A stretch of DNA of 64,000 nucleotides from Felis catus (lineage: Eukaryota). A program made the translations under genes and the position numbers. The notes below the pieces were generated by a model. That model searched no databases. It was not told the origin of the DNA and was given only the letters and a program-made list of their open reading frames with translations. Location: positions 992,001 to 1,056,000 of the forward strand of contig NC_058368.1 in assembly GCF_018350175.1 (NCBI RefSeq), in the 5' to 3' direction. Shown here in pieces: positions 1-64,000 of this stretch (positions within the stretch are counted from its first letter, which is position 1; each line of letters begins with the position of its first letter).

Positions 1-3000
1 TCTTTCAAAGAATTAGTTCCTGGTTTTATTGATTGGTTCTACTGTTGTTGTTTTTTTTATTTCGATATCATTGATTTCTGCTCTAATCTTTATTATTTCC
101 CTTCTGCTGCTGGTTTTTGGTTTTATTTGCTGTTCTTGTTCCAGCTCTTTTAGTCGTAAGGTTAGGTTGTGTAATTGTGTATTGTGTATTTGTGTATCTT
201 TAGGAAGGCCTGAATTGCTATATACTTCCCTCTTATGACTACCTTTGTTGCATCCCTGAGGTATTGGGCTGTCGTGTTTTCATTTTCATTGGCTTCCATG
301 TACTTTTTAATTTCCTCTTTAATTTCTTGGTTAAGCCATTCATTCTTCAGTAGGATGTTCTTTAATCTCCAAGTATTCATGGTCTTTCCAAATTTTTTCT
401 CATGGTAGATTTGAGTTTCACAGTGTTGTGTTTTGAAAAGATGAAAGGTATGATCTTGATCTTTTTGTACTTGTTGAGGGCTGATTTGTGACCCAGTTTG
501 TGATATATTCTGGACAATTTTCCATGTGCACCGAAGAAGAATGTGCATCCTGCTTCTTTAGGAGGAAATGTTCTGAATACATCTGTTAAGCCCATCCAGT
601 CCAGTGTGTTATTCAAAGCCACCGTTTCCTTGTTGATTTTCTGCTTAGATGATCTGTCCATTTCTATCAGTGGGGTTTTGAAGTCCCCTACTATTATTAT
701 GGCATTATTATCAATGAGTTTCTTTATTTTTGTGATTAATTGATTTATGTATTTGTGTGCTCAATGTTGGGGACAGAAATATTTATAGTTGTTAGAAATT
801 CTTGGTAGATAGACCCCTTAATTATGATATAATGCCCTATTTCATCTCTTGTTACAGTCTTTATTTTAAAGTCTAGTTTGTCTGATATAAGTATGGCTAC
901 TCCAGCTTTCTTTTGATGACCATTAGCATGATAGATAGTTTTCTATCCCCTTACTTTCAATATGCAAGTGTCTTTAGATCTAAAATGAGTCTCTTGTAAG
1001 CAACATATAGATGGGTCTTCTTTTCTTATCCATTCTGATACCCTGTGTCTTTTGATTGGACCATTTAGTCCATTTACATTTAGAGTGAGTGCTGAAAGAT
1101 ATGAATTTATTGCCATTGTGTTGCCTGTAGAGACGGAGTTTCTGGTGGTATTCTCTGGTCTTTTCTAGTCTTTGTTTCTCTTGGTCTTTTTTGTTTTGTT
1201 TTGTCTTTTCTGCACTCAAAGTGTCCCCCTTAAAATTTCTTGCAGGGGTGGTTTAGTAGTCACATCTTTAGTTTTTGTTTATCTGGGAAACTCTTTATCT
1301 CTCCTTCTAGTTTGAATGACAGCTTTGCTGGATAAAGAATGCTTGGCTTCATATTTTTCCAGTTCAGCATGTTAAATATATCCTACCACACTTTCTGGCC
1401 TGTCAAGTTTCTGTGGACAGGTCTGCTGTGAACATGATCTGTCTTCTCATATAGGTTAAGGACTTTTTTTTCTTTTGTTGCTTTAATAATTCTTTCCTTG
1501 TCTGTGTGTTTTGTGAATTTGACTATGATATGCCTTGGTAATGGTCGATTTTTGTTGTATCTAATGGGAGTTCTCTGTGCTTGTTAGATTTTGATGTCTG
1601 TGTTCTTCCCCAGATTAGGAAAGTTTTCTGCTATAATTTGTTTACATAAACCTTCTGCCCCCTTCTCACCTTCTTCATCTTCTGGGGCTTCTATGATTCA
1701 GATGTTATTCCTTTTTTTTTTTTTAATGTTTATTTATTTATTTTTGAGAGAGAGAGAGAAAGAGAGGACACAAATAGGGGAAGGGCAGAGAGAGGGAGAT
1801 ACTGAATCTGAAGCAGGCTCCAGGCTTTGAGCCATCAGCACAGAGCTCAATGTGGGGCTCAAACCCATCACCTGTGAGGCTCATGACCTGATCTGAAGTT
1901 GGACGCTTAACTGAGCCACGTAGGCACCCCAGATGTTACTCCTTTTTAATAAGTCACTGAGTTCTCTAAGTCTTGTATTGTGATCTTTGGCCTTTGTTTC
2001 CTCTTCATAATTCTCCATAAATTTATCTTCTATATCGCTGATTCACTGCTCTGCTTCATCCATCCTTGCCGTCATGACATCCATTCAAGATTGCATCTCA
2101 GTTACAACATTTTTAATTCCAGCATGACTAGATTTTATTTCTTTTATCTCTGAAGAAAGGGATTCTCTGGTGTCTCCTATGCTTTTTTTTTTAACTCCAG
2201 CTAGTATTCTTATTATCGTGGTTTGAAATTCTAGTTCAGACATCTTATTTATATCTGTATTGATTAAGGCCCTGGCTGTCATTTCTTCCTGTTATTTCTT
2301 TTGGGGTGAATTCCTTCATTTTATCATTTTGGAGGAAGAGAAACATTAATAAAATAAAAAATTAAAATTAAAAAATTAAAAACAAAACAAAAAATCAAAT
2401 AAAGGAAATTAGATCCTAGGTGTGTTTCAGTCTGTTTGTTGAAAAAAGCTTGATATAATAGATTTAAAAGGGAAATGAAAGAAAAAAAAGGTAAGAAAAA
2501 AATTTTAAATTAAAAAATTTTATAGTAAAATAGAATGAAATAAAATAAAGAAAATGAAATAGAATAAAAATTTTTATGAAATAAAAAATAAAGTGAAAAA
2601 ATATAAAATTTTCTCTTTCTGTATCTAAGAAAGAGAAAGAAAAGAAAGAATAAAGAAAACAATTTAAGCAAAAACAGAAGCAAAGAAAACAAGGAAATAA
2701 ATGAACCAACAAACACAATGAAGCCTGGATGAAGTTACATCCAGTTTCCCCTAGAACTGAAACTATGTAGCACTCTATAGTCTGTACGCTAAGCAGGTAG
2801 AGTGAGTTGTTCTGGTCTTCTGGAGAATGTGCTTTGGAGAGTATAATTGGGCGGGGCTTAGTGTAATGGCTCTGCTCACCATTAGGTGGCACTGCTTAGC
2901 TTACTGGGCTGGATTAGTGTGCCTGCGTGTATGCATGTGCATGCATGTGTGGCAGAGGTGGAAATGGCTTCACCCAGCACCCCAGTCTCTGGAACAGGAA

Positions 3001-3945
3001 CCACAGTCTCTCACTGACTGGTGATCAAGCACCCCTTTTTAGTTTCATGCCTCTGTCCACACCTGACCTCTACCCTGTCCATGTCCAAGCTGCCTGCCTA
3101 TCAGGGAGCACCTCCTTCCAGAGTTTTATCTCAGATGGAGCTGTGTTTCAAACCCCACACTTCAGAAACCTCCACGATTTGGACCCACGCCGACTCTTGC
3201 GGGAGGGTCTCACTGAGCAATAGCCAGGTGCCGGCTTGCCCCAGAAAATATTCATGTGATCGTGCAGTGGCAGAGGTTCAGAGATTATGGCAAATCACAA
3301 CACACAGTCCCCACCAGGTTTAGCCATGCTCTGGCATCTTTGTTTCAATACCAGCAAATATGGCTGCTCTCTGGGATCCACTGGGACCTTTCCCTGTGAG
3401 GAGCCCTTATGGTCTCTACCAAATGCACTCCATGCAGGGGAATCACTTCTCCCTATGTCGCACATGGAACCCTCAGACTCTGCTGCCTACTCCTGGGGAT
3501 TCACCCTCCTTCCTTACCAGAGCACCTCCAGGCACTCAGCCTCAAACCTTCAGACTCTGTGCTGCATTGTTTATAGAATCCTGGTGGTATTGAAACTTTC
3601 TCCTTTCTCCTTGTCAGTGGTTTTGGGGAACAGATTTCTTATTCAGTCCCCTGAGAGTGTTTTCACTCTTACTCTCTCTTTCTCTCCAGCTACTTTCAGG
3701 GGGAATGTTTTTCTTGCAACATCCCTATGTGCCTCACTCTCCCCCTTTCTCCTTCTCTTTATGTTCTCTCTCTGCAAAAATGGCGCCTTACCCTCTGTGG
3801 CTTTTCTCTCCCCCAGTTCACCTCTCCACACCATGTACCTGCCCAGTGCCCATGTGGCTCAAGTTATGCAGATTGTTGCATTAATCCCGAGATCAATTTG
3901 CTAGGTGTTCAAAATAGTTTGGTGTTGATCTAGGTGTGTTTCAAA
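1..3945 (-). mobile_element. Carnivore LINE-1, 5' part (5'UTR, degenerate ORF1, ORF2 endonuclease region), continuing beyond the window start
   Basis: Minus-strand translations such as TDVFRTFPPK, HKSALNKYKKIKII and WRLKNILLKNEWLNQEIKEEIKKYME are L1 ORF2 EN/post-EN motifs. ORF2 ATG is at ~1116 and ORF1 ATG at ~2327 (MSELEFQTTIIRIL just downstream). Multiple stops and frameshifts. A SINE is inserted at ~1716-1930 with TSD agatgtta(t/c)tcctttt. Confidence 0.93.
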
Positions 3946-4444
3946 ATTTACATTTAAAAATAGAAATTCACTTCTAGGAATCTGTCTTGGAGATATACTA
4001 ACAAAATACTGACACACTGATGCACAAGATTGTGGCTTTATTTCTAATAGCAAACAATAAAGGAAACCAAATATCAATAAATTGGGAACCAGTTCTTAGA
4101 ATTATGTTATATCAATGCACACTGTCCTCCACCCCCTTCATTTTTCACATTTAACCTTTTGGAAGCCAGACATTAAAGACTGAAATATTGGGGCACCTGG
4201 GTGGCTCAGTCGGTTAAGCATCTGACTTCGGCTCAGGTCATGATCTCGTGGTCTGTGAGTTCTAGCCCCGCGTTGGGCTCTGTGCTGACAGCTCAGAGCC
4301 TGGAGCCTGTTTCATATTCTGTGTCTCCCTCTCTCTCTGACCCTCCCCCATTCATGCTCTGTCTCTCTCTGTCTCAAAAATAAAAAATAAACAGTAAAAA
4401 ATATATATATATAAAAAAGACTGAGCAATTAAAAAACAACCACA

Positions 4445-6585
4445 TATGTGAGAAAAATTAGACAGTGACCATGTATGCCCATGGGAAGGCTCAGAAAAAA
4501 ATGTGAAAAGACCTTAAGCATTTTAACTGACCTCAAGTTGATTCTTGGCACACAGACTACAAAAATTATAAACAGGGGTACATGGGTGGCTCAGTTGGTT
4601 AAGCGTCCAACTTCAGTTCAGATTGTGATCTCATGGTTTGCAAGTTCAAGCCCTGCATCATCTCTTTGTTGTCAGCTCAGAGCCCACTTCAGATCCTGTG
4701 CCTCCCTCTCTCTGCCCCTTCTCTGCTCCCTCCCCTCTCAAAAATAAACAAAAACATTAAAAAAATTAAAAACTACTGTTACAATAACAAAGCCCAGTAA
4801 ACCCTGACAAAGGGGGAGAATCTGATCCCCAGAGTTATCACATAGTCAGATTGAAATGTCCAGCATACTACAAAACATCACAAAGCACACAAGAAAGAGG
4901 AAAGTACAGACCAAAGGGAAAAAAAAATTAATCAATATTAACTGCTGATATAATGGCTGCTATAGTAGACAAAACTTTAAAACAATCATATTAAAGATGA
5001 TCATGGGGCGCCTGGGTGGCTCAGTTGGTTAAGCATCTGACTTTGGCTCAGGTCATGATCTCACAGTTCGTGGTTTTGAGCCCCGCGTTGGGCTCTGTGC
5101 TGACAGCTCAGAGGCTGGAGCCCCCTTCAGATTCTGTCTCTGCCTCCCTCTGTCCTTCCCCTTCTGGTGCTCTTTCTCTCTCTCTCTCTCTCAAATATAA
5201 AAAAACATTAAAATTTTTTTTAAATTTTATTGTAGAGGTGCTACAAGTTAAAATACACACCAAATTTTGAAGACTCAGTAAAAAATACAGAAAGTAAATC
5301 TAAATCTAATGAGAAATAGATGCAAAACCATGATGTCATATCAGTGTTCAAATACGCCTAATAAAACATGGTACAATATTAAAAAAAAAAAAAAGAAGAA
5401 GTTGCCACAGCCAAGGTCAGAGATCATGTTCTGCATCATAAAACATACCTTATCAAATTTAAAAGAATAGAAATTATACAATGTCTTGTCTCAGACCCCA
5501 GTAGAATCAGCTAAAATTAAATATTGGAAAGAGAACTGGAAAATTAAAAACTGCATGGAGAGTAAACAACACATTTCTAAACACATGGGTCAACGAAGAA
5601 ATATCAAGAGAAACAAAATGTTTTGAAATAAAGGAAAGTGAAAGTACAACTTATGAAAATTAGTGGATATAGTGAAAATATACTTAGAAGGAAATTTATA
5701 GCACTGAATTCATATGTTAAAAAGAAATAAGACCTAAAATTATTTATCTAAGAGGTGCCTGAGGGGCTCAGTCAGTTAAGCATCTGACTTTTGATGTGGG
5801 CTCAAGTCATGGTCTAGCGGTTTGTGGGATCAAGCCCCACATTAGGATCTGCACTGACAGCACAGAGCCTGCTTGGGGTTCTCTCTCTCCCTCTCTCTCT
5901 GCCCATTTCCTTCTTTCCCTCTCTCTCTCAAAATAAATTTGAAAAGTTAAAAAAAAATAAAATTAATTATCCAAGTTTCCATCTTAGGAAACTAGGAAAA
6001 AAGGCAAATTAAATCCAGAGTAAGCAGAAAAAAAAAGCAATCTGAGCAGAAATCACTTAAGTTGAAAACAAGAAATCAATGAAATTAAAAGCTGGTTAAG
6101 AGCTGGTTCTTTGAAAAGTTCAGTCAAATTGATAAGCCTCTAGCCAGGCAACCTAAGAAAAAAATAGAGGACACAGATTAATAACATCAGAAATGAAACA
6201 GGGTGGAGCACATGGGTGGCCCAGTGGGTTAAGCATCTGACTCTTGGTTTCAGCTCAGGTCATGATCTCAGTTTCGTGAATTTGAGCCCCACATCTGGCT
6301 CTGTGCTAACAACATGGAGCCTGCTTGGGATTCGCTCTCTCTCCTTCTCTCTCTGCTTCTCCTCTGCTTGCACTGTCTCTGTCTCTCTCAAAATAAATAA
6401 ACTTTAAAAAAATAAATGAAACAGGGAACATCATTACAGTTCTTATGGACATCAAAAGGATAACGAAGGAATACTATTAACAACTCTATGCCTACACTTT
6501 TGATAACCTAGCTGAAATGGATTAATTCCTTGAAAAATACAGTCTGCGAAAACTCATGCAAGAATAGGCAATTTGAATACTGTGA
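4445..6585 (+). mobile_element. Old L1M LINE-1 fragments (UTR/ORF2 remnants) interrupted by SINEs
   Basis: L1 ORF2-like DNA (agctggttctttgaaaag, aacaactctatgcc, gaaatggattaattccttgaaaaatac), heavily degenerate. Confidence 0.8.
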
Positions 6586-6605
6586 AAAAAATAGTAAGTA
6601 AATAA

Positions 6606-6608
<3 letters not shown>

Positions 6609-6650
<42 letters not shown>
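6609..6650. repeat. (TA)n microsatellite
   Basis: Pure TA run of about 21 units. Confidence 0.95.
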
Positions 6651-6652
<2 letters not shown>

Positions 6653-6673
6653 AACTTTAAATACTACTCACTA

Positions 6674-7085
6674 ACTGTAGTAGACCGAACTATGTCTCCC
6701 AAAGATATCAGTCCCTGAAATATGAATGTTTCTTATACGGCAAAGAGTTGCAAATGTGATTAAATTAAGGATCTTGAGTTAGGGAAAGTATGGGGCAATC
6801 AGTGTTGGCCCTAAACACATTCATACATATTCTTATAAGAGGGATCCTTATAAGATTTGACACACAGAAGAGAAGAAAGCAATGTGACCACAGAAGTAAA
6901 TATTGGAATGGTATCACTACAAGTTAACATATGTGGTAGCCATCAGAAGTTATAAGTGTGGTAAGGAATGTATTTTTTTCTAGAGCCTCCATAGGGAGAA
7001 CAGCCCCACTAACACCTTGCTTTGGACCAGTTAACCTGATTTTGGACTTTTGTCCTTCAGCACAGAGAAAGAATACATTTCTTTC
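6674..7085 (+). mobile_element. MaLR MLT1-type solo LTR fragment
   Basis: tgtagtagaccgaa...gatgtgattaaattaaggatcttgag...ctagagcctcca...aacaccttg resembles the MLT1 consensus. Confidence 0.75.
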
Positions 7086-7415
7086 CTTGCTAATATTTTA
7101 ATGTTTATTTATTGATTTTGAGAGAGACAGAGTGCGTGCGTGCGGGTGGGGGAAGGGCAGAGAGAGAGGGAGACAGAGAATCCCAAACAGGCTCCATGTT
7201 GTTAGTGCACAGCCTGACTTGGGGTTTGATCTCAGGAACTGTGAGATCATGACCTGAACCAAAATCAAGAGTGGGATGCCTGGAGTGCCTGTGTGGCTTA
7301 GTAGGTTAAGCATCCAACTACAGCTCAGGTCATAATCTCATGGCTCCTGAGTTTGAGCCCCACCTTGGGGTCTGTGCTGACAGCTCAGAACCTGGAGCCC
7401 GCTTTGGATTCTGTG

Positions 7416-7456
<41 letters not shown>

Positions 7457-7569
7457 CCCCTCCCTTGCTTATGCTCTCTCTCTATCCTTCAAAATAAACA
7501 TTTAAAAAAAATTAAAAAAAAAGAGTGAGATGCTTAATCAACTGAGCCCCCCAGATGCCCCTTCTTGCT

Positions 7570-8075
7570 ATTTTTAATGCAATTATTATATTCCCTAGTT
7601 TCTGAAGGCTAGAAATGCAGGTATGGCTTAGCTGGGTCCTCTGTTTCATAACCTCACAAGGCTACAATTAAGATATTGGCCAGGCTATATTCTCACCTGT
7701 AGCCTTGACTGGGGAAGAATCTGCTTCAAAAATCATTCAGGTGTTTACAGAATTAATTTCATTGAGGCTGTGTGACCGAGTGCCCCAGCTTTTTGATGGC
7801 GGTCAGCTTAGAAACTGACTGAAAATCCTAGATGTTGTCCACAATTTCTTGCCATGTAGGCATCTTCAAAATGGCCACTTACTTCATTGAGCCAGCAAAG
7901 AGTATCTCTCTCCAATCTGCTGAAAGGGATCATTACACAATGTAACCTAATCGAGAGAATAACGTCCCATCTCCTTTGCCATATTCCATTGGTAAGAATT
8001 GAGTCAGAGGTTCCGCCACATAGATGATCCATAGGTATATGATAAAAGAATGAGTGACTGACTTTGAAGACCTGT
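7570..8075 (-). mobile_element. MaLR MLT1-type LTR fragment
   Basis: ggcttagctgggtcctctg...actggggaagaatctgcttca...tttgccatattccattggt...gtc, typical of MLT1 in reverse orientation. Confidence 0.7.
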
Positions 8076-8817
8076 GACTTCCAATCCAGCTCCTGAAGGG
8101 GAGGAAAAGGGTCCTGGGCCAAACCTTTTGAAGGTCAACAACCAAGCTTTAAATCTGCAAAAACCCTTGAAGAGCATGTAGTCCAACCTACCCTCAACCC
8201 CCACAACTAGGCTGGCAGAAGGGAAACATGATCTGGAGAGGTTAAGTCATTGCCCAAGTTAGTCACTGGTATAGGCGGGCCAGAAGCCCCGGTGTATACA
8301 GCTCCCAAGTCCAATTTTCATTAAGCCCCTACAGGATGCCAGGTACTGAGCCCAGTGTGAGTGACACAGATGACTAGAATGTGGACCCAGCAGTACCTTG
8401 AGAACAGGATCCAGCACATCTCTGTGGCTGGGGAAGAATGGGCAGCTCAGGCAGAAAGAACTCTCTGAGTTAGTGATTCTTAAATTACAGAGGGCATCAG
8501 AATCACGGGGGTAACATCTTTAAAATTCATTCACTGCCAAATCACTGACCTGGGCTCTTCACTTAACTGACTGAGCCACCCAGGCATCCCTGGCCTGGGC
8601 TCTTCAAAACTGTCATGGTCATGAAAGACAAAAAAGGCCAAGGGGCTTTCACAAGTTGAAGGAGACAAGAGACATGGCAAATCAATACAATACTTGCTTC
8701 CAGACCAGATCCCCGCTGGGGGCAGGGAAAGGGAGAATTGCCATAATGGAAAATATTAGGACAATTAATAAAATTTGGATTCTAGGAATCGTATTCTAAC
8801 AGTGGAATTTGATACTT

Positions 8818-8980
8818 CATATATATATATATAAATTTATACATATATATGCATACATACATATGCATACACATATGCATACATATATGTATATATATGT
8901 ATATTTATATGTATATTTATATATACATATATAATATATACATATTTATATATAAATATAAGTATATATTTAAATATTTT
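8818..8980. repeat. Degenerate (TA)/(TACA) AT-rich microsatellite
   Basis: Alternating purine-pyrimidine tract atatatgcatacacatatgcatacatatatgt... Confidence 0.9.
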
Positions 8981-9104
8981 ATGCATATTTTTACAGACCG
9001 ATTTATTAGCTGAATAAATCATGAAAACCATGATAGCACAAGATTGTACACTTTTTAGTGTATATTTGAATGTTGAGAAAATGTCTTTTTTGATCATTAT
9101 TTTT

Positions 9105-10268
9105 TAATATATTTTTAAGTGTTTGTTTTAATTCCAGTTAGTTAACATACAGTATTATATTAGTTTCAGGTGTACAATATAGTGATTTGACAATTCCAAA
9201 TATTACTCAGTGCTCGTCATGGTAAGTGTCCTCTTAATCCCCTTCACCTATTTCACCCATTCCCATCCCCTTCCCTTCTGGTAACCATCAGTTTGTTCTC
9301 TATAGTTAAGAGTCTGTTTTTGCGGTGGGGGCACCTGGATGGCTCAGTTGGTTGAGCAACTGACTCTTGGTTTCAATTCAGGTTATGATCTCATGGTTTG
9401 TGAGCTTGAGCCCCACCTTGGGCTCTGCTCTGGCAGCATGGAGTCTGTTAGGGATTCTCTCTCCCTCTCTCTCTCTGCCCCTCCCTGCTCACTGTCTCTC
9501 ACTCTCTCAAAATGAATAAATAAAACAAATCTGGTGTTCGGTTTGTCCCTTTTTGTCTTTCATCGTTTGCTTCTTAAATTCCACAAATAAGTGAAATCAT
9601 ATGGTATTTGTCTTTCTCTGACGTATTTCACTTAGCATTATACCCCCTAGATCCATCCATGTTGTTGCAAATGGAAAGACATCATTCTTTTTTTATGGCT
9701 GAGTAATATTCCATTGTATGCATATATTACATCTTCTTTATCCATTTATCTATCAATAGACACTTGGGTTGCTTTCATAATTTGGCTATTGTAAATAATG
9801 GTGTAATAACCATAGGGGTGCATATATCTTTTTGAATGAGTGTTTTGTATTCTTTGTGTAAATATCCAGTAGTGGAATTACTGGATCATTTGGTAATTTT
9901 ATTTTAAATAATTTTATGTTTTATTTTAATTCCTCTTAGTTAATATTTAGTGTTATATTTTTCAGGTGTATGATATAGCAATTCGTTTCCATAATCACCT
10001 TGTGCTCATCATGACTATTTTCAATTTTTTGAAGAACCTCCATAACATTTCCTACAGTGGCTGCACAAGTTTACCTTCCCACTAACAGTGCACAAGGGTT
10101 CCTTTTTCTCCACATACTTGCCAACATTTGTTATTTCTCGCTTTTTTGATTTTAGCTATTCTGACAGGTGTGAGGTGATATCTCCTTGTGGTTTTGATCT
10201 GCATTTCCTTGATGATGAGTGATGTTGAACATCTTTTCATGTGTCTATTGGCCATCTGTATGTCTTCA
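9105..10268 (-). mobile_element. LINE-1 3' end (carnivore type), with SINE and a second short L1 tail nested
   Basis: Canonical L1 3' sequence (gtgaaatcatatggtatttgtctttctctgac, atggctgagtaatattccattgtatg, ggtgtgaggtgatatctc) with T-rich tail at ~9100. Confidence 0.9.
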
Positions 10269-10544
10269 ATACTTCATTTATATTTATGAAAGAGAATACC
10301 CGTATAATTTAATACATGCTGAAGCATTTAAGGACAAAGCAGCATTATGTCTGCAACTAAATCAAATCATTCTGGAAAAAAAAAAAACAAGTATGTGCAT
10401 ATAAAGAAAGAAAGCAACAAAGCAGATGATGCAAAATGTTAGCAATCAGTGAATCTGAGTAGAAAAGTTAAGCAGGAAATTTTTGTGTGAATACAACTCT
10501 TTATAGTTTGAAATTATTTCAAAATAAAAGACATTATCTTAAGC

Positions 10545-11085
10545 GGCATATCAGTGCCACATCAGTTCCAACCTCAGGAAGAAATGGAGACTATAGGTAT
10601 TAGCCTGACTACTGGAAGGGGTTCTTGACTAAAAGCCAGCCACATGGGCAGTATGTGATTGATCACTAATAAAAACTATGGACACCAAAAGCTTGATGAG
10701 TTTCCCTGGTTGACAGTACTTTGTGCACACCTCATGGCCAGGGAAAGGTAATACTAATCATGTTTCTATATGGAGAGACCAACCGGAAGATTTGCATTTG
10801 GACCCTTCCCAGACTCTGCTCAATATGTCTCTTCCCTTGTATACGTATATACGTTTTTCACGTATATCCCTTGTAAACGATATACATTTTTCACGTATAT
10901 CCTTTCCCTGTAATAATCTATGAATATAATAACTCTCTGTGAATTCTGTGAATCCTTCAGCAAATTATTGAAACTGAGGGTGGTTTTGGGAACCCCCTGC
11001 ACTTACATTTGGTTTCAGAAGTGAGGACAGTTCTTGTGGGAATTGTTTCCTCAGACCTTGCAGTTTGACTTTCTCCTTACCACAG
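10545..11085 (+). mobile_element. Old ERVL-class LTR (MER21/MER68-like), family tentative
   Basis: tgagtttccctggttgacagtactttgtg...gtgaattctgtgaatccttcagcaaattattgaaactgagggtggttttgggaacccc. Confidence 0.6.
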
Positions 11086-11447
11086 AAGATTGGAATAACA
11101 AGGGATTAGCTAGTTAAAAGTGAAGAGAATGCTAGAAAACACAGGAATATCAGATGTCACGAGTAGTTACCACCTTCAGGACTAAGATAGAATGCCCATG
11201 AAAGATACCTCTACCCACCCTGCCAGACCTTATTGGGTGGAGTGTGACAATAACTCACAGGATGGCAGAGAATGCACTATGGTGGTGCGGAGGTGGAATT
11301 TTCTGGAAATCTTTTTCCTGGAACTTAACTAGAATTCCCAGTGTTGTGGAAGTGCAATTTACAGGAGTCCACTGTCTGAACTTGCTGAGATTCAATCTTC
11401 AGGGTGCTGGGGAAAGTTAAAAAAAAATTTTTTTAATGTTTATTTTT

Positions 11448-11487
<40 letters not shown>

Positions 11488-11715
11488 GAGAGGGGAAGGG
11501 GCAGAAAGAGGGAGACACAGAATCTGAAGCAGGCTCCAGGCCCTGAGCTGTCAGCACAGAGCCTGACATGGGGCTCAAACTCAAACCTTGAGATCATGAG
11601 GTGAGCCGAAGTTGGACGCTCAACCCACTGACCCAAGGGGAAAGTTTTTAACAGGGATCTGTCTTAGCAGGGTAATTCCTACAAAATCTCCTAAGAGGAT
11701 GAATTCCAAAGGAAG

Positions 11716-12431
11716 CTACATCCCTCATTGTCGGAAGCCTCACACTCACAGGAATACCTTTCCTAACAGGCTTTTATTCTAAAGACCTAATCATTGAGAC
11801 CACCAACACATGGTATGCCAACGTCTAAGCCCTACTAATAACTCTCATCAGCACATCTCTAACAGCTACCGAATCATATTAGTATCTGAATCATATTCTT
11901 CTCACTCCTAGGACAGCCTCGTTTCAATTCCTTAATTTTAATCAATGAAAATAATCCCCTCCTAATCAACTCTATCCAACGTCTTTTAATCAGAAGTATT
12001 TTTGCGGAGTACCTAATTACTTACAATATCCTCCCAACAATTCCACAGATAACTATGCCTAATTATCTGAAATTAACTGCCCTTGCCATGACTATTACAG
12101 GTTTCATTCTGGCATTAGAAATAAACCTTGCAACTAAAAGCCTAAAATTTAAATATCCTTCAAACCTCTTCAAATTCTCTAATCCTCTAGGATACTTCCC
12201 AGTCATGTGCACCGCCTCCCACCAATAGCAAACCTAACTATAAGCCAAAAATCCGCATCAGTGCTACTAGATATAATCTGATTAGAAAATGTATTACCAA
12301 AATCCATCTCCTACTTTCCTATAAAAACATCACCTGCTGCATCTGGCCAAAAAGGATTAATTAAACTATACTTCCTTTCTTTTATGATCATCCTAATTCT
12401 TGGCCCATTCCTACTTAATTTCCACGAGTAA
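11716..12431 (+). pseudogene. MT-ND5: NUMT ND5 3' portion
   Basis: Translates (mito code) [29 protein letters not shown] at 11826-11828 replaces the conserved Trp. Local duplication gaatcatatt at 11871-11897. Confidence 0.97.
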
Positions 12432-12931
12432 CCTCCATAATTACTAACATACCAGTAAGCAAGGATCAACCAGTGACAATAACTAATCAGGTTCCATAGC
12501 TATATAAAGCTGTGATTCCTATAGCTACTTCACTAAAAAATCCTAAATCACCTGTATCATAAATAACTTAATCACCTGCACCATTAAACTTAAATACAGC
12601 CTCAACCTCTTTTAAAATATAACAAGCCGTTAACAATTCTGCTAATACCCCTGTAATAAATATTCCTAACACAGTCTTATCAGATGCTCAAACATCAGGG
12701 TATGGTCCAGTAGCCATAGCCGTAGTATAACCGAACACCGCAAGCATACCCCCCAAATAAAAAGACCATTAAGCCTAATAAAGAACCCCCCCCAATTTAA
12801 TACAATTCCACAACCAATACCACCAGCCACAATCAAACCAAATCCACCATCAACTGGAGAAGGCTTTGAAGAAAAACTGACAGACCTAATCACAAAAATA
12901 GTACTTAAATAAATACAATGTACGTTACCAT
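12415..12931 (-). pseudogene. MT-ND6: NUMT ND6
   Basis: VSFSSKPSPVDGGFGLIVAGGIGCGIVLN on the minus strand; frameshifted. Confidence 0.96.
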
Positions 12932-13000
12932 TATTCCCACACGGAATCTAACCATGATGAATGATATGAAAAACCATCGTTGTATTTCAACTATAAGAAC
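12932..13000 (-). tRNA. MT-TE: NUMT mt-tRNA-Glu pseudogene
   Basis: gatatgaaaaaccatcgttgtatttcaactataagaac between ND6 and CYTB. Confidence 0.93.
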
Positions 13001-13003
13001 TTA

Positions 13004-14131
13004 ATACCCAACATCTGAAAATATCACCCACTCATCAAAATCATCAATGAATCATTCATCAATCTCCCAGCTCCATCCAACATTTCAGCATGATGAAATT
13101 TCAGCTCCTTATTAGGAGTCTGCCTGATCCTACAGTTTCTGACAGGTCTATTCCTAGGCATGCATTATATACATCAGACACAGCAACCGCCTTCTCATCG
13201 GTAACCCACATTTGCCGCGATGTAAACTACGGCTGAATCATTTGATATATACATGCCAACGGGGCTTCTATATTTTTCATCTGCTTATTTATGCATGTAG
13301 GCCGAGGCATATACTATGGCTCCTATACCTTCTCAGAAATATGAAACATCGGAATCGTACTGTTATTTACAGTCATGGCTCCAGCCTTCACAGGTTAGGT
13401 TCTACCATGAGGCCAAATATCCTTCTGAGGAGCTACTGTCATCACCAACCTCCTATCAGAAATCCCCTACATCGGAACTAATTTAGTAGAATAAATCTGA
13501 GGAGGATTCTCAGTAGACAGAGCCACCCTGACACGATTCTTTGCCTTTCGCTTTATTCTCCCATTCATTATTTCAGCCCTAGCAGCAGTCCACCTTCTAT
13601 TCCTACACCAAACAGGATCTAACAACCCCTCAGGAATAGTATCTGACTTGGATAAAATCCCATTCCACTCATACTACACAATCAAAGACATCCTGGGTCT
13701 TTTATTCCTACTCCTAACCCTACTTGTCCTATTTTTCACCTCATCTAGGAGACCCAGACAACTACACCTCCGCCAACCTCCTAAACATCCACCACACATT
13801 AAGCCTGAATGATGGTTCCTATTCGCGTATGCAATCCTACGATCCATCCGTAATAAACTAGGAGGAGTCTTAGCCCTAATCCTCTCTATCCTAATTCTAG
13901 CAATCATTTCCTCACTTCACACTTCAAAATGAGAAATGATATTCCGACCACTTAGCCAATGCCTATTCTGATTCTTAGTAGTGGACCTACTAACCGTAAC
14001 ATGAATTGGAGGACAGCCAGCAGAATATCCTTTCATTACCATTGGTCAATTAGCCTCCATCCTATACTTGTCAACTCCTAATCTTCATACCTATTTCTGG
14101 CATTATCGAAAATCATCTTTTAAAATGAAGA
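13004..14131 (+). pseudogene. MT-CYB: NUMT cytochrome b
   Basis: [36 protein letters not shown] and IKPEW motifs. Start ATG changed to ATA, TAG at 13396, TAA at 13492, several indels, terminal AGA at 14129-14131. Confidence 0.98.
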
Positions 14132-14202
14132 GTCTTTGCAGTATATAAAATACCTTGGGTGTTGTAAACCAAAAAAGAAGAATATCTGCCCTTCCCAAAA
14201 CT
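14132..14202 (+). tRNA. MT-TT: NUMT mt-tRNA-Thr pseudogene
   Basis: gtctttgcagtatat...ttgtaaacc immediately after CYTB. Confidence 0.9.
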
Positions 14203-14268
14203 TCAAGGAAGAAACAGCAGCCCCACCATCAGCACCCAAAGCTGAAATTCTTTTTAAACTATTCCTTG
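14203..14268 (-). tRNA. MT-TP: NUMT mt-tRNA-Pro pseudogene
   Basis: ccaccatcagcacccaaagctgaaattct...aaactattccttg. Confidence 0.93.
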
Positions 14269-15323
14269 CAATACCAGAAATCGACACGATAACTTTCATA
14301 ATTCACGTATTGCATACTCTCGTACTGTGCTTGCCCAGTATGGCCTCATTTCCCGGTGAGGACGCAGACCTGAGCATGTACAATATATCTATTCATATTA
14401 CATAAAACACACTATGTATAATTGGGCATTAACTGATTTCGTGGACGATTAATTCCTCTATGGACCTCAACTGTCCATAAGAGCTTCATCACCTAGCCTC
14501 GAGAAACCAGCTATCCTTGCTTGAATGCATACCTCTTCTCCTCCGGGCCCATTTCAACGTGGGGGTTTCTGTATTGGAACTATACCGGCCATCTGGTTCT
14601 GACCTCAGGGCCATCCAATTATTTACTCCAATCCTACAGTTATCTCAAACAGGACATCTCGATGGACTAATGACTAATCAGCCCATGATCACACATAACT
14701 GTGGTGTCACGCGTTTGGTATTTTTTAAATTTAGGCCGGGGGGGGGGGGGGGGGGGGTACTTGCTATGATTCAGCTACGACCGTAAAGGTCTCAAGGCAG
14801 TCAAATAACTTGCAGCTGGGCTTATTCACTATGCTACGTCTCCACATTCACACAAACAAGGTGTAATTCAGTCAATGGTCACAGGACATACACTTTAACG
14901 CTTCAACCGGACATACGTCCACGTACACACACACGCACACATACACGCACGCACACACGTACGTACACGTACACGCACGCACACATACACGTACGTACAC
15001 GTACACACGTTTTTATCCGACCGATAATTAGCTTAACCAAACTCCCCTTATCCCCCGAAACCTTATGATGAGAATATGTATTCATTATTGTCCTGCCAAA
15101 CAACAAAAACAAGACTAAATTCGCATCCAAACATAAGGCTCAAGTACAAATCTTTATGAACACTCCAAAAATCCCAATTAAACATCAGGCGCAAATACCA
15201 GTGTGACACCTTGATTCACAGCTATCTATAGATACACAACCTTGAGCTCCAATTCGTCCCTATTGAGCAATATTCTCTCACAACTAATCCCATAAATCAA
15301 TCGACCAGCCCAGCATATTCCCT
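14269..15323 (+). other. NUMT mitochondrial control region (D-loop) with short left domain and RS3-type repeat
   Basis: Central conserved domain (cctcgagaaaccagc, ccgggcccat, catctggttc, gactaatgactaatcagcccatgatcacacataactgtgg), CSB1-like attcagtcaatggtcacaggacata, and (ac/gt) RS3 array at ~14911-15010. Confidence 0.95.
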
Positions 15324-15397
15324 GTTAACGTAGCTTAAATACACAAAGCAAGGCACTGAAAATGCCTAGCTCATCTAGGCATCAGACTCCATAAACA
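15324..15397 (+). tRNA. MT-TF: NUMT mt-tRNA-Phe pseudogene (internally rearranged)
   Basis: gttaacgtagcttaa...aaagcaaggcactgaaaatgcctag...gactccataaaca. Confidence 0.93.
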
Positions 15398-16322
15398 GAA
15401 AGGTTTGGTCCTAGCCTTTCCATTAAGTAAATAGGATTGCATGTGCAAACCTCTGCACCCCGGTGAAAACGCCCTCTAAACCGTTAATGATCTAAAAGAG
15501 CGGGTATCGAGCACACAACAATAGAGCTCGTGGCGCCTTGCTTAGCCACATCCCCACGAGATACAGCAGCGATAAAAAGTAGGCCGTGAATGAAAGCTCA
15601 ATTAAGCCATATTAAATGAGGATTGGTAAATTTTGGACCAGCCACCGCGGTCACACAGTTAAGCCGAACTGATAGACCCATGGCATAAAGCGTGTTATAG
15701 AGGACCCCCACGCTAACGTTAAACTTTAACTAGTCTGTAAAAAGCTACAGTTAACATAAAAATATAGCACGAAAGTAACTTTAACACCTCCGACCACACG
15801 ATAGCGAAGACCCAAACTGGGATTAGATACCCCACTATGCTTAGCCCTAAAGTCAGCTAATTAAACAAATCTATCCGCCAGAGAACTATTAGCAACAGCT
15901 TAAAATAAAAAGGACTTGATGATGCTTTATATCCCTCTAGAAGAGCCTGTTCTATTATCGATAAACCCCGATCTACCTCACCATCCCTTGCTGATCCAGT
16001 CTATGTAGCGCGATCTTCAGCAAACCCTAAAAAGGAAGCAAAGTAAGCACACGTATCTTAACACAAAAAAGTTAGGTCAAGGTGTAACCTATGAGGTGGG
16101 AAGTAATGTGCTACATTTTCTGTACTAGAACACTTTCCACGAAGCCCTTAGGAAATTAAGAACCAAAGGAGGATTTAGTAGTGAATTGAGACTAGAGAGC
16201 CTCACACTGCCCGTGCCCTCCTCAAGTGACAAAACCCAAAGACCATCTATTCAAACTATAAAAACACAAGAGGAGACAAATGGTAACAAGGTAAGCATAC
16301 TGGAAAGTGTGCTTGGATAAAG
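15398..16322 (+). rRNA. MT-RNR1: NUMT 12S rRNA pseudogene
   Basis: aaaggtttggtcctagcct, ccagccaccgcggtca, aaactgggattagataccccactatgcttagccctaaa and gtaacaaggtaagcatactggaaagtgtgcttgga; short deletion near 16200. Confidence 0.97.
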
Positions 16323-16390
16323 CAAGATGTAGCTTAAACAAAGAATCTGGCCTACACCCGGAAGATTTCACATCAAACTGACCATCTTGA
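16323..16390 (+). tRNA. MT-TV: NUMT mt-tRNA-Val pseudogene
   Basis: caagatgtagcttaaacaaag...cctacacccggaagatttca...catcttga. Confidence 0.92.
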
Positions 16391-17943
16391 GCCAAAACTA
16401 GCCCAAACAACCATATGTTCAACTAACATAAAATAACAAATCAAAACATTTAGGTAATTCTTAAAAGTATCGGAGATAGAAATTTAACTTGGCGCTATAG
16501 AGAGAGCACCATAAGGGAAAGATGAAAGAAAAATTAAAAGCACCATACAGCAAAGATTACCCCTGATACCTTTTGCATAATGAATTAGCCAACCTAACAA
16601 AGAGAACTTAAGCTAAGCCCCCTGAAACCGGACGAGCTACCTATGAACAATCTTTACAGGATGAACTCATCTATGTTGCAAAACAGTGAGAAGATCTGTA
16701 GGGAGAGGTGAGAAGCCTAACGAGCCTGGTAATAGCTGGTTACCCAGAACAGAATTTTAGTTCAACTTTAAACCTACCTAAAAAACCCCAAAATTCTAAT
16801 GTAAGTTTAAAATATAATCTAAAAAGGTACAGCTTTTTAGAATGAGGATACAACCTTCTTTAGAGAGTAAGCATAAACATAACCATAGTTGGCTTAAAAG
16901 CAGCCATCAGTTAAGAAAGCATTCAAGCTCAACAATTAAAACATCTTAATGTCAAAAATATGCAACCAACTCCTAACTTAATACTGGTTAATCTATTTAA
17001 CAATAGAAGCACTAATGCTCGTATGAGCAACAAGAAATATTTCTCCTTGCATAAGCTCATATCAGAGCAGATAACACTGATAATTAACAAGATAAAAATA
17101 ATCTAACTATAAACTAAATATCAAACCAATTGTTGACCTGACACAGGCATGCAACTAAGGAAAGATTAAAGGAAGTGAAAGGAACTTGGCAAATGCAAAC
17201 CCCGCCTGTTTACCAAAAACATCACCTCTAGCATTTCTAGTATGAGAGGCCCTGCCCGCCCAAGGACGTTCATTAATCGGCCGTGGTATCCTGACCGTGC
17301 AAAGGTAGCATAATCACTTGTTCCCTAAACAGGGACTAGTATGAATGGCCACATGAGGGTTTTACTATCTCTTACTTCTAATCCTTGAAACTGATCTTCC
17401 TGTGAAGAGGGGGGAGTAGGACAAGAAGACCCTAAGAGGCTTTAATTCACTGGCCCAAAGAGACTACACCAATACAACCAATAGGGACAACAAATCTCCC
17501 CATGGGCCAACAATTTAGGTTGGGGTGACCACGGAGAATAAAATAACCTCCGAGGGATTTAGATCTAGACTAACCAGTCAAAAGTATAACATCATTTATT
17601 GATCCAAAATACTTGATCAATGGCACAAGTTACCCTGGGCATAACAGCACAATCCAATTTTAGGGTCCATATCGCCAGGAGGGTTTATGACCTCGATGTT
17701 GGATCAAGACATCCCAATAGTACAGCAGCTATCAAAGGTTTGTTTGTTCAACGATTAAAGTCCTACATGATCTGATTTCAGACAGGAGCAATCCAGGTCG
17801 GTTTCTACTTATCAAACAATTTCTCCCAGTATGAAAGGACAAGAGAAATGAGGCCTACTTTACCAAAGCACCTTCAACCCAATAGATGATTTAATCTCAA
17901 TCTAAACAGTTCACCCATCTACATTGCCTGAGAGTTTGCGTTC
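16391..17943 (+). rRNA. MT-RNR2: NUMT 16S rRNA pseudogene
   Basis: cgcctgtttaccaaaaacatcacctctagc, gaccgtgcaaaggtagcataatcacttgttc and gacctcgatgttggatca motifs. Confidence 0.97.
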
Positions 17944-18018
17944 ATTCGGGTGGCAGAGCCCCATAATTGCATAAAACTTAAACCTTTATAATCAGAGGTT
18001 CAACTCCTCTCCCTAACA
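17944..18018 (+). tRNA. MT-TL1: NUMT mt-tRNA-Leu(UUR) pseudogene
   Basis: gggtggcagagccc...aattgcataaaacttaaacc...cagaggttcaactcctctccctaaca. Confidence 0.92.
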
Positions 18019-18020
18019 AA

Positions 18021-18980
18021 ATGTTTATAATCACCAATCTTTCATTAATTATTCCTATCCTCCTCACCATAGCTTTCCTAACATTAGTCGAACCTAAGCT
18101 ATCAGGATATATACAACTTCGCAAAGGACCAAACATTGTAGGGCCATATGGGCCATGTGGTCTACTCTAACCTATTGCAGACACCGTAAAACTCTTCACC
18201 AAAGAACCCCTCTGACCCTTCACATCCTCTATATCCATATTCATTAGAGCACCTATCTTAGCTTTCTCATTAGTCCTAACCATATGAATTCCTCTACCCA
18301 TACCATATCCACTCATCAACATAAACCTAGGAGTACTGTTTACACTAGCTATGTCAAGCCTTGCTGTCTACTCAACCCTCTGATCAGGATGAGCCTCAAA
18401 TTCAAAATATGCTTTCATTGGAGCCCTATGAGCTGTAGCCCTAACAATCTCATACAAAGTTACATTAGCCATTATTCTCCCATCAGTATTGCTAATAAAT
18501 GGGGTCTTCACATTAGCCACACTAGTTACCACCCAAGAACACATATGACTAATCCTCCCACATGACCCTTGGCCATAATATGATTCATCTCAACATTAGC
18601 AGAAACCAATTAAGCCCCATTTGATCTAACAGAGGGAGGATCAGAACTCATTTCCGGATTCAACGTTGAATATGCAGCAGGCCCCTTCGCCCTCTTTTTC
18701 CTAGTGGAATATGCTAATATCATCATAATAAATATTCTCACAACAATCTTATTCTTCAGAGCATTTCACAACCCATACATACCAGAACTAGATACCATGA
18801 ACTTTACCGTCAAAACCCTATTCCTAACATTCTCCTTCCTATGAATTCGAGCATCCTACCCACGATTCTGATATGACCCACTCATACATCTTCTATGAAA
18901 AAATTTCCTACCCCTCACCCCTATGCACATGACATGTATCTTTGCCCATCATCACAGCAAGTATTCCACCCCAAACATAA
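18021..18980 (+). pseudogene. MT-ND1: NUMT ND1
   Basis: ATG at 18021; [26 protein letters not shown] and APFDLTEG motifs; TAA at 18168 and 18611; 9-bp tandem duplication at 18141-18158. Confidence 0.97.
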
Positions 18981-19052
18981 GAATGAAATATGTCTGATAA
19001 AAGAGTTACTTTGATAGAGTAAATAATAGAGGTTTAAATCCTCTTATTTTTA
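18980..19052 (+). tRNA. MT-TI: NUMT mt-tRNA-Ile pseudogene (3' end duplicated as SINE TSD)
   Basis: gaaatatgtctgataaaagagttactttgatagagtaaataatagaggtttaaatcctcttattt. Confidence 0.93.
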
Positions 19053-19273
19053 GGGCGCCTGGGTGGTGCAGTCGGTTAAGCGTCCGACTTCAGCCAGGTC
19101 ACGATCTCGCAGTGCGTGAGTTTGAGCCCCGCGTCGGGCTCTGGGCTGATGGCTCAGAGACTGGAGCCTGTTTCCGATTCTGTGTCTCCCTCTCTCTCTG
19201 CCCCTCCCCCGTTCATGCTCTGTCTCTCTCTGTCCCAAAAATAAATAAGCGTTGAAAAAAAAATTCAAAAAAA
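19053..19273 (+). mobile_element. Young cat-type CAN-SINE inserted in the NUMT
   Basis: Near-consensus CpG-rich SINE; 17-bp TSD aaatcctcttattt(t/c)ta at 19036-19052 and 19274-19290. Confidence 0.97.
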
Positions 19274-19288
19274 AAATCCTCTTATTTC

Positions 19289-19358
19289 TAGAATTAATGG
19301 GACTCAAACCTAATCCCAAGAATTCAAAAATCTTGCTACCTTATTACACCATATTCTA
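19289..19358 (-). tRNA. MT-TQ: NUMT mt-tRNA-Gln pseudogene
   Basis: tagaat...aacctaatcccaagaattcaaaaatctt...ttacaccatattcta between Ile and Met. Confidence 0.88.
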
Positions 19359-19359
19359 C

Positions 19360-19398
19360 AGTAAGATCAGCTAAATAAGCTATTGGGGTATGGGCCCA
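19360..19398 (+). tRNA. MT-TM: NUMT mt-tRNA-Met 5' half (truncated, anticodon loop inverted)
   Basis: agtaagatcagctaaataagctattggg followed by gtatgggccc. Confidence 0.85.
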
Positions 19399-19984
19399 GT
19401 TGGAAGCTGCTGGTCACCATTCACTACAGGACCTAGGCCCTCTAGCAGTTGCAAGCACTGTAAGAGCTTGATTCTGGAGAAACTACCTATGTTGCAGGAA
19501 GCGGGCACTGGAGTTGTATGTACCTAGGAGCCTGGTGAGCAAACAACTGGACCACATACAAAACCTTCTCTTCCTGCAATTAACTCCTGAAGCACCTCTA
19601 CAGACCCATCTTAACATTAAGCCAGCTGGAGAAGGAAAAACAAGGGACCCGATCCATTTCACAGAGTAGGCCAAAGGGTAGATTTGAAGCTAAGAAGGAA
19701 TAAATTGGTAACTAACATAGGTGATGTCAGCTTACGTCATCCATTATAAAAATCCACATTTACCTAGTGGCTTTATCATCTGCTGAGGCCAAATCGCCTA
19801 GGTCCTTTATTTCAGAAGGAGTTGCCTTAACTTTAACTCCTCTCGATCTAAACATGATCCTTATTATTGTTTTATTTATATAGTACATAGTTATTATATT
19901 TTCTGACATATATACCCATATTCTTTGTTTGCCATTGCTTCCCAAATGACACTCTTTGACTCTTGTTTAGAATTCTGTTTATTG

Positions 19985-22825
19985 GCAGAAAATCAACTAG
20001 GAAACGATGGCTTAGAATTACACACTGGACCAGATGAACTTCACAGATATATTCAGAACATTTCCTCCTAAAGCAGCAGAATACACATTCTTTTCAAGTT
20101 CACATGGAACATTCTCCAGAATAGATCACATACTGGGTCACAAATCAGCCTTCAACAAGTACAAAAAGATTGAGATCATACCATGCATATTTTCAGGACA
20201 CAACAGTATGAAACTTGAAGTCAACCACAAGAAAATATTTGGAAAGACCACAAATACATGGAGTTTAAAGAACATCCTACTAAAAAATGAATGGAGAGGC
20301 GGGGAGTGGGTGTGTGTGTGGGGGAATCCCCGGATGACACAGTTGGTTGAGCATCTGACTTTGACTCAGGTCATGATCTCAAAGTTTGTGAGTTCAAGCC
20401 CCACATTGGGCCCACTGCTGTCAGTGCAGAGCCTGCTTCAGATCCTCTGTCCCTCTCTCTCTGCCCCTCCCCCACTTGTGCTCTCTCAAAAATAAATTAA
20501 AAAAATTTTTTAATGTTTATTTTTGAAGGAGAAAGAGACAGAGTGTGAGTGGGGGAGGGGCAGAGAGAGGCAGACACAGAATGTGAACCAGTCTTCAGGC
20601 TCTGAGCCGTTAGCAAAAGAGTCCGTCATGGGGCTCGAACTCATGAGCTGTGAGATCATGACCTGAGCCGAAGTCAGATACTTAACTGATTGAGCCCCCC
20701 ACCCCTCTCAAAAATAAATGAAAAAAAAAAAAAAAAAGAATGCATTAACCAGGAAATTAAAGAAGAAATGTAAAAGGACAGGGAAGCAAATGAAAACAAG
20801 ACACTCCAACACCTTTGGGATGCAGCAAAGGCAGTCCTCAGAGATAAGTAGATTGCAATATAGGCCTAAATCAAGAAGCAAGAAAAGTCTCAAATACATA
20901 ACCTAACTTTATGCCTAAAGGAGCTAGAAAAGGAACAGCAAATAAAGCCTAAAGCCAGCAGAAGAATGAAAATAGTACTGATTAAAGCAGAAATAAATGA
21001 TGTAGAAACAAAAAAATTGTATAACAGATCAATGAAACTAAGAGCTGGTTCTTTGAAAGAATTAATATAATTGATAATTTCCTAGCCAGACTTACTGAAA
21101 AGAAAAGAAAGGACCCAAATAAATAAAATCACAAATGAAAGAGGAGAGATCACAATCAACACTACACAAATATAAACAATTAGAAGGGAATACTATGAAA
21201 AACTATATGCCAACAAACTGGGCAATCTGGAAGACATGGACAAATACCTAGAAACTCACACACTACCAAAACTGAAACAGGAAGAAATAGAAAATGTGAG
21301 CAGTCCCATAACCAGCAAAGAAATTGAATCGGTAATCAAAACCTCCCAACAAACAAAAGTCCAGGGCCAGATCGATTCCCAGGGGAATTCTACCCGGCAT
21401 TTAAAAAAAATTTTTTTAACGTTTATTTATTTTTGAGACAGAGAGAGACAGAGCATGAACGGGGGAGGGTCAGAGAGAGGGAGACACAGAATCCAAAACA
21501 GGCTCCAGGCTCTGAGCTGTCCGCACAGAGCCCGACGCAGGGCTCAAACTCACGACGCAGGGCTCAAACTCACGAGCCGTGAGATCATGACCTGAGCCGA
21601 AGTCGGCCGCTTAACCGACTGAGCCACCCAGGCGCCCCTACCCGGCATTTAAAGAAGAGTTAATACCTATTCTTCTCAAGCTGTTCCAAAAAATAGAAAT
21701 GGAAGGAAAACCTGCAAACTCTTTCTATGAGGCCAGTGTTACCTTGATTTCGAAACCAGACCAAGGCTCCACCAAAAAGGAGAATTACAAGGCAATATTC
21801 CTGATGAAACTGGATGCAAAATTCTCAACAAGATACTGGCAAATCAAATCTAACAGTATATTAAAAGAATTACTCACCATGATCAAGTGGGATTTATTGC
21901 AGTGGGCTGCAAGGGTGGTTCAATATTCATAAATCAATCAACATGATACCCCAAATTAATAAAAGGATAAGAACCATATGATGCCATCAATAGGTGCAAG
22001 AAAAGCAACTGACAAAAATATAACATCCGTTCTCAATAAATACCGTCAACAAAAGTAGGGAGAGATGGAACATACCTAAACATCATAAAGGCCATATACG
22101 AAAGACCCACAGTTGATATTATCCTCAAGGAAGACAAACCGAGAGCCTTTCCCCTGCAGTCAGGAACAAGACAGGGATGTCCACTCTCACCATTACCATT
22201 TAACACAGTACTGGAAGTCTTAGCCTCAGCAATCAGACAACAAAAAGAAATAAAAGACATCCAAATTGACAAGGAAGAAGTAAAGCATTCACTATTTGCA
22301 GATGACATGATACTCTATGTAGAAAACCCAAAAGGCTCCACCAAAAAACCGCTAGAACTGATATATAAATTCAGCAAAGTCACAGGATATAAAATGAACT
22401 TACAGAAATCTGTTGTATTTCTATATACCAATAATGAAAAAGAAATCAAGGAATCCATCCCATTTGCAATTGTACCCAAAACAATAAGATATTTAGGAAT
22501 AAACCCAACCAAAGAAGAAAAAGTTCTGTACTCTGAAAACTATAGAACACTTCTGAACACTTATGAAAGAAATTGAAAAGGACACAAAGAAATGGAAAAA
22601 CATTCCGTTCTCATGGATTGAGAGAACAAACATTGTTAAATGTCTATTCTACCCAAAGCAGTGTATACATTTAATGCAATCCCTATCAAAATACCAACAG
22701 CCTTTTTCACAGAGCTAGAACAAGCAATCGTAAAATTTGTATAGACCACAAAAGCCCACAAATAGACAAAGCAATCCTGAAAAAGAAAAGCAAAGCTGAA
22801 AGCATCACAATTCCAGACTTCAACA
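19985..22825 (+). mobile_element. Internal LINE-1 ORF2 fragment (EN C-terminus through RT), degenerate, with three SINE insertions
   Basis: TDIFRTFPPKAAEYTFFSSSHGTFSRIDHILGHK, ANSFYEASVTLISKP, gtcaggaacaagacagggatgtccactctcacca and ctatttgcagatgacatgata (LFADDMI) RT motif. Confidence 0.96.
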
Positions 22826-22829
22826 TTTC

Positions 22830-23472
22830 CTTTAGCCATTGTTTCTACATTTTGTTGTATCTAATTTTTAGAGCATATATTCATGAAATACTATATTCTC
22901 TTCCTTATATCCCCAATATATTCTTAGTTCTCCATTGAATTCAATTCTTATTACTCTTTGGGTCAGTTAATGTCATTCCAGCCATTGTGGTTGTCCAAAG
23001 ATCATTCTCTAGTAGATTTGGAAATAAGGGCTCATAGCAACAATATTCCTTGAGTTTTTTCCACAAGTTGTTGACAATTACTCTACATCCTTTAGATCTG
23101 AAAATTAAATTTGCTGGCTATAAGATTCCTAGCTGACATTCTTTTCTGTGACTCTCTTAAATCTATTTGTTGTCTATTGGCATAAAGCATTGCTATCAAG
23201 AACAGTGACAATAAATTTTTTTTAATATATTTTTTTGACAGAACATAAGTGGGAGAGGGGCAGAAAGGGGGGACAGAAGATCCACAGCGGGCTTTGCACT
23301 AAGGGACTGACAGCAGTGAGCCTGATGTGGGGCTTGAACTCACAAACCGCGAGATCATGACCTAAGCTGTAGTCAGACTCTCAACTGACTGAGCCACACA
23401 GGTACTCCAATACATTTTATTTTATCACTTGTACTTTGAATCTCCAAAGAATATTTTCTTTTTCTATTTCTT

Positions 23473-23515
<43 letters not shown>

Positions 23516-25150
23516 TTTTTCAACGTTTTTTATTTATTTTTGGGACAGAGAGAGACAGAGCATGAACGGGGGAGGAGCAGAGAGAGAGGGAGACACAGAA
23601 TTGGAAACAGGCTCCAGGCTCTGAGCCACCAGCCCAGAGCCCGATGCGGGGCTCGAACCCACGGACCGCGAGATCATGACCTGGCTGAAGTCAGAGGCTT
23701 AACCGACTGCGCCACCCAGGCGCCCCCTATTTCTTAAAATGTCTAATAATTTGTTTTTTTAAAGTAGGCTCCACAATCAACATAGAGCTTGAACTCACGA
23801 CCCTAAGATCTAGAGTTGTATGCTCTACTGACTGAGCCAGCCAGGCACTCCCAAAGTCTAATAATTTTGAAAAATATGTTTTAGTATTTGTCATTCAGGG
23901 TCAGTTTTCCAAGATATGTAGGTGTCCTGTCAATGTTTTAATTTTGGTATAGAATTTTCTTGAATTATATTTTAAAGTATTTATTCTTTTTCCTTGCTTC
24001 GATTTTTTTCTTTGATGACTCTTATGAGAGACAGATGTTATTATACTATGTATTATATTTTATTGTTTTATAATATTTACGTATTATTTATTGTACTCAT
24101 ATTTATATACATATAAGATCTTCCCTGCCTGTCTTCTCTATTTGCTCTTTCTCTTGAATATTTTTCATTTTTCTTCATTTCTGTTTGACTTTCCCCCTTT
24201 TCTTTTTTTCCTCTTAAGACATTTTACAGAGCTTCTTCACTTTATGTTTCTTCTAGTTTTTCCTCTGTTTCCGAAGTGATTCTTTTCTGAATTGCTACCT
24301 TATTTCTGATGTTTTTCTGGTTCTTATGTTGTTTTTTCAATTCTTCATAGTTTTTAATGTCTTTTAACGAGTTTTAAAAATATGAAGGTGTTGTTTCTAT
24401 CTTGTGTTCCAAGCATAAGTTCCTGATGTCTTCTTATCTTCTTTTGGGAACTTATCTGGTTTCTTAATCTCTATTTAACAAAGTACATTAACTATGTACA
24501 AGATTTAACACGGATCTATTTTTGTTTTCTATTTTTACTTTAAATTCGTTGTGTAAACTTTAAGAGAAGAGGTAGAATTTAATGGTTTTGACAATTTTAC
24601 AGCTCTATAGCGCCATCTTCTGTTGTTTTTATGAGAAGTTACGGAGCAGCTTACTTTCTGAGATATCCTGATCCTGTCTCTGCACTGTAACTTGTTTTGT
24701 CTGTATCCTCTTTTTCCTCTGTGTTCTTTGTCTATGAACTGCTTAAATCTTCAACATTCCCAGGAGGAGAGATTTAGCTGGTTATTTCTGAGAGTTTATG
24801 AGACCATCTCTCTCAGTACCTTTTTATCTTTCGGAAGACACCTGCGCAAAATACTGGAGTTGCAGATTTTATTCTCAAACTGTTTCATGGGGGCTTCCCA
24901 ATAAATACCTGTTAGTAACTGAAGATTTTAGTTCTCTCTGGTCCTCTATTTCTTCCCTGGTTCCTCTTGCACAGATGCAGATACTGTTTATCTCCAACAG
25001 TTTTCGGTGGTTTGTTGCTATTTGCTTATGCTTTGGCGGTCATGGCATTGCTATATCACCTCATTTTGTTGTAGATGTTATTCGAGGGTTGTTTTTATTC
25101 ATTCTAGTTCTGTGTGGGCTTTTTTTTAACAGAAAAACATTAATATTAAC
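22830..25150 (-). mobile_element. Very old L1M/HAL1-like remnant
   Basis: T-rich strand bias and ORF1-like remnant aaatttgctggctataagattcctagctgacattctttt; highly diverged. Confidence 0.45.
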
Positions 25151-26501
25151 ATTTTCTCTGAACCAATAAAAATATGATTTTTGCTTTGTTTTTTAAATTC
25201 AGGGCTTGAACAGTCTTTGTCATTGAGTCCTTGGCGTGCAATATACTTGTCATCTTTTCATGGAATGTCAACAGCTATCAATAGGATATCAGTATTTTCT
25301 TTAAAATTCTTTTTCGTAACTTTTATTCAATTTTGAGAGACAGAGCCTGAGTGGGGGAGGGGCCGAGAGAGAGAGGGAGACACAGAAGCCAAAGCAGGCT
25401 CCAGGCTCTGAGCTGTCAGCACAGAGCTTGACGTGGGGTTTGAACTCTTGAACCCGAGATCATGACCTGAGCTGAAGTCAGATGCCTAACCGACTGAGCT
25501 ACCCAGGTGCCCCGATATCAGTATTTTCAATCCTGCTGGAATTTTTTTTTTTGAATTTTTGTTAAAGTTAATTTGCTTCTTTTGAGAGAGGGGGAAAGAG
25601 AAAGAATCCCAAGCAGGCTCTGCAGTGTCAGCACAGAGCCCAACACAGGGCTCAAACTCATGAACCGATTAGACCATGACTGATCGGAAACTGAAAGTCA
25701 GACACTTAACCAACTGAGCTGCCCAAGTGCCCCGTTAGGATTGTTTTGATCCAACTAGATTAGAATGCACATAGGATGGGGTGCCTAGGTGCCTCAGTCA
25801 GTTAAGCGTCTGACTTCAGCTCAGGTCATGATCTCACAGCTTGTGAGTTCGAGCCCCGCATCGGGCTTTGTGCTGACAGCTTGGAGCCTGGAACCTGCTT
25901 CAGATTCTGTGTCTCCCTCTCTCTCTCTGCCCCTCCCCTGCTCACACTCTGTCTCTCTCCCAAAAAATAAATAAACATTTAAAAACATTAAAAAAAATAC
26001 ACAAGGGATTACACCTAAAACTGTCAAAATTTATTAAAAGCTCATGGCAACAACATTTAAATTGGAATATCTTATTTCCTTTGATTTAGATATCCCTGCT
26101 TTGTGACTCTATCTTACAATAATAAAATCATCAGTATCAAGAAACATATATACAAAGATATAAAAACAGTATCACTTTTAGTGTAAAAAGTTGGGGGAAA
26201 AAAACCCAGTATGGGGAATAGATTATCTGTAGAACATTTACACTATGGATTGATTATGCAGCTATTAAAATGAATTAGAGTCATGTTAATTCACCTGAGG
26301 AATATCCATAATCTATTCTGTTTAGGGATACTTTGCAAAGTTTGGAAGCAACAAAAGATGATTACATGACTTAATATCCTGTTATAGCACTTTCTAGTTC
26401 TTCTGGAAATGTAACTTGACTTACTGTTTACAAATGAATAGGGCCCAGATATTTTACAACATTGCAAAGTTAGAGGCTAACTTGTAGAACACTAGTAAGA
26501 T

Positions 26502-26895
26502 GTGTCATATGGACTGAATTGTGTCCCTATATCAAATTCATACGTTGAAACCCTAACACCTAATGTGACTGCATTTGGAGATAGGACCTATAAGGAGGTA
26601 ATAAAGGTTAGGTGAAATCGGGTAGGGGCTTAGTCCAATAGAACTGGTGTCTTTACAAGAGAAAAGACATGAGAGCGTCCCCCACACTGCGTGCCCAGAG
26701 AACAGATGCTATGAGGACAGAGTGAGAAGGTGGCTGTCTGCAAGCTGGGAGGAGAGACCTCATCAGACACCAATCCTACTGGCATTTTGATCTTTGACTT
26801 CTAACCTCCAGACTATAAAAAAAATAGATTTCTGTTGTTTAAGCCACCCGGTCTGTGGTATTCTGTTTTGATAGCCTGAGCTGAATAATAACACA
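26502..26895 (+). mobile_element. MaLR MLT1B/MST-type solo LTR
   Basis: tgtcatatggactgaattgtgtcc...tttctgttgtttaagccacccggtctgtggtattctgtt...agcctgagctgaataataaca. Confidence 0.88.
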
Positions 26896-26977
26896 ATGTG
26901 ATTATTGTTTTCTGTTTACTGAAGACTATAATCCCCAAGGTTATGATTTTATTTTGCTATAAGATATTGATTTTATA

Positions 26978-27313
26978 CAATTGACCCTTGAACAACACAA
27001 AAATCAACTGCACAGGTCCACTTATATGCAGGGTTTTTAATATACTCTATAGTACTATAAATATATTTTCTTTTCCTATGATTTTCTTAATAACATTTTC
27101 TTTTCTCTAGCTTACTTTATTATAAATAAGGATACAGTATATAAGACATATATAAAATGTGTATTAATTGACTGTTTATATTATCAGCAAGTGTCCCAGT
27201 TGACAGTAGGCTATTAGCAGTTCAGTTTTGAGGGGGTCAAACATTACACATGGATTTTTCAATCGTGTAGGAAGTTGGCACCCTTAACCCCCACCGTGGT
27301 CAAGAGCCAACTG
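26978..27313. mobile_element. Tigger2-like non-autonomous DNA transposon
   Basis: TIRs caattgacccttgaaca / tggtcaagagccaactg, TA-flanked on the left; a SINE is inserted at the right TIR. Confidence 0.8.
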
Positions 27314-28019
27314 TGGAGCACCTGGTTAGCATCCAACTCGTGGATGGCTTAGTTGGTTAAGCATCCAACTCGTGGTATCAGCTCAGGTCGTGATTTCATA
27401 GTTCGGGAGTTCATGCCCTGCATCGGGCTCTGTGCTGACGGTCAGAGCCTGCTTGGGATTCTCTTCCTCTCTCTGCCATGCCCCTGCCTGCATCATGTGC
27501 TGTTTCTCTTTCTCTCTCTATCTCCCTAAATAAACTTTTTTTAAAAAGCCAGCTGTATTTAATCTAGCAATTATCTTACAGCATCCCTTTTATCATCGTT
27601 GATACAAATCCAGGTTTCTCACATTTGAAGTGAACCAGAGTTCTCACTCTGCTGGTTTTCACATTAATGATTCAAATACATTTTTGACACGTGCTCAGTA
27701 CTACCGATATGAAAATTTTGTTTTCACTAATTTGAGATATAGGTGGTTTTATTCCCTTTTTAGAAAATGATGGTAAAATATATTTAACTTAAAACTTGCC
27801 CTTTTCGGGGCTCCTGGGTGGCTTAGTCAGTTAAGCGTCCAACTGGCTCAGGTCATGATCTCACAGCTCGTGAGTTCAAGCCCCACCTCGGGCTCTGTGC
27901 TGACACCTCAGGGCCTGGAGCCTGCTTCAGATTCTGTGTCTCCCCCTCTCTGCCCCTCCCATGCTTGTGCTCTGTCTTCCTGTCTCTCAATATAAATAAA
28001 TGTTAAAAAAATTTTGTTT

Positions 28020-30125
28020 TAATAGACTTTATTTTTTAGAGCGGTTTTAGGTACACAGCAAAATTGAGTGGAAATTACACACATTTCTCATATGCTTCCA
28101 GCCCCAACACATACACACATACATATGTGTGCATACATGCACACACACACAGTCTTGGGCACTATCAACAACACAAACCAAAGTGGAGTATTTGTTACAG
28201 TCAATCAACAAGCCTACATTGCTGACGCATCCTCATCACCCAAAGTTCATAGTTTATCCCATTAGGGTTGACTCTTGATGTTGCATGTTCTGTGGGTTTC
28301 CATATTTGCCTAAAGACATGCACATACCACACAGAATCGCACAGAATAGTTTCACTGTCCCCAAAATCTTCCTGTTCACCTCTCCCTTCTCCAATCCCCT
28401 GGCAACTACTTTTTTACTTTTTTTCTTTTTTTTTTTTTTTAATTTTTTTTCAACGTTTATTTATTTTTGGGACAGAGAGAGCCAGAGCATGAACGGGGGA
28501 GGGGCAGAGAGAGAGAGGGAGACACAGAATCGGAAACAGGCTCCAGGCTCTGAGCCATGATCAGCCCAGAGCCCGACGCGGGGCTCGAACTCCCGGACCG
28601 CGAGATCGTGACCTGGCTGAAGTCGGACGCTTAACCGACTGCGCCACCCAGGTGCCCCACTTTTTTACTTTTTCTACCTTCATGGTTTTGTCTTTTCCAG
28701 GATGTCATATAGTTGGAATCATAAAACATGTCATTTTCCAGATTCATTTATTTCACTTAGCAATATACACTTAAAGTTGCTCTGTGTCTTTTCATGGCTT
28801 CATAGCTCATTTGTTTTTAGCACTGAATAACATTCCATAGTTTCGATGTAGCACAGTTTATTTATCATCTACTGAGGGAGAAGGTTCCAAGTTTTGGCAA
28901 TTATGAATAAAGCTGCTATAAACATCAGTGTGCAACTTTTTGTGTGGTTGTAAGTTTTCAACTCATTTGGTCAAATACCACGGAGGGTGATTGTTGGATC
29001 CAATGATAAGAGTATGTTTAGTTCTGGGCACCTGGCTGGCTTAGTTCGTGGAGTGGTGTGTAACTCTTGATCTCAGGATTGTGAGTTCAAGCCCAACGTT
29101 GGGTGTAGAGATTACTTAAAAATAAAATCTAGGGGCGCCTGGGTGGCGCAGTCGGTTAAGCGTCCGACTTCAGCCAGGTCACGATCTCGCGGTCCGTGAG
29201 TTCGAGCCGCGTCAGGCTCTGGGCTGATGGCTCGGAGCCTGGAGCCTGTTTCCGATTCTGTGTCTCCCTCTCTCTCTGCCCCTCCCCCGTTCATGCTCTG
29301 GCTCTTTCTGTCCCAAAAATAAATAAACGTTGAAAAAAAAATTTTTTTTAAAAAATCTAAAAAAAAAAAAAAAAAAGAAAGAGAATATACTTAATTATGT
29401 AAGAAAAGTTTGTGTCCCCCAAAAATTCTTATGTTGAAATCCCAAACCCCAATGCAATAATATTAGGAGATAGTGCCTTTGGAAGGTCAAGTGCTCTTGA
29501 ATGGGATTAGTGTCCTTATAAAAGAGACCCCAGAGAACCCTCTCACCCCTTCTGCCACGTAAGGACACAGTGAGAAGATTGCTGGCTATAAAACAGGAAA
29601 GGCCTTCACCAGACACCGTATCTGACAATACCTTGAGCTTGGATTTCTCAGCCTCAAGAACTGTGAGAAAAGAATTTCTGTGTTTACAAGCCACCCAGTC
29701 TATTTTATTCTGTTGTGACAGCCTGAAAAAGACCAAGACAATTGCCAAACTGTCTTCCAACGTGGCTGTACCATTTTGCATTCCTACAGGCAATGAATAG
29801 GAATTTCTGGTGCTTCACATCCTCACCAGAATTTGGTGCTGTCAGGTTTTTGAATTTTGACCATTCTAAAAGATGTCATTGCTGTTTTAATTTGCAATTC
29901 CCAAATGACATAGGATGTTTAGATGATGGTGAGCACCTTCTCAAATGCTTAATTGCCACCTGTACGTTTTCTTCAGTAAGGTATTTTTTCAGGGGTTAAA
30001 TTGGTTTGTTAATTTTTTAATTTAAAGAGTTCTTTGTATATTTTGGATAACAGTCCTTTACAAGGTACGCCTTTTGCAAATATTTTCACCAAGTCTGTGT
30101 CTTGTCTTCTCATTCTCTTGAACAC
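28020..30125 (-). mobile_element. Old L1MB/L1MC 3' region with nested SINEs and an MLT1A-type LTR (~29405-29740)
   Basis: L1 3' motifs (ttttggcaattatgaataaagctgctataaacat, gtggctgtaccattttgcattcc, ttgtatattttggataacagtccttta). Confidence 0.85.
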
Positions 30126-31119
30126 CGTGTGTAGTTTTAAGGTGGATATGGATAGAATAAAAAAGTATGTCACCATTACCACCAGTTATTCAAAAGTGCT
30201 TCTGAAGTTTTCTTGAAGTTAATTTTTACTTACACATTAAATATATGAATATATTCTATTCGTCAAAAAAAGCTTTAAAACAAAAAGATGAAGTGCCTTT
30301 GATCACCCCTCTAACCCCTACCCTCTATTTATGTATTTTTTTCTATAACACCGAGTTATCTCCTGTGCATTACATACATGTATATGTACCTATATGAAAC
30401 ATTTAGTACATACATGCTTCTTTCGGACATCACTGTTTCTTTTGGACATTAACTGCTAATTCAGACTTTGTAATATCTGCATCTTGTTTTTATCCTTTTA
30501 TCATCGAGGTTTTTATTCCCCCTGAGAGTAATGTAGATCTGCTCCATTTATCTAAAATCCCCAACATACCCACTTTAGTACATCACCACCGTTGTCCTGC
30601 TGGGTAAAGCCACATTTATCTCTCAGCCCGTCTCTATTCTTGCTCCCTTACAAACAGTTTTCTACAAAACAGCCTGAATTATAAATAAATAAGTAGTATA
30701 TTTTTAAAATCAGGTTTTGTAATCTAAAGACTCAGAGCATAGAAATAGCTTTTCATTGCTCTTAAAATTAAATCCAAAGTTTCTTCAATAGAATGTAAAT
30801 ACTCTGAAGGCAGGAATTTTTAATTTCTATTTCTATTTATTATATTTTTATTGTGGTAAAATATATATAAGACTTGCCATTTGAATCATTTTTATGTGCA
30901 CACTTCAGTTGTATTGAGTAAATCCACATTATCACTACATTATCACTGGATTGTACATCCAAAACTATTACCAATATCTACCTCCAGAACTTTTTCTTCA
31001 TCCCAAAGAGAAACTACACCTATCAAGCAATAACTCTCCTCCACCAATAACCACCTCCAGCTCCTGGTAACCACTATTCTACTTTATGTCTTTAATTTGG
31101 AAGGCAGGATTTTTTTTTA

Positions 31120-31645
31120 ATTCGTTGACAAACATTTATAAACCATAATGAGAATTACTGCTATTGTAGGACACTCTCGAACAATCACAGGTGTGCATTC
31201 CAGGACAGCTACCCATTGGTAGTGCAGTTTTTGTTCAGAATTTTGTAGTCTCCAAACCACTGAAAAGTAGCACTTGATTTGCCTGTGAAGTTATCCATTC
31301 TGAAAGATACAATTAGTAGTCTCCACCTTTTGAAATGTGGACCATAATATGTCAGTGTAAATATGATGCTCCATATAATCAGCAGTCTGCTTCTGAAGCT
31401 CTAAGACTTGGACCATGTGGAAATTGTACTTTGTATTACTTTCTCTGTTGTACTTGTTGGCTACAAACAGCATCATGATAGTCACAGCAGTTTTTGTTGC
31501 TGACACCTTGACACTCATAAAAGTTTTCTTCCTTGCTTTATAAATGAGACCACCAGATCACCAGAATGGCCAGCAGGAGCCGTGTGGCCTGCCATGGTCT
31601 TGCCATGGTCCCTAAGCTGGGGAGGAACAGGAAGAGTCCCCTTCT
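31120..31645 (-). pseudogene. CST11: Processed pseudogene of cystatin-11 (CRES-subgroup type 2 cystatin); CDS remnant 31606-31209
   Basis: Stitched translation MARPWQATRLLLAILV..ARKKTFMSVK..NKYNRESNTKYNFHMVQVLELQKQTADYMEHHIYTDILWSTFQKVETTNCIFQNG*LHRQIKCYFSV/WFGDYKILNKNCTTNG* resembles recalled human CST11 (MAEPWQALQLLLAIL..QARKKTFLSV..YNKESDDKYHF..WTTCQKPETTNC..LHKQVNCFFSV..WFEQYKILNKSC). No introns; frameshifts and an internal stop. Confidence 0.88.
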
Positions 31646-31754
31646 TGTTCTCCAAGGGGAAAAGAAAGGCTGAAAATTTTATGTTTTGTGTATTAGAATA
31701 ACCCAAGCCCCTAGAAAAGCTTAGCACATTCAGTAAATTGAGTGAATTTAACAG

Positions 31755-32555
31755 GAAAAAACTACAATCATTTCAATAGATTTAAAGTAAGTATTTTTAA
31801 AAGTTCACTGTATTGCCATAATTCTTTAAATCCCATCAATTTGTAATAAAAAGGAAGTTTCTAATTTCTGAAACCAATAAGCTATTATAGCAAGGTGGCA
31901 GGATACAAGGTTAATATACAAATGTCAGTTGATTTCCTATATGTTAGCAATGAGCAAGTGGAATTTGAAATTAAAAACATAACACCATCTACATTAGCAC
32001 AACCCCAAAATAAATACCTCTGTATAAATCTAACAGAATATGTACAAGATCTGCATGAGGAAAACTACAAATCTCTGATGAATAAAATCAAAGAAGAATG
32101 AAATAAATGGAGAGATATTCAATGTTCATGAATAGGAAGACTCATATTGTCATGATGCCAATTTTTCCCAATGTGATCTATAGATTCAATGCAATCCCAA
32201 TAAAAATCCTAGCAAGTTATTTTGTATATATGAGCAAACTGATTCTTTTTTTAAAAAGTTTATTTATGGGGCGCCTGGGTGGCTCAGTCGGTTAAGCATC
32301 CAACTTCAGCTCAGGTCACGATCTCGCTGTCCGTGAGTTCGAGCCCCGCGTAGGGCTCTGGGCTGATGGCTCAGAGCCTGGAGCCTGCTTCCGGTTCTGT
32401 GTCTCCCTCTCTGTCTCTGCCCCTCCCCCGTTCATGCTCTGTCTCTCTCTGTCTCAAAAATAAATAAACGTTAAAAAAATTTTTTTTTAAATAAAAAAAA
32501 TAAAAAGTTTATTTATTTTGAGATAGAGAGTGTGAGTGGGAGAGAGGAGAGAGAC

Positions 32556-32598
<43 letters not shown>

Positions 32599-34520
32599 AT
32601 CCCAAGCAGGCTCTGCACTGTCAGTGTAGATTCCAACACAGCTGACAAAGGGTTCAAACTCATGAACTGTGAGATTATGACCTGAGCCAAAATTAAGAGT
32701 CAGACACTTAAACATCTGAGCCACCCAGGCACCCCATGAACAAACTGATTATTAAGTTTATACGGAAAGGCAAAAAGACCCCAAATAGCCAACACAATAC
32801 TGAAAGAGAACAAAGTTGGATTGATATTAAACTTCAACACTTACAAAACCACAGTAATCTGAACAATGTGGTATTAGCAACAAAATAGAGAAAGAGATCA
32901 ATGGAACAGAATGTAGAGCCCAGAAATTGACCTTCATGAATAGGGGTGCCTGGCTGGCTCAGTTGGTAGAGCACGTGACTCTTGATCTTGAGGTTGTAAG
33001 TTTGAGCCCCATGTTGGATGTAGAGATTACTTAAAAATAAAAAAAGAAAAAAAAAAGAAATTGACCTTGATGAATATAGATCAACTAACTTTTGACAAAG
33101 AGCAAAAGCAGTGCAATGGAGTAATAATTGTCTTTTCAACAAATGATTCTGAAACAACTAGGCATCCGCATACAAAAAAATAAATAAATAAGAATAAAAG
33201 AAGCTATCCACACACCTCACACACTTCACAAAAATTAACTCAAAATGGATCACAGGCCTAAATGTAAAATGCAAAATTATAGAACTCCAAGAAGATAACG
33301 TAGCAGAAAAACTAGATACCTTGGGTACAGAGATGACATTTTAGATATAATACAAAAGGCACAATCTAGGAAAAAAATAATAAATAAAATGAATTCTATT
33401 AAAATTAAAATCTTTTGCTCTGGGAGAGGAAATGTCAAGAGAATGAGAAGAGTACCCAGATTGGGAGAAAATATTTGCAAAAGGTTTGCCTGATAAAGGA
33501 ATGTTGTCCAAAACAGACAAAGGATTCTTAAAACACAACAATAAGAAAACACACAACCTGATTAAAAAGGTGGGCAAAGGTCTTAACAAACCCTTCACCA
33601 AACAAGATATATAGGTGGAAAATAACCATATGAAAAGATGTTCCACATCATATGTCATTACGGAAATGCAAACAAAACCAGTGGGATATCACTACACACC
33701 TATTAGAACGGCCAAAATCTGGAATACTGACAATATTGAATCTGGCAAGAGTGGGTAGCTGTAGGACCTCCCACTCATTGTTTTGGAAGACAGTTTGGCA
33801 GCTTCTTACAAAACTAAACACGCTCTTACCATAAGATTCAGCAGCCATGCTCTTTGATATTTACCCAAGTGATTTGAGAACTTATGTTCACACAAAAACC
33901 TACATACAGATATTTATAGTAGCTTCATTCATAATTGCCAAACTAGGAAACAGCCAAGATGTCCTATGGTCGGTAAGTGAGTAAATAAAACTTTGGTACA
34001 TACAGACAATGGAAAATTATTCTGTGCTAAAAATAAATGAACTAGAAAGCCATGAAAGGACATGGGGGAAACTTAAGGCATATTACAAAGTCAAAGAAGC
34101 CAATCTGAGAAGATTATATACTGTATGATTCCAAATATGTGACATTTTGGAAAAGGCAGAACTGTGGAGACAGTAAAAAGATCCGTGGTTGCCAGAGTCA
34201 GGTGGGAGAGGGATGAATATTAGCCTGAGCACAGCGTTTCAGGGCAGTGAAAATCCTCTGTATGATACTATAATCATACATTTTTCTAAACCCATAGAAT
34301 ACTCAAAGCAAGGGTGAACCCTAAGGTAAACTACAGATCTGAGGTAATAATAATGTGTCAATATAGGTCCATCAATTGTAATAAATGTACCACTCCAGTT
34401 GGAGATGTTGATAGGGGATGATATGTATGTGAGGGGACAGAAGGTGTATGGGAAATCTCTGTCCCCCTCCTAATTTTGCTGTGGATCTAAAACTGAAAAA
34501 ATAAAGGCTTAAAAAGAAGA
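31755..34520 (+). mobile_element. Old L1MB/L1MC ORF2 3' part and 3'UTR with nested SINEs
   Basis: [21 protein letters not shown] and QWDITTHLLE-type L1 ORF2 remnants; terminal ctaaaactgaaaaaataaa. Confidence 0.9.
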
Positions 34521-34765
34521 AAGTTTCTTAATGTAATAAAGGGTTTATTATTCAGGGTTTAATGAAGGTAACAGGTACCCTTCTAGGAATTGTAGTCATG
34601 AAAAGATTCTGCTGTACATCTATTTGCTTCTTAACATCCATTTTCCACTTTTTTCCCATCTTATTCCATGACCTGGGTAGGTGAACTTATATGGAATGCA
34701 TCACACAGGCTCCCATGCCCTCTAACCTGCAATCAAGTTTCAAAGGAAATTGGAGGGAAGAAAAA

Positions 34766-34951
34766 TGTTGCCAGATAAAATATCTGGTTAAATTTGAATT
34801 TCAGATACATAACAATCTGTTTTTTAGTGTAACTGTGACCCAGGCAAAATTTGGGACACAACTTAGCTAAAGTATCATTTGTTGTTTAACTTGAAACTCA
34901 AAATTAACAAGGCTTTTTTGTATTTTTTATTTGCTAAATCTGACAACCCTA
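34766..34951. mobile_element. MER53-like hAT miniature DNA transposon
   Basis: gttgccagataaaata...gttaaatttgaatttcagata...aaactcaaaattaac...gctaaatctgacaacccta; internally palindromic. Confidence 0.82.
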
Positions 34952-35071
34952 TGGAGAAAGAAAAGTGAAGTGGGAATATCTCTGTAGGGTCACTGTGTGT
35001 GGCTGTGTCCCTTATCACAGTACTACCATTTGAACTTCTCCATTCAGCCTTCTTTCTTAGGGTTCTAGTAA

Positions 35072-36805
35072 TGCAACCGAGCTAACGTGAATTCACTCTC
35101 TGGTGAGTCACAGACAACTCCAAGTGGAGTCATCACACAAAGTAAATTTATTTGCAGCAAATGAGGTCACAGGGAACAACTTCCAAAGCCGTGACTCCTT
35201 GAGCAATGGAGAATGGCTTCCTTTTTTAAAAAAACGTTTTAAATTTATTTATTTATTCATTTATTTGTTTGTTTATTTATTTTCAAAAGAAGAGAGTTTT
35301 TTTAAATTCCTTTTTTTTTTTTTTTTTACATTTATTGATTTTTGAGAGACAGAGTGAGACAGAGCACAAGCAGGGAGGGGCAGAGAGAGGATACACAGAA
35401 TCTGAAGCAGGCTCCAGGCTCTGAGCAAGCATTCAGCACAGAGCCTGATGCAGAACTCAAACCCACTTAACTGTAAGATCATGACCTGAGCCAAAGTTGG
35501 TCACTTAACCGACTGAGCCACCCAGGAGCCCCTTAAATTGATTTTTGAGAGACAGACAGCATGACCAGGGGAGGGGCAGAGAGAAAGTGAGACAGAGAAT
35601 CCCAAACAAGCTCCATGCTGTCAGTGCAGAGCCTGACATGGGGCTTGAACTCATGAACTGTTGAGATCATGACATGGGCTGAAATCAAGAGTGGAATGCT
35701 TGACTGACTGAGCCACCCAGACATCCCAAATAACTTTCTTTTATGTAGGGTTAGGATGAATATTTAGACAGAAAAGCCTTGTAATCACATGTAGAGGCAG
35801 ACATAAAGTCACATGTGCACCTTAAAGAAACATGCCTATGAATACATAGCACGTTACGTAAATGAGGCCTGTGCTTCCCCTTGGGTGGAGTGTAATGCCC
35901 CCAATTTCGAATCCGAGAGACCACCAAGGAGCGGATACCGATGCAAACGCACGAGCGTTTATTTGCAAGCTCGAGCTTGGACCCAAGTATACCCGACACA
36001 GCGGAGCAGGGACTTGGACCCCTAGGTTAAGAGGCATAGCAGTTTTATAGGGGCCAGTGGCCAATGAGATTGTAACACACCCAGAAAAGTTGCATAGTGA
36101 TGTCAGTCCACACGCAGGTGGCCAATTGTATTACAATTTACCCTATAGTAACTGTTTGAACTAGCCTATCATTCTGGTCAGAATTGGCGCGCAAGTTTGG
36201 CGGGCAAAAGGCGGGGTTTAAGAATTGGAGCGCAAGTTTGGCAGGCAAAAGGCGGGGTTTACATCTTTGGCGGTTAGGGGTTCTGCATTCCTATATGAAC
36301 CGGTTTCCAGTAAGGGTGTGCTCAGCAGCTAGACCGGGGGGGGGGGGGGGGGGGGAGTGTCTTAAGCAATAAGTAGATCATGTGGGGGTTATACACAAGA
36401 TGATGGGTGTAGCACAAAATGGAGTTAGTCTTGCTCTGCTTGTCCATGGGTGGGGGATTTTTGCTAAATTCCTTGGGTCCCACAGGAGATGTTAGTGTTA
36501 GAACGAGGTAGAGATTATGGTTGGTTATTCCAGAGGTTACTGAGGTCCATCTGCGCAGGCACGAGTTAGGGGTTAAGCTCAAACTGTTCTGGGTAGTCTG
36601 CGCCCCTGGAGTTCTTCCTTGGGCCAGTCAGTATTGCTTGAGGGGTCGTTTCAGTTTCTATCATGGCATGCCATGTCTGTAGGGTCCTCTGCCTCAGTTA
36701 AGACATGAGCTGGAAGGAAGAGCTGAAGGAAAAATGTAAGACAAAGGTTGGTGAGTACAAACAGGTGGGCAGTAAATGTCAGGTCTTGGGGTCGAGCTAG
36801 TGACA
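35072..36805 (-). mobile_element. ERV1-type solo LTR (older) hosting two SINEs and a younger LTR
   Basis: TG at 35072 and CA at 36805; 4-bp TSD gtaa/gtga; tttatt (minus-strand AATAAA) near the left end. Confidence 0.65.
35891..36484 (-). mobile_element. Young ERV1 (gammaretrovirus-like) solo LTR, 594 bp
   Basis: TG...CA termini; perfect 4-bp TSD ggag (35887-35890 and 36485-36488); minus-strand TATAAAA at ~36043-36049 and AATAAA at 35958-35963; many intact CpGs. Confidence 0.88.
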
Positions 36806-37305
36806 GTGACTACCCCTTCTACTAGCTTCTTCAGGGCACACGTAGTGCCTAGCTCTATTTATTATACGATCCTTCCTGGTTTTCTTTTACCTTGTAGTTT
36901 TTCTTCATCTTTTGCTTTTTATTTTTATTTTAAGTTTATTTACTTAGAGAGAGAGAGAGTGTATGCACGTGGGAACGCACACGAGCAGGGGAGGGGCAGA
37001 GAGAAGGCAAGACGGAATCCCAAGCTGGCTCTGTGCCATTGGGGCACAGCCTGATGTGGGGCTCCAACTCGTGAACTGTGAGATCATGACCTGAGTTGAG
37101 ATCAAGGGTCCGATACTTAATGGTTTGTGCCACCCGGGCACCCCTCTCTTCATCTTTTAAAATATTACCTTTATAAAACATCCTCCAGTTACTGAATTTC
37201 AATGTTCCATGTTTCTTATCAGAACTGTCACTGATACAGGATTCAGTGCAAGGAATTAGATGCTTTTCACATCATCAGAAGTGTTTGGGGGGGTGGAAGC
37301 TAGGG

Positions 37306-38640
37306 TGTGATGATTTAATGTATCGACGTTGCGGCCATAGGGTGCCCAGACATTTGGCTGAACATTATTCTGAATGCATCTTTAAGGGTGTTTCTAGATA
37401 AGATTGATATTTTGTTAGTTAATTAATTAATTAAGAGACACAGAGAGAGAGGGAGAGAGAGAATCCCAAGCAGACTCGGCACAGCTAGCATGGAGCCTGA
37501 CTCGGGGCTCAGACTCACAAACCATGAGATCATGACCTGAGCCCAAATCAAGGGTCAGTCGCTTAACCAACTGAACCACCCAGGTGCCCTGAGGTTGATA
37601 TTTGAAACAGTAGACTGAGTAAAGCAGGTTGCCCTCCTCAGTTGGGTGGGTCCCATGCAATCCATTGAAGGCCTGAATAGAATAAAAGGGCTGAGAGTAA
37701 GGGAGAATTTGATCCACCTGCCTATCTTCAGGCTGGGATATTGGTCTTCACCTGTCTGTGGACTAGGACTCTGGTTGGATCTCGCGTGATCGGCTCTTCC
37801 TGTTCTCCAGCTCTAGGATTTGGGCTAGACTCACACCATGGTCTCTTCTGCTTCTTAGGCCTTCAGACTTGGACTTAAACTATGTTATGGGGTCTCCTGC
37901 ATCGCCAGCTTGCCTCCTGCAGATCTCGGAACTTTTCCGCCTTGTTAAAATGAAACAACAGGTCCAAAGTGGAGTCATTTTTGCTAAGCCCCACAAGGTT
38001 TAAGACTTACATTTTCAGGTTCTCCCAGGAGTGGAGTTTTAAAACATTTTTTTAATGTTTATTTTTGAAAGAAAGAGAGAGACACAGTGCGAGCGGGAAG
38101 GGGTAGAGAGAGAGGGAGACAGAGAATCCAAAGCAGGCTCCAGGCTCTGAGCTGTCAGCACAGAGCCCGACACGGAGCTCGAACCCACAGACTATGAGAT
38201 CATGACCTGAGCCAAAGTCGGATGCCCAACCAACCGAGCCACCCAGGCGCCCCAGGGGCGGAGTTTTAAACCCATCAACCTGGAAGGTACTGATAGCATT
38301 AGTCAGGTAATCTGCATGACAAGACTCCCTGTTTTTCCCCCTAAAAGAAGGTAACCCTGCCCGAAACAATCTTTTCTTTTGCTAATTAATCTCCTTATCT
38401 CAGCCTGTTTCTGCCTATAAAATCCTGTCATTTTGTACATCTCCTTGGAGTTACCTTAGATTTGCTGGATGGGATGCTGCCCAACTTATGAGTCTTTAAA
38501 TAAAACCTATTAGATCTTTAAATTTTCTTTGAATTTTGTTTATTTAAACAGCCCTCACAGTCTCATAAGCCAATTCCTTAAAATCTTTCTCTTCATACGT
38601 TCCATTGCTTTTGTTTCTCCAGAGAACCCTGATTAATACA
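37306..38640 (+). mobile_element. MLT2-type ERVL 5' LTR, interrupted by SINEs and another solo LTR (37943-38550)
   Basis: gggtgcccagacatttggctgaacattattctg...caatccattgaaggcctgaatagaataaaag...agagaaccctgattaataca. Confidence 0.88.
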
Positions 38641-40090
38641 GATTTTGGTACGAAGAATGGTTCTAGAGGAACAGAATGTTAAGGGGGAGTTTTCTTTTTC
38701 CTTTTTTAACGTTTATTTGAGAGAAAGAGAGACAGAGCGTGAACAGGGGAGGGACAGGGAGAGAGGGAGACAGAATCTGAAGCAGGCTCCAGGCTCTGAG
38801 GTGTCAGCACAGAGTGGGACGCAGGGCTCGAACTCATGAACTGTGAGATCATGACCTGAGCCGAAGTCGGTCACTCAACCGACTGAGCCACCCAGGCGCC
38901 CCAAGGGAGAGTTTTCTGAATTGGTTCTGGGTTTTCTGAAAATGGCTCTCTTATCTAATTAGATATAAAGATGCTAATCACTAAAAAGAGCTTACTAACA
39001 GTTCACGGTGCGATCTGCCAATACAGATACACAAAATATCTCCATTGGATACTGTAACTAATCAATTGCTTATGAGAAGCAAGGAGGTAGGTGACTGTAT
39101 GATATCTTTGAGAATTTTTGAAAAACCAGTGAGTACAATGAGATTTGACTCGTTGCTCCTAATGTCACTGGACAAAGTAGTGAAGGAAAAGGATGAGTTC
39201 AGGGATTCACATCCCTACCTCAAGAGCTGTATAATAACCTGAAGACTCCTACACATGCCCTGAAGGAGACCCTTGTCTCTTGTAGCCACAGGGGTGAGAT
39301 TACTGAAATGTACAATCTCATCCTGTGACTGGATGAACTACATACAAGTCGAACCTCCAGCCTTGCAGTGTGTCTGCTGTTAAAGCAAGGTCACCGCTTG
39401 GGAAGAACAGGATACTGCAGGTTGGAATAAGGATGTGTGGGAAGACCTGATGAAGGCAGGGACAGGACGATGAGTCTTTTTCCACCCATGGAGACCTCAC
39501 ACACCCAGGGGAAGTAGGTTCCTCACCCACAGTGGAATTGGACTCTTCACTCCTTGTCTGAGAGAATTAAACCTGCATTGCCTGCGGAAACTGTAGCGGC
39601 TTCCCCGAGACAGCTGCCGTGTAAGCCAGTGCTGCTTCTCAGGACCCACCCCCAAGGCCACTCTTTGCTTCTAGACCCGTAACTGGACTCAAGTTCCAGC
39701 ACCTGGGGAGGTACAAAGCATGACTCCTGAGGAGGTGCACTGCACTCTAAAAGAACTCCCTGAGTTTTCTAATTTAAATAGACAGAAATCCGGGGGAAAG
39801 TGTGAGAATGGATACTAAGAGTGTGGGAAAATTGTGGAAAGAACATCAGGTTGGATCAGGCTTAATTTATTGATGTAGGCTCTAAGCAGAGATTCTGCAC
39901 TTAACGTTGCAGCTTGGGGAGTTAGAAAAGGCTCTGTTTTGTGGCTCGGCTCAAACATGGACCCAAAGGTGATCTATAGTGAGTGAGTTGGAAATACCAG
40001 CTCTGCCTTAGTTTAATGTAAAGGAGGGGATTCGAAGGCTTGGGGAGATCAGAATGTCCATCGGCAGATGAATGGATAAAGAAGATGTGG

Positions 40091-40130
<40 letters not shown>

Positions 40131-41635
40131 ATGGAGTATTACTCAGCAATCAAGGAGAATGAAATATTGCCATTTGCAACGATGTGGATGGGACTGGAGG
40201 GTATTATGCTAAGTGAAATTAGTCAGAGAAAGACAAAAATCATATGACTTCACTCATATGAGGACTTTAAGAGACAAAACAGATGAACATAAGGGAAGGG
40301 AAACAAAAATAATATAAAAACAGGGAGGGGGACAAAACAGAAGAGACTCATAAATATGGAGAACAAACAGAGGGTCACTGGATGGGTTGTGGGAGGGGGG
40401 ATGGGCTAAATGGGTAAGGGGCACTAAGGAATCTACTCCTGAAATCATTGTTGCACCATATGCTAACTAACTTGGATGTAAATTAAAAAATAAATACATT
40501 ATTAATAAAAACAACAACAAAGACTTAGGGAGAGTAGAATGTTAGAGTGAATTTGTCTATTAAGATTTACTCACCAACACTGGGAGGGCCCAGAAAACAT
40601 ACCTTTCACCTATACTATGATTTCACAATATATTTGTGGAGGGAGCTCTGGCATCCTCGAAGAGCTCTCTGATCACTTTTCTCTATTGGCCAGACCCTCC
40701 AGTGGGATCTGTAGTCATTGCATGGGGAAACTTAAATGCAATGGGAAATATTTGGATCCTGGGTGGGAGGGGCCAAGCGGTGGCATTCAGTTGCTAAGGG
40801 CAAGATGAACTTGTTTGCTGTAATGGGCTACAGAATCAAAGCAGCAGTCAGAATAGTCTAACTCATGTGGAGTTAGCAGACATATGGAATCGGCTAGCTG
40901 ATCATGATGTTCCTAAAAATTAGATAGAGAGAAAACCTACTAAATTCTTACTCGATATGTGTAATTGGAAAAATTTTAGGTCGATTGTAGAAAGTCTAAC
41001 CTGAATCATAAAATCAGAGAGTCATAGGCCCTAATCAATTCTCACACTTGAGCTAATTACAGACCCTAACCTCTTAAATAAGGGAGATGCCAGGTCCTTG
41101 TAAGGAAGGATCCTAGTACACCGCCAGAAATTTATACTGTTAATATTTCTCCCAGGCTTCACCAAGGGGACCTATAGCTTTTTACCAGAATAACTGTTTT
41201 GGGGACAAGGAAATAATCCGACCTTTCAGGGACTACTGGATACTGGCTCTGAATGGACACTAATCCTGAGAAAGCCAGTATGTCACTGTAGTCCATCAGC
41301 CAGAGCAGAGGCTTGTGGAAGTCAAATGACCAATGGACTTTTAGCTCAGGTCTGTGACACTGCGGACCCACTGGGTTCCCAAGCACATCTTATGTTTTAC
41401 CTCCAGTTCTGTAATACATAACTGGAATAACATACTTAGTAACTGGCTGAATCCCCTTACTGGTTCTCTGACCTGTGGAGTGAGAGCTATTTTGGTAGGA
41501 AAGAACAAGGGAGAGCTACTAGAATTGCCCCTATCTAGGAAAAAAATTATAAATCTAAAGTGATACTGCATTTCTATGAGAATTACAGGAATTAGTGACA
41601 TAATCAAGGACTTGAAAGATGCAGAAGGGGTGACT
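38641..41635 (+). mobile_element. ERVL internal region (gag to protease/5' pol remnant), 3'-truncated
   Basis: Begins gattttggtacgaagaatggttctagagga directly after the LTR; HERV-L-like gag (ttggatcaggcttaatttattgat...agcagagattctgcacttaacgttgcagct) and protease (ggactactggatactggctctga = GLLDTGS). Confidence 0.88.
40050..40519 (+). mobile_element. 5'-truncated felid L1 3' end inserted in ERVL gag
   Basis: L1 3'UTR with A-rich tail; degenerate TSD aaggcttggggaga / aagacttagggaga. Confidence 0.88.
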
Positions 41636-41694
41636 CCCTCTCCCCCTCCTCCCCCACTTTCATGCTCTCTTTCTCTAAAATAAAAAAATAAATA

Positions 41695-42810
41695 AAGATG
41701 AGCTAACACCAGTGCTTCTCAAACTCTTCCAAAAAATTGAAGAGGAGGAAACACTTCTTAATTTATTCACTCAATAAGACTACCATAACCTGGTAACATA
41801 GCCAAACAAAGACACTACAAGAAAAGAAAATAAAGACCATTATCTTTTATGACTATCGATGCAAAAATACTCAACAAAATACTGGCAAACTGAATTCAAC
41901 AACATATTGAAAGGAGTAATGAAATGACCAGCTAGGATTTTATCCCTGAAACTAAGAAGGGTTCAACATGTGAAAATCAATTAATGCCGTACATTCCATT
42001 AAGAGAATGAAGGGAAAAACAGCAATTCATTATCTCAAATGATGCAGAAAAAACATTTGATGAAGTTCAGCACTTTGTTATGATAAAAAAGCCCAATAAA
42101 TTAGGGATAGAAGGAGACTATCTCAACATAATAAAAGCCACTTGTGAAAAACCCACAGTTAACCTCATACTTAATGATGAAATATTCAAAAATTTCCCTC
42201 CCCAATCAGGAACAAGGCTTATAAACAAATTCAGGAAAGTAGTTGGATACAAAATCACACACAAAAATAATTTACGTTCCTATACACTAACAATTGACAA
42301 TCTAAAAAGGAAATTAAGAAACAATTTTATTTACAATAGCATCAACAAAAATACAATACTAAGGAATTAGGAATTAACTTAATCAAGGAGGTGAAAGAAT
42401 TTTATAGTGAAAACTATAAAACTTCACTGGCATTAATTAAAGAACACATCAGGAAATGAAAAGACATCCAATGTTCATGCATTTGAAGACAATACCATTA
42501 AGATGACTGTATCACCCAACGTGATTTACAGATTCAATACAATCCTCATCAAAACCCAATATTTTTGAAGAAATAGAAAAATCCATTTTAAATTCATATA
42601 TAATCTCAAGGGACCCCAAATAGCCATTACAATAGAAAAAGAAGAAAACTAGGGCATTCACACTTAATTGTTTTTAAAACTCACTTAAGATGAAAATAAT
42701 TAAAACAGTGTGGTACTGACATACAGACATAAACAAATGAAATAAAGTAGACAGCCCAAAAATAAACCCTTTCTTACATTGTCAAATGATTTATAAGGGT
42801 GCCAAGATGA
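41695..42810 (+). mobile_element. Old L1 ORF2 (RT region) fragment
   Basis: ttctcaaactcttccaaaaaattgaagaggag, gatgcaaaaatactcaacaaaatactggcaaac, KLGIEGDYLNIIKA. Confidence 0.9.
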
Positions 42811-42859
42811 TCCCAGTAATTTTTATTTTATTTTATTTGTTATTTTAGAGAGAGACAGA

Positions 42860-42900
<41 letters not shown>

Positions 42901-45900
42901 AAGGAGCAGGGCAGAGGGGCAGAGGGGGAGAGAGAGAGAGACAGAGAGAGACAGAGAGAGAGAGAGAGAGACAGAGAGAGAGAGAGAGAATCTTAAGCAG
43001 GCTCCATGCTCAGTGCAGAGCCTGATGAAGGGTTCGATCTTGAAACCCTGGGATCATTACCTAAGCTGAAATCAAGAGTTGGATGCTCAACCATCTGAGC
43101 CACCCAGGTGCCCCTATCCCAGTAATCTTTTGACAATTTTTTGTGGCTTAGAGTTCTTCCAAAATTGATTTTGGTGGTGAGGGAAGCCAGCATCCTATGA
43201 TAGTTCCCCATCTTAACAGAAACCCAAGTATGATTTGTTGTCTCTTTCCAGCTTCTTGGCATCAAGAAAGTACCAAGTTCAAGTGCAGGTATTTTCAGAT
43301 CAATCAAATGCTGATAATCTACCACACAACTTACTTGTCTCCATGTAGAGACATTCCTGGCTAACAAGATCCTATCTTTGTTAATTTTGTCAAGCATTGT
43401 AGTACCTTTCCATCGTACATCCTTTTTAAGGGAATGATGTCTCTGCTATTATGTGAAATCCATTCTACGACAAGTTTCTTTACCCTCCCCCCCGGTCCCT
43501 AAGTCATATTGTCTCCAGCTCAGCTATAAATAATGACAGTTAGATTGAGATTTTCCATCTCATTTCTCTGGGTGAGAGTCACTACTCCATAATCTGCAGC
43601 CACTTTGTCTGACATAGTATATAGAGTAACATCCCAGGAAGGGTTATCAAGTAATACACAAGTCTAGGCTATCTGTCCTAGCGTTCTGTTTTATTGAAAT
43701 AAAAAAAAAATGACTCTATTAGCAAACACCACTTAGCTATGTGAACTGCAAGAGTTTTAACCTCCCCATAACCCTTTTCAGCGTCTATGTTAGTAAGTAA
43801 AAAACATTATGAGGAGGGTTTCAAGAGTCTTTAAAATTCTAAGTATGATTTATACTTGTTATGTAGAATAAGGGCCTCTCTAGCAACAATAAGATTCTTG
43901 AAAGTTGTTTTCTTTTCTAGGCCTTTAATTAATTCTCCATGTCCAACATGTAAAGGATATAACATATGAAGAGAAGGACTTCTCTGTAACACTATTTTCT
44001 TTTCATGTATTTTAGAGTATGTGCACACATGTGTGTGCAGGAAAAGGAGGCAGGGGCCGAGGGAGAGAGAATCTCAAGCAGGCTCCACACTCAGCACAGG
44101 GGCCCAAAGCGGGGCTCCAAGTCACCACCGTGAGATCAAGACCTGAGACGAAATCAAGAATCAGATGCTTACCCAACTAAGCAACCCGGGCGCCCCTGAA
44201 ATGCTATTTTCTGAAGAGTAAACTACGTCATGAGGAGTTCTGTTTCAGACTTTTCCAGAATTAAAGGGTTGTGGTCTCTGTAATTTTTTCCATTAAAGAA
44301 CCTCATGGCATAGACCTTAGGAAGAACATTTTGAGGCTTTATAACATAAAATATTTTATTCTTGTCTGCTTTTTTAACCATGAATATTACTAATAATTAG
44401 AAGCTAATTTTTACAAATGAGGGATTTTTTAAGTCAGGAAAAGGTATACAATTTTTTTCAAAAGAAAAGGAAAAAACTATTTTTTATATTTTTAATGTTT
44501 TTATTTATTTTTGAGAGAGAGGGTGTGTGAGTTGGGGAGAGGCAGAGAGAGAAGGGGACAGAGGATCTGAATCAGCCTCTGGGCTGACAGCACAGAGCCC
44601 AATGTGGGGCTCAAACTCAGGAATCTGAGCCTAAGTCAGATGCTTAACGGACTGAGCCACCCATGTGCCCCCAAAGGAAAAAAACTTTGAAAGAATTGAT
44701 GAGTAATCAAGGAAGGGAGGTTTCCCTTCAGTTCCTTTCCTAGTATCTACTAATTGCTACAATTTCATAGATTTACTAAAATATTACAAGTGGGTTGGTG
44801 AATGTGTTATAGGAAGTAAATAGTAATTTTGGATTTTAGTTTTTATGGTATACTAGGTTATAAATGAACTAACTTAGAATTTGACACTCATTCAAAGATT
44901 ATTAACATTGTCAAGATTTTCTGATCTAAATAATTTTTCAACTGAGTCTTTTAATAAGGTGTAATATTTTCAATTAGTAGCTTTGGTAATATGAAATCTA
45001 AATAAATTTTCCAGTAAAGCAATCTCTTAAGACTGAAATCATATGTGGTTACAAATAACCTAAATTACTGTTCTACTTTGGAAAGAGAAAAAAAAGTACA
45101 TTTGGGAGAATTTTTCTTATAGATATTTAATTTAGTACATGAAATGTAATAGTTATCCAAAATTTGAAAAAAATATATATATTTGTGTAGAGTTCTAAAG
45201 TTAGAATGATAGATCACAGTATATGCTAATTTTAATTTTAATACTTATACTCATTTACTAACTTATACTACAACTTTTGATAGATGCGAGTAAATCTTTT
45301 CTCATACTTCATCAGTACGGGTTGTTTATAATTTTTTGTTGTTATTTAAGAAGTAAAAAATTATTAAGAAGTGATAAGTTGTAGAATTTTTGTTTCAGAT
45401 AATTACTGCAGTTAAATTTGTGATAGCAAAGAATTGGAAATGTCCTAAACATTAATCAATATACAAATAGTTACAAATTAGGGAATATACTTATTATGGA
45501 ATACCTACTCTTTGCCATGAAAAAGAATGACGTAGATCTATTTTTAATTATTTCCCCAAAACTTAATTTTTTTAAAATGTCTTACTTATTCTAAAGAGAG
45601 AGACAGACAGAGCAGGAGCAGGTGAGTGGCAGAGCAAGAGAGAATCGGAAGCAGGCTCCAGGCTCTGAGCTGTCAGCACAGAGCCCGACGCGGGGCTGGA
45701 ACTCAGGAACCGCGAGATCATGACCTGAGCCGAAGTCGGACACTTAACCGACTGAGCCACCCAGGTGCCCTGTTCCCCAAAACTTAAATGGTGTTTCTAT
45801 GTGCCAGAACAATGTGAAACACTTTACATGTATAGACTCTTCTAATTCTCATCACAACCCTATGTGATAAGCACTATACCTATCTCACAAATGAAGAACC

Positions 45901-46249
45901 AAGGTAGTACGTCATAGCAATACTATAGACTACTATGCAGCAATTAAAAAGAGGTAGGTGGGCCTATTTGTATTGATCTGGAGCAATATCTATAATGTAC
46001 TATTAATTGCAAAAGCCAAATGTGAGAGCAATATGAATAACATAATTCCATTGTATATTTTAAGAATATAAAGTTTTATATGGGGCGCCTGGGTGGCTCA
46101 GTCGGTTAAATGACTGTCTTCAGCCCAGATCATGATCTCACGGTCGGTGACTTTCGAACCCCGGGATGGGCTCTGTGCTGACAGCTCAGAGCTTGGAGCC
46201 TGCTTCGTATTCTGTCTCCCTCTCTCTGCCCTTCACACTCTCTCCTTCC

Positions 46250-46280
<31 letters not shown>

Positions 46281-48107
46281 AAAAATAAACAAACATTAAA
46301 AAAAGAAGAAGAAATAGAGTTCATCCTCAATGGTGAACCAAAATAGGGGCTAGACAATGTAGTAAACAGTCCTTTTCTTCCACCTAGTGATGGAGGGGTG
46401 ATTTATTAATCTACTCTGAAATTGGAAGCATTCACAGAAAACCTACCTCTGGTTTGCTTAAACAAACTCACTCAGGTTCTCCCAAACTTGCCGTTTATTA
46501 TATGGTCTGATATTTGCTACATTACAAATTGTTAATCACCGCACCACTTTCTTCCCATTCTTTACTTGCAGTACTAGCCTATAGGTGTTTTTTTCTCTGA
46601 AAACAACAACAAAATATTTTATTTTTTTAATGTTTATTTATATTTGAGAGAGAGAAAGAGAGAGAGAGTGTGTGCGTGTGAGGGGCAGAGAGAGAGGGAG
46701 ACACAGAATCCTAAGCAGGCTCCAGGCTCTGAGCTGTCAGCACAGAGCCGAACACAAGGCTTGAACTCAGGAACCACAAGATCATGACCCGAGCCAAAGT
46801 GGGATGCTTAACCGACTGAGCCACCCAGGTGCCCCAAAAGATTTTGTTTCTTAATTTTTTTTAATTTGTATTTATTTTTGAGAGAGAGAGAGACAGAGTG
46901 AGAGCAGGGGAGGAACAGAAAGAGAGAGGGAGACGCAGAATCTGAAGCAGGCTCCACATTCTTAAAAGTCTTTTACTGATCATCTTATTATATTTCTCTG
47001 CAACAAAACACAAAAATATGTGAATAAATAGTTGAAATTAAAAATTTTCTAGGCCCATAAAACTAAGTATTAAACATTTTGTATCAGTGAATATGAAATA
47101 AATTATGAAATAAATTGATAAATTTTTATCAATAAATTACTAAACCAACATGACGTATTATACATTTTTAAAAATGTTTATTTATTTTTGAGAGAATGTA
47201 GGCAGGGGAGGGGCAGAGAGAGAGGGTGACAGAGGATCCAAAGCAGGCTCTGTGCTGACAGCAGAGAGCTAGATATGGGACTCAGACTTATAAACTGTGA
47301 GATCATGACCTGAGCCGAAGTTGGATGCTCAACATACTGAGCCGCCCAAGTGCTCAATTTCAATTAACAATTACACATTTTTGATTAACAATTTTTGAAA
47401 AGTTGAATTTCATAAAAATATCTCAATTGCATAGAAAGGAATTTTAAAAGTAGCTCATGAATCTTTGGATGAATATAATTTTTGCTATAATGAGCCAGAT
47501 TCTATTTTCCCCCTTTTCAGTTTTATGGATGTAAATAATGAGAAAACTGGTTAACATAAATAAGTAGATTAAAGTAGGAGTAGGGGGAGAGGGGCGAATG
47601 GGTGATGGGCACTGAGGGGGGCACTTGTTGGGATGAGCTCTGTGTGTTGCATATAAGCAACAAATCATGGGAATCTACCCCCAAGACCAAGAGCTTACTG
47701 TGCACACTGTATGTTAGCCAATTTGACAATAAATTATGTTAAAAAATAATAAAATAAAATAGGTTATATAAAAAAGTAGGGGTTTCATTTAATGCAGTTT
47801 CTCAATTATTTTTAACTCTTTGGAAATTACCTGCTAAAAGCTATACATAGAAATCTGTGTTCATTTCCTAGGGCAGTTTTTTTTTTTAACTTTCTAAAAA
47901 AGTTTACTTATTTATTTTGAGTGTGTGAGAGAGAGAGAGCTCTGAAGGGACAGAGAGAGAGGGAAAGAGAAAGAGATTCCCAAGCAGGCTCTGTACCATC
48001 CACACAGAGCCTGATGTAGGGCTTGAACTCAAGAACTATGAGAGCATGACCTGAGCCGAAATCAAGAGTCAGTCACTTAACTGACGGAGCCATCCAGGCG
48101 CCCCTCC

Positions 48108-48565
48108 TAGGGCTGCTTTAATAAAGTGCTAAAACTTGAGTGGCTTAAAACAACACACAATTTTTTTATCTTATAGTTTTGGAGGCTAGAAATCTGAAAT
48201 CAAGTTGTTGGCTGAGCCAAGCTCTCTGCGGACTCTAGAGGAGAATCCTTCCCCGCCTCTTCCAGCTTCTGTGGTTTGCTGGTAACCCTCTGCATTCCTT
48301 GCCTTGTAGATGCATCATCCCAGTCAAGTGGCCCTCTTCTCTGTGTCTTCCCATTGCCTTTTCCTCTGTGTGTGCCTCTGTGCCCAAATTTCCCCTTTTG
48401 ACAAGGAGAGCAGTCTTATTGGATTAGGACTCACCCTTGTGAGCTTTTAAAAACTTGATTACCTCTGTAAAGGCCCTATTTCCAAATAAGGTCACATGTA
48501 AGATACTCGGGGTTAGGATTTCTGAACACTTAGGAGCAAGGGACAAAATTCAACTCAAAACACCA
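48108..48565 (-). mobile_element. MaLR MLT1B/C-type LTR
   Basis: gtggcttaaaacaac...ggaggctagaaatctgaaatcaag...ccctatttccaaataaggtcacat. Confidence 0.85.
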
Positions 48566-49654
48566 CCTGTTATCAAAAGTTATTTTAAGGACTTATCAGT
48601 TGACATCCCTAAGTTTTGTTGAAAATAAAGAATCTTTAAAAAGTTGTTACTCAGTCGTAAGAGCCATCAATTTACATTAAAACTTACACCAGTATTTCAA
48701 ATTGCCCTTTCGTTGGGCACCATGCCTGCCTTTTGTTTTCAAGTGGGAGAAGGTGGATGTGAAAGCACAGCTTTACCCTAAGGAGTTCTCAGGCGGGTCA
48801 ATTTTAGGAAAGAGTACTGCTGAACTTGAGGATGTGGAAACTGATCTGGTGAAGCTGTTTTTGCCCCTGTACTATTTGGAGAGTGTTTGTAAATCCCAGG
48901 GGTATGTGTACCCAAATATGAAGTTTCTGACTTAAAAGTGAAATAGCTCACCAGACTGAGTGGAAGTCAAGTTTTTACTAGTTTGAGGATATAGAACAAA
49001 GTCAGTGTCTATTAGAAGTTTCTGGAATGGTTGGGGAAGAATAAATCATCCAGGGTGCTTAGCATGCTGGCTGTGTAAAAAAATTTTTTTCATGTTTATT
49101 TACTTTTGAGAGGGTGGGGGTGGGTAGAGAGAGAGGGGACAGAATCTGAAGCAGGTTCCAGGCTCCGAGCTGGAGCCCGATGTGGGGCTCGGGCTCACAA
49201 ACCGTGAGATCGTGACCTGAGCCGAAGTCGGGGCCACCCAGGCGCCCCGACATGATGGCTGTTCGAGAGGAACCAGAGGGGAGTTGAGGGTGGATTAGTG
49301 GGCAGCACTGTGAAGTATTTATGGCCATTAAAAGAACTTTGGATTCTATATCCTTTGGGCAGCCTTGGAAGACACGGGTCTTTCTTTACTACTTCTCTTT
49401 TGAATATTTAAAAGCTCTTCTCTTCACCCTCATCTTTGGTCACTCTTTCCCTCCATCTATCACTCTGCATTCTGTGATCGTCCAGTTCCTAAGATGAGTT
49501 TAATTCTTGCCTTTCCTGCGATTTAGGACAATATTCCTTTGGTTATTCAAAATAGTCGTTCCTTTGGCAGATCTGTTTAAATGTTACTGCCTCAGAAAGA
49601 TCTTCCATATGACCATGAGTCTCCCCTGTTATTCTCTATAAAGAAGTTCTGTTT

Positions 49655-49826
49655 GCCAAAGCATAAGAGACTCTTCAAAACTGAGAACAAATTGAGGGTT
49701 AATGGGGGGTGGGAGGGAGGGGGGGGTAGGTGATGGGCATCTTTTGGGATGAGCACTGGGTGTTGTATGGAAACTAATTTGACAATAAATTTCACATAAT
49801 AAAAAAAATTTAATTTAATTTAAAAA
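49655..49826 (+). mobile_element. Very short 5'-truncated felid L1 3' end
   Basis: L1 terminal motif gatgagcactgggtgttgtatggaaac...tttgacaataaa; perfect 15-bp TSD aaagaagttctgttt. Confidence 0.9.
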
Positions 49827-50840
49827 AAAGAAGTTCTGTTTATTTCCTTCTTAGCACTCAAGTGTAATTATTTTATTTATTTTGCAGGTTCTGTGCTTGT
49901 TGTCTCCTTCTAGTCTAGGCTGTACATTCCATGAGGGTAGGGATTACATCTTATCCACTGTTCCATGCCCAGTACTTTTCATCGTCTCTGACATGACATA
50001 GACGCTCAATATTTATGGAATGAATGAACAAAGATCTTAATACAAGTTCCACGCTAAGCTAGTAACAATGACAACTTTTTATTACCACCACTAAACATTA
50101 CTTGATAAAACCTTTCTGTCACATCAAGTTTGATAACTCTAATGTTGATTACAATTCTTTTTTCCTTGTTACATTTAAAAAATGATGATCAGGCAGACAG
50201 CCTCTCCTTTGCTGACCTGACCTCTACTCCCTTGCAGTATATTCAATGAATTTCTATCTCCTTAAAAAAATAATAATAATAATTAGATCCAAAATTAGTT
50301 CCTTCCCACCAAAGATATAGTCTCAAAAGCATTTTCCACAAACTATTTTGTATCACATCACACAGTAAATAAGTATGTCTAGTGTTTTTATCTTCCTACC
50401 AATTATGAGTATGCGGTGTATCTCAAAGTGCCACTTTTTCATGGGTGGATCCGTAAACCCGATTTCTTACCCAAAATTTACTGGTAGAAGGAAGCTAAAG
50501 TGCAATTCTTTTTGTAGCTTCATATTAGTCTCTACTATATGCATCTCATCTTAAAGTCTCTTTACCCGTCTGACAAAAGCAAAATGAAGATGATGACCCT
50601 ATTTTCACAGGCAATTTTATTCCTCTGATCTCACCAGTTCCTTAGAGAAACTTTTCTTCATGTCTATGCCACACCATAAAAAAGTTACCGAGAGATAGTT
50701 TTGTGAGTGTTATAAATATTTTTAAACTTTGTGGAAAAGGGGGCACCTGGGTGGCTCAGTCTGTGGACCAGCTCTTGATTTTGGCTCAGGTTATGATCGT
50801 GGGGTTGTGAGGATTCTCTCTTTCTCTGTCCCTCTCCCGC

Positions 50841-50876
<36 letters not shown>

Positions 50877-50982
50877 CTCCCCTCACACATTCTCTCTCTC
50901 AAATAAGATTAAAACTTTTTTTTTTCCCTGTGGAAAAATAAAGTCATAAAATATTGGTATGTCAACATGTCGACCATGTAAA

Positions 50983-51870
50983 ACGAGATACCACTATACA
51001 TCTACGAGAACGGTAAAAATCCAAAACACAGATAACACCAAATGCTGTTGAAGATGTCCAACAACAGGAAGTCTCATTCATTACTGGTGGAAATGCCAAA
51101 TTCCAATTTGGAAGACTTTTGGCAATTTCTTATAAAATTGCACATACTCTTATAGTCATATCCAGCAATCTCACTTCTTGTGTTTATCCAAATGAATTGG
51201 AAACTGACGTCCACACAAAGACCTGAACATAGATGTTTATAGCAGCTGTATTCATAATTGCTAAACTTTGGGAGCAACCAAGATGTGCTTCAGTAAGTGA
51301 ATGGATAAATTGTGGTATATCTAGACAATGGAATATTATTCAGTGCTAAAAAGAAATGAGCTACCAAGCCAGAAGAAACGTGGAGAAACGTTAAGTTCTT
51401 ATTGCTAAGTAAAAGAAACCAATTACAGAAGGCTACATTAACATATGATTCCAATTATATGACATTCTGGAAAATGCAAAACTATGGACTAAGTAAAAAG
51501 GCCAGTGGTTGCCATGAGTTAGGGGGCAGGGAAGGATAAATAGATGGAGAACAGGGTATTTTCAGGGCAGTGAAACTATTCTAGATGATACTATAATGGT
51601 GGATACATGTCATGATACATTTAGCAAAACACATGGAATGTACAATACCAAGAGCGAACCGAACCAATGTAGTGATGTAGTCTATGGACTTTGAGTGAAT
51701 ACGATATATCAACGTAGGTTCATTCATTGTAACAAATGTACCACTATGGTGTGGAATGTTGTGAGCGGGGGAGGCTATGCAGGTGTGGGGACAGGAGGAA
51801 TATGGGAACTCTTTGTACTTTCTACTCAATTTTGCTATGAACCTAAAACTGCTTTAAAAAGAAAGGTGTT
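50983..51870 (+). mobile_element. Old L1MC 3' region
   Basis: gagataccactatacatctac...aaatgtaccact...atatgggaactctttgtactttctactcaattttgctatgaacctaaaactgct. Confidence 0.88.
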
Positions 51871-52516
51871 GAAAAAGATGTTAACAATAGTTATCTTTGG
51901 GTGCAAGGATTATTGGTAATTTTTTTTCCTTCACATTTTCAGGTTTTCCAAGTGTTTGGGTTTTTTTTTTTCCCCACTGTGGAGACAGGAAAAATATTTA
52001 AAAACATAAATACATAAATTCAAACTGTTAGACCTGCTTAATTTTAGGTTTTAACGTCTTAGAGAATAACTACGTAGCACACAAACTCAAAAAATAATAG
52101 TTGTTAATATGAGGAACCCATAATGGGCAAAATTAAACTTGAAATCATTATTTTCAGCTTATGATTTTATAAGATCAGATAACTGAGTTACAGGAAAGGA
52201 CCTCCATAGTCATCTAATATATATATTCTCTCTTAAAATTTGCTTCTATTTTCCAGTGAGTACCTCTAAAGCTTAGAAGGCACTTGGGTGGGCAAAACTG
52301 TCGGGGACATAAAATGAGGAACATGAGGGCTTCCCAGACTCCAGTGTGAACCAGGGAAGGAGGAGTGAAGAGCCATCTTTGCAAATAATATAGGGTAACC
52401 ATATTTTATTATTTCATAAAATAGCCATAGAAGCTGACATGAAAGGATGGAGTGTTCATAATAAGCTGGAAAAGTAAGAAAGGGTTGGTTGAAGGTATTG
52501 GGATCCCAGGGGATAA

Positions 52517-52592
52517 GAAAGGAAAGGAAAGGAAAGGAAAGGAAAGGAAAGGAAAGGAAAGGAAAGGAAAGGAAAGGAAAGGAAAGGAAAGG
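52517..52592. repeat. (GGAAA)n pentanucleotide microsatellite
   Basis: About 15 perfect units. Confidence 0.97.
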
Positions 52593-54330
52593 GGATTTTT
52601 CTTTACAGGCATATTGTGTACAATTCATTCTATTGAAGAAGAAACTGAAGCTCAGAAAGGTCTAGGGTCACAAAGCTAATGAGTGGTGGGATCAGTGTCC
52701 ACTCCAACTCTGCATTCTTTCTAAATTGATACATTGCTTTTCCAGAGACATTGTTAATCAGCTGCATTACAGTTTTATCAAGTGTAAAGCTTGTCGTTAG
52801 GAGGGAATAAGGAACTCATATATTTAGGAAAAATGACAGCTTAAATCTCTATTTCTAAAAATGAATTTGGGGCGCCTGGGTGGCTCAGTTGGTTAAGCAT
52901 CAGACTCTTGATTTCTGCTCAGGTCATGATCTCCAGGTTCGTGGGATCAAGTCCTGCGTCAGGCTCTATGTTGAGGGTGGAGCCTGTTTGGGATTCTCTC
53001 TCCCTCCCTCTCTGCCCCTCCCCATACATGTGCACACGTTGATGTTCTCTCTTGCTCTCTTTTCTGTTTCTCAAAATAAACTGAAAAAAAAAAATGAGTT
53101 TTTCAACCCATAGTTGATTCTGGATTACTCAGTTTCTGACATCATCTTGTGTTTTTACTTCTGTTTTAGAACTTGATTTTATCCCTGATTTGCTTTCTTC
53201 AGAGTAGTGTTTTTCAAACCACAGTTTATAATCCATGAAATCAACTTGGAATGATGAAACCACTATTTATTTTTTTAAAAATGGAAGAAAACAGTATAGA
53301 CTAGATTTAAATAGACTAGAATAGAAAATATTGAATTCCATCTTAGGTAATAAAGGAAATAATTCTACTACTTAGGTAATAAAGGAAATAAAGGAAACTT
53401 TTGTTATCCAGTAATGAATATAGGTGACTTTGCAATTGGTCTCTACGCATAATATATATCCTAGTGGTTGTCATGGTCAAAAAGTTTATAAGCCACTGCT
53501 CCAGAGTGTATTATTGGACTGTGTTTTGAATTATCTAAGATGATGTATTTAAGAGTTTAATTTGAAGAATTAGGAGAAGACTATCCTGGAGGGGCAGAAT
53601 GCTGAGGTGGTTAAGAGTATGACTGTGGGGTCAAGAATCCTGGGATCATGAGTCCCTCTCCATCACTTTGTAGCTATGTGACCTTGAATAAGTTCCCTAA
53701 CCTTTTTTTTTATTCTTCTTTTTATTTATTTATTTTTAAACAGCAAATGCTACACCCCATATGGGACTTGAACCCATGATCCCAAGATTGAGGATAGCTT
53801 GCTCTACCGACTAAGCCAGCCAGGTGCCCTGCCCCTCTAACCTTTTTTTGCTTCGGTTTTCTCATATGTAAAAGTGGGAGAGTGATATTTACTTCGTAGA
53901 GTTCAGAAGATAATGAGTTATTATTCACAATGAACATACACAATTCCTGGAACTATAAATACTATACAAGCAGTTTATTAAGTAAAATTGCACAATTGAC
54001 TTGTTTTAATTTTTCAGGACTTCATCTTTTCTTCTCAATGGTAGAACAACATTATTAAGATTTTTATTGGTATAATATGATACCAAGCATCGCCCAGTAT
54101 AAGCAAATTAATAAAAGTCAAACATGCTAAAACTAACAATTTTTATTTGATATTATTTTTAATTCCACTAGAAGCAGTCTACCCAGGTGTACTATTCTTG
54201 TAAAGCAATTAGCCATGTTGAGCTTCTTTCACTTTCTCTTCCTTCTCCCACAGAAAAACTTCCCCAGTGCTTCAACAGTTAAATTATTGCTTTTTATGTC
54301 CTTCTCTTTTTTTTTTAAAGTTTATTTATT

Positions 54331-54363
<33 letters not shown>

Positions 54364-55555
54364 CAGAGTGTGAGTGGGGGAGGGGTAGAGACACAGGAGG
54401 AAATAGAGAATCTGAAGGCAGCTCCAGGCTCTGAGCTGTCAGCACAGAGCCTGATGTGGGGCTTGAATTCTGGAACGGTGAGATCCTGACCTGAGCCGAA
54501 GTCGGAGGCTTAACTGACTGAGCCACCCAGGTGCCCTGCTTTTTAGTTCCTTTTCAACAGTAAAAGTTAAAATGTTAGTCTGCATTAGCTCTCCAATCCC
54601 CAGCCTCAATCAAGTCTTCTTTCTGAACTTCTAGTTTCCTACTATCCATACTGGGAAGATGAGACATACTATGTGATTATACTAAGCTCCTTTCCAATAA
54701 AAAAAAAAGGACTTTGATTTGAAATACATTTTTTCTAAGATTTCTGATGGTGATTATGATTATGATTGTGTGTTTTACATTATGCACTAGCATAGTATTG
54801 ATGGTAGATATATCAGTATGTTTCTCTTCCTTACATAATATTATAAAGAATTTAAAAAATATTCCACTAAATCAGTTATCAGTAATAAAAACAGCTAAAG
54901 CTTTGAGGTCCTAACAAGTATGAGGTGCAAATTTCACATGTGTATGCCCATTGAATCCACCCCCCGAAAAAAACTATGTGAAAGTGAAATTATTATCTAC
55001 ATTTTACACATGTTAAAACTTAGAAAGTTAGCACATCACTAAAATCACCCAGCTGGTTGTGGATAAAACCAGAATTCAAACTTGGACATTCTGGCTCCTA
55101 AGCTGTGCTCTGAATAACTACCATATTGCATGTCAATTACTGGTGAGCTCTTCTACACACACAAAAACACACACACACACAGTATAACTGTATTGATATA
55201 TACAGAGAGAGAGAGAGAGAGAGAGAAAGGGAGAGAGAGAGAGAGAGAGAGAAATGATCACCACAGTAAGTCTAGTTAATATCAATGACCACACAATTGC
55301 AAATTTGTTTTTCTTGTGATGAGAACTTTTAAGATATACTCTCTTAGCAACTTCTAAGATTTTTATGTTCTAACACTTGAACAGAAGTTATTTGGTTGTT
55401 ACAACAACGCTGCATTACTTTCTTTTATAAGTGACTATGGGGCACCTGGTTGGCTCATTCGGTTAAGTGTGCAGCTTCGGCTCAGGTCATGACCTCACAG
55501 TTCCTGAGATTCAGCTCTGCATTGGGCTCTGTGCTGACAGCTCGGATCCTGCTTG

Positions 55556-55596
<41 letters not shown>

Positions 55597-58500
55597 ATAA
55601 ATAAACATTAAAAAGTGACTATACTGAGGCTCAGAGAGAAGGTAATTTGTTCAAGGTTTTGAGTGGCCAACAAGTTATTTATGTTGCCTTCCTTCAACAT
55701 TTAGTATGCTTTTGTGATTAGTACTGAATAATTCCACAAACGCGCACACACATATGCACACATTAAGCAACAGCTTTATTGAGTTATAATTTGTACCATA
55801 GAATTCTCCCACTTAAAATGAACAATTCAATGTTTTTAGTGTATTCATAGATGTCCAACCCTCACTACAGCTAATTTTAGACATTGTTCCTTCTCCATTC
55901 ACTCCCTACCTCCCTATGCCTAGGCAACCAATAATCTACTTTCTGTCTTTATAGATACACTTAGCCTAGACAATTCACATAATCATACAATGAGTGGTCT
56001 TTGGACTTCCGTTTATTTCCCCTGGCATAATGTCTTCAAGGTTCATCCATCCTGTACCGTGGATCAGAACATCATTCCTTGTTACAGATAAATAATATTT
56101 CATTGTATAGATATTCCACTTTTGGCTTATGCATTCAATCAGTTAATGGACATTTGTGTTGTTGCTACCTTTAAGGAAATTAAATAATGCTGTTATAAAT
56201 ATTCAAATATTTATTTTTAGAAGTACTTTTATATAAAATTAAGTGTAATTTTTATTTAAATTATGACATACAAAGTTGTTGTTTTTTTTTCCCTACCAGT
56301 TCTAAGCTTTCAACTAGATTTCTCCGTGATATTATGCAGGCAACCCAGTGAACATTTTCTTTGACAAATAGATTTACTTATTTTTGTTAAAAATTTTTAA
56401 GTTTATTTACTTATGAAAAAAATTTTAAATGTTTATTTCTGAGACAGAGAGAGACAGAGTGTGGGTGGGGGAGGGTCAGAGAGAGAGGGAGATACGGAAT
56501 CTGAAGCAGGCTCCAGGCTCTGAGCACAAAGCAGGGCTTGAACTCACCAACTGCGGAGATAATGACCTGAGCTGAAGTAGCATGCTTAACTGACTGAGCC
56601 ACCCAGGCGCCCCAAGTTTATTTGTTTCCAGAGAGAGAGCAAGCAAGCAGGGGAGAGGCAGAGAGAGTGAGAGAGAGAATCCCAAGCTGGCTCCACACGG
56701 TCAGTGCAGAGTCCAATGCTGGAACCCATGAACTGTGAGATCATGAGCCGAGCTCAAGCCAAGAGTCAAACTCTTAATGGACTGAGCCACCCAGGTGCCC
56801 CTTCCTGGGCACATAGATTTAAATGAAGGGATACAAATGTGAATAATATATCCTACTGTAATTATCATTCGTATTAATTAATTATAAAATGGCAATAATG
56901 CCAGGAATTGGTAGCAGTTTAGAACTTCCTCAAATTAGGGGTACCTGGGTGACTCGGTCGTTAAGCGTGGGGCAGTGATCTCATGGTTGGTTAGTTCAAA
57001 CCCCACATTGGGCTCTGTGCTGACAGCAGGAGCCCACTTAGGATTCTGCTTCCCTCTCTCTGCCCCTCCCATCCTCATGCTCTCTCTCTCTCTCAGAATA
57101 AATCAATAAACATTAAAAAAAAAAAAAAAAGAACTTCCTCAAATTGAACAACATGTGGAAGTCTCTGACAGAGCTTACTGGAAAGTATCGGTATTCAAGC
57201 CTTTCAACTATAAACTCAATGAGTACTGGCTATTGCCATGGTATAAGGTTACGGAAGTGGGATGGTGTAAGTTTTCAACAGAATTATTACAAGGATGCCC
57301 CGCATCTGGTAATAGAGGGTGTTTCTGTTGTGAAGATAGTGACATCAAGAACGTCAATGTGAAACAGCACTGTGTAATATAATATAAAGTCTTGCGAGGA
57401 TATTGTATTGAAAACTGACAAAAATTTCAATTATGAAATAAAATGCTGAAAAATAAAAGCAAGCAATACTGTTCTGAGCTGGTTGACATACATGCTGGAT
57501 ATTCTCCAACTTAAATAAAGAACGGTGTATTTATTGCAATTAGCTCTAGGTGGAAGGATTATTTGATTTTTCAAGTCACAGTGAATGAATAAATTTCAAT
57601 TTCTGCTAGATGATGCTATGTAGTCAACGTCTAAAACACGTTTAACGGCAGTCTTTACTGAGAACTTGGATGATTAACTCATTAAAAAACTCGTGTTCCT
57701 CATCATCGTGTTGAACTTTAAATTGTAACAGAACACGTCTACGTATTAATAGGCAGTGTGTTAGATCATCATGAAATTGAGAAGTCTAATTTATCCATCC
57801 ATTTATTACACCAACACCGTCCGTTGTAATCCCACGAACAACCGCTAGGGTGAGACGAAAGAGGCCTCGCTTTCATCTTTACATGGAATCTTGGATGTCG
57901 CACGGCACCCTGACGTGCGCCGAAGACGTAGGTGTAGACGATGAACAAAAGAGAAGCCCCATCGTCGATGTGGCTTCTCCGGGCACACCCGCCCCGGGGC
58001 GCGCCGCAACGCCGCGCACCTTCGCTCGGCTCCCCGCAGCCAGGCCGGCCCCGGTTGGGCGAAGCGATGGAGCAGGCGGTGGAGTGGAGACCCCATCGAC
58101 CGTTGAGGACCAGGCGATGGTGGAAGGCAGTGGGGAGGCCGGGTAGAGGCTGGGGGAGGGCAACCGAAAGAGGCCGCGGAGGAGGACGACGGCAGCGGCG
58201 AGGGACGCACCGAGGGGAGGCTCCGGCCCTTCCAACAGGCGGGAGCCCAGCTCCAGGGGAGCCCGCAGCTTCCTCCATCTTGGTTGATGGAGGCGGGGAG
58301 CGGCGTCTGGGTCCCTCCACCGTGGCGCCCGTCCCCCAGGGCCCCTCAGACGCAGACGCCGGCATCAGGGGCCGTCCCCCCGGCCGAATGGCGGAGCCCA
58401 GTTGGGGCTTCGCGGGAACAAGTTTCCCAGCCCCACGGGGTCTGGTTTTGAACTGGTCCCAAGTTCCCACAGCAGTCCCGACAAAATGGAGGACGTCGTC

Positions 58501-59079
58501 TCCTCCCGCAGCCATGACGGGAGGTGGGGGGACTATTCCCCACGGGGGTGAGGCGAGGGTGGAAGCGCTCCCACTCCCCGCGGCACGTTCGGGAACCCAC
58601 TTCACCCGCTGCCCCGACCTCCCACTTTCAATCGCTCCAGCCCGTGCCCGGGCTCGCCCCTCTCGGGGGGCTTCAGGAACTGGACAGGGAGGGCGTTGGG
58701 GACATCGAGGCCGCGTCTCTCCTCGGGCAGGGTCGTTGGGAGCGGCTGCAGCAGCCTGGGCGCCCAGGCCCGAGCCAGGGCAGGCGGCCACGGCCTCAGA
58801 TTCGCGGACCGTCCCGGGCCCTGGAGGGCACCCCGGGCGCCCAGGGCCGGAGCCCGTGGCCGGTGCAGCGGGCGGCGAAACTCGGGCTGCCTGACCCTGA
58901 CGGACCCGGGGGTGGGGGCGGGGTGGGAGGCGGGGGTAAGGAGGGGAGGGGACGCGGCCGAGGGCCGAGAGCGGGCGGAGGGGGGGAGTGGAACGGCGAC
59001 GCCGGGGGGGTGTGGCCTGCGCCTGACGGACAGCCTTTCGGACCACCCCCCCGAGGGGGGTCCTGAAGGAAGGCAGATG

Positions 59080-59152
59080 TAGCCAATGGACGTGCCCGAG
59101 GCGCCGCGGCCCGCCTTTCCGGCCAGCCAATGAGGGCGCGGAGGGCGGGGCC
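59080..59152 (+). promoter_or_regulatory. TATA-less core promoter: two CCAAT boxes, ETS-like site, GC box
   Basis: agccaatgg at 59081, tttccggc at 59116, agccaatga at 59125, gagggcggggc at 59141. Confidence 0.75.
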
Positions 59153-59169
59153 TCTCCGGGCTCGGCCGC

Positions 59170-59313
59170 ACCGCCGCCTCCTCCGTCTCCTCCGCCTCCT
59201 CCTCCTCACCAGCGCTAAACCCGGGACTGGACCGAGCGGAGTTGTGCGTGTTGCCGAAGGGGGGTGGGCCGGGGGAGGGGAGGTTCGTTCCGCGGAGCCG
59301 CAGCCAGAACCGG
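59170..59313 (+). other. Putative non-coding first exon of an unidentified gene
   Basis: Downstream of the CCAAT/GC boxes; ends at donor-like cgg|gtgagg (59313/59314); no ATG; start position is a guess. Confidence 0.5.
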
Positions 59314-62300
59314 GTGAGGCTTATCCCCGCTGTCTTTCCAGCCCAGGTCCGCCGATAGTGGGGGTGGCTGGGAGCAGCGCAGCCTCGGGAGGAGGAGGCG
59401 GAGGCGGAGGCGACTGGGGAGGCGGAGATGGGTGAGGGCAGCCTCCGGAGCCTCCCACCGACCCGGGATTAATACCCCGCGGCGCGGCCGCCGTCGCCGC
59501 TGCCGCGTCGGGGCCTCGGGGTCTCCTCCGGGCTTCGCTCATGTCACAGGCGTCTTCGCGTGCGGCCCGAAGGGCTGCGAGAGTGAGGGCGAGGCCGGGA
59601 GGGCTGGGTGAGGCGGACGCCAGAGGCGGGGGTCGCTCGTGGGGCGGGGGTTGCCCGGGCCGGGGCGGTGGGAGGTCGCGGGGTATTTTTCCCTTTCTTT
59701 CTTGCGGGGGGGGGGGGGGGCGGAGGAGGTAGAAAGGTGGGGGGAGGGGCGCCTCAGTTCGTTCTCCCGCTCTCGGGGCTGCGCTCCCACTGTCTCCGCG
59801 GTAGCCCGAGGTCCCCAAGTTTTTCGGGGCGAGGGTGCTGCCTCTTCCCCCACCGGGTCCCCTCCGTCGCTCTTCTCTTCCCTGGGCTGCGCTGCGCGGC
59901 TCTTGCTCTTCACGTATTGTTTGGCTGGGTCTCTAATGGCGGACGGGGAGGCAGCGCTGCCGGTCGCCGACTGCAGGGGGGGGGGGGGCAAGTCTCGGGC
60001 CCAGGGCAACTGCTTGGGGCAAATATGGGAGATAGCAGCCCAGCGGTGACGTGAGCCGCCCCTTACCTCCGAATTGGTGCCCCGAGTGACGGGGATGACG
60101 CCGGGTGGGCAAATTTAGGAGGGAGTACAATTCCCCTGCTGGCGTCGAGGCAACGTTTTCCCTTCCCCCCCCCCCCCCCCTCCCTTCCCAGTAGCAGGCT
60201 TGGTGCCCTCCAGCCTCCTCCCTCCGGATTTTGCCTTTCACGTGGGCTTTGGTCCCAAATATATGTTTTGCGCCGTTTTGCTCCACTTTACGTAGGAGGG
60301 GATTGTTGGTCGCGGGCTGTGGAGTAATAATAGAGGGGCCAAACCTCCTTGACCTCCTACTCCCGTCTCGGCCTCCTCTTGGTGGAATGGGCTTTGGTTC
60401 TCCCACCTGGTTAGATGTTCCTGATCCATTTGCCATTTTTCCTTTTACCCCAGGACCAGGAATCGCCTTCAACCCCAGCTGGTGCATCTTTGGCAGAAAG
60501 TGAGGAAAACACCCCCATTGTGAGTCCTTCGCCTCTAATTTGTTGCTCTTAGAGGACGTGGTTGGGTTGTAGGGGTTTAGCCAAAGGACTTGTCTCTCCC
60601 CGTTGTTTTGAGGGGGAGGAGCCTTTCCTTGGGTGGCAGCTGCCCCCGGGGTGAAGCCTGGGTAATGGCTGGTGAGGCAGCTGGGAGTGGGCGCTGCTGT
60701 TTCCACCGCTGCAGACATCTCTCCTGCTGCTGCAATACCAACCTCAGCAACCAGACGACGGGCTCCTGCAGCTGCTCACGTTACCCGGGAGGAGGGGTGG
60801 TGCAAAGGAGGGCATATTTCTGGTGCCCTCTAGAGTTCCAAAGTGGGAATTGAAGGTACTCGTTGGAAATGCTGTGCATGCAACCATCTTTAACACTTTT
60901 TCTTCCTTTGCAATGGATAATTGATTGTAGGGATTGGAAAAGTAGGCTCCCTGAACTTTTTGTTTGTGTCTAATTTGAAAGACGAATTTCGACTCTTAGG
61001 GCTCATGAGTTGATGGACGGCGCGAAGTCCACTCTTCTAGTGTTCTAGCTCATCCAGGTGGTTGACCAACTAGTATGCCGATGACACTGGTCCACTGCTC
61101 CAGTTAAATCTCCCCCCGCCCCGTCTTCGGTGTTGATTGGTCTTCACTGGAGCCATTCTTGGATGTGTCACCTGAGTTATTGTTTAATGCTTGTAATCTG
61201 TTGGTTTCAAGGAAACGGTCTTGTAATATGCGAGCTAGTAGAATAAACATGACTTGTCAGTTGAAATTAGTTACAAAATATCAATGAAGCCAGCACTCTG
61301 GACACATTGTCTTTCCTGAGCTCTGGTCACATTGTATCTCATGGACAGTTGATATTGTAACTTGTAGATTTCTGTCAGAGGTGACATAAATACAGTAGCT
61401 TATGCTTAGATATTAAGTCCCTAATGGTTCAAAAGATAGCTAATTGAAGATGAATATTTGCCGAATACTGATTGCGAATGATAACGTGAGGATGTTAATG
61501 TATATTTTAATACACAACATTCTAGGCACACTGCAGGGCCCTTTCATGTATTACTTCCTTTAATCTTAGCAGTTATCCTGCGGAGTAATGAAAATAGCAC
61601 ATATTGACCCCTTAGTATATGGCAGTATAATTCTGAGTTTTAAAAAAATGTTTGTTATGATGACTTAAATTTGTGAGTGAGGATAGTATGCTGAACCTTT
61701 GTGTGCCTGTTATTTATATTCTATAATTATCAACACATATCCAACCTGATTTCTAATATGCATTTAATAATTTAATCCTCACAAAATGAGGTCCTCTCTG
61801 ATAGTGTGACACTGTGAGAGATCAGTGATATAAGTAGTTTATATTCCTAATTTGTAGAGGAGGAAACGGGATACCCAGGTAGAAGTAGTATTAGTATAAA
61901 ACAGGCAGTTTGATTACAGTGCCCAAGTTTAGCTCCTATGCTGTTCTGTTTCAAAGTACTTAATATTCTTGTTTTACACATTTAGAAATTGAAACACTGG
62001 AAGAGCCAAGGTTAGAATTCTCTCAGCTTCTGTTCTTTTCCTAGAGAAGAGGGTGTAAACAAATAGCAAATGTTTGAATCTTACTGAGTATCTTTTTAAA
62101 AAGTTCTAGAACTGCAGTTGTCGATTAGATTATTTTACTGTCTTATTTAAAAACTGTATTTGAATCAGAAGTAATATGTTCCCTTTTTTCAGTATGTCTG
62201 TATACATTTTAGGGTCTATAATTGTTTCCTAAATACTGCAACTTGAATGAGTATAACTTGTCTCGCGAGTTTAAAGCTCTTTTCAGGTATTAGATCATTC

Positions 62301-64000
62301 AGATAAAATGGATCAAGGATCAGATCTTTCACATAAAAGGGCAAAGCTTATATTATTAACACATAGTTTCATGAAAGATTTAACTTTGTCATATTTTTTT
62401 CCTTTGTTCTCAGCTGTGATGTGGGGAAGGTTGGTAATTGGTTTATATTTAATAGACATTTGGGGAGGAGGACGTAGAAAATGTATAATCTGGATTATCT
62501 GTAATGTCAACACATATATACTAATGAAGGCCGTGGTTCGTTCTGATAATACCAAAATGTTGTCCTTGTTCTGCTTAATGATTTAGCTCAGAATTTAAAA
62601 TTCCTTTGCTTAAAAGACACCAACTAATGGTGCTTTAATGTACCAGGTAGTAAGATGAAGATAACATGATTTTTAATTGACCTTGGCTAAATAAGTTCTT
62701 TATTATACTTACTGTCAGACACTTAATGTGAGTTAGGTGCTTTTATGTGTACTTATGAAGTGTTTTGGCAGTTAAAAATACGTTGCATATTAATGGCATC
62801 TTTCTTCAGAGCATCCTTAACAGTATGTATTCCCATCTCCTGCCTGCCCTTTTAAACACTTGGAAGAAAGATACAGGGTGGTTTCTACTTTTCCCTGTTA
62901 TATATATAATCTCATGGGCTGGACCTTTGTATCTCATGTGGTGGGACAACCCCGTTTCACTCAAATATCAAGATATCACACAGGTGCTGACATGAATGTT
63001 TCAAACTTGCGTGATACGGAGCTTAATGTATGTACCGTCTTTGTATAACAGTGTTATTAAAGATTCTTCTATTTTGCCCTTGTTTGAGGTACATAAGTGC
63101 ATACTCTTAATACATTTGAGACAAAGTCTTAAAATCAGATGGTATGGTATATTACTGTGATGGAAAGAATATATATGAAATCCTGGAACACTCTCTTCAT
63201 TGTCAAAAGGTGTATAATCGGAAATTTTATATTTTTTGTTTTCTAGGCGTTAATATCTCTGTCTATCCCCTTAGCAGTGTTACTAATGTACGTATTATTA
63301 TATCGAATAATATTTATTTTAAGAAGATTGGCATATTCAGTTTGCCTGTATTTTTTAGGTGAGCACAGTGGATTCTCAAATAGTATTTTGTGAAGGACAT
63401 TTTAAATTAGGAAACAAGCATAGAGATTACTTTGTCTCTGCATTTCCCATTTTTTAATTTCAGTTTGTTAATTTTCTCCTGTTCCTGTGAGATCATAGAA
63501 TTGGGATTAAAAAAAAATTTTTTTTTAATGTTTATTTGTTTTTGAGAGAGAGACAGAGTGCCAGTGGGGCAGGGACACAGAATTTGAAGGAGGCTCCAGG
63601 CTCCGAGTTGTCAGTGCAGAACCTGACAATGGGCTGGAACTCAAAAACCGCGAGATCATGACCTGAGCCAAAGTTGGATGCTCAACTGACTGAGCCACCC
63701 AGGCGCTCCTGGAATTGGGATTTTAGACTTGAACAGGAGTTTTGAACTATTCAAATCTAAAAGTTCTCATGCGCAACTAATCTGTAAGACCTATAAAGTC
63801 TGTGAGAAAAATTGCTGTTGGATAAATTCATGAGTTTGAACTATGGAATTCTGGGTAATAACTGTAGTTTATTTTTTATTTTGGTTTGGCAAGAAAATTG
63901 TTTTACATAGTTGCAGTTGCACATTTTTTAAATCTGCAACCTGTTTTTTAAACAATTCACTTTGTAATCTTAGGTTTCTGTTATTAAAATAGAAATGGGA

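Follow-up and report, generated by a model that had tools for sequence, protein, structure and literature searches.

The Lopez numt of Felis is 7.9 kb long, tandem and located on chromosome D2 (10.1101/2023.06.19.545568; PMC10655372), and the Panthera numt (DQ151551) comprises about 12.5 kb at about 90% identity (PMC11235123, PMC12491944). In the cat genome as a whole, NUMT segments amount to 430 BLAST hits (PMC4138527, supplement). The closest described system is found in the available rows of a NUMT catalogue (Uvizl et al., PMC10764098, Table S3), where Fcat_numt1, 2* and 3 cover a mt footprint of 12877-3874 across the D-loop on the + strand at NC_018723.3:995,029-1,004,375, with identities to cat mtDNA of 81.1, 82.9 and 87.3%, respectively. 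These rows give coordinates only, and no dating or description of the locus was found in them. Our literature search found no paper devoted to the locus, which may be described or dated in Antunes 2007, Lopez 1994, Kim 2006 or the PMC12491944 supplement.

When we examined the window, which is the whole 64-kb stretch of DNA analysed here, a single copy of a NUMT was found at 11716-19387 (Table 1). It is a colinear mtDNA copy running from the 3' part of ND5 to tRNA-Met with the control region included, and it keeps the mammalian mtDNA gene order of ND5, ND6 (minus strand), tRNA-Glu, CYTB, tRNA-Thr, tRNA-Pro, control region, tRNA-Phe and 12S, followed by tRNA-Val, 16S, tRNA-Leu, ND1, tRNA-Ile, tRNA-Gln and the 5' part of tRNA-Met. 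A tblastn search with Puma ND5 (table 2, E 9e-45) puts the beginning of the ND5 part at about residue 370, 16S was identified by an Rfam LSU match (E 8e-70), and positions 12749-14732 align in one piece at 75% (1,551 of 2,073 columns) to an intact seal-like mtDNA contig from metagenome contigs (L001), whose CYTB is 96% identical to that of Mirounga. This contig was the one locus that a control-region pattern search found in metagenome contigs, and the same pattern gave 0 loci in viral contigs. With the SINE subtracted, the mtDNA-derived length is about 7.43 kb within a 7.67-kb span. The setting is nuclear, with SINEs and L1 in both flanks, one SINE inside and a shift of GC skew at both edges, and it is the mtDNA gene order, the nuclear embedding and the release from mitochondrial constraint that identify the block as a NUMT. 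The original prediction had placed a colinear block of about 7.4 kb across the D-loop at 11716-19398; the colinear block and the D-loop crossing are as it described, while the right edge lies at about 19387, and the SINE was left unmentioned.

Table 1. Features of the NUMT in window coordinates.
Feature	Position	Strand	Remarks
ND5 pseudogene, 3' part	11716..12431	+	Frameshifts near 11870-11890 and 12205-12210; internal stops; left junction ~11716
ND6 pseudogene	12415..12931	-	Frameshifted, with stops
tRNA-Glu remnant	12932..13000	-	ARAGORN, Rfam
CYTB pseudogene	13004..14131	+	Alignment to the seal-like contig
tRNA-Thr (+) and tRNA-Pro (-) remnants	14132..14270		Alignment to the seal-like contig, span arithmetic; Fcat_numt1 row ends here
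Control-region copy, 1,053 bp	14271..15323	+	
tRNA-Phe to tRNA-Leu(UUR)	15324..18020	+	12S from 15399, tRNA-Val 16323, 16S ~16395
tRNA-Leu(UUR)	~17944-18018	+	
ND1 pseudogene	18021..18981	+	Stops; frameshift near 18560; short duplication near 18140-18160
tRNA-Ile up to SINE	18984..19049	+	Rfam; first 14-bp target-duplication copy at 19036-19049
SINE, carnivore	19050..19273	+	92-94% identical to four other copies within the window
Second target-duplication copy, tRNA-Ile end, tRNA-Gln (-), 5' tRNA-Met	19274..19387	+	Right junction ~19387

Comparison with the catalogue, which took in 42 of about 313 cat rows and all 416 hyena rows (PMC10764098, Table S3), revealed that the outer breakpoints, the segment spans and the interruption of tRNA-Ile agree between the window NUMT and Fcat_numt1-3. 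When the 2,555-bp span of Fcat_numt1 is counted back from the tRNA-Pro end (14270), it starts at 11716, and when the 114-bp Fcat_numt3 is anchored on the second target-duplication copy, it occupies 19274-19387 with the end of Fcat_numt2 at 19053. The SINE and its target duplication reproduce the published 221-bp gap and 18-bp mt overlap (3758-3775). We judge from these coordinates, not from aligning the window with the reference genome of the cat, that the window NUMT is the locus catalogued as Fcat_numt1-3, meaning the same insertion and not necessarily the identical sequence. The locus is already known from the published catalogue and is not new, which removes the novelty on exactly the ground, a catalogue match, that the original prediction had itself named. 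We take NC_018723.3 to be chromosome A1. The "4.3 kbp numt in chromosome A1" in another supplement (Tamazian et al., PMC4138527) agrees in size with the 4,350-bp Fcat_numt2 and is, by size alone, probably the same locus. The NC_018729.3 block and the "6.9 kbp numt on B4" of Tamazian et al. were rejected as matches, as the breakpoints given for them are different.

The catalogued block measures 9,347 bp, whereas that of the window measures about 7,670 bp; the extra 1.68 kb falls in the control-region part, and the central domain present in the window is covered by none of the catalogue rows compared. Such a difference in total span, in a coordinate comparison covering 42 of the cat rows, would be expected if the window held a separate uncatalogued old NUMT or a copy duplicated from the A1 locus, but four independent lengths, the SINE gap included, agree within 1-2 bases, and we consider this highly improbable. 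Another alternative is an assembly artefact in which mitochondrial reads were joined to a nuclear contig, and the catalogue rows compared include Fcat_numt24 and 125, of 6-10 kb at 99% identity, which are possible artefacts in cat assemblies (PMC10764098). The window block, however, is only 81-87% identical to cat mtDNA by its catalogue rows, so that the claim of a decayed NUMT not near-identical to the cat's own mtDNA stands, and it contains stops, frameshifts and a SINE with its target duplication. Its own 31-mers, when sampled, were present at a share of 0.77-0.80 in 20 DNA data sets, which come from 11 studies and bear two organism labels; 20 of the 24 listed runs contain them, the other four rows being unindexed additions, and one of the 20 may be the window's own source. 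Because the 31-mers occur in these 20 data sets, an assembly artefact is unlikely, and the recurrence of the breakpoints in a published cat assembly lends the junctions further indirect support; we put the chance of such an artefact as very low.

All four reading frames (ND5, ND6, CYTB and ND1) are broken by stops or frameshifts, bearing out the many indels and stops noticed originally. Against the seal-like contig, CYTB shows five indels, four of them frameshifting, and three in-register stops, and three of its eight Arg CGN codons have changed from CGA to TGA. The CpG observed/expected ratio is 0.46 in the NUMT compared with 0.78 in intact CYTB. Within invariant codons of CYTB and ND5, changes were counted at 26 of 533 non-degenerate positions (JC 0.050 ± 0.020). 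The SINE in tRNA-Ile, presumably of the Can-SINE type, is flanked by a 14-bp target duplication and inserted later than the NUMT itself. When direct repeats were sought at the NUMT junctions, only chance-sized matches of 4-7 bp were obtained.

We suggest that one 7.4-kb fragment of circular mtDNA, whose source was an early feliform belonging to the cat lineage or close to it, entered a nuclear chromosome. Since the junctions have no target duplication beyond the chance-sized matches, capture would most likely have occurred by end joining in double-strand-break repair. The source is most simply the DNA circle rather than RNA, and we uphold this reading as originally proposed. The copy would have been dead on arrival and would have decayed neutrally with loss of CpG, the SINE would later have landed in tRNA-Ile, and the insertion may now be common or fixed in cats. 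We hold with high confidence the account as a whole, that an old single feliform mtDNA fragment, now decayed, constitutes the Fcat_numt1-3 locus. We infer that the NUMT is without function. The control region or the rRNA genes of the copy could have been co-opted, for instance to regulate the gene with a CpG island that lies about 40 kb downstream. This reading could draw on the proximity to the CpG island at 58-60.5 kb and on nothing else, whereas the constrained coding sites have decayed as expected under neutrality and 0 of the 20 data sets containing the 31-mers, from a DNA-directed search, is on record as RNA; we regard it as scarcely credible.

The control-region copy is continuous but short. 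It contains a left domain, the conserved central domain (about 14490-14730) and a G17 run, and at 14915-15008 a tract resembling RS3 extends over about 94 bp. The RS2 80-bp array was not found in it, as TRF gave no 80-bp period, and the best 30-nt self-match of RS2 type at lags of 60-99 was 15/30, which was equalled in 90 of 100 shuffles. Crossing of the D-loop is not unusual for cat NUMTs, because a second such block is catalogued for the cat (mt 12611-6506), a hyena block has nearly identical ends (mt 12610-6499), and the cat is named among species with many D-loop NUMTs (Uvizl et al., PMC10764098).

Since no felid mtDNA was found at the DNA level, where only the seal-like contig was retrieved, dating was done from proteins. 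In an ND5 tree of 236 columns and 40 rows, which left out Prionodon, hyaenids and Felis, the NUMT is placed inside Feliformia (99/95), and 16 felids form a clade without it (100/98), indicating that it is not nested in living Felidae. One clade of the NUMT and felids was not rejected (p-AU 0.20). By raw identity the closest ND5 is that of Genetta (189/226), with felids at 179-186, and of seven scorable felid-diagnostic residues three are carried and four show non-felid states. In CYTB the NUMT matches felids, viverrids and herpestids equally well (102-105 of 136 variable columns), and as one felid species was among the 120 matches listed in each search, this gene could not resolve the placement within Feliformia. 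The source mtDNA lies within Feliformia and outside crown Felidae, and a stem-felid origin is possible. The proposed description as ancestral felid mtDNA has to be qualified, given the ND5 position outside crown Felidae and the three of seven diagnostic residues.

With a nuclear substitution rate of 1.5-2.5e-9 per site per year, nuclear decay of about 5% gives point ages of 34 to 20 Myr, from which we estimate an insertion age of roughly 15-35 Myr under this assumed rate. The split of Feloidea and Viverroidea is dated to 29.7-27.0 Mya (PMC7886153), and an insertion before it, common to civets, mongooses or hyenas, would alter the age only. The basal feliform position without resolution, the four non-felid ND5 states and the equal nearness of CYTB to the three families are consistent with this, as are the catalogued identities to cat mtDNA of 81.1 and 82.9%, close to the 80.3 and 82.8% of a cat block that has a hyena counterpart with the same footprint. 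A matching footprint, however, is absent from 416 of 416 hyena rows, which is weak evidence given an assembly in many scaffolds. The nearest hyena block, Hhya_numt375-382 (mt 11917-3895; long rows at 70-80% identity), begins some 960 bp before that of the window and has decayed further, and it was rejected as an orthologue on these grounds. We consider insertion before the split possible yet doubtful. Equally tentative is the idea that this catalogued but apparently unstudied NUMT preserves stem-felid mtDNA as it was 20-30 Myr ago, on the long branch that separates linsangs from living cats, with a control region predating the 80-bp RS2 array and with the 1.68-kb difference being a real structural polymorphism within the control region; if true, it would represent a lineage stage without living representative, and might serve for rooting trees of felid mtDNA and for dating when RS2 arose.

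The window NUMT differs from the other felid NUMTs described. The Lopez numt is likewise a large cat NUMT of similar length with control-region, rRNA and ND1 sequence, but it is a tandem array that begins in the 3' end of the control region and reaches COII, while the window NUMT extends from ND5 to tRNA-Met as a single, far more decayed copy and could not be assigned to it. The Panthera numt, also a large felid NUMT, presumably resembles the window NUMT in beginning in ND5 and in spanning the control region. It is longer, younger and genus-specific, whereas the window NUMT, with 7.4 kb and 81-83% identity to cat mtDNA, lies outside crown Felidae, and this assignment was rejected as well. The window NUMT is distinct from both, independent and much older, as had been proposed. 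Fcat_numt118-120 and Hhya_numt106-115 (mt about 12610-6500) resemble it as old multi-kb blocks that begin in ND5, extend over the D-loop and show a comparable identity to cat mtDNA, but Fcat_numt118-120 has other breakpoints, lies on another chromosome, reaches COX1 and has a hyena counterpart with the same footprint.

The NUMT is real but ordinary, one among several hundred cat NUMT segments, and its importance is mostly housekeeping; it could provide an outgroup in analyses of felid mtDNA, and its presence or absence could mark early splits among feliforms. The 12S and CYTB primer sites survive in it, and all four primers tested match with 0-3 mismatches, confirming that common primer sites are present. 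As to the barcoding contamination originally suggested, rare co-amplification is possible, and the risk is low for one copy whose amplicon would differ from cat mtDNA by about 18%, be full of stops and be easily spotted. In felids, 43 of 46 cases of NUMT contamination came from Panthera in one study, and its authors attributed them to the much younger numt of that genus (PMC12491944).

The block is a real, ordinary and already known nuclear copy of mtDNA (NUMT). From 11716 it follows the mammalian mitochondrial gene order, with 3' ND5, ND6, Glu, CYTB, Thr, Pro and the control region followed by Phe, 12S, Val, 16S, Leu, ND1, Ile, Gln and the start of Met, and it is single in the window. When L001, a metagenome contig serving as DNA-level reference, was aligned with the window, ND6 to the control region aligned in a single piece at 75% identity. 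The gene order and this alignment bear out the original prediction of a colinear block of about 7.4 kb across the D-loop, except that the right edge lies at about 19387 instead of 19398. Since a SINE interrupts tRNA-Ile and the edge lies there, the mitochondrial part is about 7.43 kb in a whole span of about 7,670 bp.

We take NC_018723.3 to be cat chromosome A1. For the catalogue of Uvizl et al. (PMC10764098 Table S3), the comparison covered every one of the 416 hyena rows and 42 of the roughly 313 cat rows. Among these rows, Fcat_numt1-3 lie at NC_018723.3:995,029-1,004,375, and the window junctions, SINE and target duplication reproduce their spans (2,555 and 114 bp), 221-bp gap and 18-bp mt overlap, indicating that the insertion appears in this catalogue already; by the original prediction's own condition, such a match removes its novelty. 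The available text of Tamazian et al. (PMC4138527) also reports a 4.3-kb numt on chromosome A1, the size of the middle segment, Fcat_numt2*. The catalogued block, however, measures 9,347 bp versus about 7,670 bp in the window. The surplus of about 1.68 kb lies inside the control region (1,053 bp at window 14271-15323 versus NC_018723.3:997,583-999,692), whose central domain, present in the window, is covered by none of the rows compared for this block; possible causes are an insertion polymorphism, a repeat expansion or a difference between the assemblies. The 80-bp RS2 array, which has 3-12 units in living domestic cats according to the text available (10.1101/2023.06.19.545568, PMC10655372), was not found in the control region of the NUMT, and was either missing from the source mtDNA or lost afterwards. 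Among the same catalogue rows, Fcat_numt24 and Fcat_numt125 (6.1 and 10.2 kb) are 99% identical to mtDNA and may represent either very young NUMTs or a misassembly that put mitochondrial sequence into the reference.

Features in and around the NUMT, and its catalogue segments (mt positions and identity to cat mtDNA from the available rows of PMC10764098 Table S3)
Feature	Window position	mt position	Remarks
SINE	11409-11646		reverse strand; 70 bp left of NUMT; 10-bp target duplication
SINE inside tRNA-Ile	19050-19273		perfect 14-bp target duplication
Decayed L1 ORF2-like sequence	19950-22800		interrupted by several SINEs; starts ~560 bp right of NUMT
tRNA call	23637-23721		
tRNA call	38163-38248		
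tRNA call	53752-53826		
tRNA call	32948-33020		
Fcat_numt1		12877-15449	81.1% identity
Fcat_numt2*		16409-3775	82.9% identity
Fcat_numt3		3758-3874	87.3% identity

Two large felid NUMTs were considered as the same insertion. In the accessible parts of the sources, the Lopez numt is a tandem copy of 3' control region to COII on D2 (10.1101/2023.06.19.545568, PMC10655372), and the Panthera numt has a length of about 12.5 kb and shares about 90% identity with mtDNA (PMC11235123, PMC12491944). The window NUMT has other ends, is far more decayed and, unlike the tandem Lopez numt, is single in the window, which rules out identity with either and agrees with the different extents predicted. The fragment takes in everything between tRNA-Pro and tRNA-Phe, the promoter region included, and such a D-loop-crossing piece is most simply a DNA fragment, in agreement with the proposed origin from the DNA circle over processed RNA. 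As far as the available texts go, such crossing is not rare among cat NUMTs: Uvizl et al. count the cat as one of the species rich in D-loop NUMTs, and a second block spans mt 12611-6506 in cat with nearly the same ends in hyena (PMC10764098); in dogs, D-loop coverage by NUMTs is reduced (PMC11507379). This second, 10-kb NUMT (Fcat_numt118-120, Hhya_numt106-115) probably goes back to a single insertion more than about 27 Myr ago.

A single colinear fragment, neutral-type decay and a later SINE were all observed. As for NUMTs in general, we propose that the fragment would have been captured at a double-strand break via end joining; the junctions showed no target duplication beyond 4-7-bp matches, and the NUMT gave no indication of function. 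Both flanks (10540-11715 and 19388-19760) lack long reading frames and resemble a MER21-like, old LTR element with internal sequence, inside which the NUMT may have landed.

Compared with L001, the CYTB copy contains five indels and three in-register stops, in line with the many indels and stops of the original prediction. Three of its eight Arg CGN codons read TGA, and its CpG o/e is 0.46 versus 0.78 in L001. Methylation drives the decay of CpG in the nucleus, and these changes are consistent with such decay. At constrained sites (non-degenerate positions in codons that do not vary among relatives), CYTB had changed at 19 of 369 (118 of 120 listed proteins; two not of 379 residues were excluded) and ND5 at 7 of 164 (39 among 120 listed proteins, chosen to span taxa), giving 26/533 pooled and a JC distance of 0.050 +/- 0.020. 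If the neutral nuclear rate is taken as 2e-9 per site per year, the age would be about 25 Myr (15-35), and rates of 1.5-2.5e-9 give 34-20 Myr.

Sampled 31-mers of window 9500-19400 were present at 0.77-0.80 in 20 of 24 listed runs (11 studies, two organism labels), the remaining four being unindexed additions. MtDNA about 18% diverged would retain almost none of them; therefore these runs, one of which may be the window's own source, carry the nuclear copy, as judged by 31-mer content.

In an ND5 tree of 236 columns (16 felids, 15 other feliforms and 8 caniforms, without Prionodon, hyaenids and Felis), the NUMT fell inside Feliformia (99/95) and outside Felidae (100/98), its placement going no finer than the base of Feliformia. 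It shows the felid state at three of seven scorable felid-diagnostic columns and another feliform state at four, and constraining it with felids was not rejected (p-AU 0.20). CYTB also showed feliform affinity and no finer placement. None of the 416 hyena rows (PMC10764098 Table S3) matched its footprint, and therefore insertion after the Feloidea/Viverroidea split, 29.7-27.0 Mya in the available part of PMC7886153, is weakly favoured. These sequence comparisons make stem-felid or early feliform mtDNA the best reading of the predicted ancestral felid source. The accessible parts of PMC12129016 and PMC4691742 hold nothing further on this locus.

Four primers, one pair each for 12S and CYTB, matched the NUMT with 0, 1, 1 and 3 mismatches in correct orientation and spacing, suggesting that co-amplification is possible. 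The predicted 12S and CYTB sites are present, but the barcoding risk is low: mtDNA outnumbers a template that is single-copy, heavily decayed and easily recognised.

As for the reference material, L001:1-2064 is intact seal-like mtDNA with a CYTB 96% to Mirounga angustirostris, and P0168, a cytochrome b with a shrew label (Cryptotis), falls into one 90% cluster with three Prionailurus planiceps sequences, through either loose clustering or a mislabel. Elsewhere in the window, a CpG island (58000-60600, GC about 0.72) probably marks the promoter and the first, untranslated exons of a gene on the + strand, of which no coding exon was recognised up to the window end; we presume the ZMYM2 region as a candidate, which would suit the tip of cat A1. 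The four tRNA calls are probably SINE heads, and those starting at 23637 and 38163 overlap identified SINE copies.
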